Below are positions 1-49,448 of a stretch of 49,448 nt of DNA, one piece after another. A model generated the notes under the pieces. That model was not told where the DNA came from, searched no databases, and saw only the letters and a list, made by a program, of their open reading frames with translations. Location of the stretch: positions 1 through 49,448 of the forward strand of contig CAYMNZ010000003.1 of NCBI GenBank assembly GCA_964391975.1, given 5' to 3'. Source of the stretch: an uncultured Candidatus Saccharibacteria bacterium (GTDB lineage Bacteria > Patescibacteriota > Minisyncoccia > Phycocordibacterales > Phycocordibacteraceae). The number at the start of each line of letters is the position of its first letter. Position 1 is the stretch's first letter. The position numbers and the translations under genes were made by a program.

Positions 1-247
1 TAACAAGGCACGGGTAGCGGAAGCTGCTCGTGGAACATATCCAATCGGAACCGATGTTGCCCGAAAGGCACATCATCGTCGATCATCGAAAGATGGAGAG
101 TTAGTGGACGTCTCTAAACGCCACTCGGATGCCAGATAACGTACCCTGGTGTACATATTGAAGCGCTCAATTGACGCTTCAAAGGTACGAATAGGCGGAA
201 CACAAGAGCATACTTGTTCCTCCACACCTTTTGCTACATGATACAAA

Positions 248-272
248 CCCCCGGAAGGGGGCTTTATTGTGT
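248..272 (+). terminator. Putative intrinsic terminator (CCCCC-GGAA-GGGGG stem-loop followed by CTTTATTGTGT)
   Basis: Perfect 5-bp GC stem at 248-252/257-261, 4-nt loop, T-rich tail. It is palindromic and could act on either strand. Confidence 0.45.
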
Positions 273-500
273 GGGAACTGCAGCGAGTGCAAGACGCTGC
301 ACACATCTCTTCCAGATGCGTACTTTGTTCCTATGACGTCGATACTTTTCTTCGACAGTAGACTGCCTCACTTGGCGGAGGCGTTTCGGTTCCCGTGCTC
401 GTGCGCGGCGAATCATCTCTATACTCAGTATATACAGGGTAGAGGATGGAGCAAACATGAACTGGAACCCCCTGGGGATTTCTGGTAGTATCCCTGAACT

Positions 501-576
501 GCGCGCGTAGCTCAGTTGGTAGAGCACTCGACTGATACTCGAGCGGTCGTAAGTTCGAATCTTACCGCGCGCACCA
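501..576 (+). tRNA. tRNA-Ile (anticodon GAT)
   Basis: Cloverleaf folded by eye. Acceptor GCGCGCG/CGCGCGC; D-arm GCTC-AGTTGGTA-GAGC; anticodon stem CTCGA/TCGAG with loop CTGATAC (GAT at 534-536); T-arm GTAAG-TTCGAAT-CTTAC; discriminator A and encoded CCA. Confidence 0.9.
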
Positions 577-587
577 CTTATATACAG

Positions 588-607
588 GAGGGCCCAGAGG
601 GGCCCTC
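588..607 (+). terminator. Stem-loop just downstream of the tRNA (GAGGGCCC-AGAG-GGGCCCTC); possible terminator or processing hairpin
   Basis: Perfect 8-bp GC-rich stem with a 4-nt loop. There is no clear U-tract (followed by TTGGG). Confidence 0.35.
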
Positions 608-627
608 TTGGGCGTTATACTAAAGGA

Positions 628-1125
628 ATGAATAGAGACACCGGCATCATCCTGGCTATCTGCGTCCTTGCCATCTTGGTGGGCGGGATTCTCTACCTGG
701 GCGCTACCCCTGACTCAACTGACTCGACCTCTACTGAGGAGGTGGCATTCTCCGTTCTTTCGGCCGGGGGGACAGCGCTAGAGATGCGCGAGCAGAAGAA
801 TTACCGCGTTCTCAACGAGGAGCATTTTAGAGAGGTGTGGGATCTTGCGTACGGAGAGGGAGTGCCAATGCCAAGTGTTGATTTCACTGTCTACGAAGTA
901 CTTGCGATTTTTGATGGCGAGCGGATGACCGGCGGGTACGAAGTCGGCGTTCGGCGCATCGTGGACGTAGGAACGGTTCGCGAAGTGAGCATTGTGCACA
1001 CCGCACCAGGAGCTTCCTGCATCACCACACAGGCGTTCACCAGTCCGTTCCAGATGGTGAAGGTCCCCAAGACTGACAACAGCATCGACCGTAAGGACGT
1101 GAACGCTACAGTCGCCTGCGAGTAA
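628..1125 (+). CDS. Membrane-anchored PrcB-like (protease-complex subunit PrcB C-terminal domain) protein
   Basis: N-terminal TM/signal anchor GIILAICVLAILVGGILYLG. The segment VDFTVYEVLAIFDGERMTGGYEVGVRRI fits the PrcB_C pattern (DF..vva.f.G..ptgGy.v.i). Confidence 0.6.
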   Translation: MNRDTGIILAICVLAILVGGILYLGATPDSTDSTSTEEVAFSVLSAGGTALEMREQKNYRVLNEEHFREVWDLAYGEGVPMPSVDFTVYEVLAIFDGERMTGGYEVGVRRIVDVGTVREVSIVHTAPGASCITTQAFTSPFQMVKVPKTDNSIDRKDVNATVACE

Positions 1126-1138
1126 ATCTCTTGGTAGG

Positions 1139-2470
1139 ATGCGTCCTATGGATGCCTCCTCCTATTTCAAGGGTAAGAAGATAACCGTGATGGGTCTTGG
1201 GCTGCTCGGTCGTGGCGTGGGTGATATTCGCTTTCTCGCAGAACAAGGGACTAGCCTTATCGTCACCGACCTGAAGACCAAGGAGCAGCTTGCTGAATCA
1301 CTGGCATCACTCGCACCGTTTCCGGATATCCAGTACACACTCGGGGAACATAAGATTGAAGATTTCCATAACCGCGATTTGATACTGAAGGCGCCGCAGA
1401 CTCCTGTCGGTTCAGTCTATATAGAGGAAGCGAAGAAGTGGGGAACACCCGTCACGATGTCGACAGCGCTTTTTGCACGGTTTGCACGTGAGATGGGTGT
1501 AACCGTCGTCGGTATTACTGGCACGCGCGGAAAGACGACCACCACCGAACTCATCGCACACATTCTAAAAACTGCAGGGAAGAAGATACTGCTTGGCGGA
1601 AATATCCGCGGGGTCTCAACGCTCGCACTTCTTCCTGAATTGACCCCCGATACTATTGCTGTTCTTGAACTTGATTCGTGGCAGCTCCAAGGATTTAGGG
1701 AAGAAGAACTTTCTCCTGACGTTGCGGTATTCACTACGTTCTATCCCGACCACATGGATTATTACGCAGGGAACATGGAGGCATATTTGGAAGACAAGGC
1801 AGAAATCTTTGCGCACCAGCGAGTGGGCGACACGCTCGTGCTCGGGGCACAGGCGGCCCGTGAAGTGCTCGCTGAGTATCCGGCGCCTCCGGTGAAGCCT
1901 ATTCTCACGAGTGTGAGTGATGTACAGAACTGGACGCTCCAAATCCCAGGCGGTCACAATCTCGAGAACGCAGCCTGCGCGAAGGCGGCCGCGCTCGCGC
2001 TTGGAATCCCTGAGGAAGCTATACGTGAGGCCGTAGAATCCTTCCCCGGCGTTGCCGGAAGGCTTGAACTTGTGCGCGAAGTAAACAACGTCGCTATCTA
2101 CAACGACACCACTGCGACGACGCCTGAAGCCACACTCGCCGCACTACGTGCAGTTTCCTCAAAAGGGAAGCGCCCGATTCTTATTATGGGCGGCTACGAC
2201 AAAGGGCTTGATATGCACGAGCTTCTTACCGAAGTACCGCGCCTTGCTAAGCGAGTCATTTTGCTTTCGGGCACCGGAACCGAGCGCATTCTTCCGTTCC
2301 TTGAGGACGCATCGGTATATGACGAGCTCAAGCCTGCGGTCGAGGAAGCTGTACGTTACGCGCTTCCAGGAGATGCCATTCTCTTCTCTCCAGCCTTTGC
2401 CTCTTTCGGTATGTTTGTGAACGAGTACGAGCGGGGCGATAAGTTCAATGCAATCGTACAGGCACTATGA
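1139..2470 (+). CDS. murD: UDP-N-acetylmuramoyl-L-alanine--D-glutamate ligase
   Basis: N-terminal Rossmann VMGLGLLGRGVG and Mur-ligase P-loop GITGTRGKTTT. Length 443 aa. Followed by murI and murC, with a 4-nt ATGA overlap onto murI. Confidence 0.88.
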   Translation: MRPMDASSYFKGKKITVMGLGLLGRGVGDIRFLAEQGTSLIVTDLKTKEQLAESLASLAPFPDIQYTLGEHKIEDFHNRDLILKAPQTPVGSVYIEEAKKWGTPVTMSTALFARFAREMGVTVVGITGTRGKTTTTELIAHILKTAGKKILLGGNIRGVSTLALLPELTPDTIAVLELDSWQLQGFREEELSPDVAVFTTFYPDHMDYYAGNMEAYLEDKAEIFAHQRVGDTLVLGAQAAREVLAEYPAPPVKPILTSVSDVQNWTLQIPGGHNLENAACAKAAALALGIPEEAIREAVESFPGVAGRLELVREVNNVAIYNDTTATTPEATLAALRAVSSKGKRPILIMGGYDKGLDMHELLTEVPRLAKRVILLSGTGTERILPFLEDASVYDELKPAVEEAVRYALPGDAILFSPAFASFGMFVNEYERGDKFNAIVQAL

Positions 2471-3294
2471 CGAAGGCGCACAAAGGACGCATCGGTGTGT
2501 TTGATTCTGGGTTCGGAGGCCTTTCTATACTCAAGGAGATTGTGAAGGAGCTGCCCGACTATGACTACGTCTACCTTGGCGATACGGCACGCGCACCGTA
2601 TGGCACGCGCTCACCAGAGGTCGTGCATAAGTTCACTGTGCAGGCGATTGATTTTCTTTTTGCGCACGGTTGCGAGCTTGTCGTCATTGCATGCAACACG
2701 GCCTCTGCAGAAGCGGTGAGCAAAATCCAGCAAGACTACCTCACGCACTGGTACAAGAATCGCCGGGTGCTTGGGGTTGTCGTGCCTGCAGTCGAGGAGG
2801 CAATTGCGCAAACGAAGACGAAGCGCGTTGGTGTGCTTGCGACTTCCGGTACGGTGCGTTCAGGGAAATTTACCAAAGAGCTCAAGAAGCTCGACAAACG
2901 CGTTCGTGTATTTGAACAATCCGCCCCACTTCTTGTGCCGTTGATTGAGGAAGGCGCACACCGCTCGAAAGCTGCAGGCTTGCTGCTCAAGGAGTATCTT
3001 GCTCCGCTTAAGAAGGCGCATATTGATACGCTCATTCTCGGCTGCACGCACTACGGTCACATGGAAGCGGCAATACGCCGAGGAATGGGAAAGAGCGTGA
3101 ATGTTATTTCAGAAGGGAAGGTGGTCGCTAAAAAGCTTGCTGAGTACCTGTCTCGTCATCCGGAAATCGACAAGCGACTCGCGCGGACCAAGAAAATGGC
3201 CTTCTACACCACCGACCTCACCGACCGCTTCCGGACCATGGGAAGTATGTTCTTCGGAAAGCCTGTGAAGCCCGTAAAGGCGGCACTCGAGTAA
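2467..3294 (+). CDS. murI: Glutamate racemase
   Basis: Motifs VFDSGFGGLS, IACNTAS and LGCTHY (the two catalytic Cys regions). Length 275 aa. Confidence 0.9.
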   Translation: MTKAHKGRIGVFDSGFGGLSILKEIVKELPDYDYVYLGDTARAPYGTRSPEVVHKFTVQAIDFLFAHGCELVVIACNTASAEAVSKIQQDYLTHWYKNRRVLGVVVPAVEEAIAQTKTKRVGVLATSGTVRSGKFTKELKKLDKRVRVFEQSAPLLVPLIEEGAHRSKAAGLLLKEYLAPLKKAHIDTLILGCTHYGHMEAAIRRGMGKSVNVISEGKVVAKKLAEYLSRHPEIDKRLARTKKMAFYTTDLTDRFRTMGSMFFGKPVKPVKAALE

Positions 3295-3303
3295 TATAGA
3301 GGT

Positions 3304-4563
3304 ATGAAAAAGATCTACATGGTGGGTATTGGGGGCATAGGAATGAGCGCGCTTGCGCAGCTTCTTGCTGACCAAGGAGACCATGTCGCAGGCTCTGACA
3401 GGGAAGCGAGCCCTACGACTGAACTCCTGGCAGCTAAGGGCATCCAGGTCACCATCGGGCAGAAGCCAGAGAACGTGCCAGCGAACACAGAACTCCTTAT
3501 ATATACGGAGGCTGCCTGGGACGACAACCCGGAGCGCATTCGGGCCAAGGAGCTTGGCATCCTTGAGCGCTCATATTTTGAAGCACTTGGAGATGTATCA
3601 GAAGGGAAGCGTACGATTGCGGTTGCGGGGACTCATGGGAAGACCACCACCACAAGCATGCTCGCTCGTATACTTCGCGATGCGGGTGTCGCACCATCTG
3701 CGGTGGTTGGTTCTATTGTGAAGGACTTTGGCTCCAACTATCTGTCAGGAACCTCCGACTGGCTTGTCGTTGAGGCGTGCGAGTACAAGCGCGATTTCCT
3801 CACGCTTTCGCCTGAGATACTGGTGGTCACCAATATTGAGTACGATCACACTGACTACTACAAGGACTTGGCGGATGTGCAGAGCGCGTTTCGTACGCTC
3901 ATGGAGAAGGCGAAGGTGGTTGTTACTGATTCGACGCACCCGAACATAGCCTCCCTGCTTGCGGGACTCCCGGCTACCATCGTCGACTATGCGAAAGAGC
4001 CGTACTACGAGACGAAACTTCCAGGAGAATTTAATCTCATGAACGCTCGCGCTGCCGCGGCTGCAGCAAAGGTAGCGATGCCCGAGCTACAGGAAGCAGT
4101 TGTCCATGAGAGCATTGCTGCCTTCGAGGGCACGTGGCGTCGTTTTGAGTTCAAGGGAATAACAAAGAATGGTGCTGAAGTCTATGACGATTACGCGCAC
4201 CACCCAACGGCTGTTCGCAAGACACTCGCTGAACTCAGGAAGCGTGCGAAGGGCCGCATCTACGTTGCGTTCCATCCGCACCTCTATAGCCGCACCAAAG
4301 ACCTCCTGATTGATTTCTCGACCGCGTTCAGTGACGCTGACCGGGTCATCATCGCGCCAATTTACGCAGCGCGTGAAGTGGGCGACGGCAGCATCACGAG
4401 TGCGCTACTTGCTGAAAGAATAGAGAAGAATGGTACGGACGCCAAGGCGGGGGACTTCGTGGAGATACGCCGCTACCTGGAGACGGAACCTACAAAGGGG
4501 GATATCATCATGACTATGGGAGCCGGAGACATCTATAAGGTAGCGGACCAGTTGGTCGCCTAA
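3304..4563 (+). CDS. murC: UDP-N-acetylmuramate--L-alanine ligase
   Basis: N-terminus VGIGGIGMSALA, P-loop AGTHGKTTTTSM, and EACEYKRDF / NIEYDHTDYY motifs. Confidence 0.9.
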   Translation: MKKIYMVGIGGIGMSALAQLLADQGDHVAGSDREASPTTELLAAKGIQVTIGQKPENVPANTELLIYTEAAWDDNPERIRAKELGILERSYFEALGDVSEGKRTIAVAGTHGKTTTTSMLARILRDAGVAPSAVVGSIVKDFGSNYLSGTSDWLVVEACEYKRDFLTLSPEILVVTNIEYDHTDYYKDLADVQSAFRTLMEKAKVVVTDSTHPNIASLLAGLPATIVDYAKEPYYETKLPGEFNLMNARAAAAAAKVAMPELQEAVVHESIAAFEGTWRRFEFKGITKNGAEVYDDYAHHPTAVRKTLAELRKRAKGRIYVAFHPHLYSRTKDLLIDFSTAFSDADRVIIAPIYAAREVGDGSITSALLAERIEKNGTDAKAGDFVEIRRYLETEPTKGDIIMTMGAGDIYKVADQLVA

Positions 4564-4564
4564 C

Positions 4565-5242
4565 ATGGGAACACTTTCCGTCGTCGCTACCCCGATTGGG
4601 AACCTGGGGGATATCACGTTCCGAGCTATTGAGACACTCAAGCAAGCAGATGTCATCGCCTGCGAAGACACGCGCGTGTCAGCAAAACTCCTTGCCCGCT
4701 ACGACATCAAGAAACCACTTCTTATTTTTCATGCACAGAGCGGACGCCCAGCAAGTGAGCGCATACTCGCGCAACTTGCAGAAGGAAAGCGTGTTGCGCT
4801 GGTAACGGACGCAGGTACTCCAGGGATTTCAGACCCCGGGAATGAATTAGTAGCTGAGGTGCGCCGCCGTCTGCCTGACGTTCGGATTGAGACTGTGCCA
4901 GGAGCTGCTGCAGTGACTGCTGCGCTCTCGATTGCGGGCGTGAAGAGCCATGAATTCGTTTTCCTCGGATTTCTCCCACACAAGAAAGGTCGTCGCACTC
5001 TTTTCCAAGAGATTGCGGATACTGAGCGTGCGGTGGTCTTTTATGAATCTCCGCACCGCATCGAAAAAGCGCTTACCTCGCTTGCTGAAGTACTTCCAGA
5101 AGACCGCACCGTGACGGTAGCCCGTGAGCTCACGAAGATATATGAATCGTTGATTCAAGGCACTGCTCGCGAAGTTTCAGAGCATTTCAAGGCGCATCCA
5201 GGGGAACAGCGAGGCGAGTTTGTGGTCATTGTGTCGCCCTGA
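4565..5242 (+). CDS. rsmI: 16S rRNA (cytidine1402-2'-O)-methyltransferase
   Basis: N-terminus LSVVATPIGNLGDITFRAIETLKQADVIACEDTR plus DAGTPGISDPG, typical of RsmI. Length 225 aa. Confidence 0.9.
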   Translation: MGTLSVVATPIGNLGDITFRAIETLKQADVIACEDTRVSAKLLARYDIKKPLLIFHAQSGRPASERILAQLAEGKRVALVTDAGTPGISDPGNELVAEVRRRLPDVRIETVPGAAAVTAALSIAGVKSHEFVFLGFLPHKKGRRTLFQEIADTERAVVFYESPHRIEKALTSLAEVLPEDRTVTVARELTKIYESLIQGTAREVSEHFKAHPGEQRGEFVVIVSP

Positions 5243-5254
5243 TAGACTGAACGG

Positions 5255-5476
5255 ATGTCCCGCGCAGGCACCCTCATCCTTCTCGGCATCCTCATCGCCC
5301 TTACGCCGTTTATCGGCCTTCCGCTTTCTATACTCGCGTGGGTACTTCCTATACTGGGACTCTTAGTTCTTCTCACTGGCGTAGCACTTCGCCGCCGTGT
5401 GCAGGCTGAGGAGCGCCCTGCAGAGCCACCAGCTGCTGCCCCTTCCTTCGATATCCATGAGCCGCCGCAGGCTTAG
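5255..5476 (+). CDS. Small hypothetical membrane protein (two hydrophobic helices, Pro/Ala-rich tail)
   Basis: 73-aa ORF. TLILLGILIALTPFIGLPLSILAWVLPILGLLVLLTGVAL is strongly hydrophobic. No family recognised. Its 3' end overlaps the next gene by 20 nt. Confidence 0.4.
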   Translation: MSRAGTLILLGILIALTPFIGLPLSILAWVLPILGLLVLLTGVALRRRVQAEERPAEPPAAAPSFDIHEPPQA

Positions 5477-6524
5477 TAAGGGCACGCTCGCGGTTCTCGC
5501 GCTCGCCATCATCCTTCCCGGAACCGCACTCGCGCTTCCGTATGCTGCAAGCACTGTGTACGAGCGTGGCAGTGACTACACCGAGGTTGCAAAGAAAGAC
5601 ACCAAGAAGGAGCCTGCGAAACTCGACACGGTTGCTTATGACAAGAAGATGCGTTTCCTTGCGCACGACGTTTCAACTACAACCTCAACTTCGACGCCTC
5701 CGTCGCTCTGGCCAGTCAAAGCTGCATACCCACTCCCGGGCGCTATCTTCCCGTTCAAGCGTGTCGTTGCGTACTACGGCAACTTCTACTCAACTAAGAT
5801 GGGTATTCTTGGTGAGTTCGACAAGGACACAGTGCTTACGCGTCTTAAACAGGAAAAGGCGGCATGGGAAGCAGCGGACCCAACAACACCGGTAGTCATG
5901 GGCATTGATTACATTGCGGTGACCGCGCAGGGAAGTGCGCAGGCAGATGGCACCTACAAGCTTCGTATGCCTGACGAGCACATTCAACGCGCTATCGACA
6001 TGGCCAATGAAGTGGACGGCATTGTCATTCTTGAGATTCAAATAGGTCTCTCGACCTTTGAGAAGGAAATACCGCTTCTTGAGAAGTACCTCTCGCTTCC
6101 AAATGTGCATTTGGCAATTGACCCGGAGTTCTCAATGAAAAGTGGGGATGTGCCTGGGGATGTCATCGGTACCGTCTCCTCTGCCGATATCAACTACGCA
6201 GCGACCTATCTAGCGGGGTTGGTACAAACGCACAACCTCCCACCGAAGATTCTGGTCATCCATCGCTTCACTCAGAACATGGTGACGGGGTATAGAAACA
6301 TCACACCGCTTCCTGAAGTGCAGATGGTCATGGTGATGGACGGCTGGGGCTTCGGGGCAAAGAAAATCAACACGTATAACACCGTCATCAACCCTGAGCC
6401 AGTGCAGTTCACAGGCTTCAAGATTTTCTACAAGAACGACATGAAGCCACCGTCGACCAGGCTCCTCACCCCAAGGGAAGTACTCGACCTCACGCCATCA
6501 CCGTCCTTCATTCAGTACCAGTAG
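5457..6524 (+). CDS. Secreted hypothetical protein (function unknown)
   Basis: I chose ATG 5457 rather than the track's GTG 5397 because it gives a classic signal peptide (MSRRRLSKGTLAVLALAIILPGTALALP). The body is well-formed (…HLAIDPEFSM…LVIHRFTQNMV…) but I recognise no family. Confidence 0.6.
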   Translation: MSRRRLSKGTLAVLALAIILPGTALALPYAASTVYERGSDYTEVAKKDTKKEPAKLDTVAYDKKMRFLAHDVSTTTSTSTPPSLWPVKAAYPLPGAIFPFKRVVAYYGNFYSTKMGILGEFDKDTVLTRLKQEKAAWEAADPTTPVVMGIDYIAVTAQGSAQADGTYKLRMPDEHIQRAIDMANEVDGIVILEIQIGLSTFEKEIPLLEKYLSLPNVHLAIDPEFSMKSGDVPGDVIGTVSSADINYAATYLAGLVQTHNLPPKILVIHRFTQNMVTGYRNITPLPEVQMVMVMDGWGFGAKKINTYNTVINPEPVQFTGFKIFYKNDMKPPSTRLLTPREVLDLTPSPSFIQYQ

Positions 6525-6548
6525 CCCCAGTGCGTATATAATAGGCAG

Positions 6549-8063
6549 ATGGACAATCCCGATCGGGTAACGTACTTCGCCGCAACCGATACACGCGGCA
6601 AGCGCATCCCATTCGGTATCAAACAGAAGGACCGCGCCCGTCACATGTACGTGATTGGGAAGTCGGGAACAGGGAAGTCGACCATGCTCGAGAACATGGC
6701 GATTCAGGATATCCGCAACGGAGAAGGGTTCGCCTATCTCGACCCGCACGGAGGCTCGGCGGAAAAGCTTCTCGACTACATACCGCAGAACAGGGTTCGT
6801 GACGTGGTCTATTTCGCCCCCTACGAGACAGAACACCCGCTCTCGCTCAACGTTATTGAGGACGTGCCATATGAGAAGCGACACCTCGTGCTCTCAAGTC
6901 TCATGTCCATCTTCCGCAGCATCTGGGCGGATGCGTGGAGTCCTCGGTTTGAGTATGTACTCACCAATACATTGCTTGCGCTCCTTGAGCACCCAGAAGC
7001 GACGCTGCTTTCGGTCACGCGCCTCTACAGTGACGATGCGTACCGCAAGGAGATTGCCGAGAACTTGCGTGACCCATCCGCTAAGAAGTTCTGGGTGGAA
7101 GAGTTCCCGACCGCAACCGATGCGCCGTTCAAGGAAGCGGTCTCTGCGCTCGTGGGGAAGATAGACCAGATTGCGCTTGATCCTCTTATGCGCGACATCA
7201 TCGGGCAGCCACGCTCTTCGTTCAACATGCGCACGCTCATGGACGAGCGGAAGATTCTCCTTATTAGTCTTCCGAAGGGTCTCGTTGGTGAGACCAACAT
7301 GCAGCTCATCGGCAGTATTCTTGCGACCCGTATTTTCTTAGCTGCGATGAGTCGTGCAGATGTGCCTGCAAACCGGATGTCGCAGGTGCCGCACTTCTAT
7401 TTCTATGTTGATGAGTTTCAGAACTTTGCTAACTCTACGTTCTCAGAAATTCTTTCTGAATCTCGCAAATACAAACTCGACCTCCTTATCTCGCACCAGT
7501 ACATCGGGCAGATGGATGCAGGGGTGCGTGCGGCAGTTTTCGGCAACGTGGGTACACTCGTTACGTTCCGTGTCGGTCCTTTTGATGCGGAGGTGCTTGA
7601 GCGGGTCTTTGCCCCTGAGTTCAGCAAAGAGAACCTGATGAACCTGGGACGTGCGCAAATCTACCTCTCACTCATGATTGATAACGTGGGCTCGCGTCCT
7701 TTCTCGGCGCTTACCATAGCCGCCATAGAGGCGCCGCCTCGTTCCTGGAAGCAGGAAGTACGACGTGCCTCTGAAGAGCAGTTCTGCTCCAAGCATGAAC
7801 ACAAGCGGGTGCTTGCCCCGCTTCCTCCACACGTGGCTGCTGCAGGAGACCTTAAGTCGCTTGTCGGCGCCATGACTGAGATAGTGAGGCAGGATAAGGC
7901 TAAGGAGGTCTCTGAAAAGAAAGCAGAGCTCAAGGAGACGCTGGAGAAGGTGCTCGGTGAGGAACTACCCGACCCAGCTCATACGCTTCCGGAGCACACT
8001 GCCGCAAAGCCGTTTGAAGTTCCTGAGGAAGAACTACGCTCCGTCTTCAAGGAGGATGTATAA
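6549..8063 (+). CDS. Soluble TraD/TraG/VirD4-like (type IV coupling-protein-like) P-loop NTPase
   Basis: Walker A VIGKSGTGKST and Walker B-like HFYFYVDEFQNF. LLISHQYIGQ and the overall layout resemble T4SS coupling / HerA-FtsK-type ATPases. No N-terminal TM segment; acidic/Lys-rich C-tail. Confidence 0.7.
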   Translation: MDNPDRVTYFAATDTRGKRIPFGIKQKDRARHMYVIGKSGTGKSTMLENMAIQDIRNGEGFAYLDPHGGSAEKLLDYIPQNRVRDVVYFAPYETEHPLSLNVIEDVPYEKRHLVLSSLMSIFRSIWADAWSPRFEYVLTNTLLALLEHPEATLLSVTRLYSDDAYRKEIAENLRDPSAKKFWVEEFPTATDAPFKEAVSALVGKIDQIALDPLMRDIIGQPRSSFNMRTLMDERKILLISLPKGLVGETNMQLIGSILATRIFLAAMSRADVPANRMSQVPHFYFYVDEFQNFANSTFSEILSESRKYKLDLLISHQYIGQMDAGVRAAVFGNVGTLVTFRVGPFDAEVLERVFAPEFSKENLMNLGRAQIYLSLMIDNVGSRPFSALTIAAIEAPPRSWKQEVRRASEEQFCSKHEHKRVLAPLPPHVAAAGDLKSLVGAMTEIVRQDKAKEVSEKKAELKETLEKVLGEELPDPAHTLPEHTAAKPFEVPEEELRSVFKEDV

Positions 8064-9465
8064 ATACGCACTTATCGCTGCCGCGCTTTGCGGACTGTTT
8101 CCTGTAGCTGCGGATGCCGCCGTACGTGTGAACGAGATTGCGTGGATGGGTACCGACCTCGGAGGCGCGAACTGCGAATGGATTGAGCTCTACAACTCTG
8201 ACGCTGTCGTTGTTGACCTCTCGAGTTGGAGCATTGTCATCACGAATGCGGGAAGCGCGACGCCCAAGACGCTTGACCTTGGGGAGGACGCGAGTGTGAA
8301 GTACACCGGGATTGCGGGGAACGGGTTCTATGTTGTTGCGCGCAACACGGGGTCGTGCCCGTCGCTTGCACCAGGGCTGACGGCTGATTGGGTCGGGAGT
8401 TTCGGGAATGGCATTTCAAACAATGGAGCGAAGATAGAACTCTTCAATGGCATCGAGCTCGTTGATTCCGTAAGCTCGCTTTCGGGTTGGACAGTCTCTG
8501 GAGGGAAGGGAGGGAAGAATGACTCAGGAGAAGCTAAACAAACACCGCAGTATTCCGCAGGCAGCTGGATTACCGCCGTTCCAACACCACGCACCTTGAA
8601 TGCTTCTGCCCCAGTTGAGACCATTCCTGACGAAGAGGAAACAGACCCAGAGGCTCCTGTCGTTACAGTGGGGGGAACGACTCCTACAACCCCAGCAGCA
8701 AGCCCACTCATTAAGCTTTATCTTGATCCTGGTCCTGACCGTATTGTTTCTGTTGGAGCTGACACTCCGTATACCGCTACGGTCTACGACGGTACCGGGA
8801 AATTGCGACCGGATGCAGACGTCTCTTGGAACTTTGGTGATGGAGGGAGGAAGAGTGGCCGGTCTGTTACCTACGCGTATCGAGAGGCGGGGGAGTATCA
8901 CATGACCGTGCGTGCCAAGACTAGGGATCGCTCTACAATCGCTATGCTCACCATTGTGGCGTCGCCTGCGGAAGTCGCGATAGAAGAGGTTTCGGACCGA
9001 GGCATTGTGCTTGCCAACGGAAGCGACCGCATGCTCGACCTCTCGTCGTGGCGGTTGTCTTCCGGCAGGAAGAAGTTCGTCCTTCCTGAAGACACGGTTA
9101 TCCCGCCTGGAGCCTCGGTGCTGTTGCCTGCAGTCGTTACTGCGTTGCCCACCTCAAGCGCTCCCAAGCTTCTTTTCCCTAACGGCACGTTTGCGGTTGC
9201 CTACGAGGTGCAACCTGAGGTCGCCGGGGCGAGTATAGAAAAGGTACAGGAGGTCGTGCCTGTCCCGAAAGCCTCGGTAATTGTTCCCTCATATGCCGAA
9301 GACTCATACGCCCCCGTTGCGGTAGCCGACGCTCCCGTGGCGGGGGCGGCGTTGCCGCAGACCGGGAACGTATTTCTTAAGGGTGAGTACACTCCCTCGC
9401 TCTGGGGCATCGGGACGCTCGTCGAGGGCATCCTTGCTTCCGTTGCCTCATTCATCGTACGCTGA
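8056..9465 (+). CDS. Cell-surface protein: signal peptide, lamin-tail domain (LTD), PKD-like domain, second LTD-like region, LPQTG sorting signal
   Basis: Start moved to ATG 8056 (signal peptide MYKYALIAAALCGLFPVAADA); it overlaps the upstream stop (ATGTATAA). LTD signature VRVNEIAWMG…CEWIELYN…DLSSWSI. PKD signature VSWNFGDGG…YAYREAGEYHMTV. Second DLSSWRL motif. C-terminal LPQTG, then a hydrophobic stretch, then R. Confidence 0.75.
   Translation: MYKYALIAAALCGLFPVAADAAVRVNEIAWMGTDLGGANCEWIELYNSDAVVVDLSSWSIVITNAGSATPKTLDLGEDASVKYTGIAGNGFYVVARNTGSCPSLAPGLTADWVGSFGNGISNNGAKIELFNGIELVDSVSSLSGWTVSGGKGGKNDSGEAKQTPQYSAGSWITAVPTPRTLNASAPVETIPDEEETDPEAPVVTVGGTTPTTPAASPLIKLYLDPGPDRIVSVGADTPYTATVYDGTGKLRPDADVSWNFGDGGRKSGRSVTYAYREAGEYHMTVRAKTRDRSTIAMLTIVASPAEVAIEEVSDRGIVLANGSDRMLDLSSWRLSSGRKKFVLPEDTVIPPGASVLLPAVVTALPTSSAPKLLFPNGTFAVAYEVQPEVAGASIEKVQEVVPVPKASVIVPSYAEDSYAPVAVADAPVAGAALPQTGNVFLKGEYTPSLWGIGTLVEGILASVASFIVR
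9352..9366 (+). other. LPQTG sortase-type sorting motif within CDS 8056..9465
   Basis: TTG CCG CAG ACC GGG reads L-P-Q-T-G in frame. It is followed by 32 aa containing the hydrophobic LWGIGTLVEGILASVASFIV and a terminal Arg. Confidence 0.5.
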
Positions 9466-9469
9466 ACCT

Positions 9470-10894
9470 ATGTCTCTCATTCTCGTAACCGGTGGCGCGG
9501 GCTTTATCGGCTCGCACCTTTGCGAGCGCCTCAAGGACGCCGGGCACAGGGTGATTTCGCTCGACAACTACTTCACCGGGTCCCGGGATAACCATGTCTC
9601 AGGCGTTGAGTATAGAGAAGGGCACACCAAGGACATTGAGCGCCTTGTTCCCGAGTCTCCGGACCTAGTCTTTCATTTGGGCGAGTATTCCCGCACTGAA
9701 AAATCCTTTGAGGACGTGGAAACCGTATGGGACCTCAATACTGCAGGCACCTTCGCAGTGCTTGAGTTTGTACGGCGCCGAGGGGCCAAGATTGTATACG
9801 CAGGCTCCTCCACCAAGTTCGCTGACGGTGGGCTTGGGCGCGACCAGAGTCCGTATGCATGGAGCAAGGCCACCAACACCGAACTGGTTAAAAACTATGG
9901 CGAGTGGTTCGGTATCCCGTACGCCATCACCTATTTCTATAATGTGTATGGCCCTCGCGAGCGCGCGGGCGCATTCGGTACTGTCATTGAAATCTTTCGA
10001 CAGAGCTACCTCACAGGCCGTCCGCTTGGCGTAGTTGCTCCGGGAACGCAGGTGCGCAACTTTACCCATGTCGACGATATTGTCGACGGGCTTGTTCTTG
10101 TGGGAGAGAAGGGAGCCGGGGATGAGTTTGGGCTCGGCAACGACAGCTCCTACAGCATCAAAGAGGTTGCAGAGATGTTTGGAACTGAGCTTTTGATGCT
10201 TCCGGAGCGTCCTGGAAACCGTCAGACGTCAGAGGTGGATACGGCACGTGCTCGTGCGCTCGGGTGGGAAGCAAAGCGAGGCCTCGCCGACTATATACAG
10301 GCGTTCACGACCTCCACTCGTCCGATGGAAGTGAAGGGGAATCGGGTGCTCGTATTCTCAACTACCTATGCCCCCATTGAAGGCCCCGCAGAGTCCGCAC
10401 TGCGTGAGCTCATGGCTTCTATGCCTAACCTCTCCTTCGACATCATCACTACCCGCTACCGGAAGGATACTCAGGCTAAGGAAGCTATTGCGCCGAACGT
10501 CACCGTGTACCGTGCAGGTACTGGTACGTCCTTCGACAAGTTTCTTCTGCCGTTCCTTTCTGGTCACTACGTTCGCATGCTTAAGAAGGAGCATGAGTAC
10601 CTCTTTGCGTGGTCGGTGATGGCAAGTTATGCCGCCGCCGCCGCTCTCATACATCGTGGGAAGACACCACTGCTTGTTACGCTCGCTGACCAGAAACTTA
10701 CCTGGTACACCAAGCTCTTCCTTGGTCTTGTTATGCGCGGCGCTGACCAGGTGCATGCGTCAACTGCTCTCCAAGGTAAGCACGTCTCCTCACTTGAGAA
10801 GCGTACGAAAGGCAACCGCTCGATTGGAACAGGGGATACCTTCGCCAACGCGATTCGCTTTGCCTACAACACCATCCTTCTCAAAAAGAAATGA
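9470..10894 (+). CDS. Fusion: NAD-dependent sugar epimerase/dehydratase (SDR, UXS/GalE-like) + N-terminal half of a GT4-type glycosyltransferase
   Basis: Start ATG 9470 gives MSLILVTGGAGFIGSHL (GxxGxxG); the catalytic YAWSK (YxxxK) is present. From about 10340, NRVLVFSTTYAPIEGPAE… aligns with the N-terminus of the next gene (KRVLIFSLNYYPRFIGGAE…). It lacks the C-terminal E-x7-E half. Confidence 0.75.
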   Translation: MSLILVTGGAGFIGSHLCERLKDAGHRVISLDNYFTGSRDNHVSGVEYREGHTKDIERLVPESPDLVFHLGEYSRTEKSFEDVETVWDLNTAGTFAVLEFVRRRGAKIVYAGSSTKFADGGLGRDQSPYAWSKATNTELVKNYGEWFGIPYAITYFYNVYGPRERAGAFGTVIEIFRQSYLTGRPLGVVAPGTQVRNFTHVDDIVDGLVLVGEKGAGDEFGLGNDSSYSIKEVAEMFGTELLMLPERPGNRQTSEVDTARARALGWEAKRGLADYIQAFTTSTRPMEVKGNRVLVFSTTYAPIEGPAESALRELMASMPNLSFDIITTRYRKDTQAKEAIAPNVTVYRAGTGTSFDKFLLPFLSGHYVRMLKKEHEYLFAWSVMASYAAAAALIHRGKTPLLVTLADQKLTWYTKLFLGLVMRGADQVHASTALQGKHVSSLEKRTKGNRSIGTGDTFANAIRFAYNTILLKKK

Positions 10895-12096
10895 AACGCG
10901 TCCTTATCTTTTCTCTCAACTACTATCCTCGGTTCATCGGGGGAGCGGAGGTTGCCATAAAGGAAATCACCGACCGCATAGAAGACGTTGAGTTTCATAT
11001 GGTAACGCTTCGTTTTGACTCGAGTCTTCCCGAAGTCGAGAAGGTGGGGAACGTGCTTGTGCACCGCATCGGCTTCACGAAGAGGAATCCGAGTATCAGT
11101 GACCTGAGGCGCTTTCCACTCCACCTCAACAAGCACTACTTCCAGATCGCAGCAGCATTCAAGGCAATGTCGCTTCATCGCCTCTACCGCTACGACGGCA
11201 CTTGGGCGATGATGGCGCACTCTTGTGGCATTCCAGCAGGCATCTTCAAATTCTTCAATCCCAAGGTTCCGTATCTTCTTACGCTTCAAGAAGGTGACCC
11301 GCCTGAAGCCATTGAGCGGATGATGCGGCCGGTCTTTCCGTTGTTCCGCAATGCCTTCAGGAGCGCTGACTATCTGCAAGCGATATCCAATTTTCTCCTC
11401 GCTTGGGGCATGCACATGGGGTTTGGGGGGAAGGGAACGGTCATACCAAACGCAGTGAACACTGCGCACTTTGGAGCGAAGCCATCTGAGGATGTGGTGA
11501 TGCGAGAGAGCGCGCGCATTGGAAAGAAAGCGGGAGACGTGTTTCTTGTCACGACCTCACGCCTCGTACCGAAGAACGCAGTTGATACCGTCATTGAGGC
11601 GCTCCCGTCTCTTCCAGAGAACGTGCATTTCGTCGTGTACGGCATCGGGCCGGACGAGGATGCCTTAAAAGTGCTCGCCAATCGCCTCAAGGTGGCGCCC
11701 CGTGTTCATTTCATGGGACAGATAAGCCACGCAGATATGCCTTCTGCACTTCTCGCCTGCGACATCTTCATACGCCCTTCGCGCTCCGAAGGTATGGGCA
11801 ACTCCTTTGTGGAGGCTATGGCTGCAGGACGTCCGGTTATTGCCACCCAGGAAGGGGGCATCGCGGACTTTCTGTTTGACGCAAAGCGTAACCCGGAGAA
11901 AGAGACAACTGGATGGGCGGTGGATGCCGAGGCTCCTGAGCAGGTAGCGGAGGTGGTGAAGGAGATTCTTGGAAATCCCGAGCAGGTAACGAAGGTGATT
12001 GCGACTGCACGAAGGATGGCCGTTGAGAAATACGACTGGTCGCTCATCGCTCGTAACATGCAGGACCTCTTTCGCCGCATGCTCGCGATACACTAG
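10891..12096 (+). CDS. Glycosyltransferase, family 4 (GT-B)
   Basis: C-terminal donor-binding motif RPSRSEGMGNSFVEAMAAGRPVIATQEGGIADF. ATGA overlap with the upstream gene. Confidence 0.85.
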   Translation: MKRVLIFSLNYYPRFIGGAEVAIKEITDRIEDVEFHMVTLRFDSSLPEVEKVGNVLVHRIGFTKRNPSISDLRRFPLHLNKHYFQIAAAFKAMSLHRLYRYDGTWAMMAHSCGIPAGIFKFFNPKVPYLLTLQEGDPPEAIERMMRPVFPLFRNAFRSADYLQAISNFLLAWGMHMGFGGKGTVIPNAVNTAHFGAKPSEDVVMRESARIGKKAGDVFLVTTSRLVPKNAVDTVIEALPSLPENVHFVVYGIGPDEDALKVLANRLKVAPRVHFMGQISHADMPSALLACDIFIRPSRSEGMGNSFVEAMAAGRPVIATQEGGIADFLFDAKRNPEKETTGWAVDAEAPEQVAEVVKEILGNPEQVTKVIATARRMAVEKYDWSLIARNMQDLFRRMLAIH

Positions 12097-12100
12097 AGCT

Positions 12101-13195
12101 ATGAAGCTCGTCATCGCTACGCCGCTCTATCCTCCCGAGCCAGGTGGTCCCGCTACCTACACCAAACTTCTTGAAGAAGAACTTCCAAAAAAAGGAGTTG
12201 ACGTTGAAGTAGTGAAGTTTTCTCTGGTTCGCCATCTCCCAAAGCTCATCCGTCACATTGCGTACTATCGACGTGTTCTTGCTGCAGCAAAGGATGCTGA
12301 TGCGATTCTTGCACTCGATCCGGTTTCCGTTGGTGTGCCTGCGATGCACGCTGCGCACCGGACGAAGAAACCGTTCTATGTAAAAGTGGTGGGGGACTAT
12401 GCGTGGGAACAGGGGCGGCAGCGCGCGGGCGTCACCGCGTCACTTGATGAGTTCGTTCGCACACGACAACCCTCTTCCTTTGTACGCTTCTTGCAGCGGC
12501 AGCAGACGAAGGTTGCGAACGCTGCAACGCGCGTCATTGTACCGAGTGACTACTTAAAAAAGGTTGTAATGGCGTGGGGGATTCCGGAGGAGAAGATTTC
12601 CGTTATCTATAACGCGGTATCGGTCGAGCATATTGGTTCGGTTCCAGAAGCTGCCGCGGGGCTCGTACATCCGATGGTAGCTACCGTCGGTCGCCTCGTT
12701 CCCTGGAAAGGTATTCCTGGTCTTATTGATGCGATTGCGGCAGCGCGTGCCGCCGTTCCTACACTTTCTCTCGTCATCGTGGGTGATGGTCCTGCCCGCG
12801 CGGAACTTGAAACATACGCTAAGGCGAGACTGGTAAATCGATACACGTTTACCGGCCAACTCTCGCATGAAGATACGCTCGCGGTGATGCAAGCCGCAGA
12901 TGTTTTTGCGCTCAACACAGCGTACGAAGGGTTCTCACACGTGCTGCTTGAGGCGTCGATGCTCGGTATGCCGATTCTCACCACGCCGTCTGGTGGAAAC
13001 GTGGAGCTTCTTGAGAATGAAAAGACTGGCCTACTGGTTCCCGTGGATTCAGTTGAGGCGATGGCCGAGGCCCTGGCCCGCCTGGCAGGGGAGCCTGAAC
13101 TTAGGGAACGGCTTGGTAGCGCCGCTAAATTACGAGCTGAGACCTTGTTTGGGTCTGGTACCCTTATAGAGAAGCTGACTACGCTTCTTACATGA
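12101..13195 (+). CDS. Glycosyltransferase, family 4 (GT-B)
   Basis: Start ATG 12101 (MKLVIATPLYPPEPGGPATY). Motif NTAYEGFSHVLLEASMLGMPILTTPSGGNVELL. Confidence 0.85.
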   Translation: MKLVIATPLYPPEPGGPATYTKLLEEELPKKGVDVEVVKFSLVRHLPKLIRHIAYYRRVLAAAKDADAILALDPVSVGVPAMHAAHRTKKPFYVKVVGDYAWEQGRQRAGVTASLDEFVRTRQPSSFVRFLQRQQTKVANAATRVIVPSDYLKKVVMAWGIPEEKISVIYNAVSVEHIGSVPEAAAGLVHPMVATVGRLVPWKGIPGLIDAIAAARAAVPTLSLVIVGDGPARAELETYAKARLVNRYTFTGQLSHEDTLAVMQAADVFALNTAYEGFSHVLLEASMLGMPILTTPSGGNVELLENEKTGLLVPVDSVEAMAEALARLAGEPELRERLGSAAKLRAETLFGSGTLIEKLTTLLT

Positions 13196-14328
13196 AAGCT
13201 CTGTTTGTCTCGAATGATCGTGCGCTCTTTAATAAAGAGAGCGATGTCCGTGCCCGCATGCGTGCATACGCTGCAGCGATTGGAGAGCTGCACATTGTCT
13301 GCGCAACAGACCACTTCGGTACAGAAGAGGATGGACCACTTACGCTCCATGGCGTTCTGGTCCCACGTCTTCTTCGTGCAAATGTGTTGGCGGGGAAGAC
13401 GCGCGAGCTTATACAGAAGTTTGGTATTGAAATTGTCTCAGCACAGGATCCGTTTGAGCACGGTTGGGCAGCGATGAAGGGAGTGGAGGGCACCACTGCA
13501 AAGCTCCACATTCAGGTACACACTGATTTTCTTTCCCCTTGGTTCTTGCGCAGCGGGAACTGGCGCTCGCCCGAGGTCTCGCCACCATTTTTAAACCGCA
13601 TACGTCGACATCTGGCCGATCAGGTCCTTCCAAGAGCTCACGGTATCCGGGTGGTCTCAAACAGGGTCAAGGAGTCCCTCACGAAGCGCTATGGCAACCG
13701 GATCAAGGTTCCTACAGTTATACCCATAGGTGCGGGGACTGAGCTGCCTCCTGCGGTACCGCTGCCACCCCACAGTTTCAGTTTCGCCCTCATAACGGTC
13801 GGACGCCTTGAACCAGAGAAGTGTATTGAGGATATTCTCTACGCGCTCGCCCGGGCTGGGTACGAGTACCAGACGGTGGGACTTGTGATTGTGGGAGACG
13901 GCAGCGAACGGGGGAGGCTTGAGCGCATTGTGAAGCGATTGGGACTTACCGAGCGCGTGCTATTCGCCGGATGGCAGGAAGGGAAGGCGTGGGGCATGAT
14001 GCGAAGTGCGCAGGCGTACATCCAGGCAAGTGCATACGAAGGCTACGGCCGCACCTTAATTGAAGCTGCGCTCGCTGGAATTCCTATTATCACGACGGAT
14101 GTAGGAATTGTAGGAGACGTACTTGTGGGGTATGAGGATATACTCTCAGCTCCGGTAGGAGACCCAGCAGCACTTGCCACTCACATTAAAGGACTAGTAA
14201 ATGACCATCAGGCACGCAAGACATTCACAATGAATGCAGAGATGAAGGCTAAGGAGCATCTGGCAGGCATTGGGAGCCTCCCCGCGAGGATTGCGGACGA
14301 CCTTGCTCACACACTGACTTACGGGTAA
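13192..14328 (+). CDS. Glycosyltransferase, family 4 (GT-B)
   Basis: Motif ASAYEGYGRTLIEAALAGIPIITTDVGIVGDV. ATGA overlap with the upstream gene. Confidence 0.85.
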   Translation: MKALFVSNDRALFNKESDVRARMRAYAAAIGELHIVCATDHFGTEEDGPLTLHGVLVPRLLRANVLAGKTRELIQKFGIEIVSAQDPFEHGWAAMKGVEGTTAKLHIQVHTDFLSPWFLRSGNWRSPEVSPPFLNRIRRHLADQVLPRAHGIRVVSNRVKESLTKRYGNRIKVPTVIPIGAGTELPPAVPLPPHSFSFALITVGRLEPEKCIEDILYALARAGYEYQTVGLVIVGDGSERGRLERIVKRLGLTERVLFAGWQEGKAWGMMRSAQAYIQASAYEGYGRTLIEAALAGIPIITTDVGIVGDVLVGYEDILSAPVGDPAALATHIKGLVNDHQARKTFTMNAEMKAKEHLAGIGSLPARIADDLAHTLTYG

Positions 14329-14338
14329 TACTCTATTT

Positions 14339-15676
14339 ATGACTGAGAACGGCAGAAACTATTTTGGTACTGATGGCGTCCGAGGACGTGTTGGCGAGGC
14401 GCCGCTCACGGCGGACTTTGCGCTCAGGCTCGCTAACGCCGCTGCACGCGTGCTCGCACCTAAGGGAGGTCGTGCGCTCATTGGGAAGGACACACGTCTT
14501 TCAGGCTACATGTTCGAGTCAGCACTTGAAGCTGGGTTTGTAGCCGCAGGAGTGGATGTCATGCTCATCGGCCCGCTCCCAACTCCAGGGATTGCGTACA
14601 TGGCGCGGCACTTCGGCTGTGATTTTGGTGTGGTCATCAGCGCCTCGCATAACCGTTACGACGATAACGGGATTAAGTTCTTCGATAAGAACGGAGAGAA
14701 GCTTTCCGATGAACTCGAACAGAAGATTGAAGCACTTCTTGCTGAGGATCCTATTACGGTGAAGTCCGAGGACCTTGGGCGCGCTACACGTGTAGACAAG
14801 GATCGCGTGGTGTACCAGAAGTTCTGTGAGTCTACCGTTCCAGGCCTCGACCTCACTGGCATGAAGCTTGTCATTGATTGTGGCAACGGCGCAGCGTTCA
14901 AGGTAGGGCCGCGTGTCTTCTCAGATCTTGGGGCAGAAGTGATTCCCATTGGAACTGCGCCTAACGGCATAAATATTAATGATGGTTGCGGTGCGACGTC
15001 TCCGGAACTCATGCAGCTTTTGACGAAGGACGCGAAGGCTGTTGCCGGTATTGCTTTTGATGGCGATGGTGACCGCCTCATCATGTCGGACGCCGAGGGC
15101 ACTCGCGTCGATGGAGACCAACTCCTTTATATACTTGCACTTGCTAAGCAGGCAGACGGCACCCTTACGGGCCCCGTTGTTGGCACCCTCATGACTAACC
15201 TTGGGCTTGAGCTCGCGCTCGCTGAGAAGGGAATTGCGTTCAGGCGGGCGAAGGTGGGGGATCGTTATGTGCTCGACATGCTCCATACGGAAGGGGGAAC
15301 GCTCGGCGGGGAAGCGTCAGGGCACATGCTTATTCTTGATAAGACAACGACCGGTGATGCCATCGTTGCTGCTCTCCAAGTGCTCTCGGTGATGAAGAAG
15401 ACAGGGAAGAGTCTCACGGAGCTTGTGGGGGCAATGCAGAAGTTCCCACAGGTACTTTTGAATGTGGAAGTGAAGGAGCGGTTTGATCCACAGACAGTTC
15501 CTGCGATTGCTGATGCTGTAAAGAATGCAGAAGGAGTCCTCGGTCGTGAAGGGCGTGTGGTCTTGCGTGCTTCTGGCACGGAACCCTTGATTCGAGTGAT
15601 GGTCGAGGCGAGAGAGGAGAATGTTGCGAAGACTCAGGCGGATGCGATTGCTGACGCGGTTCGTGCAGCAGCATGA
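14339..15676 (+). CDS. glmM: Phosphoglucosamine mutase
   Basis: N-terminus YFGTDGVRG, phosphoserine loop SASHNRYDDNGIKFF, Mg site FDGDGDR, GEASGH sugar-binding loop. Length 445 aa. Confidence 0.92.
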   Translation: MTENGRNYFGTDGVRGRVGEAPLTADFALRLANAAARVLAPKGGRALIGKDTRLSGYMFESALEAGFVAAGVDVMLIGPLPTPGIAYMARHFGCDFGVVISASHNRYDDNGIKFFDKNGEKLSDELEQKIEALLAEDPITVKSEDLGRATRVDKDRVVYQKFCESTVPGLDLTGMKLVIDCGNGAAFKVGPRVFSDLGAEVIPIGTAPNGININDGCGATSPELMQLLTKDAKAVAGIAFDGDGDRLIMSDAEGTRVDGDQLLYILALAKQADGTLTGPVVGTLMTNLGLELALAEKGIAFRRAKVGDRYVLDMLHTEGGTLGGEASGHMLILDKTTTGDAIVAALQVLSVMKKTGKSLTELVGAMQKFPQVLLNVEVKERFDPQTVPAIADAVKNAEGVLGREGRVVLRASGTEPLIRVMVEAREENVAKTQADAIADAVRAAA

Positions 15677-16620
15677 GACTCCTCATTGTTACACAGGCGG
15701 TAGATGTACATGACCCCCTTCTGGGGTTCTTTCATCGATGGATTCAAGAGTTTGCGAAACAGGTCGAGCACGTTGAAGTCATTTGCTTGCGAGAAGGTGA
15801 ACATGCGCTTCCAGAAAATGTGCGTGTGCATGCGCTCGGAAAAGGAAAGCTACTTCGTGCCGTACGCTTCCTTGGTCTTGTGTTCTCGCTGCGTCGTAAA
15901 TACGATGCAGTCTTTGTGCACATGAATCCTGAGTATGTCGTGCTCGCTGGAAAGTTCTGGCGCTTTGCAGGGAAGCGCATTGGACTCTGGTACACCCACA
16001 AGAATGTAGATACGAAGCTACGAATCGCAGAAGCACTTACACATCATGTATTTACAGCATCGAAGGAAAGCTTCCGGCTCATCTCAAAGAAGCTACACGT
16101 GATGGGACATGGTATTGATACAGACTTCTTTATGCCAAGCGACAAGGTGCGCGAAGAGCATCTTCTTTCTGTGGGTCGTCTTATGCCAAGTAAGCGACAT
16201 GATCTTGCGATACGAACAGCGGTTACAGCAGGAAGGCCGCTACGCATCATTGGGGAAGGACCAGAGCATGCGAGTCTTGAGGCACTCGCAAAAGACGTGG
16301 GCGCTTCAGTAATGTTTCTTGGAGCTTTGACTCAGGACGCCGTCCGGAATGAATATCAGAGTGCGCACACGCTCCTCCATACAAGCGAGACCGGTAGCCT
16401 CGACAAGGTGGTGCTCGAAGCTCTTGCGTGCGGTACCCCAGTCGTCACAACGAGCGAAGCCTATCCGGATGCCCCTGTGTCCCACAGCCCAGCTGAGCCG
16501 TCTGCGCTCACCAACGCACTCGACGTCTCTACAGATGCTTCAGAGCGAGTAGCCTACGTTTGTCAGCACCACTCGCTCCCCAAACTGGTTCCAGCGATTC
16601 TGGCCGTGTATTCTCTATAA
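15673..16620 (+). CDS. Glycosyltransferase, GT4-like
   Basis: N-terminus MRLLIVTQAVDVHDPLLGFFHRW and donor-site-like TSETGSLDKVVLEALACGTPVVTT. ATGA overlap with glmM. Confidence 0.7.
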   Translation: MRLLIVTQAVDVHDPLLGFFHRWIQEFAKQVEHVEVICLREGEHALPENVRVHALGKGKLLRAVRFLGLVFSLRRKYDAVFVHMNPEYVVLAGKFWRFAGKRIGLWYTHKNVDTKLRIAEALTHHVFTASKESFRLISKKLHVMGHGIDTDFFMPSDKVREEHLLSVGRLMPSKRHDLAIRTAVTAGRPLRIIGEGPEHASLEALAKDVGASVMFLGALTQDAVRNEYQSAHTLLHTSETGSLDKVVLEALACGTPVVTTSEAYPDAPVSHSPAEPSALTNALDVSTDASERVAYVCQHHSLPKLVPAILAVYSL

Positions 16621-16627
16621 ATAAGGT

Positions 16628-17353
16628 ATGACTGACGCACACACATTCTATACAGAGCAGGTGGGAGAAGCGGTTGCCGGCGACTATGAAGCTGCACGCT
16701 GGAATACCTCCCCCCTTAAACGTGCCCAGTACGATATGACGAAAGAGGCAATTACACGCCATGCGCTCCCACTCTTTTCATCAGTGCCAAGTATTCTTGA
16801 GGTTGGTCCGGGTCCGGGAACGTGGACAAAACTTCTCATTAAGGAAAATCCAAAGGCGTCCCTTACACTTGTTGATCTTTCAAAAGATATGCTTGGCATG
16901 GCGCGTGAAGCGCTCATAGGGAACTCACAGATTTCTTTTGTTGAGAGCGATTTTCTCGCGTTTCCAACCAATGCGCAGTATGGTGGTTTCTTCTCTTCGC
17001 GTGCAATTGAATACTTTGATTATAAGAAAGCGGCAACGCATGTTGCCGCACTACTTATGCCTGGTGCGCCAGGCGTCATCATTACGAAAACGCCAAAACC
17101 GCTCTTCGATTTCCTCAAAAATCGTAGTTCGGGAATGCACACCACACAAATAGCACCGAGCGCGCTTACTAATGTACTTCGCTCTGAAGGATTCCTCGTT
17201 CGCAAGGTACGTATCGCTACCGCAACTGTCCCAGGCTTGGGAAGCCGAACGCTTAATATGCTCATGTTCCGCTTCCTCACAACTCTTCCGTTACCGCTCC
17301 TGTCTGTTTTCTCCGAGTCCTATATGGTCGTGTTCGAGAAGCCACGCACATGA
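16628..17353 (+). CDS. Class I SAM-dependent methyltransferase
   Basis: Motif I ILEVGPGPGTWT and a post-I acidic residue (LVDLS). Length 241 aa. Confidence 0.75.
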   Translation: MTDAHTFYTEQVGEAVAGDYEAARWNTSPLKRAQYDMTKEAITRHALPLFSSVPSILEVGPGPGTWTKLLIKENPKASLTLVDLSKDMLGMAREALIGNSQISFVESDFLAFPTNAQYGGFFSSRAIEYFDYKKAATHVAALLMPGAPGVIITKTPKPLFDFLKNRSSGMHTTQIAPSALTNVLRSEGFLVRKVRIATATVPGLGSRTLNMLMFRFLTTLPLPLLSVFSESYMVVFEKPRT

Positions 17354-18729
17354 TTATTGAGCTTGTTGGCTTGCCTGGGGGAGGAAAAACAACTCTTGCA
17401 GAAAGGCTTGCTGATCGTGGAGCACTGATAGTGAAGCCCCCCAAGGGCTTTCGTCTCCTCTTTGAATCGTTTCGGTTCACGCTACGCAAACCCGTACACT
17501 TCTTCCGTATTCTTACGGAAACGATGAGGATAGTACCGAAGCATCTTCGCTACTCACTCTTTGTAAATCTAGTACTTGTGCATGCGGCCAAACAAGAGAT
17601 TGCATTTCGATGGACGCAAAAGGGAAGGACAGCGGTCATCGACCAGGGGTTCTTTCAGAACTCCCTTGCCGCTTTTAGAGAAGCTCCTACAGATGCTGCA
17701 CTTGAAGCGTATTTGCGCATACTGCCCACACCCGACGTGTTGCTGAATGTGTGTGTCTCTCAGGAAGAGCGAGAACGTCAACTTACGGTGCGTGGTAGAC
17801 GACCTCGGCAAGAGTATGGAAAAGAGGAAATGGAGCGTTTTGAGAAGGTTGCAATCGAGACGGCACCACGCCTTGAGTCTGTCCTGACTCGTATGGGAGT
17901 GCCGCATCACAGTGGTTCAGTTGCTGAGCTTTCTGGCATCGCTCTCCCAGAAGGAGGACTCTTTCGTGCTCAGCCTGTTCGCCAAGTCCTAAAGAAGATT
18001 TCATACGGCATTCTTTGGATGCTGCGTGCTTTTGTATCAGGCCGTCGTGAGTCGGTTGTGCTCATGTACCACGCCGTTGAGTACTCTTCGTGGCGACTTG
18101 CGGTCACTCCTCGAAACTTTGAGAAGCAGATGTTCTATTTACGACAGCGGAATCTGGCGGCACCATTGCGTGACCTGGTTGAAGGGGTCGCGCCACCGCA
18201 CGCCGTAGCGGTAACGTTCGATGATGGGTACTGCGACCTTCTTACGGTGGTGCTGCCCCTCATCACGAAGTACCAGATTCCCATAACAGTATTTGTCGCG
18301 AGTGATTTGTCTGCAAAGACCGATCGTCAAGGACGTGCGCGCCTCAGCGCAGAGGAATTAAAGTTTCTCTCCACTTCTCCGCTCGTTTCTATTGAGTCGC
18401 ATGCAAAGACACACACCAAGTTCACTGAATTATCCGCCGCAGATGCGGCACGAGAAGCTGCCGAATCTGCTGACGAACTTGAACGAATGGTCGGTAAGAG
18501 GCCGGAGTTCTTCGCCTACCCATTCGGCGCTCGCAATATGGAGACCGATCGGATTGTAGAGGATGCGGGGTATAGCGCGGCATTTGGGATTACCGACGGG
18601 CTAGTGAGCCCAAGCTCTCCACGCTTTGCACTTCCACGAGTGCAGGTGGACGCAACTACCACTCCGTTCTTGTTCAGAGCTCGTATCACCCGTGCAGTTG
18701 CTTGGCATCGTCGCCTTTTCCGTCCATGA
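17350..18729 (+). CDS. Fusion: P-loop NTPase/kinase-like domain + NodB-type polysaccharide deacetylase
   Basis: N-terminus IIELVGLPGGGKTTLAERL (Walker A). The C-terminal half carries NodB motifs VTFDDGY, IESHAKTH and FAYPFGA. Confidence 0.75.
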   Translation: MIIELVGLPGGGKTTLAERLADRGALIVKPPKGFRLLFESFRFTLRKPVHFFRILTETMRIVPKHLRYSLFVNLVLVHAAKQEIAFRWTQKGRTAVIDQGFFQNSLAAFREAPTDAALEAYLRILPTPDVLLNVCVSQEERERQLTVRGRRPRQEYGKEEMERFEKVAIETAPRLESVLTRMGVPHHSGSVAELSGIALPEGGLFRAQPVRQVLKKISYGILWMLRAFVSGRRESVVLMYHAVEYSSWRLAVTPRNFEKQMFYLRQRNLAAPLRDLVEGVAPPHAVAVTFDDGYCDLLTVVLPLITKYQIPITVFVASDLSAKTDRQGRARLSAEELKFLSTSPLVSIESHAKTHTKFTELSAADAAREAAESADELERMVGKRPEFFAYPFGARNMETDRIVEDAGYSAAFGITDGLVSPSSPRFALPRVQVDATTTPFLFRARITRAVAWHRRLFRP

Positions 18730-19550
18730 GCAATTCCACCCGTATACCCTGCACGATAGGTCTTCTCACTTTCAATAGTGAGGAACACCTTGCTCGCGCA
18801 CTCGAGAGCGTAAGGGATTTCGCCGAAATCATCATTGCCGATGGTGGTTCAACGGACGGCACGCGCGCAATTGCAGAGCGATACCGAGCGAAGATACAGA
18901 ATCAATCGCACCCAGGCCGGCCCATTTCCGATTTTGCCCTCGAACGTAATCAACTTCTCGCTAGTGCGACGTCTCCGTGGTTTTTCTACCTTGATTCAGA
19001 CGAGATTATGAGCAAGGAATTGCGTGACGCAATCGCTGCAATCGCAACGGAGGAGGCACCGTACGACGGGTATCGTGTTCGGTACCTCAAGACTACACCT
19101 GACGGCTCCCGACAGTACCGCACATTTAAAGAGTATTACCAACTCCGTCTGTTTAAAACGACGATAGGGGCTACATTTGTGAGAGCGGTACACGAGCGAC
19201 CAGAATTGCCCGCATCGGCACGGATTGGAGTACTTGAGGCACCCTGGTACGTGCCGCTTGAGCTGGATGAACTTTCATTGCGACACATGTTTCCGAAAGT
19301 ATGGAAGCGGACTGGTATGGAAATGCGAGCGTGGAATCCGAGGGGATTCGGAGACGTTTTGAACCGAGTCATCGTGATACCTCTTACACGCATTGGGAAG
19401 TCACTGGTCAAAATGGTGGTTGTTAAGCTGCGGTGGGGGAGTCAGGCGATTCCAGCACGCTATGAGCTCATTAGGGTATGCTACTCGTTTATGCTGCTAG
19501 TGCATGGTCTGCGACGTATGGGGGCATGGGTTTTGGGTCGAGTATACTGA
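18726..19550 (+). CDS. Glycosyltransferase, family 2
   Basis: Start ATG 18726 (ATGA overlap). Motifs IGLLTFNSEEHL, IIADGGSTDGT, and DxD-like YLDSDE. Confidence 0.75.
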   Translation: MSNSTRIPCTIGLLTFNSEEHLARALESVRDFAEIIIADGGSTDGTRAIAERYRAKIQNQSHPGRPISDFALERNQLLASATSPWFFYLDSDEIMSKELRDAIAAIATEEAPYDGYRVRYLKTTPDGSRQYRTFKEYYQLRLFKTTIGATFVRAVHERPELPASARIGVLEAPWYVPLELDELSLRHMFPKVWKRTGMEMRAWNPRGFGDVLNRVIVIPLTRIGKSLVKMVVVKLRWGSQAIPARYELIRVCYSFMLLVHGLRRMGAWVLGRVY

Positions 19551-19562
19551 CGACACATCACT

Positions 19563-20315
19563 ATGGATAAAGAACTCACGGTAACGTACGGCGATATCAC
19601 GGTTTTCTATCGTGGCGCCCTTGATGGCGGCGGCACAACGTTCGGACAAGAGTATATTCCGGTCGTAAAGCGTCGGTTCGGACATGTCGATCATGTCTTC
19701 GAGTTCTGCGCAGGTCCCGGATTTATCGGGTTCGCACTCCTTGCTGCTGGCTTGTGTGACCGGTTAACACTTGCGGATATTAATCCTGAAGCAGTTGCGC
19801 TGTGTCGTAAGACCGTTGCGCACAACGGTCTTGAGGACCGTGTCTCCGTATACGAGTCCGACGTGCTAAAGGCCGTACCTCCAGAGGAGCGTTGGGACCT
19901 TGTAGTCGGTAACCCTCCTCACTTCGTCGCGAAGAGTGAGGAAGAGTACCAGGGGTACATACGCAGATTCGATCCCAACCTCAGAATTCATCAGGAATTC
20001 TATAGTCAGATTAATGCGCATCTAGCGCAAAATGGTTCTGTGTTGCTACAAGAAAACGCAGAAGGCATGAAGCCTGAGGTATTTCGAGAGATGGTGGAGG
20101 CGAACGGATTCGTTATCAAGGAGGTGTATAACGCATCCACAGAAGAGCGCACGGAGGCCAGGTCGCTATCGCTCAAGAACCCACGGCCTCGTCCGAACTA
20201 CCGCAAACTCGCTGACCCGTTTGCGGTGTTCAAGTACGTACGCGGCTGGATTACCCGCGCATTGCGTACGCAGAACCCATTTTATTTCATACACGTGGTT
20301 CGACGGGGTGAATAG
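19563..20315 (+). CDS. SAM-dependent methyltransferase with NPPH motif (HemK/PrmC-like amino-group methyltransferase fold)
   Basis: Motif I FEFCAGPGFIGF, acidic LADIN, and VVGNPPHF (an NPPY/F/H-type motif). Confidence 0.7.
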   Translation: MDKELTVTYGDITVFYRGALDGGGTTFGQEYIPVVKRRFGHVDHVFEFCAGPGFIGFALLAAGLCDRLTLADINPEAVALCRKTVAHNGLEDRVSVYESDVLKAVPPEERWDLVVGNPPHFVAKSEEEYQGYIRRFDPNLRIHQEFYSQINAHLAQNGSVLLQENAEGMKPEVFREMVEANGFVIKEVYNASTEERTEARSLSLKNPRPRPNYRKLADPFAVFKYVRGWITRALRTQNPFYFIHVVRRGE

Positions 20316-20349
20316 ACGCTACCACCGACGCATCGTATAGTTGCATCAC

Positions 20350-22005
20350 ATGAAGATACTCGGCATAAACCAGGCAGGGCAGGTTCTGAACTGGCAGCAT
20401 GACGCAGCCGCAGCGTTGGTTGTGGACGGCAAGATTATTGCTTCCGCTGAAGAGGAGCGCTTCAATCGCATACGTCATGCGCGCGGATACCCAGAAAAGG
20501 CGGTTGAGTATTGTCTCAAGGAGGGTGGTATTACTCTCAGCGATGTAGATATCATCGCGATTGGGTACAACCCCTACGCCTTTCTTAAGTATTTCCGGAT
20601 TCCACTGAATCCTCGAGTTTTGGCAATCACAATAGGCAACATCTTTGCGTATGAACTTAAGCTTCGGCCGCTTGCGAAAAAAGCAGGTGCACGCATCGTT
20701 TACATCGACCATCATGAAGCGCATGCGGCAAGTGCCTATCACTGCTCAGGCTATGACGACGCTAACGTAATTACCGTTGACGGTTCCGGGGAGACGGAGA
20801 CATTTGCATTCTTTGCTGCCAAGGGAGGTAAGATGCGTCGCGCATGGGACATCCCACTGAACTTCGGCGTTTCTGGAAAACTGTGGCGCTCTTTCGGCTA
20901 CATCTACACAGGAGTGACTATGCTGCTTGGACTTGGAGCTCACGCGGAAGGGAAGACGATGGGACTCGCAAGTTACGGTACACCCCGCTTCGACTTCTCG
21001 CGCATCATGCAAGTGAAGACGCATACAGACTATACGCTTAATCGCCGCGCGCTCTGGGACCAGTATCGTTCCTATGCGCGCAAGAATGGCGAGGAAATTT
21101 CGCAAGACCATAAAGATATTGCCGCAAGTCTGCAGCTAGCGCTTGAGGTATCTCTTACTGAATTGGCACGCGAGGCCTATAAGCATACCGGCTCGAAAAA
21201 CTTCGCACTCGCCGGCGGCGTGGCACTTAACTGCAATACAAACCAGAGAATTTTGGATCAGGATTTCTGTGAGAGTCTCTTCGTTCAGCCAGCGGCTAAT
21301 GACGGCGGTACAGCACTTGGAGCTGCGCTCGCTGCTGCGGAACGTCTTGGGGAACCCATTCCTCGACAGCGCCTTGAGGATGCGTATCTTGGCCCTAGCT
21401 TTACTGACGAGGAGGTTGAGACCGTACTTAAGGAGTCGAAACTTTCGTACACCCGGCCAAGTTCTATTGAAGTAGCGGTGGCTGATTTGCTTGCGGAGGG
21501 CCAGATTGTTGGATGGTTCCAGGGGCGAATGGAGCTTGGTCCTCGTGCGCTCGGCAACCGCACCATATTAGCCAATCCGACCATCCCCGGCATGAACGAC
21601 AAGGTGAACGTCGACGTTAAACATCGGGAACTCTGGCGCCCGTTCGCGCCAGCGGTTGCTGCAGAGGATGCGGCGACCTATTTTGACGGTCTCGATAAGG
21701 AACCAGAAAGTCCGTTCATGCTTCGTGTTTCATACGTGCACGAGGAGTACCGAGCGAAGTTGCCAGCAATTACCCACATTGATGGTTCCGCGCGCATCCA
21801 GACCGTCAAACCTTCACAGAACCCGCGACTTCACGCGCTCCTCAAGGAAGGGAAGAAGCGTTGGGGAGTATCAGTGGTCATGAATACCTCGTTTAACGAT
21901 GCGGGAGAACCGATTGTTTGTACGCCGCGCGATGCGGTGCGTTGTTACTCAAGTACAGGCTTCGACGCCCTCGCAATCGGACCGTTCCTGCTTCAGAAGC
22001 GTTGA
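20350..22005 (+). CDS. Carbamoyltransferase (NodU/CmcH family)
   Basis: MKILGIN…HDAAAALVVDGKIIASAEEERFNRIRHA, ALAGGVALNC, and C-terminal VVMNTSFN. The track start 20341 is TTG; ATG 20350 is preferred. Confidence 0.85.
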   Translation: MKILGINQAGQVLNWQHDAAAALVVDGKIIASAEEERFNRIRHARGYPEKAVEYCLKEGGITLSDVDIIAIGYNPYAFLKYFRIPLNPRVLAITIGNIFAYELKLRPLAKKAGARIVYIDHHEAHAASAYHCSGYDDANVITVDGSGETETFAFFAAKGGKMRRAWDIPLNFGVSGKLWRSFGYIYTGVTMLLGLGAHAEGKTMGLASYGTPRFDFSRIMQVKTHTDYTLNRRALWDQYRSYARKNGEEISQDHKDIAASLQLALEVSLTELAREAYKHTGSKNFALAGGVALNCNTNQRILDQDFCESLFVQPAANDGGTALGAALAAAERLGEPIPRQRLEDAYLGPSFTDEEVETVLKESKLSYTRPSSIEVAVADLLAEGQIVGWFQGRMELGPRALGNRTILANPTIPGMNDKVNVDVKHRELWRPFAPAVAAEDAATYFDGLDKEPESPFMLRVSYVHEEYRAKLPAITHIDGSARIQTVKPSQNPRLHALLKEGKKRWGVSVVMNTSFNDAGEPIVCTPRDAVRCYSSTGFDALAIGPFLLQKR

Positions 22006-22012
22006 CGCCCCT

Positions 22013-23806
22013 ATGTGTGGCATCAATGGATTCTGCTTCGAAGACCCGGGACTGATCGGGAAAATGAACACAGCGACTGCGCACCGCGGTCCGGACGGTA
22101 CGGGGACATGGTCGGTGCCGGGTGCGACGTTCGGCCATAATCGCCTTGCTATTATTGACCTCTCTGAGGGTGGCAAGCAGCCCATGCACACCGGCCCGCT
22201 TACCATCACGTACAACGGGGAACTCTACAACTACCAGGAACTCAAGCGTGAGCTCAGCGATTACAAGTTTGTTAGTGAATCAGATACTGAAGTCATTCTG
22301 GTGGCGTATATGAAGTGGGGTGTCGATGCCTTCAAGCGCTTCAATGGAATTTTTGCGATTGCTCTATGGGACGCGCGTACCGAGACTCTTATCCTTGCGC
22401 GCGATCGCGCTGGCGTAAAACCGCTCTACTACGCGAAGAGTAGGGGGAAATATGTCTTCTCGTCAGAGATTAAGGCGATTCTTGCGCATGATGTGCCGCG
22501 CACACTCGATCACGACGCGCTCGCGCTCTATCTACGACTCGCATATGTGCCAGGACCGCGTACGCTTTTTGAAGCGGTGAAGAAGTTCCCACCAGGAAAC
22601 TACGGCATCGTAAAGGGAGAGACGGTTGAATTTCATTCGTTTGTAGAACCTTCCGACGTTTTGGTTCCTGGTACGTACGCCGCACGTACACAACAGCTTG
22701 CTGACACTATAGATGCTGCAGCGGCACGACAACTCGTGTCAGACCGTCCGGTCGGTGTGTACCTTTCCGGCGGCATTGATTCAAGTGTAATTCTTGACGC
22801 TGTTTCTCGTGCGCACGCAGGTATCGATACCTTCTCTGTTGGATTTTCGTACGCCTCTCCTGACGAGGATGCGAAGTACAACGCTGACTTTCACCTCGCG
22901 GAGGCGACTGCGCGTCACTACGGTACACGCCACCATGCGCTTCGAGTCACGAATGAGGACATGGCCGCCCTCCTCGATGAAGTCACCTGGCACATGGATG
23001 AGCCAACAGGGAGCGCAACCGCGCTTCCCATGATGGCGCTTTCGCGCTTTGCAAAGGACCATGTGACGGTAGTACTCGGAGGCGATGGGGGCGATGAGCT
23101 TTTCGGTGGGTACGAGCGATATCGTCTCGCACGCATGGTTGGTATCTACGAACGTATGCCGATAAAGCTTCCTATTGGGAAACTTCGCGACCTGCCCGAC
23201 GCGGGAAGTGCTCGTCTTGCACGCTTCCTTTTTCAGAAGGACGCAGTCATTAATCGGTACGTGCGTCCGGAAGGACTCCGCGCGTCGCCACAGGCGTACT
23301 TCGACCCCTTCTTCTCAGGTAATCCTCGTACGTTCACGGAGGAGTTCATGCGAGCTGACGAGCAATCCATTCTTGTCGACGGCGCTCTCGTTCGTGCAGA
23401 CAAGATGTCGATGGCAGGTGGTATCGAAGAGCGGGTGCCGTTACTTGATAATGAAGTGGTTGACTACGCTCATGCGCTGCCACTTTCAGATAAGGTAGGT
23501 CTCACGCGTTCGAAGCGCATCCTTAAGGATGCCTATCGTGACCGTATCCCTGCCACGCTGCTCAACCAACCTAAGCGAGGGTGGTTCGCTCCTGGCAGTG
23601 TCTGGCTCAAGGACCCGGCGTTTGAGGAGCGCATTCGTGAGGCTCTGCAAATGGATTTTGCTCCCGCAACCGCCGACCTCTTTGACTGGAAGGAAGTCGA
23701 ATCTATGCTTACTGCTCACAGGGAGGGAAGGGAGTATCATTACATACCGCTGTGGTCTCTTTTTATGCTTCAGCTTTGGGCGCGTAAGTTCAATATCACA
23801 CCATGA
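22013..23806 (+). CDS. Asparagine synthase (glutamine-hydrolysing)-family amidotransferase
   Basis: Start ATG 22013 gives MCGI (Cys2 Ntn nucleophile). HRGPDG, and PP-loop YLSGGIDSS. Length 597 aa. Confidence 0.88.
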   Translation: MCGINGFCFEDPGLIGKMNTATAHRGPDGTGTWSVPGATFGHNRLAIIDLSEGGKQPMHTGPLTITYNGELYNYQELKRELSDYKFVSESDTEVILVAYMKWGVDAFKRFNGIFAIALWDARTETLILARDRAGVKPLYYAKSRGKYVFSSEIKAILAHDVPRTLDHDALALYLRLAYVPGPRTLFEAVKKFPPGNYGIVKGETVEFHSFVEPSDVLVPGTYAARTQQLADTIDAAAARQLVSDRPVGVYLSGGIDSSVILDAVSRAHAGIDTFSVGFSYASPDEDAKYNADFHLAEATARHYGTRHHALRVTNEDMAALLDEVTWHMDEPTGSATALPMMALSRFAKDHVTVVLGGDGGDELFGGYERYRLARMVGIYERMPIKLPIGKLRDLPDAGSARLARFLFQKDAVINRYVRPEGLRASPQAYFDPFFSGNPRTFTEEFMRADEQSILVDGALVRADKMSMAGGIEERVPLLDNEVVDYAHALPLSDKVGLTRSKRILKDAYRDRIPATLLNQPKRGWFAPGSVWLKDPAFEERIREALQMDFAPATADLFDWKEVESMLTAHREGREYHYIPLWSLFMLQLWARKFNITP

Positions 23807-24405
23807 CCGAAGATGTTTTTTTCAAAACCCAGATAACGAAAATATTTACGGACAAGGTAACCGTAATTGATATCGGCGGCGGACTACGCATTGACCCAGA
23901 GAAGAACAATCGTTCTCGTGAAAATGAATGGCTTGTGCCTCTCAAAGAGAAGGTTTCCTATAAGGTTCTCGACAAGGTAGCTGACTACCATCCGGATATC
24001 GTTGGAGACATCCACAATCTTCCGTTCCCAGACAACAGTGTGGACGCCCTCGTTTGCATTTCAGTGCTCGAGCACGTGGAGGAGCCGCAGAAGGCGGTGC
24101 GCGAAATGCATCGTGTGTTGAAGCCCGGCGGGTACTGCTACATCTATGCGCCGTTTCTCTTCTACTACCATCCAGAGAAGGGTTACTACGGCGACTATTA
24201 CCGCTTCACGGTTGAGGGTATCAAATATATGACGCGTGATTTCTCGAGCGTTGAGGTGAGAAACGCTAAGGGTGCACTCGCCACAGTGATGAATCTTTTC
24301 CCGGCTCTTTCAAAAAAGGTCAGTTTCTTTTCTTGGCTCGACTCCCTGCTTGGTAAGGCGGATAGCAATCAGACCAGTGGGTATCACGCCTTCTGCGTGA
24401 AATAA
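23803..24405 (+). CDS. Class I SAM-dependent methyltransferase (Methyltransf_11-like)
   Basis: VIDIGGG, then LPFPDNSVDALVCISVLEHVEEPQKAVREMHRVLKPGGY. ATGA overlap with the upstream gene. Confidence 0.75.
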   Translation: MTEDVFFKTQITKIFTDKVTVIDIGGGLRIDPEKNNRSRENEWLVPLKEKVSYKVLDKVADYHPDIVGDIHNLPFPDNSVDALVCISVLEHVEEPQKAVREMHRVLKPGGYCYIYAPFLFYYHPEKGYYGDYYRFTVEGIKYMTRDFSSVEVRNAKGALATVMNLFPALSKKVSFFSWLDSLLGKADSNQTSGYHAFCVK

Positions 24406-24409
24406 GCGT

Positions 24410-25510
24410 ATGAAACTCTACTACGTCGTCAATGCGCGAATGCCAAGCGAAAAGGCACACGCTATACAAATTGCCAAAATGTGTGAGGCGTTTATAGAGG
24501 CGGGCGTTGATCTCACTCTTGTTGTGCCGAACCGCAAGCACGTGAAAAAGACACCGAGAGAGTTCTACAGTCTTCGAGTTGATATCCCAGTTGTCTACGT
24601 ACCGACCCTTGATTTAGTTTCTTTCGGAGGCTATGTATTCCAAGCTGCCAGCTTCGCACTCTCGAGTCTCCTCTATCTGACCGGAAAGAAAGGGGTCATC
24701 TATACCGTCGATATGGATACCTTCTCCTCGTCGCTTCTCCCTCTCACAGGTCTTCAGGTCTACACGGAGATGCATAACGGAAAGCCCTCACACCTTTTCC
24801 AGAGGATGCTCTTTAAGCGCGTGAAGGGAGTAATCGCAGTCAATCGCCTCCTTAAGGAGGATTTACAAGCTAGTTTTCCGGAAACCAAGGCGACCTATCT
24901 GGTTGAGCCAAATGGCGTTGATACAGCGCTCTTTTCCCGGAAAGATAAGGGGGAAGCAAGGGCGCGCCTTGGTCTCTCCACGGATGCAAAAATTGCGCTC
25001 TACGTAGGACGGTTCTTTAACTGGAAGGGGCTCGAGCTTATTCCCGAAGCAGCAAGGCTTCTTCCCGAGGTTACGTGGCATCTGGTTGGGGGAAGTGAGG
25101 AAGCCTTCAGGCGTGTGACAGGGAAGTCGCCTGAGAAAAACATGCACTTTACGCCTGATGTCCCTCAGACAGAAGTGCCGTGGTGGTGTGCGGCAGCCGA
25201 CGCGCTCTTAGTACTAGGCACTGACAAGGATAAGCAATCATGGCGCTACACTTCTCCCATGAAGCTTTTTGAGTACCTGTATATGGAGCGGCCCGTTGTT
25301 GCTACCGCCACGCCCGCCATTCAAGAGATTGTGTCGGCGACAGACTCGCTTTTGGTTGCCCCCGGGGACCCCAATGACCTCGCCGAGAAGGTTGCCACTG
25401 CAATCAAGGGAGGGGAAGGAGTTACGCGCATGGTTGGCGCTGCTCGTGTACGTATTGATGGGCACACCTGGAAGGCGCGCGCCAAGCGCATCCTTGCATT
25501 CATGTCATGA
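24410..25510 (+). CDS. Glycosyltransferase, family 4 (GT-B)
   Basis: N-terminus MKLYYVVNARMPSEKAHAIQIAKMCEAF. The C-terminal half has KLFEYLYMERPVVAT (a degenerate E-x7-E region). Confidence 0.75.
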   Translation: MKLYYVVNARMPSEKAHAIQIAKMCEAFIEAGVDLTLVVPNRKHVKKTPREFYSLRVDIPVVYVPTLDLVSFGGYVFQAASFALSSLLYLTGKKGVIYTVDMDTFSSSLLPLTGLQVYTEMHNGKPSHLFQRMLFKRVKGVIAVNRLLKEDLQASFPETKATYLVEPNGVDTALFSRKDKGEARARLGLSTDAKIALYVGRFFNWKGLELIPEAARLLPEVTWHLVGGSEEAFRRVTGKSPEKNMHFTPDVPQTEVPWWCAAADALLVLGTDKDKQSWRYTSPMKLFEYLYMERPVVATATPAIQEIVSATDSLLVAPGDPNDLAEKVATAIKGGEGVTRMVGAARVRIDGHTWKARAKRILAFMS

Positions 25511-27330
25511 AAACCGCTGTCCTCATCTACTATCTTGAACAGATTCCGACGCTTACAGCGTACCTAAAGAAATCCTCGGATGTCTTGGTGATCGCGCTTG
25601 GGGCTGATATTGAACGTGCACTTACGGAAGCGGGGATACCGTTTCGTTCCGGTGAGGACCTGCGTACCGTTCCTCCGGTTGAGCGTCTCGCGTATGCAGA
25701 GAAGGTCGCACAGAGCGTGTTCAATGATACGCGTCTCGCGTTCCTCTCACATCGGGACGTACCGTTTGGGAAGACTCATGCACTTGGGGTACAGGAATAT
25801 CTTGCCGTGTTCCTTTACTACGTAGACATGCTACAGACGCTGATCACACGAGAACGAGTTGAAAAACTTGTTGCTCTGCAGTCAAGCCGCAGGGCGTTCG
25901 TTGCGGACGTGCTTGCTGATTCAATGGAGGCAATTGTTGAGGACGCTGCGCGGCTTGTGGCCTCTACACATGCCATTGAGTTTGATGTGCTGGCAGTTCC
26001 TGGTTTCCGCAGGATTCAGCAACAGAAATCTCTTTTTGTTGTTAAGCGTATGCTATTTGGAGGCCTGCTTTTGATACTCAACGCTGTTGTTTCTGTACTC
26101 AGACGCCCCAAGCCCGTTCGGCTCCTCATAAGTGATGTGTGGCGCAACTGTGAACCATATCTCAAGGAACTCACGGAAGGAGAGGTGGTGTTGTGGGAAC
26201 GAACGGAAGCACAGAAGATAGGCTGGAAGAATATCCTGCATTACCGCATGCGCTTCATGCACGCAGACGCATTCTCTCTTCCGGTACATGCACAAACTGC
26301 TCGAAGAGTGAGTGAGGAAGTATGTACGCAGTGGAATCAGGTGAAATCTAAGATAGAGACCATAGAGACTGCGTCATTCGCAGGCGTCTCGCTTAAGGAG
26401 GTTATGCTACGCGTTGTCGATTTGAGTATCCGCGAGGGAACTAGGCGAGATGTAGAGGATATTGAAGACATCTACCGAATGCTTGAACGTCTGAAGCCGC
26501 AGGTGGTGCTCGTGCGTGCCAGCGAGTCTCTACAGACGCATTTCCCGTTCCTCTGCTATGTCGCTGAAGCGCTGGGTATTCCTGCCATTGAGGTTCAGCA
26601 TGGTCTCCTCTACGTGGGTCCCGGCTCCTTTGCTTCGCACCCAGCTGCCAAGCGTATGGCAACCTACGGTCCACTCGCAAGCAGGGAGTTTGCCAAGCTT
26701 GGAGTCGAGAATCTGTATCCGACCGGCTCACCACGATTCGACCAGTACGCCAAAGCTCCTTCCGCCGGGAAGGAAAGCGGCACACTGCAGATAGCGTACG
26801 CGGTATCTACGCTTACTCCCGGATGGTGGATTGATACCTACGACGTGAAGCGCGCACTCGAAGCACTTTCTGGGGCGACCAGTCGTATGGGTGCAAAGGT
26901 TCGTGTAGTAGTGCGTCCCGATTCTCCGTACGCGCCTTTCTTGAAAAACGTAGTAGCTACTCTTGCAGAGAAGAACCAAAACCTATCCCTCTCGAACGTC
27001 CCACTCCAGCGTCTGATTGATGAATCTGATCTCTTCCTTACAGGATTCTCGACCGTCCTTCTTGAAGCTCTGCTCGCAGGGAAGGTCGCCGTCTACGACG
27101 GAACGATGCCCATGTATGGCTCCATGCTCGACACTGAGACATTATTCCGTGAGGTTCCGGTACCATCCGTAACGAGTGCTGCAGACCTCGAGTCGCTCCT
27201 CTCAGTACTTGCAGATTCGACGGAACGTACGCGTGTGCGCGAAATGCTTGGCATAAGCCTTGCGAAGGAATATGTAAACGACGGAGGAGCGAGTCGTCGG
27301 TTTGCAGAGCTCGTACGTTCCTTCTCTTAA
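25507..27330 (+). CDS. Uncharacterised large transferase-like protein (possible TagF/CDP-glycerol glycerophosphotransferase-like or capsule-type GT-B fold)
   Basis: Clean 607-aa ORF, ATGA-coupled to the upstream GT. Weak resemblances only: AIEVQHGLLY…YPTGSPRFDQY and LFLTGFSTVLLEALLAGKVAVY. The CDS call is secure; the function is not. Confidence 0.55.
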   Translation: MKTAVLIYYLEQIPTLTAYLKKSSDVLVIALGADIERALTEAGIPFRSGEDLRTVPPVERLAYAEKVAQSVFNDTRLAFLSHRDVPFGKTHALGVQEYLAVFLYYVDMLQTLITRERVEKLVALQSSRRAFVADVLADSMEAIVEDAARLVASTHAIEFDVLAVPGFRRIQQQKSLFVVKRMLFGGLLLILNAVVSVLRRPKPVRLLISDVWRNCEPYLKELTEGEVVLWERTEAQKIGWKNILHYRMRFMHADAFSLPVHAQTARRVSEEVCTQWNQVKSKIETIETASFAGVSLKEVMLRVVDLSIREGTRRDVEDIEDIYRMLERLKPQVVLVRASESLQTHFPFLCYVAEALGIPAIEVQHGLLYVGPGSFASHPAAKRMATYGPLASREFAKLGVENLYPTGSPRFDQYAKAPSAGKESGTLQIAYAVSTLTPGWWIDTYDVKRALEALSGATSRMGAKVRVVVRPDSPYAPFLKNVVATLAEKNQNLSLSNVPLQRLIDESDLFLTGFSTVLLEALLAGKVAVYDGTMPMYGSMLDTETLFREVPVPSVTSAADLESLLSVLADSTERTRVREMLGISLAKEYVNDGGASRRFAELVRSFS

Positions 27331-28097
27331 AGGTAACGGCGATCAGTTGCGATGCGGGATGCAATAATGCGTCTCACTTCCTCAAGTTCGTGCGGTTCGT
27401 TGACGCCGAGGTTGTCGTATTCACCTTTGATGACCTTCATGCGATAGCCGTGTTCAAGCACGCGCCACTGCTCGACGCCTTCTGCAAGCTCAAGTGGGCC
27501 TTGCGGGAGGGTGACGAATGTTCTAAGGAAATCAGTTCGCATCGCAAGCGCTCCTGTGATGTGGTAGTGGTCGGGGCGATACGAGGCGTTGTGCGGGTGG
27601 GGAACCGGTGCGCGAGAGAAGGCGAGAACAGTATCTTTGAGGTCGGTGAGAACCTTCACCACACTCGTTGCGCGCCACATTTCTTCGCTTGTGAGCTTAT
27701 CTGCGATGCCAACTAGCTGGACACTCTCGTCCGCATCAAGAGCTTGTACACACGCATCAATTGCTTCAGCGGGGTATAGGGGCTCATCACCCCAAATATT
27801 AACTACGATGTCAGGCGCAAAGTCTGTGAACTGCTCGAGCGCGAGCGCTACACCTTCTGTTCCGTTCTTCGATTGCAACGGAAGTGGCCAACGGATAACA
27901 GCAACACCCTCAGCCTTTGCGGCCGCCTCTATTTCATCTGAGTCGGTGGCTACAACAAGCGCATCAAGCGTCTTCGCCTTCTTTGAGCGTTCAATCGTCC
28001 AGGCGATAAGCGGTTTACCAGCGATGTCTGCGACCATCTTCTCGCGTATGCGCTTGGAGTTGATTCTCGCAGGGATGATACCAAGTACCTTAGACAT
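27327..28097 (-). CDS. kdsB: 3-deoxy-manno-octulosonate cytidylyltransferase-family enzyme (CMP-Kdo synthetase-like)
   Basis: GIIPARINSKRIREKMVADIAGKPLI, VNIWGDEP, VEQWRVLEHGYRMKV and GVNEPHELEEVR are collinear with E. coli KdsB motifs (IIPAR…INGKPMI, VNVQGDEP, LEQLRVLWYGEKIHV, GVDTPEDLERVR). Confidence 0.75.
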   Translation of the reverse strand: MSKVLGIIPARINSKRIREKMVADIAGKPLIAWTIERSKKAKTLDALVVATDSDEIEAAAKAEGVAVIRWPLPLQSKNGTEGVALALEQFTDFAPDIVVNIWGDEPLYPAEAIDACVQALDADESVQLVGIADKLTSEEMWRATSVVKVLTDLKDTVLAFSRAPVPHPHNASYRPDHYHITGALAMRTDFLRTFVTLPQGPLELAEGVEQWRVLEHGYRMKVIKGEYDNLGVNEPHELEEVRRIIASRIATDRRYL

Positions 28098-28842
28098 AGA
28101 GGGCTTTGGTTAGAGCTTGTATGCGGCTGACGAGCGTCTCAAACTCACCAGGGGTAAGCTGCTGCTCCGTATCACCGAGGGATTCCATGGGGTATGTGTG
28201 AACCTCCACCATCACACCATCAAGACCTGCGGCGATAGCGGCAAGCGAGAGACCTGGGACGAGGTCGCTGCGACCGGCTGGGTGTGAAGGATCGACAACT
28301 ACTGGCATACCGTAGTCGGTTTTCATGACGAGCGCTGCGTTCAAATCAAGTGTGAAGCGGGTTGAGTCAGCGCCGGTACGGATACCACGCTCGACGAGAA
28401 TCACTCGCTCCCGACCAATGTAATCAGCAGCACCAATCCATTCCTTCACGGTCGCGATGAATCCACGCTTAAGCATCACAGGGCGTGGATCATCACGAAG
28501 TGCTTTCAAGAGCGAAAAATTCTGCATATTGCGCGCGCCCACCCAGAGTACGTCGACGATATCCTTGGTAGCAGCAATATGGTCTATTTCCATCACTTCG
28601 GTGGCAATCAAGAGCCCCGTCTTCTCCTTAAGTTCCTTAAGCCACGCTAGACCTTCAACACCAACACCCTGGAAGCTATCCGGGTTGGTACGGGGCTTCC
28701 AGAGACCCACACGGTACATATGCGCACCAGCAGCTTTCACCTTCTCGCCAATTTCTATGACGCGCTCGCGCGTTTCTGCAGCGCAGGGGCCAGCGATAAT
28801 AAGCGGTTTATGTGAGAGGAGGTCGGCGCGGGTAAGAGTCAT
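28090..28842 (-). CDS. Type I-beta DAHP synthase-family aldolase (3-deoxy-ulosonate-phosphate synthase; DAHPS-like rather than KDO8PS-like by motifs)
   Basis: IIAGPCAAE, KPRTNPDSFQGVGVEGL, WVGARNMQNF, LKRG, ERGIRT and VVVDPSHPAGR. These are near-collinear with Bacillus/Thermotoga-type DAHPS (KPRTSPYSFQGLG, IGARNSQNF, DPSHPAGRR). Confidence 0.85.
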   Translation of the reverse strand: MTLTRADLLSHKPLIIAGPCAAETRERVIEIGEKVKAAGAHMYRVGLWKPRTNPDSFQGVGVEGLAWLKELKEKTGLLIATEVMEIDHIAATKDIVDVLWVGARNMQNFSLLKALRDDPRPVMLKRGFIATVKEWIGAADYIGRERVILVERGIRTGADSTRFTLDLNAALVMKTDYGMPVVVDPSHPAGRSDLVPGLSLAAIAAGLDGVMVEVHTYPMESLGDTEQQLTPGEFETLVSRIQALTKALYV

Positions 28843-30125
28843 ACAACGGGTTCTTTCTTAAAGCTGTTGGTAAGCATTATGACACTCTGTCCGGCATACA
28901 GCACGCGCATGATGAAGCGCGCGACGATGGCCCCCATGATGCCGAAGGTAGGAATCATAAGGAAATAGAGGACTATCTGCAGCGTTGGCTGGGAAGTAAA
29001 GAAAACGTACTGCTCTTTAATTTTCCGGTGTGCACCGATGATGGCGAGAGGGATTGTACCAACGAGGCCGACGGCCGAGAGCATAAACACCTGAGAATAG
29101 AGAACGCTCTCCATATATTGTGGGAAGAGGAATTGGAAGATATACGGCGCGAGGAGGATGTAGACCAACGAGAGCGTAAGGAGCGCAAGCGCATACAGTG
29201 CCATTTTTCGCCAGAGAGAAGGGAGTCCATTACGTACCTCATCTACTGATTGGGTAGCGAACTTTCGGAATGCAAGGTCGCTCACTCCCTTGAGTGGACC
29301 CTTCAGTTGTTCAGGAATCGCAACTGCAAACGTGTAAATGGCAACCTGAACCGGACCGAGGAAGTGCCAGATGAGAATCTTATCGATGTTGCCAGCAATG
29401 ACGCCAAGAACATTCATAAGTGTTAGGTGCCAACCATAGGTAACAGTTTCCGTATCTTTCTCGGTATCGCGCTCATTCGGCACTGTGCGGAACGTGTGTA
29501 TGTAGAGCAGGATGCGTACAAGAATGAGTGGGATGAAGTACGCACAGAGAAGTGCAATCAGGGAATCAGAAAGCATCGCGGTCACCACAAGCACACCGAT
29601 GCTTACTGTCTGAGTGAGCGCGTGGTATTTAGCCATGAGGTCGAAACGACCACGACCAGAGAGGTAGGAGGAGTAAAGACCAAACGTATCGAAGAAGGGA
29701 AGGGTAGCGGCAATGACCAGGAGTGCGATAGCGAGATTCGCATTGTCGCCGAGGAAGTAGTAGTACGCGCTCCCGAGAAGCGCGAAAAGCGCGCCGAGTG
29801 CGCTGCCCTTCAGGCGCGCTGCAGTCAGTGCTCGATAGGTACCCACCTCTCCTTTGGCGGCAGCGCGGGTGTACGCAGTGTCCATGCCCGGGAGTGTGAA
29901 TACTGCGAAGAGGCCGGCAATCGACAGGACATACTTATAGGTACCGTATGTTTCCTGGGAGAGAAGATTCGCTAAGGCTATAGCAAGGAGTAAAGCAGAG
30001 AGGGAAGAGACTGCCTGGGCTACCGTCATCCAAAAACCACCTGCTGCAAGGTAGACCATATCGGTCTTTGTATATTTCTCGCTCCAGCGAAGGAGTTGGA
30101 GAAAACGCATTTTCAATTCAGTCAT
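28839..30125 (-). CDS. Polysaccharide/oligosaccharide flippase (Wzx, MOP superfamily)
   Basis: Polytopic membrane protein with many hydrophobic helices and a Wzx-like layout. I prefer start ATG 30125 (MTELKMRFLQ…) over the track's 30188; it leaves ~98 bp for the divergent promoter region. Confidence 0.72.
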   Translation of the reverse strand: MTELKMRFLQLLRWSEKYTKTDMVYLAAGGFWMTVAQAVSSLSALLLAIALANLLSQETYGTYKYVLSIAGLFAVFTLPGMDTAYTRAAAKGEVGTYRALTAARLKGSALGALFALLGSAYYYFLGDNANLAIALLVIAATLPFFDTFGLYSSYLSGRGRFDLMAKYHALTQTVSIGVLVVTAMLSDSLIALLCAYFIPLILVRILLYIHTFRTVPNERDTEKDTETVTYGWHLTLMNVLGVIAGNIDKILIWHFLGPVQVAIYTFAVAIPEQLKGPLKGVSDLAFRKFATQSVDEVRNGLPSLWRKMALYALALLTLSLVYILLAPYIFQFLFPQYMESVLYSQVFMLSAVGLVGTIPLAIIGAHRKIKEQYVFFTSQPTLQIVLYFLMIPTFGIMGAIVARFIMRVLYAGQSVIMLTNSFKKEPVV

Positions 30126-30223
30126 GGAAGGCCCTGTTCGCTCTACTATATACCAATCGTAACCTTCCCTAAGCAGGAAAGGATGCATGGCCCGGGCTCT
30201 CTGGGGGTGCTATAGTCGTTTCT

Positions 30224-32380
30224 ATGAAAGTAGTGTCGATCATCAAATGGATCGTCCTGGGGGCCCTCTTCCTCATCCCTTTCCTTGCCCTTTATGTGGC
30301 CAACGGCGCCTTCTTTCCCTTCATCACCGGTAAGGCCTTTGCCTTCCGCATACTTGTCGAAATAGCCTTTGTCGGCTGGGCGGTGCTCGCCCTTGCTGAT
30401 AAGCAATATCGCCCTCGCTTCTCTTGGACACTCCTCTTATATGGAGTATTTGCCGTGTGGATGATGGTCGCTGACTTCCTGGCACTTAATCCGCATAAGG
30501 CATTCTGGAGCAACTTCGAGCGCATGGACGGATGGGTGACCCTCATCCACGTGTTCATGTTCTTCGTGGTCGCGGGGGCGATGCTCGCAAAAGAGAGTCT
30601 TCGCCAGGCCTGGTGGCGCGCATTCCTTGCTGCTGCAGCTCTCACCTGTGTCGTTGCCCTCATGCAGCTCATGGGCGTCTTCGCAATCAATCAGGGAGGA
30701 CTGCGCGTTGACGCAACGCTTGGCAACGCTATCTACTTCGCTGTCTTCCTTATGTTCGCGCTCGGTGTCACCCTCTGGCAGGCAGTGGTAAGCCGCGGCT
30801 GGCTGCGCTACTCCTTATATGTACTCGCGGCGGTAGAAATCGTCTTCCTTCTCTTCACTGCTTCCCGTGGCGCTTTGATTGCCACTTTCGGCGCCGTTGT
30901 CTTCGCAGCTCTATGGACTGCCTGGAAGTCGGGGGAGAAGGCACGCAAACTCGCCATTGGAGTGCTTGTCGCCCTTGTAGTTCTGGTCGGCGGCTTCTTC
31001 CTCGTCCGCGATACTTCGTTTGTTACGGAACAACCAGTGATAGCGCGTCTCGCTTCGGTTTTCTCCATAAGTCAGGAGCTCCAAATACGCTTTGAGATAT
31101 GGCAGATGGCTGGAGAGGCCGCTGCTGAGCGCCCTGTCTTCGGTTGGGGACAGGAAGGTTTCCTCTATGCGTTCAACCAGCACTACGACCCTTCGCTCTA
31201 CGGCGTCGAGCCCTACTATGACCGCGCACACAATACCTACCTCGATTGGCTTGTAGCAGGTGGTGTTCCTGCATTCCTTCTCTTCCTCGCACTTCTGCTG
31301 AGTACGGTCATCGCGCTCTTCCGTTACCAAATCGCACCGCTTGAGCGGCTTATGCTGCTGTCACTGTTGGTCGCCTACGGTATTCAGGCACTGGTGGTGT
31401 TCGACAACCTCTTTGCGTACATACCGCTCGCGATGATTCTCGCTACCGCGCACATCATTTCCTCTAAGCCAGTGAAATCTCTTGAGTCGGCTCCCGAACT
31501 TCCCGAGCAGGGAGTAGGCATGATTGCTGCTCCAGCGGCTGCTGCGCTTGCGGTCGCGCTTATCTGGATTGTGAACGTACCGAACATGGCTGCGGCGACC
31601 GACCTTATAAAAGCACAGCAGCCAACCACTCAGGGCGTCGGGCAAAACCTTGAGCTCTTCAAGCAAACGCTTGCAGGCGGATCATTTGCTACGGAAGAAA
31701 TTCGCACACAGCTTGCTAACGTCGCCATCCGTATCGCCCAGGAGCCATCTCTTTCAGACGCGACAAAACTCGAGTGGCTCACACTCGCAATCTCTGAATT
31801 GAACCTAGAGCTTGAGCGTGCACCACTGGACACACGCCTCCTGCTCGCTCGCTCTGGTGTGTATCGCGTTGGAGGGGATTACGCCAACTCGATTGCCTCA
31901 ATCAATGAAGCACTTGAGATTTCACCTAAGAAGCAACAGCTCTACCTTGAGCGTGCTGCCGTCGAATGGCTTGCCGGAGACCAAGATGCTGCGCGCGCGT
32001 CTTTCAGGACTGCCTACGAGCTTGATACCTCCTTTAAGGACCCGCTCATCTACCTTGCGGCAAGCGAGGTGATTGCAGGCAATCTTCCCGGGGCGCAGAC
32101 GCTTCTTGTTGATACGTTTGGTACAACCACAGTCGACAGCGACATTCTCTGGGGCGCGTACGCCAATGCGAAGCAATACGATGCGCTCATTGCACTCCAG
32201 CGCCTGAGGATTCAAAACCGCGATGGCGCAGCAGCTGACCGCCTCATGCTTGCCAAGATTCTTGCGGTTGCGGGTCGCACTGCAGAGGCGCGCGCAGAGA
32301 TACAGGCAACCGTCGCGGCGCATCCGGAAGCAGCCGCTGATGCCTCTGCGCTTCTCGCGCAGATTTCCGCGCAGCCATAA
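30224..32380 (+). CDS. O-antigen ligase/polymerase-like (Wzy_C) polytopic membrane protein with C-terminal TPR-like domain
   Basis: About 12 hydrophobic helices with an LLFTASRGALIATFG loop typical of the Wzy_C/O-antigen ligase family. The C-terminal ~270 aa has TPR-like repeats (…ALEISPKKQQLYLERAAVEWLAGDQDAARASFRTAYELD…). Confidence 0.75.
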   Translation: MKVVSIIKWIVLGALFLIPFLALYVANGAFFPFITGKAFAFRILVEIAFVGWAVLALADKQYRPRFSWTLLLYGVFAVWMMVADFLALNPHKAFWSNFERMDGWVTLIHVFMFFVVAGAMLAKESLRQAWWRAFLAAAALTCVVALMQLMGVFAINQGGLRVDATLGNAIYFAVFLMFALGVTLWQAVVSRGWLRYSLYVLAAVEIVFLLFTASRGALIATFGAVVFAALWTAWKSGEKARKLAIGVLVALVVLVGGFFLVRDTSFVTEQPVIARLASVFSISQELQIRFEIWQMAGEAAAERPVFGWGQEGFLYAFNQHYDPSLYGVEPYYDRAHNTYLDWLVAGGVPAFLLFLALLLSTVIALFRYQIAPLERLMLLSLLVAYGIQALVVFDNLFAYIPLAMILATAHIISSKPVKSLESAPELPEQGVGMIAAPAAAALAVALIWIVNVPNMAAATDLIKAQQPTTQGVGQNLELFKQTLAGGSFATEEIRTQLANVAIRIAQEPSLSDATKLEWLTLAISELNLELERAPLDTRLLLARSGVYRVGGDYANSIASINEALEISPKKQQLYLERAAVEWLAGDQDAARASFRTAYELDTSFKDPLIYLAASEVIAGNLPGAQTLLVDTFGTTTVDSDILWGAYANAKQYDALIALQRLRIQNRDGAAADRLMLAKILAVAGRTAEARAEIQATVAAHPEAAADASALLAQISAQP

Positions 32381-33396
32381 TGAACCTCAGGGAACAGGTG
32401 CCGCTCTCCTCCCTTACGACCCTCAGGGTTGGTGGACCTGCAGCGGCAGTCATTTCTTGTAGCAGTGTCGAAGACATCGAAGCCGCGCTCGCGTACGCCA
32501 AGGAACACAGTCTTCCGTATTACGTACTTGGAGGTGGAAGCAACGTACTTGCCTCCGACGACGGCTACCAAGGACTCGTCATACTTATACGCACTGATGG
32601 GATTACCTTCAGTGAGGAAGGGGACGCCGTTCTCGTTTCAGCTGCAGCAGGAGCATCGTGGGATGAGCTTGTAACGCAGGCTGCGTCACGCGGTTTGTGG
32701 GGAATCGAAAACCTTGCAGGCATACCTGGAACGGTAGGAGCAGCACCTATCCAGAACATTGGTGCGTACGGTGCTGAACTCGCTGGCACACTTCGCTTCG
32801 TTGATGTTATTGATTCAGCAACAGGGAAGCGAATGCAATTGTCAGCTGCTGACTGTGCACTTGGGTATCGCGATAGCCGATTTAAACACGAACCAAATCT
32901 CATCGTCACCGGCGTTACGCTCGCGCTTCAGAAGCAAGGTTCACCAAAGATTGAGTACAAGGACCTACTCGCGCTACAAGAGCGTGGAGTTGACCTCTCG
33001 ACCCCGTCGGCAATTGGGGAGGCAGTGCGCGAAGTCCGGAAAGGGAAGTTTCCTGATTTGCACACTACCGGAACGGCAGGCTCCTTCTTTAAGAACCCCA
33101 TCCTTACACCTGAGCGCTTCACTGAACTCAAAGAGCGCTATGGTGATATTCCGAGCTTCCCAAACCCCAAGGGAGTAAAGATACCGCTCGCGTTTGTGCT
33201 CGACCGAGTTCTTGCGCTCCGCGGTTTTCGCCAAGGGCCCGCGTGGTTGTTTGGTTCGCAGCCGCTCGTGCTTGCGCTTGATGTAGGCGGCGCTGCACAC
33301 GATGTTGAATCACTTGCGCGTCTTGTTGAACAGAAAGTGTATGACGCAACAGGCATAACAATCGAACGAGAAGTGCGAACGATGCCAACGCAGTAG
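32380..33396 (+). CDS. murB: UDP-N-acetylenolpyruvoylglucosamine reductase
   Basis: LTTLRVGGPA, VLGGGSNVL, GIENLAGIPGTVGAAPIQNIGAYG. 1-nt TAATG overlap with the upstream gene. Confidence 0.9.
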   Translation: MNLREQVPLSSLTTLRVGGPAAAVISCSSVEDIEAALAYAKEHSLPYYVLGGGSNVLASDDGYQGLVILIRTDGITFSEEGDAVLVSAAAGASWDELVTQAASRGLWGIENLAGIPGTVGAAPIQNIGAYGAELAGTLRFVDVIDSATGKRMQLSAADCALGYRDSRFKHEPNLIVTGVTLALQKQGSPKIEYKDLLALQERGVDLSTPSAIGEAVREVRKGKFPDLHTTGTAGSFFKNPILTPERFTELKERYGDIPSFPNPKGVKIPLAFVLDRVLALRGFRQGPAWLFGSQPLVLALDVGGAAHDVESLARLVEQKVYDATGITIEREVRTMPTQ

Positions 33397-33423
33397 TTTT
33401 TTCGTAAAACTTTTTAGGAAAAG

Positions 33424-33432
33424 TTATCCACA
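33424..33432 (+). promoter_or_regulatory. Perfect consensus DnaA box TTATCCACA in the murB / histone-like intergenic region
   Basis: Exact 9-mer read in the sequence. It is a single copy, so chance cannot be excluded. Confidence 0.3.
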
Positions 33433-33566
33433 GCTCGCACTTTGTGCGCACAAAAAATTCCTACACGCGCAATAATACTCATAGAACACATTCGCGAGCG
33501 AGCTATTACAATAATTCGCACGTGAGTGGGTCGACAATATCAGTCGTAGTAAATTCTAGAATACCT

Positions 33567-33689
33567 ATGGCAGCAAAAAAGAGGAAGGCCGCAAAGAAGG
33601 CACCGGCTAAGAAGTCCGTCAAGCGCAAGGCAGTGAAGAAGACCGTCAAGCGCAAGGCAACGAAGAAGTCCGCAAAGAAGCGCGCATAA
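33567..33689 (+). CDS. 40-aa Lys/Ala-rich histone H1-like (Hc1/AlgP-tail-like) basic protein
   Basis: MAAKKRKAAKKAPAKKSVKRKAVKKTVKRKATKKSAKKRA has 17 K + 4 R in 40 aa and no acidic residue. It sits inside the track ORF 33444..33689, whose N-terminal 41 aa look non-coding. A strong terminator follows. Confidence 0.55.
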   Translation: MAAKKRKAAKKAPAKKSVKRKAVKKTVKRKATKKSAKKRA

Positions 33690-33702
33690 CGCTTTTAGCA
33701 AG

Positions 33703-33737
33703 GAACGCCCCGAGCAATCGGGGCGTTCTTCTTTTAT
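33703..33737 (+). terminator. Rho-independent terminator
   Basis: Perfect 10-bp stem GAACGCCCCG (33703-33712) / CGGGGCGTTC (33719-33728), 6-nt loop, tail TTCTTTTAT. Confidence 0.8.
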
Positions 33738-33766
33738 GGGGGCGAAAGCGGTATAGTGGCCCAATC

Positions 33767-36292
33767 ATGGCAGACATGCTCGGGCGCCTATTTACCAAGA
33801 ACCAGTCCTCGGCCTTTATTAAGGCCGCTGGTAGCGTCGTTGCCAAGGCGGGGGAGTTCTCGGGTCAGTTTGAGGGTCTCTCCCAGGAGGAGCTCAAGGG
33901 GAGGCTTTCAGCTGTTCGGGACCGGACCGGAGGCTCTCCAGAAAAGGATGCGGACATTGCAGAGGTGTTCGCGCTCGTACGGGAGAGTGCGCGCCGGACA
34001 CTTAAGGAGCGCCACTACGATGTACAGCTCATCGGAGGGTTGGCACTCGCTAAAGGAAAGATTGCTGAGATGCGCACCGGAGAAGGGAAGACGCTTGTTG
34101 CGACTCTAGCAGTAACACTCCGCGCGCTCGCTGGTAAGGGGGTGCACATCGTGACGGTGAACGACTATCTCGCCCGACGCGACGGCGCGTGGATGGGACA
34201 GGTGTATGACTTCCTTGGACTTACCGTCGGTGTGGTCACCTCAACCGGTGCGTACCTCTACGATCCTTCGCACGTTGAAGCTACGGAGGACGAGCAGCGC
34301 GACGCTGAAGGCTCTTTCCGCGTTTTCTATGATTACCTGCGCCCTGTTTCTAAGAAGGAGGCGTACGCGGCTGACCTTACCTACGCAACCAACAACGAGC
34401 TCGGGTTCGATTATCTTCGCGACAACACTGCCTACGAGCCGGCACAGATTGCTGGGCGCGGACACCACTACGCAATTGTCGACGAAATCGACTCTATTCT
34501 TATAGATGAGGCACGCACGCCGCTCATCATCTCAGGCCCTGCAGAGGACTCTGGAGCCCTCTACCAGCGCTTCTCCACCATTGTGGCGAGCTTTGTACCT
34601 GTAGAGGACTATACGGTGGATGAGAAGCATAAGGCCGTCCAGCTCACTGAGGAGGGCATCCGGAAGGCTGAGGAGGCTCTTGGTATTGAGAACCTCTATA
34701 CCGAGGGAGGAATGAAGTACGCCCACCACCTTGAGACCGCCGCTAAGGCCAAGGCGCTGTTTAACCGAGACAAGGAGTATGTCGTCAAAGACGGAGAGAT
34801 TATTATCGTCGACGAGTTCACGGGTCGTTTGCAGCCTGGGCGTCGCTGGTCTGAGGGATTGCATCAGGCAATTGAGGCGAAGGAGGGTGTGCCAATCAGG
34901 AAGGAGACTCGCACCTATGCATCGGTGACCTTCCAGAACTACTTCCGCATGTACGAGCGTATCGCTGGTATGACGGGTACGGCACTTTCCGCAGAAGAGG
35001 AGTTTTACACCGTGTACGGACTTGAAGTGGTTTCAGTGCCGACCAACCGTCCTGTTGCTCGTAAGGACCATGACGACCTTATTTTCCAGACCAATGATGG
35101 CAAGTACCGAGCGCTCACCAAGCAGGTGAAAGAACTCCACGAGAAAGGACAGCCGGTACTCATTGGTACCGTTTCAATTGAAGACAACGAGATAGTCTCG
35201 AGTTACCTCGAAAAGGCAGGCATCCCACACGAGCTCCTGAACGCGAAGAACCACGAACGCGAAGGTGAAATCATCGCGCAGGCAGGAAGGAAGGCGAATG
35301 TGACGGTGGCAACTAACCTCGCAGGACGCGGCGTGGACATCAAGCTTGGCGGCGCTCCAAGTGCTCCTGATACGCACAACGAGGTAGTCGGTCTCGGCGG
35401 TCTCGCCGTCATTGGTACCGAGCGCCACGAAGCCAGGCGCATCGATGACCAGCTGCGTGGTCGTTCCGGCCGTCAGGGAGACCCAGGAGAGACTCGCTTC
35501 TATGTGTCTCTTGAGGACAAGCTCATGCGTGTCTTTGCTTCAGACATGCTCAAGAAAGTGATGGGCACCTTCCGTATTCCTGAGGACGAGCCAATCGCAA
35601 GCGGCATGATTACTAAGTCGCTTGAGACCGCTCAGAAGCGCATCGAGGGCTACAACTTTGATGCTCGCAAGCAGGTGCTTGCCTACGACGACGTGATGAA
35701 CACCCAGCGCCTCGCTATCTACGGCAGGCGTACCAAGGCCCTCCTCGGCACACCTGAGGATATAGAAGCGCTCGCACAGGAGCTTATAGCGGGCGATGTA
35801 GCCGCGCTTGCAGCCTACGAGGCTAAGAAAGCCGAATACGGCCCAGAACTCTGGACTGCGCTTACGCGCCGCATGGTTCTCCAGATTACCGACACCTTCT
35901 GGCTCGAGCAGCTTGAGGCCATGGATTACTTGCGCCGAAGCGTTTCGCTGCGTGCGTATGGTCAGCGTGACCCGTTGCTCGAGTATCGTCGCGAAGGCCT
36001 CATCCGCTTCCAGCAGATGGAAGAGAGCATTGCGCAGACCTTCCGTGAGGCACTACCGCGCGTACAGCCTGCCGATGAGGCAAAGATAAAAGCCGCAGAA
36101 GAGAAAGCACGTCGTGCAATGCTTGCGGGGAGCGAGTCAGGTGATGGTTCTTCCGTACCAGGACCTGTGACGAAAGCTGAAGGTCCCGGGCGTAATGATA
36201 TGGTTACTATAAAGAACGGAGATGAAACACGTACGATGAAGTACAAGAAAGCCGAAGCCTTGATTAACGAGGGCTGGGAGCTCGTCCGCTAA
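33767..36292 (+). CDS. secA: Preprotein translocase ATPase SecA
   Basis: EMRTGEGKTLVATL, DEIDSILIDEARTPLIISG, TNLAGRGVDIKLGG, GTERHEARRIDDQLRGRSGRQGDPG. Length 841 aa. Confidence 0.95.
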   Translation: MADMLGRLFTKNQSSAFIKAAGSVVAKAGEFSGQFEGLSQEELKGRLSAVRDRTGGSPEKDADIAEVFALVRESARRTLKERHYDVQLIGGLALAKGKIAEMRTGEGKTLVATLAVTLRALAGKGVHIVTVNDYLARRDGAWMGQVYDFLGLTVGVVTSTGAYLYDPSHVEATEDEQRDAEGSFRVFYDYLRPVSKKEAYAADLTYATNNELGFDYLRDNTAYEPAQIAGRGHHYAIVDEIDSILIDEARTPLIISGPAEDSGALYQRFSTIVASFVPVEDYTVDEKHKAVQLTEEGIRKAEEALGIENLYTEGGMKYAHHLETAAKAKALFNRDKEYVVKDGEIIIVDEFTGRLQPGRRWSEGLHQAIEAKEGVPIRKETRTYASVTFQNYFRMYERIAGMTGTALSAEEEFYTVYGLEVVSVPTNRPVARKDHDDLIFQTNDGKYRALTKQVKELHEKGQPVLIGTVSIEDNEIVSSYLEKAGIPHELLNAKNHEREGEIIAQAGRKANVTVATNLAGRGVDIKLGGAPSAPDTHNEVVGLGGLAVIGTERHEARRIDDQLRGRSGRQGDPGETRFYVSLEDKLMRVFASDMLKKVMGTFRIPEDEPIASGMITKSLETAQKRIEGYNFDARKQVLAYDDVMNTQRLAIYGRRTKALLGTPEDIEALAQELIAGDVAALAAYEAKKAEYGPELWTALTRRMVLQITDTFWLEQLEAMDYLRRSVSLRAYGQRDPLLEYRREGLIRFQQMEESIAQTFREALPRVQPADEAKIKAAEEKARRAMLAGSESGDGSSVPGPVTKAEGPGRNDMVTIKNGDETRTMKYKKAEALINEGWELVR

Positions 36293-36293
36293 T

Positions 36294-37265
36294 ATGGCCT
36301 TCGTCGATGAAATGCGCATCCATGCACTCGCCGGACACGGAGGTCCTGGTGTTGTGCGCTGGTCACATACGAAAGAGAAAGCGAAGAACGGACCATCAGG
36401 AGGAGATGGTGGTCGCGGCGGCGACATTGTTATAGAAGGAGTGCGTGACCTTGCGGTACTCGCTTCGTATCGCTTCACCAAGAAGTTTCGTGCAGACAAC
36501 GGCAAGCCGGGTGGTGCTGACCTCAAGCATGGCAAAGATGCAGAGCCAATCGTGCTGCGAGTTCCTGTCGGTACGGTTGCGAAGATTGTGACGACTGGAG
36601 AAACCTTTGAGATTCTCAAGGAAGGAGACCGCCACGTCGTCTTCAAGGGAGGTCCGGGAGGCTTCGGCAATGCTCACTTCAAAAGCTCGGTAAACCAGAA
36701 TCCAAAGGAGACTTCTCCTGGTAAGCCGGGGAAGGGTGGGGATATCGAAATTACCCTCAAACTCATCGCTGACGCGGGACTCATAGGCTACCCCAACGCC
36801 GGGAAGTCCTCACTTTTGAATGCTTTGACCCGCGCAAGCTCCAAGGTCGGAGCCTACCCTTTTACGACGCTTGACCCGCACCTCGGCGACTTCTATGGCA
36901 AGCTTCTTGCCGATATTCCAGGACTCATTGAAGGAGCCTCGTCCGGCCGAGGTCTCGGCTCGAAGTTCTTGAGGCACATAGAACGTACCGGATTACTTGT
37001 ACATCTCATCTCGGCAGAGCAAGAAGACCTAGTGGGAGCCTACCGCGCCATACGTGCTGAGCTTGAAGCTTTCGGTGGCGGACTGACCGATAAGGCCGAG
37101 CTAGTAGTTCTTTCGAAGGCTGATCTTCTCGACCCTGACGAACGGGGAAATGCCGCAAAGGCCATGGGGGAGGCAATAGGGAAGGAGGTAGTCCTCCTGT
37201 CGGTGAACGAACCGGAGCTACTCAAAGCGTTCTCCAATAGGCTCACGAAAGAGCTCTCCAAGTAG
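36294..37265 (+). CDS. obg: GTPase Obg/CgtA
   Basis: Obg-fold Gly-rich GGDGGRGGDIV, G1 GYPNAGKSSLL, G3 DIPGLIEGAS, G4 LSKADL. Confidence 0.93.
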   Translation: MAFVDEMRIHALAGHGGPGVVRWSHTKEKAKNGPSGGDGGRGGDIVIEGVRDLAVLASYRFTKKFRADNGKPGGADLKHGKDAEPIVLRVPVGTVAKIVTTGETFEILKEGDRHVVFKGGPGGFGNAHFKSSVNQNPKETSPGKPGKGGDIEITLKLIADAGLIGYPNAGKSSLLNALTRASSKVGAYPFTTLDPHLGDFYGKLLADIPGLIEGASSGRGLGSKFLRHIERTGLLVHLISAEQEDLVGAYRAIRAELEAFGGGLTDKAELVVLSKADLLDPDERGNAAKAMGEAIGKEVVLLSVNEPELLKAFSNRLTKELSK

Positions 37266-37301
37266 CCCTCCGTAAGGGCCCTGGTGTACACTCCTCTATA
37301 T

Positions 37302-38693
37302 ATGAGTGCTTATAAGCCGACCATAGGGCTTGAGGTCCACGCGGAACTCAAGACCCGGACCAAGATGTTCTGTTCCTCCCGGAATGACCCGGACGAGAAG
37401 GAGCCGAACGTTCATATCTGTCCAATTTGTATGGCGCATCCAGGTACGCTCCCAACGGCAAACAAAGAGGCGGTGCGACATGTGCTTCGTGTAGGCGCCG
37501 CAGTTGGAGGTACGCTTGCCGATTACACGGAGTTTGACCGCAAGAGCTACTTCTATCCGGACATTCCAAAGGGCTACCAGATAAGTCAGTACGAGCATCC
37601 GCTCGTTTCAGGAGGAACGCTCGCCGGCGTAAAGATTACACGCGTGCATCTCGAAGAGGACACTGCGCGCTCCACGCACTCCGGTGACACCTCGCTCGTC
37701 GATTTCAACCGTGCTGGCGTTCCGCTCATGGAGCTTGTGACTGAACCAGTCATGCATGATGCAAAGACCGCAGGAGATTTTGCACGTGAACTACAGCTTC
37801 TTCTACGTACGCTCGGTGCCTCAGACGCCAACCTCGAGAAAGGGGAGATGCGTGTCGAAGCGAACGTCTCTGTGTCTAAGACCGGCACACCGTCACCAAA
37901 TTACGTTGAGATAAAGAACATCAACTCTTTCCGTGCAGTGGAGCGTGCGATTGAGCACGAGATTGAACGACAGATACAACTACTCGAATCTGGCGAGCAA
38001 GTCGTAAAAGCAACTCGTGGCTGGAACGAGGACAAACAAGAAACATTCCATCAGCGCATTAAAGAGGGCGGAGCAGACTATCGTTACTTCCCAGAACCAG
38101 ATCTTCCGAAGCTCGTCCTCTCTGACCTGCCTGAATTTTCAGTTGAAGCCATTCGCGCAACGCTTCCAGAACTTCCGTGGGAGCGAAAGGCGCGGTACGA
38201 GGAAGAATATAATTTCAAACCATCCGACAGCACATTTGTCGTGAGCGATGTTGAGCGCGTTGTGTTCATAGACCGGGTGCTTACGTTGGTAGAAGGGGAG
38301 CGCGAAGTGCAACTTGCTGTAAATTACTTCGTCTCTGATCTTGGAGGTACTCCAGGAATGTGCACCCCGGAGACGTATGCATCACTTATACGAATGGCGG
38401 CAACTGATGAACTGTCATCCCGTGGCGTCAAAGAAGTTCTCGCCGTACTCGTAGCTGAAGGAGGAGAGCCGAAGCAGATAGCCGAGAAGCAGGGGCTTAC
38501 GCAGATTAGCGACAAGGAGGAGCTCCGGAAGATAATTACACAGATGCTTAGCGGCCAGTCAGAGGTCGTTGCGCAGTACAAGGCAGGCAAGGAGTCCTCA
38601 CTCCAGTTCTTGGTGGGGCAGGGGATGAAGGCCACCAAGGGCGCAGGGAACCCTAACGTAATTAGAGAGCTGATACTCGAGCTGACCGCATAA
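37302..38693 (+). CDS. gatB: Asp-tRNA(Asn)/Glu-tRNA(Gln) amidotransferase subunit B
   Basis: YKPTIGLEVHAELKT, CPICMAHPGTLP, RVHLEEDTA, MRVEANVS, and a C-terminal GatB/YqeY-like tail. ATG 37302 is preferred over the track's GTG 37284. Confidence 0.92.
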   Translation: MSAYKPTIGLEVHAELKTRTKMFCSSRNDPDEKEPNVHICPICMAHPGTLPTANKEAVRHVLRVGAAVGGTLADYTEFDRKSYFYPDIPKGYQISQYEHPLVSGGTLAGVKITRVHLEEDTARSTHSGDTSLVDFNRAGVPLMELVTEPVMHDAKTAGDFARELQLLLRTLGASDANLEKGEMRVEANVSVSKTGTPSPNYVEIKNINSFRAVERAIEHEIERQIQLLESGEQVVKATRGWNEDKQETFHQRIKEGGADYRYFPEPDLPKLVLSDLPEFSVEAIRATLPELPWERKARYEEEYNFKPSDSTFVVSDVERVVFIDRVLTLVEGEREVQLAVNYFVSDLGGTPGMCTPETYASLIRMAATDELSSRGVKEVLAVLVAEGGEPKQIAEKQGLTQISDKEELRKIITQMLSGQSEVVAQYKAGKESSLQFLVGQGMKATKGAGNPNVIRELILELTA

Positions 38694-38702
38694 GACGCAA
38701 CT

Positions 38703-38725
38703 AGGCCCCGCTGGGGCCTTTTTTG
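38703..38725 (+). terminator. Rho-independent terminator after gatB
   Basis: Stem AGGCCCC (38703-38709) / GGGGCCT (38713-38719), followed by TTTTTGT. Confidence 0.8.
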
Positions 38726-38773
38726 TACCTGGATAGGCGAGAATGTTTACATCTCTTCTATCCGAGATGAAAT

Positions 38774-39553
38774 ATGTATATACTTCAGGCAATGGATGAG
38801 CTCGTCATAGGGGAGAAGAAGTACATTTCGTCGAAGAAGGCGGCAGAGCTTACGGGCTATGCCAAGGACTACATTGGTCAGCTTTGTAGAGAGGGGCGCG
38901 TAGAGGCACGCCTGGTGGGGCGTAGCTGGTACGTACTAGAGAGCTCAATCGCAGAACATCGCTTCGGGAAGCAGGAAGAAGTGGTAAAAGAACCAGAGGC
39001 TGAGGAGTCAGAAGTTGTAGAGGAGTCAGGATGGAAGTCCCCGAGGTACGTTACAGAGACGGTAGCAACGCTCCCAGAGCTTATAGAGCGCCCACGAGCA
39101 CCTCTACCTAGTAGCCTCAATCTTCTTGCAAGGGATAGAAATATTATCTCGGCTGCCGATATAGCTAGTAATCAGGCCGAAGTAGAGCTAGTTCCAATTT
39201 CTCGGCAAGAAGAGCCGGCTGAAGAACCTCCGGCTGCACCTCAAGGAGACGACGAAGAGGTCTCTGTTACTTTGCATAGGGTTGCACCTCACGTCGCTCC
39301 ACAAACCAAGGATATGGACGTCATTGTCCCTACACCTGCCCCAAGACGCCATCTAGAGACGCAAGTTGAGCCTAGAAAGATAAGAAAACAGGGAAGCCTG
39401 GTCAAATCATCCATAGTGATAGCTATTGCGCTCGTTGCAATCAGCATAATGCTCCTAGGAACCGGGGCAGCGGACCGTTACCTACTTCCAGCAGCACAAG
39501 AATCAGGTTTAATAAAATATCTCGGTGGGAAGAGTACCTATATTAAGCAGTAA
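38774..39553 (+). CDS. Tail-anchored membrane protein with N-terminal excisionase/MerR-type HTH-like module, acidic Pro-rich linker and C-terminal TM helix
   Basis: YISSKKAAELTGYAKDYIGQLCREGRVEARLVGRSWYVLESSI fits the HTH_17-type pattern (…GR.W.v….l). The linker is rich in E/P. TM SSIVIAIALVAISIMLLGTG lies near the C-terminus (~39405-39470). The start could instead be ATG 38792. Confidence 0.7.
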   Translation: MYILQAMDELVIGEKKYISSKKAAELTGYAKDYIGQLCREGRVEARLVGRSWYVLESSIAEHRFGKQEEVVKEPEAEESEVVEESGWKSPRYVTETVATLPELIERPRAPLPSSLNLLARDRNIISAADIASNQAEVELVPISRQEEPAEEPPAAPQGDDEEVSVTLHRVAPHVAPQTKDMDVIVPTPAPRRHLETQVEPRKIRKQGSLVKSSIVIAIALVAISIMLLGTGAADRYLLPAAQESGLIKYLGGKSTYIKQ

Positions 39554-39653
39554 ATAAAGTGTTTCTCGTCTCGTAAAAACAAGAATATATAAAATAGTCA
39601 CCACTCCCTATAGTCCCCTTGTAAATTTTTTACTACCAAGAGCAGAAACTAAT

Positions 39654-39683
39654 GCGTCTAGCGTCTGCTAGGCGTATTTTTTA
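39654..39683 (+). terminator. Probable intrinsic terminator of gene 38774..39553
   Basis: Stem GCGTCTAGC (39654-39662) / GCTAGGCGT (39667-39675) with G-U wobbles, loop GTCT, tail ATTTTTTA. Confidence 0.55.
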
Positions 39684-39799
39684 TCGCACTCTCCTAGATA
39701 AAGTGAGTTATTTACTTACTTTCTGCTGCTTGAGAGAAATTTTCTAAGCCGATAAGCGTTGTCGGAGCACTCTTCATTTTGGAATTCGCAGGAATTCTT

Positions 39800-39829
39800 T
39801 TGATAAATTCTTTCTAAACAAAATATAAA
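39800..39829 (+). promoter_or_regulatory. Candidate sigma70-type promoter for the giant gene (TTGATA-N18-TATAAA)
   Basis: -35 TTGATA at 39800-39805 and -10 TATAAA at 39824-39829, in the AT-rich 357-bp intergenic region. Flanked by GGAATTC direct repeats (39781-39787, 39791-39797). Confidence 0.35.
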
Positions 39830-39910
39830 AATTTTATCCCCATCATTTTATATTTTTTTAAGTAAAGTGGGAGATTATCGCATAAACTATGTGTAAGTCG
39901 GATAGCCGAT

Positions 39911-42900
39911 ATGACTACTCCTCTCAACACCAATTTGATTTCCACGAAGCACGCTTCGGAAATTTCTGGATACCATCCGGACTACATTGGTCGACTCTGT
40001 CGGTCAGGAAAAATTAACTCAACTCAGTTCGGACGCAGCTGGCTCGTTGACCGCGATTCCCTTGTTGCATTTTGTAAGACTCAAGACCAAAAGAAAAAAG
40101 AAAGTGCCGAAGAGCTCTCCCGTATACGTGAACAAGAATACCAAGTTGCACGTAACGGTCACAGTGGTCACGTATCGCTCAAAACGACCTCTAGAACTCC
40201 TGCAGTGCGTAATCGGGGGAAGAGTATCCCAAGTCCTTTTTTCGATAATGCTGTCGCAACGCTTGTCGCGCTTGTTGTTGGAACAGCAAGCTTGTATGCA
40301 CTTCATTCTCCAGTCGGGCAGTTTGTTGGCACGAAAGCGCTTGAGGTCACGTCTACCACGGCGCTTGGTGTTCGAATCCTCGCGGCGGACCTTCCGGCGT
40401 GGCCGACCATTGATCGGCATACGACTGCTAATGCAACGGTTGGGCTGCAGGCTCCAATTTTTACAGGACCAATCGTTATTCCGTCAGTTGCACAAACCGA
40501 CGTAACTACCGGATATATAGCTGTATCGGATACCGACCTTCCTCTAGAAAACGATGTAAACACTAAAGGTCGGCTGCAAAGTATTCCAGTCGCAAGCCTT
40601 GTAGCTTCAGCGGGTAATGCTCTCGCTAATCCGCAAGGTACCCTTACGGATATATATATAGGTATAGGAGAAAGTGTTCATTCGCTCATAGTTGGGGGGC
40701 TCGAGACGTATACCAACGGATTGGCCGATGCGGGCAACCTTTGGATTGAGAGTGGCTACTCTGCACGTGACGCATTGTTCGCGCTCGGTGAGTCTGGACT
40801 CGCCGCAGAGCTCAGTTTAGGGAATGGCACTATCCGAACAGCAGAGGCTATTCTCGATGCACACGAAGTTGGAATCTATGGATTTATCGAGTCGACCCCA
40901 CAAATTTCTCTTGCGGTACTCAAAACTGCCCATGCGATAGGGGACACCGTGGCGTCTGCGGTTGCGTCGGTCCCCCCAAGCCTCGCCAGTGGGTACGATG
41001 GTGCAGTGGTGGGTTGGGTGGAAGGCTCATTAGGTGTCGCTTCCTCTATGGAGAGGAACCTCCTTGCTGCAGCCCACAACATCAACCAAGCAGGGGACTC
41101 CATCCGCACCGCGTACCTAGAGGCCATTAATGGCACTGGCTCGCTGGCCTACGAAAATGCAAATGGAGTCGTTTCGGGCACGCGTGCCACTGGTCAGGCG
41201 CTCGCGCTCGCATTCTCTGGGGAGGGGCCAGATTTTGTTGCATTGGTCACGCAGCAGCGCGATGTTTTCGGCTCAACAGTTCAAGAACGCTCAGACTCAC
41301 AAAGTGCTAGTGGTGCGCTTGCTGCAGCGACTGCAGAGGCTTCCATATATAAGGTGGGGGAAGATGTGGCGCTTTACACGTACGTCACCATCAACAACCT
41401 GTTCTACAAAGGACTCTCGGCCGTCGCTTCACTTTTCAAACAAGCACCAGTCGCGTTCGTACCTCTGCCACAAGGCGACACAACGTCAGCGGGCACGAGC
41501 TCCTCGTACTCTATTATTTCGCAGACGCCGGTTCAGAACATTGTTAACCAGATTACGATACAGGGTGTCACGTTTGATTATCTCGAGCGTCGTCTTCGAG
41601 AGACACGTTCAAGTATTCTCGATAGTCGTGCAATCTCGAACAACTCTTCGAATTCGAATAGCGGAGGCGGAGGGTCGGGAAGTGTGACATCAGTTGATGC
41701 GTCGGGTGGTACGACCGGGCTCACATTTACGGGCGGTCCAATTACTTCAACAGGAACACTCACACTTTCTGGCACACTCAATCTCATCAACGGAGGAACT
41801 GGACTCACTAGCTACACCGCAGGTGACATTCTCTATGCGGATGGCAGCGGCAATCTTGCAAAACTTCCAGTAGGCTCTGCAGGCCAAGTACTTAAAGTGA
41901 CCGCCGGATTCCCGGCATGGGGAGCTGACATTAGCGCAAGTGGTGGGGCTGGTGCATGGGCAACGACGACTGACAGTCTTGCTGTTTATCCCACTGACAC
42001 TTCGAATGTCGTCATTATTGGCAGTAACGCTACCTCAACAACTGGAAATATCTTTGAGGTGGTTGGCAACGCACTCTTCCGTGGAGCAATCACTACGTAC
42101 AACGTACTCACTGCATCGAATTTCACTTCCACCTCAACAACCGCAATCAACACGTTCCCGAATCTCTCGACAACCAACGCGACCTCGACTGGCTCTCTCT
42201 ATATCACACCGCTCGGCACTGCAGCCGGTACATTCCTTGCGGTTGATGCAAACGGTCGGGTGATTGCAACGACCTCACCACTTGCGGCAGCGGTGACGTC
42301 CATCGGTCCTGCAGGACAGACGGCAGACGGCCCAGCTGTCACGTTTGCCACCTCTTCAACCGCTTTCAATGGATTGACGCCTAATCTCACCATCACTGGC
42401 TCGGGTGATACCCTAACGTATACTTCCGCACTTTCCGGAACACTAGGCGTTGGTGGAGGAGGAACTGGCCAGACCACATTCACTTCAGGTCAGCTGCTCT
42501 ACGGCAACGGCACTGCTGCACTCTCTTCGGTCGCAACAACCTCTCTCACGCTCGCTTCTGAGTTCTCACACTCTGGCACTATTGGCTCTCTCATCGGCGG
42601 CGCAGCTGGAACTCTTTCTCTTACGAACAGCGGCGTCGCACTCACCAAACTCGCACAGATTGCTGCAAACTCGATCCTCGGCAATCTCACGGGAGCGACA
42701 GGGAACGTAACGGCAATTGCAACGTCTTCTCTCGGTATTGCTCTTAGTGATACGACTGGCACGCTCGCCGTGAATAGGGGAGGCACTGGCGCCGCAACGT
42801 TCACCAACAATCGTTTGCTAACCGGCAATGGTACGAGTGCGCTTGTCGATGAAGCGAACCTTACTTTTGATGGTTCGCTTCTGACCGTTACTGGAAACGC

Positions 42901-45900
42901 CTCAACGACCGGTATCAGTTCTTCTTACGCATCTTCAACGAATGCATTCTTCGGTAATCTCTCAATCGGTTCGCTCACAGGAATTCTTAAGGCAACCGCT
43001 GGTGTCGTTTCAACAGCAACTGCGGGCGTCGACTTCGAAAATCCACTCTCCTTTATATATCCACTTGTTCGTTCGGTAGATTCCATCTCTCTTGCCTTCG
43101 GCACCACAACTGCCAACAGCTGGAGCGCACACAATATATTTAGCTCACTTTTTGCGACAAACGCATCTACGACCAATGCAACGACGACCGGTACGCAATA
43201 CATAACGCCGCTCGGTACCGCAGCTGGCGCATTTTTGGCAGTTGATCCTACCGGAAAGGTTATTGCTACTAGTACGCCTTCTGGTGGTTCGGGCATCACT
43301 GCCATCGGTCCTACCGGACAAACCGCAGATGGCCCAACAGTCACTTTTGCGACTTCAACGAGTGCTAACAACGGCCTCACACCAAACCTTGTTATTACCG
43401 GTTCTGGCGACACTCTTACCTATACCTCCTCACTCTCCGGCACCCTCACGAATGCCGGTCTCGCAAACTCAACTGTTTCCTACGGAGGCGTAACACTCTC
43501 GCTCGGAGGAAGTGATGCCACTCCAGCCTTCGACCTCACTGATGCAACGAACCTTCCAATCGTTGCGGGCACCACTGGCACCCTCACGGTCGCGCGAGGC
43601 GGCACGGGCCAAACTTCGTTCACCTCAAGCCAACTTCTCTACGGCAATGGCACTGCTGCACTCTCGAGTGTTGCCACTACATCCCTCACGCTCGCTTCTG
43701 AGTTCTCGCACTCTGGCACTATCGGTTCCTTGATTGGTGGCGCTGCCGGCACACTCTCCCTTACAAATAATGGCGTTGCGCTCACGAAACTTGCGCAAAT
43801 CGCTGCCAACTCGATTCTCGGCAACCTGACCGGAGCAACAGGGGACGTTACCGCGATTGCGACCTCTTCCTTATATACAGGCACGCCTGGCCAGGTGTTG
43901 GCGAGAGTTGGCTCGACATGGGTAGGAGTTGCAACGACTACTGCAGGAACTGGCCTCACATATGACGGGACATCATTCAATGTCGATTCGTCGCAGTTCA
44001 CCCCAACCACTCGTACGCTCACAGTCGCGGGGACCGCAAACCAAATCACTTCTTCTGCAGGTGCCCAAGATCTTTCGGCCAACCGCACGTGGACGCTCTC
44101 GCTCCCATCCCATGTCGTTTTCCCTGGGAACTTCCAGGTAACGAACTCAACGACCACGAACGCGACAACGACCGCACTTGATGTGACGGGACTCCTTACC
44201 TTCGGTGGAGTGACAGGAAACAGTTGGGATGACTTCTGCACCACTATTACTGGTGGCTCAGGTCTCTGTGATGGCGTAGACAACACGGGTGGAGGTGCTG
44301 GGCTCGCGACGTCAACAGATATCGCAGATACTCAAATAATCTATGGCACCAGCGCATCGGACGTAGGATCGGAAGCGGTGTTTACCTACGACGACGCAAC
44401 TGACAGGCTCACGGTCATTAATGCCTCCACCACCAACATCAGTGCCTCCTATGCATCTTCAACCCAAGGATTCTTTGGCAACCTCTCGATAGGAAACCTT
44501 ACTGGATTCCTCAAGGCGACCGCGGGCGTTGTCTCCACTGCAACTATTGATCTCGTGAACGATGTCGGGTCTTCCATTCTTGCGGTGGTCAATGGCGGTA
44601 CAGGATGGGGCAATATCACCGCTAATGCGATTCTCTTGGGTAATGGCACGAGTAGACTTGCCACCACCTCTGCGGGAACGAATGGTCAGGTGCTCGCTCT
44701 TGTCGGAGGAGTGCCAACGTGGACCGCAACTACAACTGCAGGCACAGGCCTCACATACTCGGGGGGTGCATTCAACGTCAATACATCACAAAACATCGCT
44801 ACACTTTCCAACCTCACCTCAGATGGTGTCGTCTACACGTCAGGTGGCGCAGGTACGCTCAACGTAGATTCTGGGGCTCTTGATGTTGCGCGGGGAGGTA
44901 CAGGGCAGGCGACCTTCACCTCAAGCCAACTCCTCTACGGCAACGGCACATCTGCACTCTCATCAGTTGCCACAACCTCGCTCACACTTGCTTCTGAGTT
45001 TTCTCACTCAGGCACCATTGGTTCCTTAATAGGAGGAAGTGCAGGAACTCTCTCACTTACCAACAATGGTGTTGCACTTACAAAACTTGCGCAGATTGCC
45101 GCTAACTCCATTCTTGGAAACATAACTGGCGCAGCAGGGAACGTCACAGCTTTCGCGACTTCCTCGCTCGGGATTGCGTTGAGCGACACCACTGGCACGC
45201 TCGCAGTAGATAGGGGAGGCACTGGGGCGGCCACCTTCACGGACAACCGCATCCTCACCGGCAACGGTACAAGCGCACTTGTTGACGAAGCAAACCTCAC
45301 CTTCGATGGTTCTCTCCTTACGGTGACGGGAAACGCTTCGACCACGCAGCTCACGACCACGGGCAGTAGCTATCTTGCAACAATGGGGGGGAATGTGGGG
45401 GTTGGTACCACCTCGCCATGGGGCAGGTTCTCCATAAACAATTCGACGAATGACCCAGCTGGGCAGCCGCTGTTCGTGATCGCGAGCTCCACTGCGAGCG
45501 CGACAACAACACTCCTTAGCGTGAGAAATGACGGAGCGCTGCTCGTATTTGATGGAACCAGTAACGGTTCCACTAAATCGATTGGTTTCCAGAGCCAGCC
45601 TGACCTAGGCTTCTTCCGTCGTGCAGCGAATCGCATTACATTTGGGGAAAATACTGGCAATTTGGAGTTCGTGTCCTCTGGCACCAATGACGGCATACGA
45701 TTGGCTGGAGGAGCCGATATAATCTGGACCAGTACATCGCTTGCTTCAGGAACGGATGATACCTTTTTCCATCGTGTTGCTGCCGGTACTGTCGGTGTGG
45801 GTACTGCAAGTGCCGGCCAAGCGGGGTTGATGTCAGGCACCTTCGCCGCCGAACGTCTCGGCCTTGGTACTACCACTCCGTACGCCCAGCTCTCCATAGT

Positions 45901-48900
45901 CGCCACCTCAACAAACGGTGTAGGCGCACCAACCACTTTGTTCGCCATCGCATCGACCACGGCAGGGACGGCGACTTCAACGCTGTTCTCTATAGGAAAT
46001 ACAGGAACCATCACTACGGTTCTCGGCACCCCTGCCGGCACTTTCCTAGCTGCAGATCCGTCAGGTAACATCATCGCCACCACCTCTCCAAGCAGTGGGG
46101 GAATCACAGCGATCGGTCCTACTGGCCAGACCGCAGATGGCCCAACAGTCACGTTCGCAACTTCATCGACCGCCTTCAACGGCCTTACCCCAGGCCTCAC
46201 TATCACAGGCTCAGGAGACACACTGACTTTTGCTTCCGCACTCTCCGGCACACTCGACAACGCAGGACTTACAAACAGCACTGTCTCGTATGGTGGCGTC
46301 TCGCTCGCGCTTGGTGGAAGCGACGCCACTCCGGCATTCGACCTCACTGATGCAACGAACCTTCCAATCGTTGCGGGCACCACTGGCACGCTCACCGTCG
46401 CGCGAGGCGGCACAGGACAAACCACATTCACATCTGGTCAACTGCTCTACGGCAACGGTACAGCAGCGCTCTCGAGTGTTGCCACAACCTCTCTCACTCT
46501 CGCTTCTGAGTTCTCACACTCAGGAACTATTGGTTCCTTGATTGGCGGCGTCGCAGGAACGCTCTCGCTGACTAACAACGGCGTTGCACTCACCAAGCTC
46601 GCGCAGATTGCAGCGAACTCGATTCTTGGAAACGTAACTGGTGCAGCCGGGAACGTAACTGCAATTGCGACTTCATCGCTCGGCATCGCAATCTCTGACA
46701 CCACCGGCACCCTTGCTGTTGATAGGGGAGGCACTGGCGCAGCGACCTTCACCAACAACCGCGTCCTCACCGGTAACGGCACGAGCGCACTGGTTGATGA
46801 AGCGAACCTCACCTTCGACGGCACTATACTTTCAACGCCAAGCCTTTCCGTAGCCAATGCAACCAGCACCGACTCGCTCTACATCACGCCGCTTGGTACT
46901 GCGGCCGGCACCTTCCTTGCTGCAGACCCAACTGGACGCATCATCGCTACCACGACTCCTTCAAGTAGCGGCGGCATCACCGCCATCGGCCCGGCCGGAC
47001 AAACCGCAGATGGCCCGACGGTCACGTTTGCCACCTCAACAAGTGCCAACAATGGCCTCACCCCGAATCTTGTCATTACCGGTTCAGGTGACACTCTCAC
47101 GTATACCTCCTCTCTCTCGGGCACTCTCACGAACGCGGGTCTCGCAAACTCCACAGTCTCCTACGGCGGCGTCACTCTCTCTCTCGGCGGCTCAGATGCA
47201 ACTCCTGCCTTCAACCTCGTAGATGCCACGGGCCTCCCAATCTCAACCGGCGTCTCAGGACTCGGCACTGGGGTTGCCACAGCGCTCGGTGTCAACGTCG
47301 GCACCGCTGGATCGTTTGTTGTGAATGGTGGGGCACTTGGCACGCCGTCCTCGGGTACACTCACCAACGCCACGGGGCTCCCAATCTCGACCGGTGTTTC
47401 GGGTCTTGCGGCTGGTATCGCCACATGGCTAGGCACTCCGTCGTCCGCAAACCTCATAACTGCAGTCACCGACGAAACAGGATCAGGTGCCCTTGTCTTT
47501 GCAACGAGTCCATCCTTCACCACTCCAATTCTTGGCACTCCTACGTCAGCAACCCTCACCAATGCAACCGGCCTCCCAATCTCAACCGGCGTCTCGGGAC
47601 TGGGTACTGGTGTGGCAACGTTCCTCGGAACGCCGTCGAGCGCGAACCTAATTACCGCAGTTACTGACGAAACTGGCTCTGGCGCTCTTGTCTTCGGCAC
47701 GAGCCCTACTATTTCTGGTGCCACCCTCTCGGGAAACGTAAGTCTTGCAAATGCCACTTCCACTAACCACTTCGTCCAGACACTTTCCGCAAACACGGCG
47801 CGCTTCGGTCAGACCGCCACCTCCTCCTTCGCTTCCACTGGTGCACTTACGCTTGCAACCGCACTCACCGTTGCAAACGGAGGCACGGGCGCAACCACGC
47901 TCACTGGCATGCTCAAAGGCAACGGAACTAGCGCATTCACTGCCGGGGTAGATGGTACAGACTTCACGCTTACTAACGCCATCACATGTACTAACCAGGC
48001 CATTACTGCTGTCACCGCTGCAGGAGTATCGACCTGTTCATCTATTAACGACGCCTACTGGTCAGGCACCGACCTCTCGGTTGCCAACGGAGGCTCTGGC
48101 GCCTCAACGCTGACGGGTATTCTCCTTGGAAACGGCACTTCAGCCTTTACCGGACTTACCACCTCTGCGGGCATTAGTGGCGCGCTTTCGGACGAAACTG
48201 GCTCTGGCGCTCTCGTCTTTGCAACGAGTCCGTCGTTTACAACACCAGCACTCGGTACGCCATCTTCAGGAACTCTTACCAACGCAACGGGTCTTCCAAT
48301 CTCAACTGGTGTTTCGGGACTGGGCACTGGTGTCGCGACATTCCTCGGAACACCGTCGTCAGCGAACCTTCGTACCGCGCTTACAGACGAGACGGGCACA
48401 GGAGCTGCTGTATTCGCTGACGCTCCTACACTCACCAGTACGCTAACGCATACTGGACAGATATTCGCCAACACAAACGCTACCAACTTCGTGCTGACTG
48501 GTTTGACTGACATCTATGTAGATCTCGACAACGACAGTAACGGCACAAACTCATTTATTATTAGGAACGGATCCGACGTGGCTGCGCTCACCCTTACTGA
48601 GGGCGGAGTCCTCACCACGGGAGGTGATATCTCAGTCGGCGGCGGTACCGGGAAAATTACCGTCGGTACAATCGACCCGGTCTATACGATAGATGGGGTT
48701 AATTACGCAACGTACGTCGCTGGCATGGTGGGACAGAAGGAAGAGGTGACTGGCACCGCTGATGTCGTGACGCCGACGACGGCAGCTGACGGCAGTACGG
48801 GCTACTCCTACACGGTTGATTTTGACGAGGAGATGGCGGGCAACGACCTCTGGCTCTTCTCTCAGGCGTCACATCTACGCAAGAACATCGACAAGCTCGT

Positions 48901-49448
48901 CGTGCTCCTCTCAGCAGAAGGAGGGACTAAGGTGTGGTACAACGTCGACCGCGCAAACCGGAAAGTGTACTTCCTTTCCGATGTACCGACACGCGTTTCC
49001 TACCGCATGACGGCTCCTCGGTTCGACTACGAGACATGGACGAACTACAACCAGGATGCGGTTAACGGATTCGTACCACCGTACGATGACCTCGATGATT
49101 ACTTTGATGACAGTAGCGATATGTTCTCCTTCAGCAATACCAACCTGCTGTCAGGCACCACAACCCTTGCGGACCTTATCGAGCAGGTACCGGAAGACGA
49201 GGAGGGAGAGACGAAACCGTGGATGGGTGCACTTGCGGGCGTGAGCACTGGACTTAAGGAGGCGATGGACTCATTGACGGAGGTGACAATCAACGCCTTT
49301 GAAGGTGCGCAGTACTACGCTGACGGCATCTTCAAGCGCATCTTCGCGCAAGAAGTGCACACCGACCAGCTCTGTGTCTCCGACGAGACAGGAGAGACCT
49401 GCATCACGCGTGCACAGCTTAATGATCTGCTTGCGGGAGCAGCAGCCT
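39911..49448 (+). CDS. Giant membrane-anchored repeat protein, 3'-partial (>=3,179 codons): HTH-like module + TM helix + tail-fibre-like Thr/Gly/Ser/Asn-rich ectodomain. NOT in the supplied ORF track
   Basis: I translated frame 2 codon by codon from ATG 39911 to base 49447 and met no stop. The upstream in-frame stop is TAA 39863-39865, with no alternative start between. The protein repeats are coherent, and all listed ORFs in this span are out-of-frame or antisense. Confidence 0.9.
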   Translation, partial: MTTPLNTNLISTKHASEISGYHPDYIGRLCRSGKINSTQFGRSWLVDRDSLVAFCKTQDQKKKESAEELSRIREQEYQVARNGHSGHVSLKTTSRTPAVRNRGKSIPSPFFDNAVATLVALVVGTASLYALHSPVGQFVGTKALEVTSTTALGVRILAADLPAWPTIDRHTTANATVGLQAPIFTGPIVIPSVAQTDVTTGYIAVSDTDLPLENDVNTKGRLQSIPVASLVASAGNALANPQGTLTDIYIGIGESVHSLIVGGLETYTNGLADAGNLWIESGYSARDALFALGESGLAAELSLGNGTIRTAEAILDAHEVGIYGFIESTPQISLAVLKTAHAIGDTVASAVASVPPSLASGYDGAVVGWVEGSLGVASSMERNLLAAAHNINQAGDSIRTAYLEAINGTGSLAYENANGVVSGTRATGQALALAFSGEGPDFVALVTQQRDVFGSTVQERSDSQSASGALAAATAEASIYKVGEDVALYTYVTINNLFYKGLSAVASLFKQAPVAFVPLPQGDTTSAGTSSSYSIISQTPVQNIVNQITIQGVTFDYLERRLRETRSSILDSRAISNNSSNSNSGGGGSGSVTSVDASGGTTGLTFTGGPITSTGTLTLSGTLNLINGGTGLTSYTAGDILYADGSGNLAKLPVGSAGQVLKVTAGFPAWGADISASGGAGAWATTTDSLAVYPTDTSNVVIIGSNATSTTGNIFEVVGNALFRGAITTYNVLTASNFTSTSTTAINTFPNLSTTNATSTGSLYITPLGTAAGTFLAVDANGRVIATTSPLAAAVTSIGPAGQTADGPAVTFATSSTAFNGLTPNLTITGSGDTLTYTSALSGTLGVGGGGTGQTTFTSGQLLYGNGTAALSSVATTSLTLASEFSHSGTIGSLIGGAAGTLSLTNSGVALTKLAQIAANSILGNLTGATGNVTAIATSSLGIALSDTTGTLAVNRGGTGAATFTNNRLLTGNGTSALVDEANLTFDGSLLTVTGNASTTGISSSYASSTNAFFGNLSIGSLTGILKATAGVVSTATAGVDFENPLSFIYPLVRSVDSISLAFGTTTANSWSAHNIFSSLFATNASTTNATTTGTQYITPLGTAAGAFLAVDPTGKVIATSTPSGGSGITAIGPTGQTADGPTVTFATSTSANNGLTPNLVITGSGDTLTYTSSLSGTLTNAGLANSTVSYGGVTLSLGGSDATPAFDLTDATNLPIVAGTTGTLTVARGGTGQTSFTSSQLLYGNGTAALSSVATTSLTLASEFSHSGTIGSLIGGAAGTLSLTNNGVALTKLAQIAANSILGNLTGATGDVTAIATSSLYTGTPGQVLARVGSTWVGVATTTAGTGLTYDGTSFNVDSSQFTPTTRTLTVAGTANQITSSAGAQDLSANRTWTLSLPSHVVFPGNFQVTNSTTTNATTTALDVTGLLTFGGVTGNSWDDFCTTITGGSGLCDGVDNTGGGAGLATSTDIADTQIIYGTSASDVGSEAVFTYDDATDRLTVINASTTNISASYASSTQGFFGNLSIGNLTGFLKATAGVVSTATIDLVNDVGSSILAVVNGGTGWGNITANAILLGNGTSRLATTSAGTNGQVLALVGGVPTWTATTTAGTGLTYSGGAFNVNTSQNIATLSNLTSDGVVYTSGGAGTLNVDSGALDVARGGTGQATFTSSQLLYGNGTSALSSVATTSLTLASEFSHSGTIGSLIGGSAGTLSLTNNGVALTKLAQIAANSILGNITGAAGNVTAFATSSLGIALSDTTGTLAVDRGGTGAATFTDNRILTGNGTSALVDEANLTFDGSLLTVTGNASTTQLTTTGSSYLATMGGNVGVGTTSPWGRFSINNSTNDPAGQPLFVIASSTASATTTLLSVRNDGALLVFDGTSNGSTKSIGFQSQPDLGFFRRAANRITFGENTGNLEFVSSGTNDGIRLAGGADIIWTSTSLASGTDDTFFHRVAAGTVGVGTASAGQAGLMSGTFAAERLGLGTTTPYAQLSIVATSTNGVGAPTTLFAIASTTAGTATSTLFSIGNTGTITTVLGTPAGTFLAADPSGNIIATTSPSSGGITAIGPTGQTADGPTVTFATSSTAFNGLTPGLTITGSGDTLTFASALSGTLDNAGLTNSTVSYGGVSLALGGSDATPAFDLTDATNLPIVAGTTGTLTVARGGTGQTTFTSGQLLYGNGTAALSSVATTSLTLASEFSHSGTIGSLIGGVAGTLSLTNNGVALTKLAQIAANSILGNVTGAAGNVTAIATSSLGIAISDTTGTLAVDRGGTGAATFTNNRVLTGNGTSALVDEANLTFDGTILSTPSLSVANATSTDSLYITPLGTAAGTFLAADPTGRIIATTTPSSSGGITAIGPAGQTADGPTVTFATSTSANNGLTPNLVITGSGDTLTYTSSLSGTLTNAGLANSTVSYGGVTLSLGGSDATPAFNLVDATGLPISTGVSGLGTGVATALGVNVGTAGSFVVNGGALGTPSSGTLTNATGLPISTGVSGLAAGIATWLGTPSSANLITAVTDETGSGALVFATSPSFTTPILGTPTSATLTNATGLPISTGVSGLGTGVATFLGTPSSANLITAVTDETGSGALVFGTSPTISGATLSGNVSLANATSTNHFVQTLSANTARFGQTATSSFASTGALTLATALTVANGGTGATTLTGMLKGNGTSAFTAGVDGTDFTLTNAITCTNQAITAVTAAGVSTCSSINDAYWSGTDLSVANGGSGASTLTGILLGNGTSAFTGLTTSAGISGALSDETGSGALVFATSPSFTTPALGTPSSGTLTNATGLPISTGVSGLGTGVATFLGTPSSANLRTALTDETGTGAAVFADAPTLTSTLTHTGQIFANTNATNFVLTGLTDIYVDLDNDSNGTNSFIIRNGSDVAALTLTEGGVLTTGGDISVGGGTGKITVGTIDPVYTIDGVNYATYVAGMVGQKEEVTGTADVVTPTTAADGSTGYSYTVDFDEEMAGNDLWLFSQASHLRKNIDKLVVLLSAEGGTKVWYNVDRANRKVYFLSDVPTRVSYRMTAPRFDYETWTNYNQDAVNGFVPPYDDLDDYFDDSSDMFSFSNTNLLSGTTTLADLIEQVPEDEEGETKPWMGALAGVSTGLKEAMDSLTEVTINAFEGAQYYADGIFKRIFAQEVHTDQLCVSDETGETCITRAQLNDLLAGAAA
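39935..40063 (+). other. HTH-like module of the giant protein, paralogous to 38822..38950
   Basis: LISTKHASEISGYHPDYIGRLCRSGKINSTQFGRSWLVDRDSL versus YISSKKAAELTGYAKDYIGQLCREGRVEARLVGRSWYVLESSI gives 21/43 identical residues, ungapped (counted by hand). Confidence 0.6.
40250..40309 (+). other. Predicted single transmembrane helix of the giant protein
   Basis: AVATLVALVVGTASLYAL is preceded by a basic segment (RNRGKS), which implies an N-in / C-out topology. Confidence 0.6.
42200..47220 (+). repeat. In-frame composite super-repeats inside the giant gene (modules A, A', B, D, E)
   Basis: Module A (YITPLGTAAGTFLAVD…ITAIGPxGQTADGPxVTFATS…ITGSGDTLTY) occurs at about 42200, 43199, 46027 and 46877. 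Module B (…RGGTGQTxFTSxQLLYGNGTAALSSVATTSLTLASEFSHSGTIGSLIGG…LTKLAQIAANSILGN…) occurs at about 42448, 43583, 44878 and 46390. Module D (YASSTxxFFGNLSIGxLTGxLKATAGVVSTAT) occurs at about 42925 and 44445. Confidence 0.85.
47221..48420 (+). repeat. Second repeat family in the giant gene (~65-aa unit ATGLPISTGVSGLGTGVATFLGTPSSANLITAVTDETGSGALVFATSPSFTTPxLGTPSSGTLTN)
   Basis: Copies begin at about 47227, 47371, 47566 and 48286, with a partial copy at about 48170. The spacing 47371 to 47566 is 195 nt. Confidence 0.8.

Follow-up and report, generated by a model that had tools for sequence, protein, structure and literature searches.

Why should two neighbouring genes of an ultra-small bacterium, one encoding a small protein and the other a giant surface protein, both begin with a domain of DNA-binding type and both continue into the membrane? 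The question arises in the 49,448-nt stretch of DNA analysed here (the window), where the two genes lie on the same strand:

38774..39553, + strand: ORF of the small HTH-TM gene, 259 aa counted from the opening of the ORF
38792..39553, + strand: small HTH-TM protein gene from its probable true start, M7
39911..49448, + strand: giant HTH-TM repeat protein gene, from the ATG at 39911 past the window end

The cassette belongs to Kaiserbacteria-type Paceibacteria, a group of the Patescibacteria with ultra-small cells. Patescibacteria (CPR) are abundant, mostly uncultured episymbionts whose host attachment and surface regulation are little understood. The small gene probably starts at M7 (38792), since its homologues all begin MDE(L/I). 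A spacer of 357 bp (39554-39910) separates it from the giant gene, whose ORF covers more than 3179 codons of the window and continues beyond its end. The complete giant protein (P0122) has 3273 aa, giants elsewhere reach 7214 aa, and searches of Pfam and PHROG placed the repeats of the giant in no family. The best explanation of the two products is that both are single-pass membrane proteins with an N-terminal winged helix of the Xis/BldC/MerR class.

The initial annotation had reported an N-terminal module common to the two proteins, and recomputation reproduced its count and coordinates exactly: YISSKKAAELTGYAKDYIGQLCREGRVEARLVGRSWYVLESSI of the small protein (nt 38822-38950) and LISTKHASEISGYHPDYIGRLCRSGKINSTQFGRSWLVDRDSL of the giant (nt 39935-40063) share 21/43 residues in an ungapped alignment. 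BLASTP of the small protein against the giant returned 29/78 identities (58.5 bits, E = 4e-14), and thus the similarity of these paralogous modules is far above chance. The modules extend as follows:

38795..38968, + strand: winged-helix module of the small protein, aa 8-65, AF2 pLDDT 94-97
39935..40072, + strand: winged-helix module of the giant, aa 9-54, HTH_17, pLDDT 95-97

In the AF2 models (pLDDT 94-98) both modules fold as a strand, helix, turn, helix, β-hairpin wing and C-terminal helix. The small module comprises strands 9-12 and 15-19, helices 20-27 and 31-40, wing strands 45-48 and 51-55, and a closing helix 56-64. The best Foldseek matches were Pukovnik Xis, BldC, TraN, RdfS, Tn916 Xis, RacA and GlnR, all of which bind double-stranded DNA. 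The top matches (Xis, BldC, TraN, RdfS and RacA) had probabilities of 0.9-1.0 and an rmsd of 1.5-2.5 Å, with target TM-scores of 0.67-0.75 for Pukovnik Xis (probability 1.0), 0.66-0.76 for BldC and 0.55-0.62 for RacA. Against Pfam HTH_17 (PF12728, gathering score 27 bits), the giant module scored alone reached 30.7 bits, above the gathering score, and the small module 23-26.5 bits, slightly under it; relatives of both modules scored 38-52 bits. PF12728 is precomputed in several homologues of the small protein, and the NCBIfam excisionase domain TIGR01764 also matched. TraN was the best sequence-profile match in the PDB (E = 0.005). A single-sequence search of the PDB with the small module gave no match, a word-indexed homology search with the first 140 aa of the giant gave one match only, and none of the profile or fold searches assigned a non-HTH fold. 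The profile matches, the confident AF2 models and the Foldseek matches bear out the proposal that the module belongs to the MerR-superfamily/excisionase type, and support a predicted HTH_17 winged helix of this class in both proteins.

Judging from the modelled fold, we think that the modules keep a putative ability to bind double-stranded DNA. The hallmarks of the family, a GR(x)W wing and a conserved Arg in the recognition helix, are retained. In alignment with BldC Arg30, which contacts a base (PMC5859096), giant-type modules have a conserved Arg and small-type modules an invariant Gln. The net charge of the modules is modest (medians 0 to +4), and in the tandem family described below the first module is neutral overall (net charge 0) and lacks the wing Arg. 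Within the family the small-type HTH is 78% identical, against just 35-40% for the whole proteins, and 33 of its positions are invariant among 90 sequences, on essentially all surfaces. This near-total invariance on every face suggests that the small module may have a protein partner too. In the extreme case the winged helix would not bind DNA at all; like the HTH of RodZ it would dock a cytoplasmic partner (the paralogous module, a cytoskeletal element or an export factor), or it would fix the N-in orientation and pace export of the giant. We consider such a co-option unlikely. The invariance over all surfaces and the neutral first module of the tandem family would suit it, but the close structural relatives all bind DNA and the DNA-contact hallmarks are kept.

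Downstream of the modules the two proteins differ in their linkers, and the following features were located:

39032..39076, + strand: short linear motif in the small linker, W87..P90.Y92..E95..P101, invariant or nearly so in 90 homologues
39395..39463, + strand: TM helix of the small protein, about aa 208-230, with a basic juxtamembrane stretch before it
39464..39550, + strand: exoplasmic tail of the small protein, 29 aa, with a conserved (D/K)(F/Y)LGGKSxY motif
40052..40165, + strand: long charged (E/K/R-rich) α-helix of the giant, aa 48-85, running on from the module, pLDDT 94-98
40235..40300, + strand: hydrophobic helix of the giant, aa 109-130

As the initial annotation had it, one TM helix follows the module in both proteins, the small linker is acidic and Pro-rich (28 D/E, 13 K/R and 17 P in aa 66-200), and the giant has a basic linker of about 55 aa (aa 55-109, 12 K/R vs 6 D/E). 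The small linker is disordered in the AF2 model and is followed by the basic juxtamembrane stretch PRRHLETQVEPRKIRKQG. For the small protein 'tail-anchored' is a borderline label, because 29 conserved residues come after its TM helix. The conserved short motifs of the small linker point to an adaptor role and would also fit a docking winged helix; against this, the cassette contains no conserved candidate partner gene.

The small proteins show a clear positive-inside bias (3.9 vs 1.2 K+R, N>C in 144/156), which places their module in the cytoplasm. The bias of the giant proteins is weak (1.5 vs 1.2), and here the lack of a signal peptide, together with the kind of ectodomain, points to an N-in orientation with a probably cytoplasmic module. 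Each protein therefore has the composition of a transmembrane transcription regulator, a DNA-binding-type domain plus a TM helix, with the domain cytoplasmic in the small protein and probably so in the giant. We read the hydrophobic helix of the giant as a signal-anchor, although a very long signal peptide with this helix as its H-region is possible. It is very unlikely, in our estimate, that the ~130-aa N-terminus of the giant is such a signal peptide or pro-region, or a substrate of intramembrane proteolysis, whose cleavage on export or fibre engagement would leave an HTH-TM stub or free the HTH to report to DNA in a Notch-/SREBP-like manner. The order of HTH, helix, basic stretch, H-region (AVATLVALVVGTASLYAL) and then HSP would permit this, the small residues (G-T-A) near the helix end are a candidate signal-peptidase site, the resulting stub would have the layout of the small protein, and giant adhesins of other bacteria do have extended signal peptides. 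However, these arguments are purely architectural, and neither the window nor locus L084 showed a gene for a site-2 protease or a rhomboid.

The pairing of the two genes is upheld by a survey of gene neighbourhoods in relatives, in which it is strongly conserved. The pair is present, in the position after gatB, in 68/69 informative loci, and in 70/74 informative loci of a sister family whose small protein carries two tandem modules. In pattern scans the two sister families gave matches in 222 and 185 species genomes; conservation in ~400 species indicates that the cassette is real. Clusters of module-bearing proteins number in the thousands. The initial annotation had named a non-HTH fold, absence of the pair from related genomes and a module outside the cell as grounds for abandoning its reading; what was found is an HTH fold, a conserved pair and a module that is inside by charge in the small protein and probably inside in the giant. 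Synteny is conserved with secA-obg-gatB, secA lying three genes upstream, and the surrounding genes are housekeeping envelope genes. No recombinase or mobile element lies near the locus. A mobile element or prophage was rejected on account of the housekeeping-gene synteny and a PHROGs search without meaningful match.

The conserved proximity of secA would be in keeping with a docking module that paces export, and the housekeeping envelope neighbourhood with a tether between nucleoid and envelope. The modules of such a tether would bind DNA with little specificity or at repeated sites and hold the chromosome under the fibres without controlling transcription, the small protein serving as a general DNA-membrane anchor and the giant being anchored to the nucleoid. 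In favour of a tether, the structural matches include RacA, a MerR-like chromosome anchor; some proteins have one or two modules in tandem, comparable to TraN, which binds dsDNA; and the linkers, long and either flexible or rigid, could reach DNA. A module on every copy of an abundant fibre also suits a structural function more than regulation. Nevertheless, a tether seems rather unlikely to us: the net charge of the modules is low for a non-specific DNA binder, and 1.13 Mb of flanks yielded no repeated chromosomal site.

The DNA around the two genes provides a further line of evidence, for which the relevant features are:

38703..38729, + strand: terminator-like hairpin and T-run after gatB
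38740..38791, + strand: small-gene promoter region, predicted from conserved sequence, which holds TATCCGAGATGAAAT
39564..39573, + strand: TCTCGTCTCG, 11 nt after the small-gene stop, in 43/72 loci
39651..39686, + strand: terminator-like hairpin of 12 pairs and T-run, ~100 nt after the small gene
39834..39842, + strand: TTATCCCCA, one mismatch from TTATCCACA (DnaA-box consensus)
39883..39888, + strand: predicted giant-gene promoter, -10-like TAAACT, with family variants TATTAT, TAAAAT and TAGAAT
39898..39909, + strand: TCGGATAGCCGA, the window's variant of the element ...TAGTTAATTCGGATATCCGAC-ATG, ending 1 nt before the giant's start codon

The hairpin after gatB implies a promoter dedicated to the small gene, and the one at 39651..39686 separate transcription of the giant gene. 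A -10-like TATACT lies 7 nt before the ATG at 38792, and the family consensus of the small-gene promoter is GTGCACAgCTCTTCCataCcAGCCGAGATAcgGCTATACT-N6-ATG; from its sequence, the small-gene transcript looks leaderless. TCTCGTCTCG is the reverse complement of CGAGACGAGA, which is common in small-gene promoters, and on the minus strand TTATTTA follows this reverse complement; together they look like a candidate antisense promoter. The spacer is AT-rich. An Rfam search of the spacer gave no known RNA family, only a chance match to ncr1575 (26 bits vs a threshold of 60).

In most loci a box of the TTATCCACA type is found at about -68 to -78 relative to the ATG of the giant gene. These boxes are not specific to the cassette, an exact copy being found at 33424, and were rejected as the cassette's own operator since an exact box is also conserved upstream of the secA operon. 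The universality of the DnaA-box consensus and the occurrence upstream of secA indicate that the boxes probably belong to another factor; the loci examined contain no dnaA gene. An oriC was likewise rejected, as there is usually one DnaA-like box per locus, no GC-skew switch, and the flanking genes are co-directional.

The element at the giant gene behaves differently from these boxes. In most loci 1-2 nt separate its end from the giant's ATG, and it contains the BldC-box-like AATTCGGA. Exact copies of TCGGATATCCGA number 29 in the small-giant spacers vs 0 in 1.13 Mb of flanks, and those of TAGTTAATTCGG 54 vs 2. The window's own copy reads AAGTCGGA instead of AATTCGGA; it is imperfect and not significant alone. 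Additional copies follow the small gene's stop and, in some loci, lie mid-spacer, and a related element precedes some HTH-giant genes that lack an adjacent small gene. Some other loci keep the arms of the element around a different centre. Variation in the left half of the 'palindrome' is not compensated, and a TCGG..CCGA hairpin, in RNA or DNA, is unlikely to be the main constraint, given the uncompensated TCGC..CCGA variants. Unlike most genes here, which look leaderless, the giant gene is preceded by a short, conserved leader, a typical operator position. The element could instead be a promoter, leader or translation signal for something else. A locus-specific element at the giant promoter is explained neither by a nucleoid tether nor by a winged helix that does not bind DNA.

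We tentatively favour membrane-tethered DNA binding that autoregulates the cassette as a candidate function, and rate it as possible rather than probable. Both proteins would act on their own locus from the membrane, as transmembrane transcription regulators do. Their proposed target is the conserved TCGG-containing element over the giant gene's transcription start and start codon, and occupancy of this site would tie cassette transcription to the fibre's production, export or surface state. For the small protein we propose the role of dedicated regulator or adaptor; it is built from a nearly invariant HTH, linear motifs in a flexible linker of ~140 aa, a TM helix and a conserved outer tail. 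The giant's HTH, held on a rigid charged helix under the membrane, would give feedback proportional to the number of fibre N-termini there. The conservation of the small-type HTH parallels the strong conservation of the DNA element. Against autoregulation, it is not obvious why a regulator need be fused to an ectodomain of 3000-7000 aa. If the fusion served sensing, a host-binding giant fibre would be wired via one TM helix to a DNA-binding domain, and fibre engagement, tension, export or proteolytic release would change operator occupancy at its own promoter, possibly together with the small paralogue. We regard this elaboration as decidedly unlikely; if true, a 3000-7000-aa surface filament of episymbiotic ultra-small bacteria would be connected to DNA by a Notch/SREBP-like or ToxR-like path.

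The cassette is thus a widely conserved syntenic two-gene unit in which a giant surface protein with a DNA-binding-type domain, probably cytoplasmic, is accompanied by a small partner with a nearly invariant copy of that domain, and connecting a cell-surface fibre with DNA may be its role. Should the modules bind DNA, the giant would be the largest known membrane-tethered DNA-binding protein, and the cassette would give cells that have very few classical signalling systems a simple route from surface to chromosome. Should they not, RodZ would be joined by a second, independent example of an HTH used as a membrane-proximal docking domain.

Among known systems, transmembrane transcription regulators have been surveyed as a class of 50,302 proteins, 151 of them with HTH_17 and 5597 entries with HTH_25 (Demey et al. 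2023, PMC10269533). The claim that no system of this layout had been described is therefore overstated with regard to HTH+TM proteins, RodZ included. For the module family and the small/giant cassette, the literature searches turned up no description. Classical MerR proteins combine the winged helix with a long antiparallel coiled-coil dimerisation helix and a C-terminal effector-binding region. Here no effector domain and no MerR or MerR_1 match was found in Pfam; the giant has a long helix (aa 48-85), the small protein a disordered linker.

RodZ resembles the present proteins in its N-terminal cytoplasmic HTH, basic juxtamembrane stretch, single TM helix and outer domain. It binds MreB, and thereby sets an HTH+TM precedent for protein docking without DNA binding; proteins with HTH_25 and DUF4115 are counted among HTH+TM proteins all the same, which lends the docking alternative some support. 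However, the HTH of RodZ is of the XRE type (HTH_25) and is accompanied by DUF4115, and neither domain matched here at E up to 10 in Pfam, so the present proteins lie outside the RodZ family.

RacA also ties DNA to the cell envelope with a MerR-like winged helix, a similarity of fold only. RacA reaches the membrane via a coiled coil and DivIVA, and Noc via an amphipathic helix. In contrast, the tether here is an integral TM helix, and one of its carriers is a giant surface protein. RacA acts at repeated GC-rich sites near the origin; in the 1.13 Mb of flanks no repeated site was found outside the locus.

BldC, Xis, RdfS and TraN have the same minimal MerR-like winged helix (target TM-score up to 0.76), with marginal sequence similarity (hhalign probability 26%), and the tandem-module relatives resemble the internal dimer of TraN. 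These proteins are small and soluble, whereas the present ones are membrane-anchored. The BldC family consists of stand-alone winged helices of ~70 aa that oligomerise head-to-tail on direct repeats of the AATTCGGAC type. The AATTCGGA of the giant-upstream element is the core of the BldC repeat, CAATTCGGAC (PMC5859096), although the candidate site here is an inverted repeat.

ToxR, TcpP and CadC are close in layout: a linker joins their cytoplasmic, N-terminal DNA-binding winged helix to one TM helix, beyond which lies an outer part. These regulators work on DNA while anchored in the membrane, as the present proteins could, and often form two-protein cassettes (ToxR/ToxS, TcpP/TcpH). Their winged helix is of the OmpR/PhoB type (Trans_reg_C), whereas Pfam finds HTH_17 only; Trans_reg_C and a sensor domain are absent, so the present proteins fall outside the ToxR/CadC family. 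In place of a periplasmic sensor domain the small protein has a 29-aa tail, its giant partner bears a repeat ectodomain of 3000-7000 aa and, as a further difference, both partners carry the DNA-binding-type module.

The small gene, which encodes an HTH-TM protein (259 aa), and the giant gene, which encodes an HTH-TM repeat protein, are co-oriented neighbours in a cell-envelope gene region that also carries MurD, MurI, MurC, glycosyltransferases, a flippase, a Wzy-like protein, MurB, SecA, Obg and GatB. The features of this cassette in the window are as follows.

38703-38719: terminator-like hairpin after gatB
38774..39553 (+): small ORF, likely start at 38792
39554-39910: AT-rich spacer between the small and giant genes
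39651-39678: second terminator-like hairpin, after the small gene
39911 (+) to beyond the window end: giant ORF, beginning with ATG; the full protein (P0122) has 3273 aa

The start at 38792 is preferred because all homologues begin MDE(L/I). Given the terminator-like hairpins and the intervening spacer, the two adjacent genes are probably separate transcription units. Elsewhere in the region, within the glycan-synthesis cluster, a 502-aa protein with lamin-tail and PKD domains (7957-9465, +) is a probable further surface protein; start codons of the ORFs around it are uncertain because neighbouring ORFs overlap by ~100 nt. Downstream of the window (L084, 19895-28340), the giant gene is followed by a gene whose 876-aa product has PG_binding, LamG, Ig-like and Hint domains; the next five proteins in a row (340-417 aa) belong to no Pfam family.

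The initial annotation held that the small and giant proteins begin with the same 43-residue module of excisionase type. The alignment reproduces 21 ungapped identities at exactly the positions it had assigned (BLASTP E = 4e-14), and both N-termini match Pfam HTH_17, in agreement with AlphaFold2 and Foldseek. The HTH_17 scores are 23-26.5 bits for the small module and 25-30.7 bits for the giant module against a gathering score of 27; relatives score 38-52 bits and also match the NCBIfam excisionase domain. Confident AlphaFold2 models of the small protein (90-sequence alignment; pLDDT 94-97 for aa 8-65) and of the first 150 residues of the giant (pLDDT 94-98 for aa 9-85) both show a strand, two helices, a β-hairpin wing and a further helix. 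Ranked by probability and target TM-score, the Foldseek matches are led by Pukovnik Xis, BldC, TraN, RdfS, Tn916 Xis, RacA and GlnR, all of them double-stranded DNA binders; the shortness of the domain keeps the E-values weak. TraN is also the best sequence match in a PDB search with a profile of 27 modules.

The linkers and hydrophobic helices described for both proteins are likewise present. The small protein continues from its module into a disordered linker, acidic and rich in proline, that bears conserved short motifs. Next come a basic stretch, the TM helix (208-230) and, at the end, a conserved tail of 29 aa. In the giant, the last module helix extends as a long charged helix to residue 85; between it and a hydrophobic helix (109-130) lies a short basic segment that is disordered. 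The orientation of the small protein is evident from its flanking charges: averaged over 156 small proteins, the 15 residues N-terminal to the TM helix contain 3.9 K+R versus 1.2 after it, with the N side richer in 144 and poorer in three. The charge bias of the giants is weak (1.5 versus 1.2), and we infer that their modules are cytoplasmic from the lack of an N-terminal signal peptide, the folded basic N-domain and the repeat-rich Thr/Ser/Gly ectodomain. Signal peptidase might nevertheless cut the giant near the end of its hydrophobic helix; a mechanism based on such cleavage or release appears very unlikely.

A core, A..gY..DY.g.L.R.g...G..W, is common to all 401 modules collected. Mean pairwise identity is 0.78 among small-type and 0.54 among giant-type modules, and cross-type scores fall far below those within types. 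The two types thus form separate conserved groups and, judged from these sequences, are old paralogues. Database relatives of the small protein number 1364; they are 250-310 aa long, align from end to end, and all come from Patescibacteria, Paceibacterota or Kaiserbacteria. Among species-representative genomes, a pattern scan detected it in 222. The pairing of the two genes also holds in relatives: of 69 loci with 1.5 kb or more of downstream sequence, 68 have a long same-strand ORF that follows the small gene within 1.3 kb. These ORFs carry a giant-type module at the N-terminus and reach >3200 aa, most of them running past the contig end. Many metagenome contigs end inside the homologous giant gene, probably because of its internal repeats; in the window (41700-49448) these are near-identical units of ~190 aa (…RGGTGQTSFTSSQLLYGNGT…), for which no Pfam or PHROG family was found.

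Cluster representatives found by an exhaustive search with the giant's module number 3756 at E <= 0.001, of which 574 reach E <= 1e-10. Some are giants of up to 7214 aa, and the top matches are mostly ~320-aa proteins with two tandem modules and a TM helix. This sister family, present in 185 further genomes, is likewise encoded after gatB, and a large HTH-TM gene comes next in 70 of 74 informative loci. In its small protein (loci L085-L164) the first module has a net charge of 0 and lacks the wing Arg, and the second has a net charge of +4. Some giants also carry two modules (P0209, P0143, P0150 and P0131 exemplify the sister family and the giants).

The spacer (median 586 bp) has 37% GC versus 53% for the loci, and it contains 10-mers that recur in most loci though the proteins are only ~35% identical. 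Blocks of five kinds are conserved across species (window 39554-39910; loci L004-L083). They are the TCTCGTCTCG block 3' of the small gene's stop, a TTATCC(A/C)CA box, the GCCGAAAT block, a -10-like box, and the TAGTTAATTCGGATATCCGAC block, unique to the spacer and immediately 5' of the giant's ATG, where the sequence reads ...TATTATTTAGTTAATTCGGATATCCGAC-ATG. Exact copies of TCGGATATCCGA number 29 within spacers and none in 1.13 Mb of flanks, and TAGTTAATTCGG occurs 54 times within spacers versus twice outside. The window's own copy of the pre-ATG element, TCGGATAGCCGA (39898-39909), is not significant alone and takes its weight from conservation across genomes. Further copies lie 3' of the small gene's stop and, in some loci, mid-spacer; the tandem family has a related element (...CTAGTAAAATAnTAGATAAATCGnnnaTCCGAaC...), and the element also precedes some HTH-giant genes distant from a small gene.

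The candidate binding site of the modules is TCGGATAGCCGA / TAGTTAATTCGGATATCCGAC. In the published BldC work, every protomer is reported to bind a 9-bp repeat within 5'-CAATTCGGACAATTCGGACA-3', with Arg30 contacting a base (PMC5859096). The conserved pre-ATG element (TCGG-N4-CCGA) includes AATTCGGA, and hhalign, at a probability of only 26%, places BldC Arg30 opposite an Arg conserved among giant-type modules and a Gln that is invariant in the small type. We take the BldC-like site and this alignment as a lead rather than proof. The analysis establishes the fold class, the domain order, the orientation of the small protein, the conservation of the pair and the locus-specific element; DNA binding and the assignment of sites are inferences. 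Our tentative reading, somewhat short of an even chance, is that the modules bind DNA at the membrane and act on regulatory DNA of the cassette itself; the small protein would then serve as dedicated regulator or adaptor, and feedback would come from the giant's module. A tether between nucleoid and envelope in the manner of RacA, itself among the structural matches, or of Noc seems unlikely beside an element this specific to the locus.

At most operon-first genes of the window, a TATAMT box precedes the ATG by 5-8 nt and there is no Shine-Dalgarno sequence (starts at 628, 3304, 6549, 14339, 16628, 30224, 33767 and 38792), which suggests that leaderless mRNAs are widespread in the source organism. 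The giant gene differs in having a short conserved leader. In many loci the small-gene promoter contains CGAGACGAGA (e.g. L015 9973, L037 4986, L059 9979), and its reverse complement lies just 3' of the small gene's stop (window 39564-39573), followed by a minus-strand TTATTTA. The pair may be an inverted repeat flanking the small gene or mark an antisense promoter; many other exact copies sit in the obg coding sequence.

The TTATCC(A/C)CA box, the canonical DnaA-box consensus (TTATCCACA), is located around -68 to -78 relative to the giant's ATG (window 39834-39842), and the tandem family has it in arrays of 11-bp period. An exact TTATCCACA copy in the murB-secA spacer (33424-33432) is conserved in ~55 of 72 loci, 6.1-6.5 kb upstream of the small gene's stop. 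It lies 5' of a 40-aa ORF (33567-33689, +) that is extremely lysine-rich (MAAKKRKAAKKAPAKKSVKRKAVKKTVKRKATKKSAKKRA) and resembles a histone H1-like nucleoid protein; this ORF has a terminator and a conserved promoter of its own. The box stands at a fixed distance 5' of two promoters, that of the secA operon and small basic protein and that of the giant gene. Because of the murB-secA copy we regard it as a more general promoter-upstream element, probably belonging to another factor; DnaA as a transcription factor, or another global factor, could act there. The spacer between the small and giant genes was rejected as a replication origin, having one box, no GC-skew switch and flanking genes that run in the same direction.

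In domain content the cassette proteins depart from three known families. They lack the Trans_reg_C domain of the ToxR/CadC family and the effector domain of classical MerR regulators, and so belong to neither. RodZ combines HTH_25 with DUF4115, and the cassette proteins have neither; a docking or topogenic role of RodZ type is unlikely. Large surface proteins of Patescibacteria have been noted only as putative adhesins (PMC11809585). The initial annotation knew of no system with this layout, which stands in part: our literature search found no description of the family or of any giant surface protein that begins with a cytoplasmic HTH. The wider class of proteins that join a DNA-binding domain to a TM helix has, however, already been surveyed; it comprises 50,302 proteins, 56% of them single-pass, with HTH_17 in 151 (PMC10269533).

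What the first reader, a model, noticed from the sequence alone, without database searches (positions are those of the whole stretch)
39911..49448. Giant open-ended ORF (>=3,179 codons) absent from the supplied ORF track
I read frame 2 (+) codon by codon from ATG 39911 to the end of the window and met no TAA, TAG or TGA. The nearest upstream in-frame stop is TAA 39863-39865, with no other ATG/GTG/TTG between it and 39911. The track lists only short out-of-frame or antisense ORFs here (e.g. 45370..46431 -, 353 aa), presumably because it requires a stop codon.

The product has a cytoplasmic HTH-like module, one TM helix, and more than 3,000 aa of almost charge-free Thr/Gly/Ser/Ala/Asn/Leu-rich ectodomain built of nested repeats. 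It ends in a non-repetitive acidic region (…YDDLDDYFDDSSD…) that is still open. The gene occupies about 19% of the window and is incomplete.

A giant envelope fibre on a small-genome cell is a prime candidate for host attachment or an S-layer/adhesin function.
Basis: seen in the sequence. Interest (0 to 1): 0.9.

Follow-up and report, generated by a model that had tools for sequence, protein, structure and literature searches.

The report
Giant membrane-anchored phage-fibre-like surface protein
The open frame is a real 3,273-codon gene of a tiny-genome Patescibacteria (CPR) bacterium; it encodes a membrane-anchored surface fibre built partly from phage tail-fibre repeats, carries a DNA-binding-type domain on the cytoplasmic side, and has a conserved palindrome at its own start codon, an architecture I could not find described in the library of papers available here.

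Summary
ATG 39911 to 49448 is open for 3,179 codons, while the other five frames have 52-228 stops. The gene is truly coding: internal repeat copies are 87-95% identical as protein but 75-82% as DNA, with dN/dS 0.02-0.11. The full gene on the 742-kb source contig is 3,273 aa. A second sample's assembly is 100% identical across the 9.5 kb.

The protein has these parts, N- to C-terminal:
- an excisionase-type winged HTH
- one TM helix
- a helical base
- a ~2,300-aa Thr/Gly/Ser-rich shaft
- a CPR-specific globular C-terminal module
- a Gly/Asp tail

Two shaft modules recur in phage structural or tail-fibre proteins at 60-84% aa identity. The anchor and the tip are CPR-only.

It is gene 2 of a two-gene cassette conserved in 80 of 83 CPR loci. 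Gene 1 is a small tail-anchored HTH protein. A 12-nt palindrome (TCGGATATCCGA) abuts the ATG of gene 2 in 71 of 83 loci.

The most likely function is a long adhesive or host-contact fibre, with expression or locus tethering possibly mediated by the HTH and the palindrome. Both functions are untested. I rate it a new variant of the known class of giant CPR surface proteins.

The parts
38774..39553 (+). Gene 1 of the cassette. It encodes a small protein with an N-terminal HTH_17-type domain, an acidic/Pro-rich linker and a single TM helix about 50 aa from the C-terminus (tail-anchored). The ORF is 259 aa; orthologues suggest the start is Met-7, at nt 38792.
   Evidence: HTH_17 at E 9.5e-5. Its HTH is 37% identical to the giant's over 78 aa. 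Orthologues sit in the same position in L018 and L019 with a near-identical HTH. A small HTH/C-terminal-TM gene lies upstream of the large gene in 80 of 83 loci.
39651..39685 (+). Terminator-like hairpin plus T-run after gene 1, suggesting that the giant gene has its own promoter.
   Evidence: 12-pair stem, with 2 sites found against 0.3 expected.
39898..39909 (+). 12-nt quasi-palindrome TCGGATAGCCGA (family consensus TCGGATATCCGA), 1 nt before the ATG of the giant gene. It is a candidate operator or a 5' RNA hairpin.
   Evidence: It is the only match in the 49-kb window. A site with at most 3 mismatches lies 0-2 nt before the ATG of the large gene in 71 of 83 loci: 20 perfect, 36 with one mismatch.
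39911..49448 (+). Giant ORF, residues 1-3179 of a 3,273-aa protein. The last 94 aa (Gly/Asp/Ser tail) lie beyond the window.
39932..40159 (+). Cytoplasmic excisionase/MerR-type winged helix-turn-helix, residues 8-83.
   Evidence: pLDDT is above 90. Foldseek matches Pukovnik Xis 4j2n (TM 0.73-0.75, rmsd 1.5 A), TraN, BldC, RdfS and RacA. 65 of 72 family members hit HTH_17, up to E 1e-15.
40235..40306 (+). Single transmembrane helix, residues about 109-132. The topology is inferred as N-in.
   Evidence: It is the only 19-residue window with hydropathy above 1.7. R/R/K residues lie on the N-side flank. 138 of 150 family members have a TM after the HTH.
40307..41638 (+). Conserved extracellular 'base', residues 133-576, predicted as long helices at low confidence.
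   Evidence: Many of the 150 best-scoring family members listed align over about residues 1-570. Helices 245-327, 329-412 and 470-509 have pLDDT below 60. There is no Pfam hit.
41687..48622 (+). Shaft, about 2,300 aa of nested Thr/Gly/Ser/Ala-rich repeats (modules A-D plus variant segments), with 12 '[NDRG]GG[TS]G' motifs.
   Evidence: dN/dS between copies is 0.02-0.11. The AF2 monomer model is low-confidence here.
42434..42976 (+). Module B, about 180 aa, reference copy. Other copies are at 43574-44053, 44870-45409 and 46382-46876.
   Evidence: Copies are 89-95% identical as protein and 75-82% as DNA. There are 15 partial matches in viral contigs and a weak hit to tail-fibre PHROG 31660.
43427..43579 (+). 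Module C, about 50 aa (NAGLANSTVSYGGVTLSLGGSDATPAFDLTDATNLPI). Other copies are at 46235-46387 and 47108-47260.
   Evidence: There are 176 viral-contig stretches; the best 80 are mostly 63-82% identical over about 45 aa. It also matches the Synechococcus phage S-SKS1 'baseplate wedge subunit'.
47258..47830 (+). Module D array, built from an approximately 64-aa repeat (LGTPxSGTLTNATGLPISTGVSGLGTGVATFLGTPSSANLxxAxTDETGSGALVFxxSP). A second block lies at 48188-48520.
   Evidence: It is 63% identical over 128 aa to a virion-module protein of Pseudomonas phage PfAn1. At least 583 IMG/VR stretches match, at up to 84% aa identity. In L100 it sits inside a protein that hits tail-fibre PHROGs. DNA identity is about 69%.
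48623..49075 (+). C-terminal globular module 1, residues about 2905-3055 (GGGTGKITVGTIDPVY...SYRMTAPRFDY). It is CPR-specific.
   Evidence: pLDDT is 90-97. More than 125 small CPR proteins carry it. It has no Pfam or PDB sequence match and no viral-contig match. The best fold hit is the cyanophage Pam1 tailspike RBD, which is not significant.
49076..49219 (+). Acidic linker (…PPYDDLDDYFDDSSD…EDEEGE…).
49220..49447 (+). C-terminal module 2, residues 3104-3179: a long helix, then a Cys-Cys beta-hairpin and a helix (YADGIFKRIF..EVHTDQLCVSDETGETCITRAQLNDLLAG). It continues into the Gly/Asp tail outside the window.
   Evidence: pLDDT 55-81. The same segment follows a Peptidase_S74 domain in P0026 and precedes Ig-like PF16403 domains in P0001, P0003 and P0005.

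Best explanation
The frame is a genuine gene for a 3,273-aa single-pass membrane protein of a Paceibacterota-type CPR bacterium.

Proposed layout:
- An excisionase/MerR-type winged HTH stays in the cytoplasm (inferred from the positive-inside flank).
- One TM helix anchors the protein.
- A helical base probably crosses the wall (inferred).
- A ~2,300-residue Thr/Gly/Ser-rich shaft projects a CPR-specific globular module and an acidic Gly/Asp tail away from the cell. The shaft is assembled from old, strongly conserved repeat modules, at least two of which are the same repeats used in phage tail-fibre or virion proteins.

By analogy with phage fibres (N-terminal attachment, repetitive shaft, C-terminal tip), I think it most likely acts as a long fibre, of the order of 100 nm, that contacts or binds another cell or surface. 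Glycosylation is possible.

It is the second gene of a widely conserved CPR cassette. The first gene encodes a tail-anchored paralogous HTH protein. A conserved palindrome sits between a -10-like box and the ATG of gene 2. I infer that one or both membrane-bound HTH domains bind this site, either to feed back on fibre expression or to hold the locus at the membrane.

Shown: coding status, architecture, homologies, cassette and palindrome conservation. Inferred: topology, oligomeric fibre form, adhesion, HTH-palindrome binding.
For: Real gene:
- The frame has 0 stops against 52-228 in the other frames, and RSCU r=0.78.
- Differences between repeat copies fall at third codon positions (for example 5/1/57), with dN/dS 0.02-0.11.
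- Another sample's assembly is identical over 9,538 nt, and three partial assemblies also agree.

Taxon and genomic context:
- Orthologues of 2,006 and 2,369 aa sit in conserved synteny: Wzy_C/TPR, then MurB (in the window and L018), SecA, Obg, GatB, small HTH gene, giant gene.
- Relatives are all CPR MAGs.

Anchor:
- The HTH fold matches Xis, TraN, BldC and RacA.
- 65 of 72 relatives hit HTH_17.
- 138 of 150 relatives have a TM after the HTH.

Phage link:
- Module D is 63% identical to a PfAn1 virion-module protein and up to 84% identical to at least 583 viral stretches. In L100 it lies within a protein that hits tail-fibre PHROGs.
- Module C matches 176 viral stretches.
- BFVD fold hits are to tail and tail-fibre proteins, E 4e-6 to 1e-3.
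- There are weak PHROG tail-fibre and virion hits.

Tip: a confidently folded module shared with more than 125 CPR membrane-anchored proteins.

Cassette and palindrome. In addition, site position 5 tracks the residue in the RL[C/A/V]R recognition-helix motif (confounded by phylogeny).

Literature: large repeat-rich proteins in Parcubacteria and Vampirococcus are already read as adhesins (PMC4508563; 10.1101/2020.11.10.374967).
Against: - There is no expression, localisation or binding evidence.
- The AF2 monomer models are low-confidence for the shaft and base, so neither the fibre form nor trimerisation is shown.
- The giant's own HTH_17 score is below Pfam's cut-off.
- The tip module has no significant structural or sequence match to any known binding domain. 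In most proteins it sits only about 20-60 residues from a membrane anchor. Its ligand could therefore be in the cell's own envelope rather than on a host.
- The phage-shared modules are shaft repeats, not receptor-binding tips.
- The palindrome could act as a 4-bp RNA hairpin or be bound by another factor. Its stem positions never vary, so covariation cannot decide.
- Some IMG/VR 'viral' contigs may be misclassified cellular DNA.
Confidence: 0.6

Rival explanations
1. The protein is primarily a membrane-tethered one-component regulator or sensor that works like ToxR, CadC or TcpP. The ectodomain senses contact or load, and the cytoplasmic HTH, with the small tail-anchored partner as a ToxS-like or competing subunit, controls transcription from the palindrome. 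Adhesion would be secondary.
For: - The cytoplasmic DNA-binding fold, single TM and extracellular domain give the same topology as ToxR-type regulators.
- The partner gene is conserved.
- The palindrome sits exactly at the start of gene 2 in 71 of 83 loci.
- The HTH is the best-conserved part of the family.
Against: - The only site found lies at the gene's own start, which fits autoregulation rather than a regulon. Only about 60 kb of the genome was available to check.
- A 3,100-aa repetitive ectodomain shared with phage fibres is far beyond what sensing needs.
- The HTH is Xis/MerR-type, not OmpR-type.
Confidence: 0.2
2. The protein is a structural envelope component rather than an adhesin: an S-layer stalk, spacer or canopy like archaeal tetrabrachion. 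The C-terminal module would bind the cell's own wall or S-layer or self-associate, and the HTH would serve only as a cytoplasmic anchor, for example to the nucleoid or cytoskeleton as in RacA or RodZ.
For: - In more than 100 small CPR proteins the tip module lies close to the membrane anchor, which suggests a ligand in the cell's own envelope.
- A long helical base is predicted.
- RacA appears among the fold matches.
- The locus sits next to wall and glycan biosynthesis genes and SecA.
Against: - No SLH or other S-layer or cell-wall-binding domain was detected.
- Length and module content differ strongly between orthologues (2,006, 2,369 and 3,273 aa). That is more typical of interaction proteins than of lattice components.
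- There is only one gene copy and no abundance data.
Confidence: 0.15
3. The gene is a phage or tailocin tail-fibre gene within a prophage or mobile element, not a cellular surface protein.
For: Modules C and D are shared with phage proteins. PHROG and BFVD hits are to tail and tail-fibre proteins.
Against: - The neighbours are housekeeping genes (GatB, Obg, SecA, MurB) in conserved synteny across three genomes.
- No phage structural, integrase or terminase genes appear within about 40 kb upstream or 10 kb downstream.
- The N-terminal HTH/TM/base and the C-terminal modules are absent from viral collections and present only in CPR genomes.
- DNA identity to phage copies is only about 69%, and the gene's GC content equals that of the host region.
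Confidence: 0.03
4. The open frame is an artefact: a mis-assembled repeat or a chance or non-coding open frame.
For: Three other partial assemblies end inside the repeat region: two (L003, L006) at nt 3,648 of the gene and one (L004) at about nt 3,508. This shows that repeats do trouble assemblers. The tail length differs by 20 aa between samples.
Against: - Two samples give identical 9,538-nt sequences.
- Repeat copies are only 75-82% identical in DNA, too diverged to collapse.
- dN/dS is 0.02-0.11.
- The chance probability of the open frame is about 1e-52.
- Orthologues share the architecture.
Confidence: 0.02

Closest known systems
Phage long tail fibres and virion fibre proteins, e.g. T4 gp34/gp37-type fibres, PHROG tail-fibre families 11518/381/31660, Pseudomonas phage PfAn1 XRX11813.1
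   Same: The design is the same: N-terminal attachment, a long repetitive shaft, then a C-terminal globular end. Modules C and D are the same sequence repeats, at 60-84% aa identity. BFVD fold matches are to tail proteins.
   Different: - It is anchored in a cell membrane by a TM helix with a cytoplasmic HTH, rather than docked to a baseplate.
- It is encoded among housekeeping genes.
- It is roughly 3-8 times longer than the phage proteins compared here that carry the repeat (409-844 aa).
- The tip and base modules are not found in viral collections.
- Trimerisation was not tested.
Giant surface proteins of CPR/Patescibacteria, read as adhesins: Parcubacteria proteins over 1,500 aa (Nelson & Stegen 2015, PMC4508563) and Vampirococcus proteins of 1,392-4,163 aa (Moreira et al., 10.1101/2020.11.10.374967)
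   Same: It is a very large, repeat-rich, membrane-associated protein in an ultra-small-genome bacterium. One family member (P0044) comes from Parcubacteria bacterium C7867-001, one of the genomes tabulated in that paper.
   Different: Those reports describe domains such as PKD, integrin, fibronectin, WD40 and generic beta-repeats. I did not find described there, or in my other paper searches, the HTH-TM anchor, the two-gene cassette, the palindrome, or the phage-fibre repeat content.
ToxR/CadC/TcpP-type membrane-bound transcription regulators
   Same: N-terminal cytoplasmic DNA-binding domain, one TM helix, extracytoplasmic C-terminal part, and an adjacent small membrane partner gene (as with ToxS and TcpH).
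   Different: The DNA-binding domain is Xis/MerR-type, not an OmpR-type winged helix. The ectodomain is a 3,100-aa fibre. DNA binding is untested.
RodZ and RacA
   Same: RodZ has an HTH, one TM helix and an extracytoplasmic domain, and its HTH is used for protein binding (MreB). RacA is an Xis/MerR-like wHTH that tethers the chromosome to the membrane/pole, and it appears among the fold matches.
   Different: There is no sequence relationship to RodZ (XRE-type HTH; no Pfam hit). RacA is not itself a TM protein. Both comparisons concern mechanism only.
Excisionase/HTH_17 family (PF12728): Xis, BldC, TraN
   Same: The fold matches (TM 0.73-0.75 to Pukovnik Xis). The family-level sequence match holds for 65 of 72 members.
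   Different: Known members are small soluble DNA-binding proteins. Here the domain is fused to a TM helix and a giant ectodomain.
RTX/Bap-type giant adhesins (LapA, MpIBP) and sortase-anchored MSCRAMMs
   Same: A giant repetitive extender with a distal non-repetitive region, and a presumed adhesion function.
   Different: It lacks RTX nonapeptides, BIg/Cadherin repeats, a T1SS signal and an LPXTG motif. The anchoring is opposite: an N-terminal TM helix.

Membership tests
HTH_17 / excisionase-type winged HTH (PF12728) | Sequence match above Pfam's gathering score | tested here: inconclusive
   The giant scores 22.8 bits against a cut-off of 27, and gene 1 scores 23.0 bits. However, 65 of 72 family members match at E<=1e-3, with the best E-value 9.6e-16.
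HTH_17 / excisionase-type winged HTH (PF12728) | Beta-alpha-alpha-beta-beta winged-helix fold of Xis/MerR N-domain type | tested here: met
   pLDDT exceeds 90 for residues 8-83. Foldseek gives 4j2n Xis TM 0.73-0.75 and rmsd 1.5 A, and also matches BldC, RdfS, TraN and RacA.
HTH_17 / excisionase-type winged HTH (PF12728) | Binds DNA | not testable with these tools
   Evidence is indirect only: a conserved palindrome at the gene's own start.
Phage tail fibre proteins | Shaft repeats homologous to those of phage fibre or virion proteins | tested here: met
   Module D. Module C. Module B is only partial.
Phage tail fibre proteins | Encoded in a phage structural gene module or on a phage genome | tested here: not met
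   The synteny is housekeeping and no phage genes were found.
Phage tail fibre proteins | N-terminal virion/baseplate attachment domain | tested here: not met
   The N-terminus is HTH, TM and a CPR-specific base.
Phage tail fibre proteins | Homotrimeric fibre | not testable with these tools
   Only monomer predictions were available. The shaft had low confidence.
ToxR-like membrane-bound transcription regulators | Cytoplasmic DNA-binding domain, single TM helix and extracytoplasmic domain | tested here: met
   Topology is inferred from the positive-inside rule.
ToxR-like membrane-bound transcription regulators | OmpR/PhoB-type winged helix | tested here: not met
   No Trans_reg_C hit was found. 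The fold is Xis/MerR-type.
RTX / T1SS giant adhesins | GGxGxDxUx nonapeptide repeats and BIg-type extender domains | tested here: not met
   The regular-expression search found none. There are no Pfam hits. The Gly/Asp tail lacks the hydrophobic position.
Sortase-anchored wall proteins | N-terminal signal peptide and C-terminal LPXTG sorting signal | tested here: not met
   There is no LPXTG-like motif. The N-terminus is a folded HTH.
S-layer proteins | SLH or other S-layer/cell-wall anchoring domain; lattice-forming | tested here: not met
   No such Pfam domain was found. Lattice formation is not testable here.
CPR 'HTH-TM' two-gene cassette (defined here) | Small tail-anchored HTH gene directly upstream of a large N-anchored HTH gene, with a TCGGATATCCGA-like site abutting the large gene's ATG | tested here: met
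   In the window these are 38774-39553, 39898-39909 and 39911 onward. The cassette is present in 80 of 83 loci and the site in 71 of 83.

The most novel reading that the evidence does not exclude
The conserved CPR cassette is a previously undescribed device in which a giant extracellular fibre is physically and regulatorily coupled to DNA. The membrane-anchored Xis-type HTH of the fibre, its tail-anchored paralogue, or both, would bind the palindrome at the fibre gene's own transcription/translation start. Fibre number, or contact or load on the fibre, would then feed back directly on its expression, or the locus would be tethered to the export site. The fibre shaft itself would be built from tail-fibre repeat modules shared with phages of other bacteria, suggesting that epibiotic CPR cells and phages draw on one pool of cell-surface-reaching fibre parts.
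Probability: 0.3. Interest if true: 0.8.

Novelty: new variant of a known kind. Interest (0 to 1): 0.62.

Why it matters
CPR/Patescibacteria are thought to live attached to other cells, yet apart from type IV pili little is known about how non-Saccharibacteria lineages reach and hold partners.

This locus offers three concrete, testable handles:
- A family-wide anchor module (HTH, TM, base) with about 2,100 relatives in a 1.84-billion-protein library. It marks a whole class of Pfam-dark surface proteins.
- A conserved 12-nt palindrome at the start codon, which makes the puzzling cytoplasmic DNA-binding domain directly testable by EMSA or DAP-seq.
- Two repeat modules shared at 60-84% protein identity with hundreds of phage contigs but absent from Pfam and NCBIfam. 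They link cellular and viral fibres and deserve a family definition and a structure.

The repeat copies have saturated synonymous divergence but are about 90% identical as protein. This is an unusual pattern for a repetitive surface protein, and it explains why the gene assembles.

Tried and rejected
- **Family scans.** Pfam, NCBIfam and PDB-sequence scans of the whole protein and of ten fragments found nothing beyond the HTH.
- **Word-indexed homologue search.** A search with residues 1-560 returned nothing. This was an index limitation, because the exhaustive HMMER search then found 2,134 relatives.
- **Metagenome scan.** A scan with the C-terminus did not return the source contig. The gene end was instead recovered through P0027.
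- **Structure prediction.** AF2 monomer models of the base and shaft were low-confidence, so their fold searches are uninformative there. The PDB fold search of the tip gave no significant hit.
- **Module B in phages.** tblastn against cultured and deposited phage genomes found no match.
- **Promoter and RNA scans.** The sigma-70 scan of the intergenic region found none. Rfam found nothing above threshold.
- **Anchoring motifs.** Searches for LPXTG and RTX motifs were negative.
- **Rejected readings.** Prophage, tailocin and mis-assembly were rejected (see rival explanations).
- **DGR-type hypervariation.** I considered this unlikely. No reverse transcriptase was seen in the neighbourhood Pfam listings, and two samples are 100% identical over 9.5 kb.
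- **Recent phage-to-CPR transfer of module D.** Rejected, because DNA identity is only about 69%.
- **Literature.** Seven full-text searches found no description of this family, cassette or palindrome.


Full report
**Observation**

Translating 39863-49448 in the stated frame gives TAA at 39863-39865, the first start codon at ATG 39911, and then 3,179 codons without a stop to the window end. The ORF lister does not show it because it omits ORFs that run off the sequence. The other five frames of the same stretch hold 52-228 stops. At this composition a stop-free run of that length has a probability of about 1e-52. Relative synonymous codon usage correlates with the window's other 32 genes at r=0.78 in this frame, against 0.09 and 0.32 in the other + frames.

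**It is translated and under selection**

The ectodomain contains nested repeats. I aligned ten ungapped pairs of copies.
- The copies are 87-95% identical as protein but only 75-82% identical as DNA.
- Differences fall overwhelmingly at third codon positions, for example 5/1/57.
- pS is 0.52-0.73 (dS about 0.9-2.6), and dN/dS is 0.02-0.11.

Only the claimed frame explains this pattern. It also shows that the repeats are old and not homogenised. The divergence removes the usual worry about repeat collapse.

**Completeness and independent assemblies**

The upstream 259-aa protein is found on 17 contigs from JGI and Logan samples. The longest contig is 742,107 bp and contains the window.
- On that contig the gene is called as 3,273 aa. 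The representative protein P0027 matches residues 1-576 at 100%.
- The missing 94 residues are a Gly/Asp/Ser low-complexity tail. It is encoded by genuine tandem DNA repeats of 96 nt, 1.9 copies, 96% identical.
- A contig from a different sample (L002) is 100% identical over all 9,538 nt. It carries a 3,293-aa version, so only the tail length differs.
- Three shorter contigs are identical as far as they go. Two of them (L003, L006) end at nt 3,648 of the gene.

**Organism and context**

Named relatives of the N-terminal region are 'helix-turn-helix domain-containing protein' or hypothetical proteins of the Patescibacteria group, Candidatus Paceibacterota and Parcubacteria. All 80 best loci in the GTDB species set are CPR MAGs (Paceibacteria, Kaiserbacteria, Parcubacteria, Minisyncoccia and others), apart from one labelled Bacillota. 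A relative of the neighbouring Wzy_C/TPR protein, at least 90% identical, is annotated from Candidatus Paceibacterota.

The window carries these genes, in order:
- peptidoglycan genes (MurD, MurI, MurC)
- an LTD/PKD surface protein
- a ~22-kb glycan cluster: epimerase, several GT4 and one GT2, PGM/PMM, methyltransferases, deacetylase, carbamoyltransferase, AsnB-like, KdsA-like, CMP-sugar synthetase, flippase and Wzy_C/TPR
- MurB, SecA, Obg and GatB
- the small HTH gene and the giant gene

The order Wzy_C/TPR, SecA, Obg, GatB, small HTH gene, giant gene recurs in two related genomes, where the large gene is 2,006 and 2,369 aa. MurB lies between Wzy_C/TPR and SecA in the window and in L018. The gene is therefore chromosomal and orthologous across species, not part of a prophage.

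**Anatomy: HTH**

Residues 8-83 are predicted with pLDDT above 90 as a winged helix. Foldseek aligns them to the following, all DNA binders of the excisionase/MerR type:
- mycobacteriophage Pukovnik Xis (TM 0.73-0.75, rmsd 1.5 A, probability 1.0)
- Enterococcus TraN
- BldC
- RdfS
- RacA

The giant's own HTH_17 score is below Pfam's cut-off, but 65 of 72 relatives match HTH_17 at E<=1e-3, with the best E-value 9.6e-16.

**Anatomy: TM helix**

There is one hydrophobic helix, at residues about 109-132. Arg/Arg/Lys residues lie on its N-side, so the HTH is inferred to be cytoplasmic. Of the 150 best relatives, all have the HTH at the N-terminus and 138 have a TM helix after it.

**Anatomy: base**

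Residues 133-576 are conserved in many family members. They are predicted as very long helices at low confidence. This could indicate an oligomeric stalk, but that is inference.

**Anatomy: shaft**

Residues about 593-2904 form the shaft. It is Thr/Gly/Ala/Ser-rich with few charges and is built from modules A-D and variant segments. Three close Cys pairs lie in the ectodomain as a whole. It has no Pfam, NCBIfam or PDB sequence match.

**Anatomy: tip**

Residues about 2905-3055 are modelled as a compact alpha/beta module; its core, residues about 2945-3040, has pLDDT 90-97. An acidic linker follows, then a long helix and a Cys-bridged hairpin plus helix, then the Gly/Asp tail.

**Phage connection**

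*Module D.* This is a repeat of about 64 aa.
- It is 63% identical over 128 residues to a hypothetical protein of Pseudomonas phage PfAn1, encoded between head-closure and internal-virion genes.
- It is about 61% identical to an 844-aa protein next to a portal gene in a podovirus genome.
- In IMG/VR at least 583 stretches encode it, at up to 84% aa identity.
- In one 85.7-kb viral contig it sits in a 674-aa protein whose C-terminal half hits tail-fibre PHROGs at about E 1e-45.
- DNA identity to these copies is only about 69%, and the viral loci range from 34 to 69% GC. It is therefore an old, strongly constrained protein repeat rather than a recent transfer.

*Other modules.*
- Module C, about 45-50 aa, occurs in 176 viral stretches; the best 80 are mostly 63-82% identical. 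It also occurs in a Synechococcus phage S-SKS1 structural protein.
- Module B has only 15 partial viral matches.
- The C-terminal modules have none.

Fold search of the 2596-3179 model against predicted viral structures returns tail, minor-tail and tail-fibre-like proteins (E 4e-6 to 1e-3). TM-scores are low, as expected for extended low-confidence models. Neither the phage proteins nor the CPR protein match any Pfam family in these regions.

The protein is therefore a chimera. The ends are CPR-specific, and the shaft shares parts with phage fibres.

**The tip module**

A profile of this module finds more than 125 proteins. Nearly all are 150-260 aa, and those that carry a name come from CPR lineages (Colwellbacteria, Kaiserbacteria, Wildermuthbacteria, Spechtbacteria, Minisyncoccia). 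None has a Pfam domain. Many of those inspected have an N-terminal membrane anchor, and one has a prepilin N_methyl signal.

The best PDB fold match is the cyanophage Pam1 tailspike receptor-binding domain: 92 columns, rmsd about 3.5 A, probability 0.99, but E about 0.1. This is not significant, so the ligand is unknown. Because most carriers hold the module close to their own membrane, a ligand in the cell's own envelope or self-association cannot be excluded.

**A conserved cassette and palindrome**

The gene upstream (38774-39553) encodes a paralogous HTH, 37% identical over 78 aa. Its product also has an acidic linker and a TM helix about 50 residues from its C-terminus. Its HTH is almost invariant among three species.

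I scanned the window, L018, L019 and the 80 GTDB loci with an HMM of the family's HTH. In 80 of 83 loci a small gene (233-370 aa) with an HTH and a C-terminal TM helix lies directly upstream of a large gene with an HTH and an N-proximal TM helix. The three exceptions are truncated upstream.

Immediately before the ATG of the large gene lies a 12-nt palindrome, TCGGATATCCGA.
- It is perfect in 20 loci, has one mismatch in 36, two in 11 and three in 4 of the 83. The gap to the ATG is almost always 1 nt.
- The large proteins in these loci are as little as 24-29% identical to the giant over the N-terminal region.
- The window has TCGGATAGCCGA at 39898-39909, its only occurrence in 49 kb.
- The 45 nt upstream also show a consensus (…GtTAttATtTAgtTAAT-TCGGnTATCCGA-C-ATG) with a -10-like TAttAT about 10 nt before the palindrome. 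The element would therefore lie at or just after the transcription start. No Shine-Dalgarno sequence is evident.
- The element is not found before gene 1.
- Site position 5 tracks the residue in the RL[C/A/V]R motif of the recognition helix: A goes with Cys in 17 of 21 cases, and C goes with Ala or Val in 16 of 17. This is confounded by phylogeny and is only a hint.
- Rfam has no family here.

**Mechanism**

The following is shown:
- a genuine, conserved gene for a single-pass membrane protein with an Xis-type HTH
- a giant repeat shaft sharing modules with phage fibres
- a CPR-specific C-terminal module
- a conserved partner gene
- a conserved palindrome at the start codon

The following is inferred.

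1. *Topology and export.* The topology is N-in, and the 3,100-aa ectodomain is exported.

2. *Fibre form.* The ectodomain forms an extended, probably oligomeric fibre. From my own knowledge, the T4 long tail fibre packs roughly 0.05 nm per residue. On that basis 2,300 residues would give a length of the order of 100 nm, comparable to a CPR cell's radius.

3. *Function.* It acts in contact or adhesion, as proposed for large repeat proteins of Parcubacteria and Vampirococcus (PMC4508563; 10.1101/2020.11.10.374967). The module content and length differ between orthologues: 2,006, 2,369 and 3,273 aa, and the tip is absent from P0041. This fits an interaction protein.

4. *Glycosylation.* It is possibly glycosylated, given the Ser/Thr richness, about 70 N-x-S/T sequons, and the nearby glycan cluster with a Wzy_C/TPR protein. 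This point is speculative.

5. *HTH and palindrome.* The membrane-bound HTH of gene 2, gene 1, or both binds the palindrome. This would give autoregulation or tether the locus at the insertion site.

The rival explanations are a ToxR-like sensor as the main role, an envelope scaffold with a self ligand, a phage element, and an artefact. They are weighed in the Rival explanations section. The last two are essentially excluded.

**Comparison and novelty**

Giant adhesin-like proteins in CPR are known as a class, and databases label relatives 'helix-turn-helix domain-containing protein'. In the papers I could search, I did not find any of the following described:
- the HTH-TM-base anchor family
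- the two-gene cassette
- the start-codon palindrome
- the phage-fibre repeat content
- the C-terminal module

I therefore rate the finding a new variant of a known kind, with moderate-to-high interest. The interest rests mainly on the DNA-binding domain and palindrome, which are directly testable, and on the repeats shared between cells and phages.

Noticed in passing
window 38774-39553 (likely true start 38792): A small tail-anchored protein with an HTH_17-type domain paralogous to the giant's. Its HTH is nearly invariant across three species, and a gene of this type precedes the large gene in 80 of 83 CPR loci.
   Followed up: yes
window 39898-39909, and the equivalent position in L018-L099: A palindrome, TCGGATA(T/G)CCGA, lies 1 nt before the ATG. 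A site with at most 3 mismatches is present in 71 of 83 loci, with a further conserved upstream consensus (…GtTAttATtTAgtTAAT…) and no obvious Shine-Dalgarno sequence.
   Followed up: yes
window 9383-32380: A glycan biosynthesis cluster of about 22 kb. It contains an epimerase, four or five GT4 and one GT2, PGM/PMM, two methyltransferases, a polysaccharide deacetylase fused to an AAA_33 kinase-like domain, carbamoyltransferase, AsnB-like amidotransferase, KdsA-like, CMP-sugar synthetase, flippase, and a 718-aa Wzy_C+TPR protein. In a bacterium expected to lack LPS, the Wzy_C+TPR protein could be a protein O-oligosaccharyltransferase or polymerase. Any link to the Ser/Thr-rich fibre is speculative.
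   Followed up: partly
L015 19895-22525 (just downstream of the window; also in L018): An 876-aa secreted protein with PG_binding_1, Laminin_G_3 and Bact_surface_Ig-like domains. A PT-HINT/Hint domain sits at the very C-terminus with almost nothing after it, so there is no toxin domain. This is unusual for a pretoxin HINT.
   Followed up: partly
L015 22525-28340 (downstream of the window; also in L018): Five consecutive membrane-anchored proteins of 338-417 aa, Cys/His-rich and with no Pfam match on record. The first four look like paralogues of one another.
   Followed up: no
L015 19550-19805 (the tail of the gene, beyond window end): The Gly/Asp tail is encoded by true tandem DNA repeats: a 96-nt unit, 1.9 copies, 96% identical. 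The protein is 3,273 aa in one sample and 3,293 aa in another, a length polymorphism confined to the part of the gene beyond the window end.
   Followed up: partly
window 42434-46876 (module B copies and neighbours): Repeat copies are about 90-95% identical in protein but have near-saturated synonymous divergence (dS about 1-2.6). This is the opposite of the concerted evolution usual in repetitive surface proteins. Possible causes are selection against recombination or independent module acquisition.
   Followed up: partly
window 5397-6524, 6549-8063, 7957-9465, 25507-27330: Three sizeable ORFs (375, 504 and 607 aa) have no Pfam hit, and one is an LTD+PKD surface protein. ORFs 7957-9465 and 9383-10894 overlap by about 80 nt, so the start of 9383-10894 is probably further downstream than listed.
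   Followed up: no
L003, L004 and L006 (other samples): Two independent short-read assemblies (L003, L006) both break at nt 3,648 of the gene (residue 1216, the start of the second module-B copy), and a third (L004) ends about 140 nt earlier. This is a fragmentation point that would hide the gene in many MAGs.
   Followed up: partly
window 47258-47830; L016 5470-6699; L017 5680-8214; L100-L179: The module D repeat of about 64 aa is very common in phage contigs and in cultured phages of Pseudomonas and Bradyrhizobium, yet it has no Pfam or NCBIfam model. Only PHROGs 14483 and 6002 touch it.
   Followed up: yes

Follow-up and report, generated by a model that had tools for sequence, protein, structure and literature searches.

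Slow concerted evolution is reportedly the model that Sharp and Li put forward for polyubiquitin in 1987, and the pattern of birth-and-death with purifying selection is said to have been set out by Nei, Rogozin and Piontkivska in 2000. In staphylococcal and streptococcal wall proteins and in adhesins of the Bap/RTX type, high protein identity is usually accompanied by DNA that is also highly identical and by polymorphic copy number. For polyubiquitin and histone repeats, birth-and-death with purifying selection versus slow concerted evolution is a matter of debate (reviewed in PMC10457151). Among bacteria of the OD1 group, large proteins with internal repeats have been proposed as adhesins (Nelson and Stegen, 2015; PMC4508563).

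The window, by which we mean the whole stretch of 49,448 nt that was analysed, contains a giant gene whose frame stays open over 9.5 kb (Table 1). Its full product, P0030, has 3273 aa and was recovered full-length, with a gene call on the 742-kb source contig in agreement. The host is an uncultured Parcubacteria/Patescibacteria (CPR) bacterium from microbial mats, and the gene is chromosomal, with SecA, Obg and GatB as flanks in three species. The protein consists, in order, of a helix-turn-helix (HTH)-like N-terminus, a hydrophobic segment, a long Thr/Ser/Gly/Ala-rich modular part (modules A, B and C in four copies each, together with minor ones) and a conserved C-terminal domain, and its C-terminal end is a Gly/Asp-rich tail. 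The N-terminus matches Pfam HTH_17 (E = 1.2e-4, 22.8 bits, cut-off 27 bits) and the NCBIfam excisionase-family domain TIGR01764 (E = 1e-3, 19.4 bits, cut-off 28.8), in both cases below the cut-off; it is kept in the orthologues P0031 and L055, and a neighbouring gene also has sub-threshold resemblance to HTH_17/excisionase. The segment AVATLVALVVGTASLYAL is a putative lone membrane anchor, with a Kyte-Doolittle mean below 1.8 against one above 1.8 for the equivalent in P0031 (aa 103-125). The C-terminal domain has 62 homologues in Patescibacteria, and its AF2 model reaches pLDDT >90 over query residues ~50-150; Foldseek with this well-modelled domain returned nothing significant (best E = 0.07, TM 0.21). 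PDB searches with the C-terminal-domain profile and with the B-module profile gave no match, and Pfam and NCBIfam gave no curated match to P0030 segments or to six further family members. The modules belong to an uncurated family of about 580 cluster representatives. A search for RNA runs holding the giant gene found none.

Table 1. Positions of the giant gene and its parts, numbered from the first nucleotide of the window
Feature	Position	Strand	Basis or remark
Giant gene	39911..49448	+	One open frame from ATG 39911, continuing past the window end
HTH-like N-terminal domain (aa 10-54)	39938..40072	+	Sub-threshold Pfam HTH_17 and NCBIfam excisionase-family matches
Hydrophobic segment AVATLVALVVGTASLYAL	40250..40303	+	Read off translation
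A1, module A copy 1 (aa 755-849, without A tail)	42173..42457	+	Repeat search and codon-wise alignment
B1, module B copy 1 (aa 845-1020; 97-aa core and ~80-aa tail)	42443..42970	+	Repeat search and alignment
A2, module A copy 2 (aa 1088-1229, with tail)	43172..43597	+	Repeat search and codon-wise alignment
Conversion-like tract, A2 side	43511..43615	+	Holds 53-nt exact run 43529-43581
B2, module B copy 2 (aa 1225-1321; just core)	43583..43873	+	Repeat search and alignment
B3, module B copy 3 (aa 1657-1832; core and tail)	44879..45406	+	Repeat search and alignment
A3, module A copy 3 (aa 2028-2165, with tail)	45992..46405	+	Codon-wise alignment; specific L001 orthologue
Conversion-like tract, A3 side	46319..46423	+	Holds 53-nt exact run 46337-46389
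B4, module B copy 4 (aa 2161-2300; core and part of tail)	46391..46810	+	Repeat search and alignment
A4, module A copy 4 (aa 2315-2452, tail grading into module C)	46853..47266	+	Codon-wise alignment
Module C copy 1 (partial)	47195..47374	+	Repeat search and alignment
Module C copy 2	47339..47569	+	Alignment; 63-75% aa-identical to proteins from phage structural modules
Module C copy 3	47534..47770	+	Alignment; phage structural-module protein match
Module C copy 4	48254..48490	+	Repeat search and alignment
Conserved globular C-terminal domain	48578..49300	+	Core modelled confidently ~48725-49027

The closest precedent is the polyubiquitin/histone pattern, in which birth-and-death under purifying selection is joined by slow concerted evolution. 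In both, the repeat protein is near-identical with heavy silent differences between copies, the copies of one genome may resemble each other more than those of other species (here the B core), lineages gain and lose copies, and the same two explanations compete. Unlike polyubiquitin, P0030 carries three kinds of module dispersed in a giant structural protein rather than cleaved head-to-tail monomers, its B cores are 89-94% rather than 100% identical in protein, and an A copy has clear cross-species orthology while the B core clusters by genome. The large (>1500 aa) beta-rich repeat proteins of Parcubacteria/OD1 share with P0030 the phylum-level group, giant size, internal repeats and lack of curated domains, and relatives include Parcubacteria bacterium C7867-001, from the same study; however, that paper contains no analysis of repeat evolution, and neither the modules of P0030 nor its HTH-like N-terminus and conserved C-terminal domain are described in Pfam or NCBIfam (PMC4508563). 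Repeat-rich adhesins are likewise very long surface proteins of repeated modules, but the repeats of P0030 have 70-79% DNA identity, form no tandem array detectable by TRF and show no copy-number variant in the dominant population. Phage tail-fibre and virion structural repeat proteins are a possible parallel through the phage matches of module C and the A tail, whereas the P0030 gene is chromosomal, its B core has no tblastn phage match and any fibre fold is putative.

The initial annotation had compared 30 codons of B1 and B2 (42539-42628 with 43679-43768) and counted 18 differences in 90 nt and none in 30 aa (TSLTLASEFSHSGTIGSLIGGAAGTLSLTN in both), a count that was reproduced exactly. Seventeen of the 18 differences fall at third codon positions (P = 9.6e-8 for at least 17 by chance). 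The remaining two copies of the segment start at 44975 and 46487 (previously given as about 46490), and all six pairings behave alike, as had been judged by eye, with 16-21 nt and 0-1 aa differences. The modules were located by chunked self-search, a whole-protein self-BLASTP having given the self-match alone; TRF finds no tandem array in the region, a consequence of the scattered positions and the divergence of the modules. When all A and B copies were aligned codon-wise and dN/dS was computed by NG86 counting alone, without an ML codon model, the pattern proved general to every copy. The four B modules have amino-acid identities of 0.83-0.93 (core 0.89-0.94) at nucleotide identities of 0.70-0.79, with pS 0.59-0.73, pN 0.04-0.12 and omega 0.03-0.06, and the contrast between synonymous and nonsynonymous sites for B1-B4 gives a Fisher P of 1e-35. 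The A modules are looser (0.71-0.83 in amino acids, 0.65-0.75 in nucleotides; pS 0.56-0.78, pN 0.12-0.21, omega 0.11-0.13 where dS is computable). The four copies of module C (47195-48490), partly beyond the range of 42200-47220 considered earlier, show the same behaviour.

Synonymous divergence had been called saturated, which is nearly right: silent sites have gone about 75-100% of the way, and some pairs retain a residual signal. Four-fold sites are 30-45% identical between copies (25.6% expected if fully saturated), codons for the same amino acid agree at 0.29-0.52 (about 0.32 expected from codon usage), with some pairs at the random level and others above it at z = +3 to +5, and transitions to transversions run at about 1:1 to 1:2. 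At or near saturation, dS is unusable for dating the duplications or ordering them relative to speciation. The strong purifying selection proposed for each repeat unit is borne out by omega values of 0.03-0.13 and by strain variants that are mostly synonymous. In a co-occurring diverged strain, 33 of 40 listed variants are synonymous and 7 nonsynonymous, and between 43024 and 48253 the counts are 21 and 0. Contigs of the locus from other samples, being identical, offered no divergence at strain level. Between species, pN is about 0.2 for the B core versus 0.295 for GatB; the B core evolves more slowly than this housekeeping enzyme.

That the copies are not recent duplications, as had been stated, is supported by A3, which has a specific orthologue in the relative L001 across a species split saturated at silent sites (93% aa, pS 0.68), against 75-83% aa identity to A1, A2 and A4. 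The L001 A module, for its part, is 76-83% identical to A1, A2 and A4. An orthologue of an individual copy in another species was thus found for module A, and the window copies are not closer to each other than A3 is to it. The B cores are more alike within the genome than between genomes (6-11 differences within, 9-13 to the single L001 B core available); with one such core and a small margin, late duplication accounts for this equally well and would be inseparable from conversion after speciation. The relatives form a continuum, with pS 0.26-0.75 and identical runs up to 89 nt. At one end is the syntenic orthologue L052 (six B cores at 90-97% aa with pS 0.26-0.46, runs to 89 nt), followed by L008 (92% aa at pS 0.36), L003/L004 (88-96% aa at pS 0.48-0.67) and L055 (78% aa at pS 0.75). 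The syntenic orthologues measure 2375, 3273 and 4338 aa and their module content has turned over: they are not collinear, and their B cores number 4, at least 6, and 0; a search of the L055 orthologue for B cores found none.

Exact direct repeats of at least 20 nt number seven in the gene, six of 22-26 nt and one of 53 nt. The last, shared by A2 and A3, lies within a 105-nt patch at 91% identity against a background of about 70%, and being discordant with orthology it contradicts the earlier statement that gene conversion is absent. The orthologous tract of L001 encodes nearly the same peptide at just 76-78% nucleotide identity, hence the patch reflects homogenisation within the genome. For the same reason, the 53-nt tract was rejected as a conserved nucleotide element. 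In relatives, L052 has mosaic runs in which 24 and 29 successive codons are identical (P <= 0.001), and a 335-nt tract in L003/L004 is 99% identical.

Taken as a whole, these data are best explained by old duplication, purifying selection, neutral silent drift and rare conversion, without active selection for codon divergence; we give this reading a probability of roughly 0.8. The modules would have been duplicated and shuffled within the gene long ago, as shown by the non-collinear module content of the syntenic orthologues and by the counterpart of A3 in L001. The peptide of each copy would have been held by strong purifying selection, and the silent sites may have drifted neutrally to their present near-saturation. 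Once the copies shared no more than about 20-25 nt of exact identity, they would rarely undergo homologous recombination and the array would be passively stabilised, as expected from how RecA-type recombination is known to depend on length. Conversion would nevertheless continue at a low rate, as in the A2/A3 tract and the longer tracts of relatives, and the B cores would have been amplified or homogenised in this lineage before silent divergence accumulated. The repeat pattern is what textbooks give for ancient duplications held by strong purifying selection, and is not the mark of a special anti-recombination mechanism.

The protein identity of the B cores may instead be chiefly the work of slow concerted evolution, in which several B cores existed before the split from L001, were homogenised after it and have diverged silently since; we regard this as possible, at less than even odds. 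When set against L001 and outgroups, the four window B cores share derived residues at three columns (25, 61 and 62), and 23 fixed differences separate them from the six B cores of L052. Such genome-specific residues need either conversion or lineage-specific amplification, and conversion tracts can be demonstrated in both the window and L052. The adjacent A module also predates the L001 split, whereas the B cores coalesce within the genome. However, copying of B cores to other sites, separately from the A modules and later than the split, would give the same pattern (B3 has no module A upstream), and the comparison with L001 turns on one B core and a margin of a few residues in 97.

Selection against long identical DNA tracts had been offered as one possible cause of the silent divergence, on the view that recombination between such tracts would cost the gene some of its modules. 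On this reading, codons would have been scrambled faster or further than by neutral drift. The shortness of six of the seven exact repeats, the constant copy number of the dominant population across runs and the silent divergence of the window B cores, about twice that of L052's relative to nonsynonymous divergence, are in line with it. It is nonetheless very unlikely, because in all 18 module pairs both codon identity and the longest identical run lie at or above the synonymous-recoding null, the 53-nt tract persists, and orthologous or paralogous genes in relatives tolerate 85-91% identical repeats, the 89-nt runs and the 335-nt tract; survivorship of already-diverged arrays fits the same data without directional selection. 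Although mis-assembly is common in repeat-rich genes and many related contigs stop inside genes of this kind, there is practically no chance of a mis-assembly, a strain chimaera or a non-coding low-complexity region mimicking a conserved protein, given the long open frame, the concentration of differences at third positions, the syntenic orthologues, six independent contigs from different samples that are 100% identical to the window (one 99.99%), and continuous unitigs of even depth (59-62x) whose sole break, like that of short-read contigs, is the 53-nt repeat (43529-43581 = 46337-46389), where depth is doubled. The sequence is no assembly artefact.

With respect to function, the sequence features of P0030 suggest, as the likeliest role, an extracellular fibre or adhesin anchored in the membrane. 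Module C has 63-75% aa identity (E = 2e-33 to 3e-40) to unannotated proteins encoded in phage structural modules, namely those of Pseudomonas phage PfAn1 and uncultured podoviruses, and the A tail has 58% identity (E = 5e-11) to a baseplate-wedge protein of the Synechococcus (cyano)phage S-SKS1. The B core matches PHROG tail-fibre profiles weakly (E about 2e-3), and tblastn of the B core against phage sequences gave no match. The monomer AF2 model of the A3-B4 unit is poor (pLDDT 59.6, pTM 0.26). It is conceivable, if improbable, that the copies of the B core, possibly also those of A and C, are kept identical since they cooperate, for example as equivalent registers of an oligomeric fibre or in multivalent binding of one host ligand, with selection favouring the spread of accepted changes to every copy by rare conversion, which would yield genome-specific B cores, and silent divergence retained as protection from recombinational collapse; if true, this would be a bacterial case of separate selection on protein homogeneity and DNA heterogeneity.

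The gene offers a clean, quantified bacterial example, from the little-studied CPR/Patescibacteria, of protein-identical repeats with near-random silent sites, and both sides of the debate between birth-and-death and concerted evolution apply to it, to different modules within one gene. Owing to the silent divergence of its repeats, it assembles well from short reads, while the genes of its relatives break. The modules shared with phage structural proteins are candidates for host-attachment machinery in episymbiotic bacteria.

The repeats described in the initial annotation all lie in a single ORF, which runs on the + strand from the ATG at 39911 to beyond the end of the window and whose complete product in the protein library (P0030) is 3,273 aa long. 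The window matches a 742-kb contig from a JGI microbial-mat metagenome, and the locus is 100% identical (in one case 99.99%) in five more contigs from other samples. Upstream lie housekeeping genes of the chromosome, for a Wzy-like ligase, MurB, SecA, Obg and GatB, and the homologues of the giant protein come from Parcubacteria/Patescibacteria bins. Three module types, A, B and C, were delimited by chunked self-comparison and alignments, and their copies are numbered in order along the protein. The modules are dispersed and not arranged head-to-tail, TRF reported no array in the giant gene, and minor segments in two copies are also found.

Features of the giant protein and positions of its modules (window nucleotides or P0030 residues)
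Feature	Position	Description
N-terminus	window 39938-40303	HTH_17/excisionase-like segment (scores under curated cut-offs), then a hydrophobic segment
Hydrophobic segment		after the HTH-like N-terminus
N-terminal region		~450 aa, without conservation in the orthologue L052
Middle		long modular part, rich in Thr/Ser/Gly/Ala
Module A (four copies)	aa 755, 1088, 2028, 2315	45-aa tail on copies 2-4
Module B (four copies)	aa 845, 1225, 1657, 2161	97-aa core each; copies 1, 3 and 4 with a tail of up to ~80 aa
Module C (four copies)	within aa 2429-2860	
C-terminal domain	window 48578-49300	conserved
Tail	aa 3180-3273, past the window end	Gly/Asp-rich low complexity (GGGDTGGGDSGGDTGGG...)

The initial annotation had compared 30 codons of B1 and B2, and this sample was reproduced exactly: 18 of 90 nucleotides differ, 17 of them at third positions (chance P = 9.6e-8), and none of the 30 amino acids. 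The sampled segment is typical of the modules, since the B, A and C copies all follow its pattern. Module B pairs have amino acid identities of 0.83-0.93 and nucleotide identities of 0.70-0.79, with pS (the proportion of synonymous differences) of 0.59-0.73, pN (nonsynonymous) of 0.04-0.12 and omega (dN/dS, NG86 counting) of 0.03-0.06. Module A pairs reach pS 0.56-0.78, pN 0.12-0.21 and omega 0.11-0.13, and C pairs show a similar contrast. Neither outcome named beforehand as speaking against the pattern, dN close to dS or near-identical DNA, was found. The proposed purifying selection on each copy is borne out by omega values of 0.03-0.13 in A and B and by strain variants, which are mostly synonymous. 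Two runs (X8 and X10; window 47836-49142 among the regions) contain a second, co-occurring strain that differs from the window by 5-10%; among its 40 variants with the best support 33 are synonymous, and so is every one of the 21 that lie between 43024 and 48253. No module-number variant was seen in the dominant population. One weak contig joint in X8 (47397 to 48248), which omits 850 nt (a number not divisible by 3) and has just 26 nt at one end, could be a C-module rearrangement in the co-occurring strain or an alignment artefact.

Saturation was assessed at positions where both copies encode the same amino acid, by setting codon identity against the level that the codon usage of the giant gene itself predicts. 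Codon identity is at the random level in A1-A2, A1-A4, C2-C3 and C2-C4, residual similarity (z = +3 to +5) is kept in A2-A3, A2-A4 and B3-B4, and no module pair falls under the random level. Likewise, when the longest identical run was compared with a recoding simulation, no pair lay under random expectation. At four-fold sites identity is 30-45%, where full saturation would give 25.6%, and transition:transversion ratios range from ~1:1 to 1:2. Since the codon-identity, recoding and four-fold results agree, silent sites are roughly 75-100% randomised without an excess over drift; the description of these sites as saturated therefore holds in large part, but some pairs keep residual similarity. 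Selection against identical tracts, which had been offered as one possible cause, is neither evidenced nor needed, because no pair is more diverged than random recoding.

The copies are old, as had been proposed. The A module of L001, a 1.9-kb contig from another species with an A-B unit, is 93% identical in amino acids to A3, which shares only 75-83% with A1, A2 and A4, even though A3 and its L001 counterpart have a pS of 0.68. A3 thus has a specific orthologue, each old duplicate having been preserved, and the A copies parted earlier than the window and L001 species, between which silent sites are already saturated. The B cores show another picture. Relative to L001 and outgroups, B1-B4 have derived residues in common at columns 25, 61 and 62. 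In L052, a syntenic orthologue, there are six B cores, and 23 fixed differences separate these from B1-B4, with just 10 and 6 columns variable inside the two genomes. Because these residues are genome-specific, the B cores were either amplified in the window lineage once it had split off or made uniform by conversion, and their silent divergence came later; the data are compatible with both histories. Between the window and L052 genomes GatB has pN 0.295 (57% amino acid identity), compared with ~0.2 for B cores between species, so the B core evolves more slowly than this housekeeping enzyme, and with pN of 0.03-0.07 within the window the B copies coalesce at about one-sixth to one-third of that species depth.

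The claim that gene conversion is absent is contradicted by an exact 53-nt run shared by A2 and A3 (43529-43581 and 46337-46389), which sits in a 105-nt patch of 91% identity on a background of ~70%. This run is the sole repeat in the giant gene long enough to interrupt 31-mer unitigs, which stop precisely there with doubled depth, and three short-read contigs terminate at 43418-43558. A conserved nucleotide element is ruled out, as the orthologous tract of L001 encodes a near-same peptide with DNA only 76-78% identical. In the whole-module comparison A3 is closest to the A copy of L001, and the discordance of the tract with this relationship indicates A2-A3 conversion after the species split. 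Relatives give similar signs: in L052, two pairs have identical-codon runs of 24 and 29 (P <= 0.001). At L003 and L004, two paralogous giant genes (>5,600 aa and 4,862 aa), which lie on separate contigs of the same MAG, have in common a 335-nt tract of 99.1% identity (L003 9983-10317, L004 5493-5827), with other modules at 73-85%, which represents either recent inter-gene conversion or an assembly overlap. Slow concerted evolution is thus real but rare.

Other loci of the family also combine high protein identity with high silent divergence. The B cores of L052 are 90-97% identical in amino acids with pS 0.26-0.46 and identical runs of up to 89 nt, and the B-like modules of L003/L004 are 88-96% identical with pS 0.48-0.67, alongside the 335-nt tract. 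The B-like modules of the locus L008 are 92% identical with pS 0.36, and an internal duplication in L055 is 78% identical with pS 0.75. L055 (6347-13471 of a 742,741-nt contig) is a syntenic orthologue whose GatB is 70% identical in amino acids to that of the window; its giant gene lacks a B core, though A modules, a B tail and a C module are present, and its C-terminus differs. Module content changes even among syntenic orthologues, which also vary in length (2,375, 3,273 and 4,338 aa), and the family looks like module birth-and-death over a range of ages, with the window's gene at the old end. Patescibacteria-type modules also occur in MAGs labelled Polynucleobacter, Gammaproteobacteria, Bacteroidetes, Pseudobdellovibrio and others (L001, L014, L032, L034, L036, L043-L045), and several 'Saccharibacteria'-labelled MAGs resemble Parcubacteria relatives; mis-binning or mislabelling is likely for such labels.

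The modules, like other members of the family, fall outside the coverage of Pfam and NCBIfam. A B-module profile search at E <= 1e-3 retrieved 582 cluster representatives, among which giant proteins are numerous; the B core itself has weak PHROG tail-fibre matches, and a search for a phage match to it found none. Module C (window 47375-47764) is 63-75% identical over ~113 aa to unannotated hypothetical proteins encoded among the structural genes of Pseudomonas phage PfAn1 and of uncultured podoviruses from spring water, which carry it 2-3 times; virion proteins of phages and a chromosomal gene of a CPR bacterium thereby have it in common. The A tail (46208-46420, motif STVSYGG..LGGSDATPAFDLTDATNLP) is 58% identical (E = 5e-11) to a baseplate-wedge protein of Synechococcus phage S-SKS1 and recurs at 57-79% identity in dozens of marine metagenome contigs. 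The C-terminal domain, with an AF2 core of pLDDT >90, occurs in 62 Patescibacteria proteins; many of these are just 200-490 aa long, and one bears a type IV pilin N-methylation motif (PF07963). It belongs to no Pfam family and has no PDB match by sequence or fold, the best fold match, the receptor-binding domain of the cyanophage Pam1 tailspike (E = 0.07, TM 0.21), not being significant. The orthologous protein P0031 ends, unlike P0030, in a Pro-rich linker and a Bact_surface_Ig-like domain (PF16403). Large repeat-bearing OD1 proteins were earlier proposed as adhesins (PMC4508563), and, together with the phage-protein links and the C-terminal domain, this makes a putative membrane-anchored extracellular fibre or adhesin the best reading of the giant protein. 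A DNA-binding-like cytoplasmic domain joined to such a protein is odd. The HTH-like start is kept in L052 and L055 and is also found in the upstream neighbour (38774-39553, 259 aa), which in addition has a strong transmembrane helix near its C-terminus (aa ~207-230); in the giant protein the domain may be an anchoring or sorting module instead of a regulator. The giant gene has a GC skew of -0.16 to -0.20 (window 42000-48000; elsewhere ~0 to +0.1) and long spurious-looking antisense ORFs (e.g., 45370-46431, minus strand, 353 aa), both probably due to its Thr/Ser/Ala-rich codon composition.

In the usual repeats of bacterial surface proteins, protein identity goes with DNA identity and copy-number instability, whereas the modules described here have protein identity without DNA identity. 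In this they resemble polyubiquitin, whose identical proteins with heavy silent divergence have been explained by birth-and-death under purifying selection (Nei et al., 2000) or by slow concerted evolution (Sharp and Li, 1987; both summarised in PMC10457151). Module A fits the birth-and-death view, and the B core fits either. With the giant gene, an uncharacterised family of CPR proteins provides a new case of an evolutionary pattern already known.
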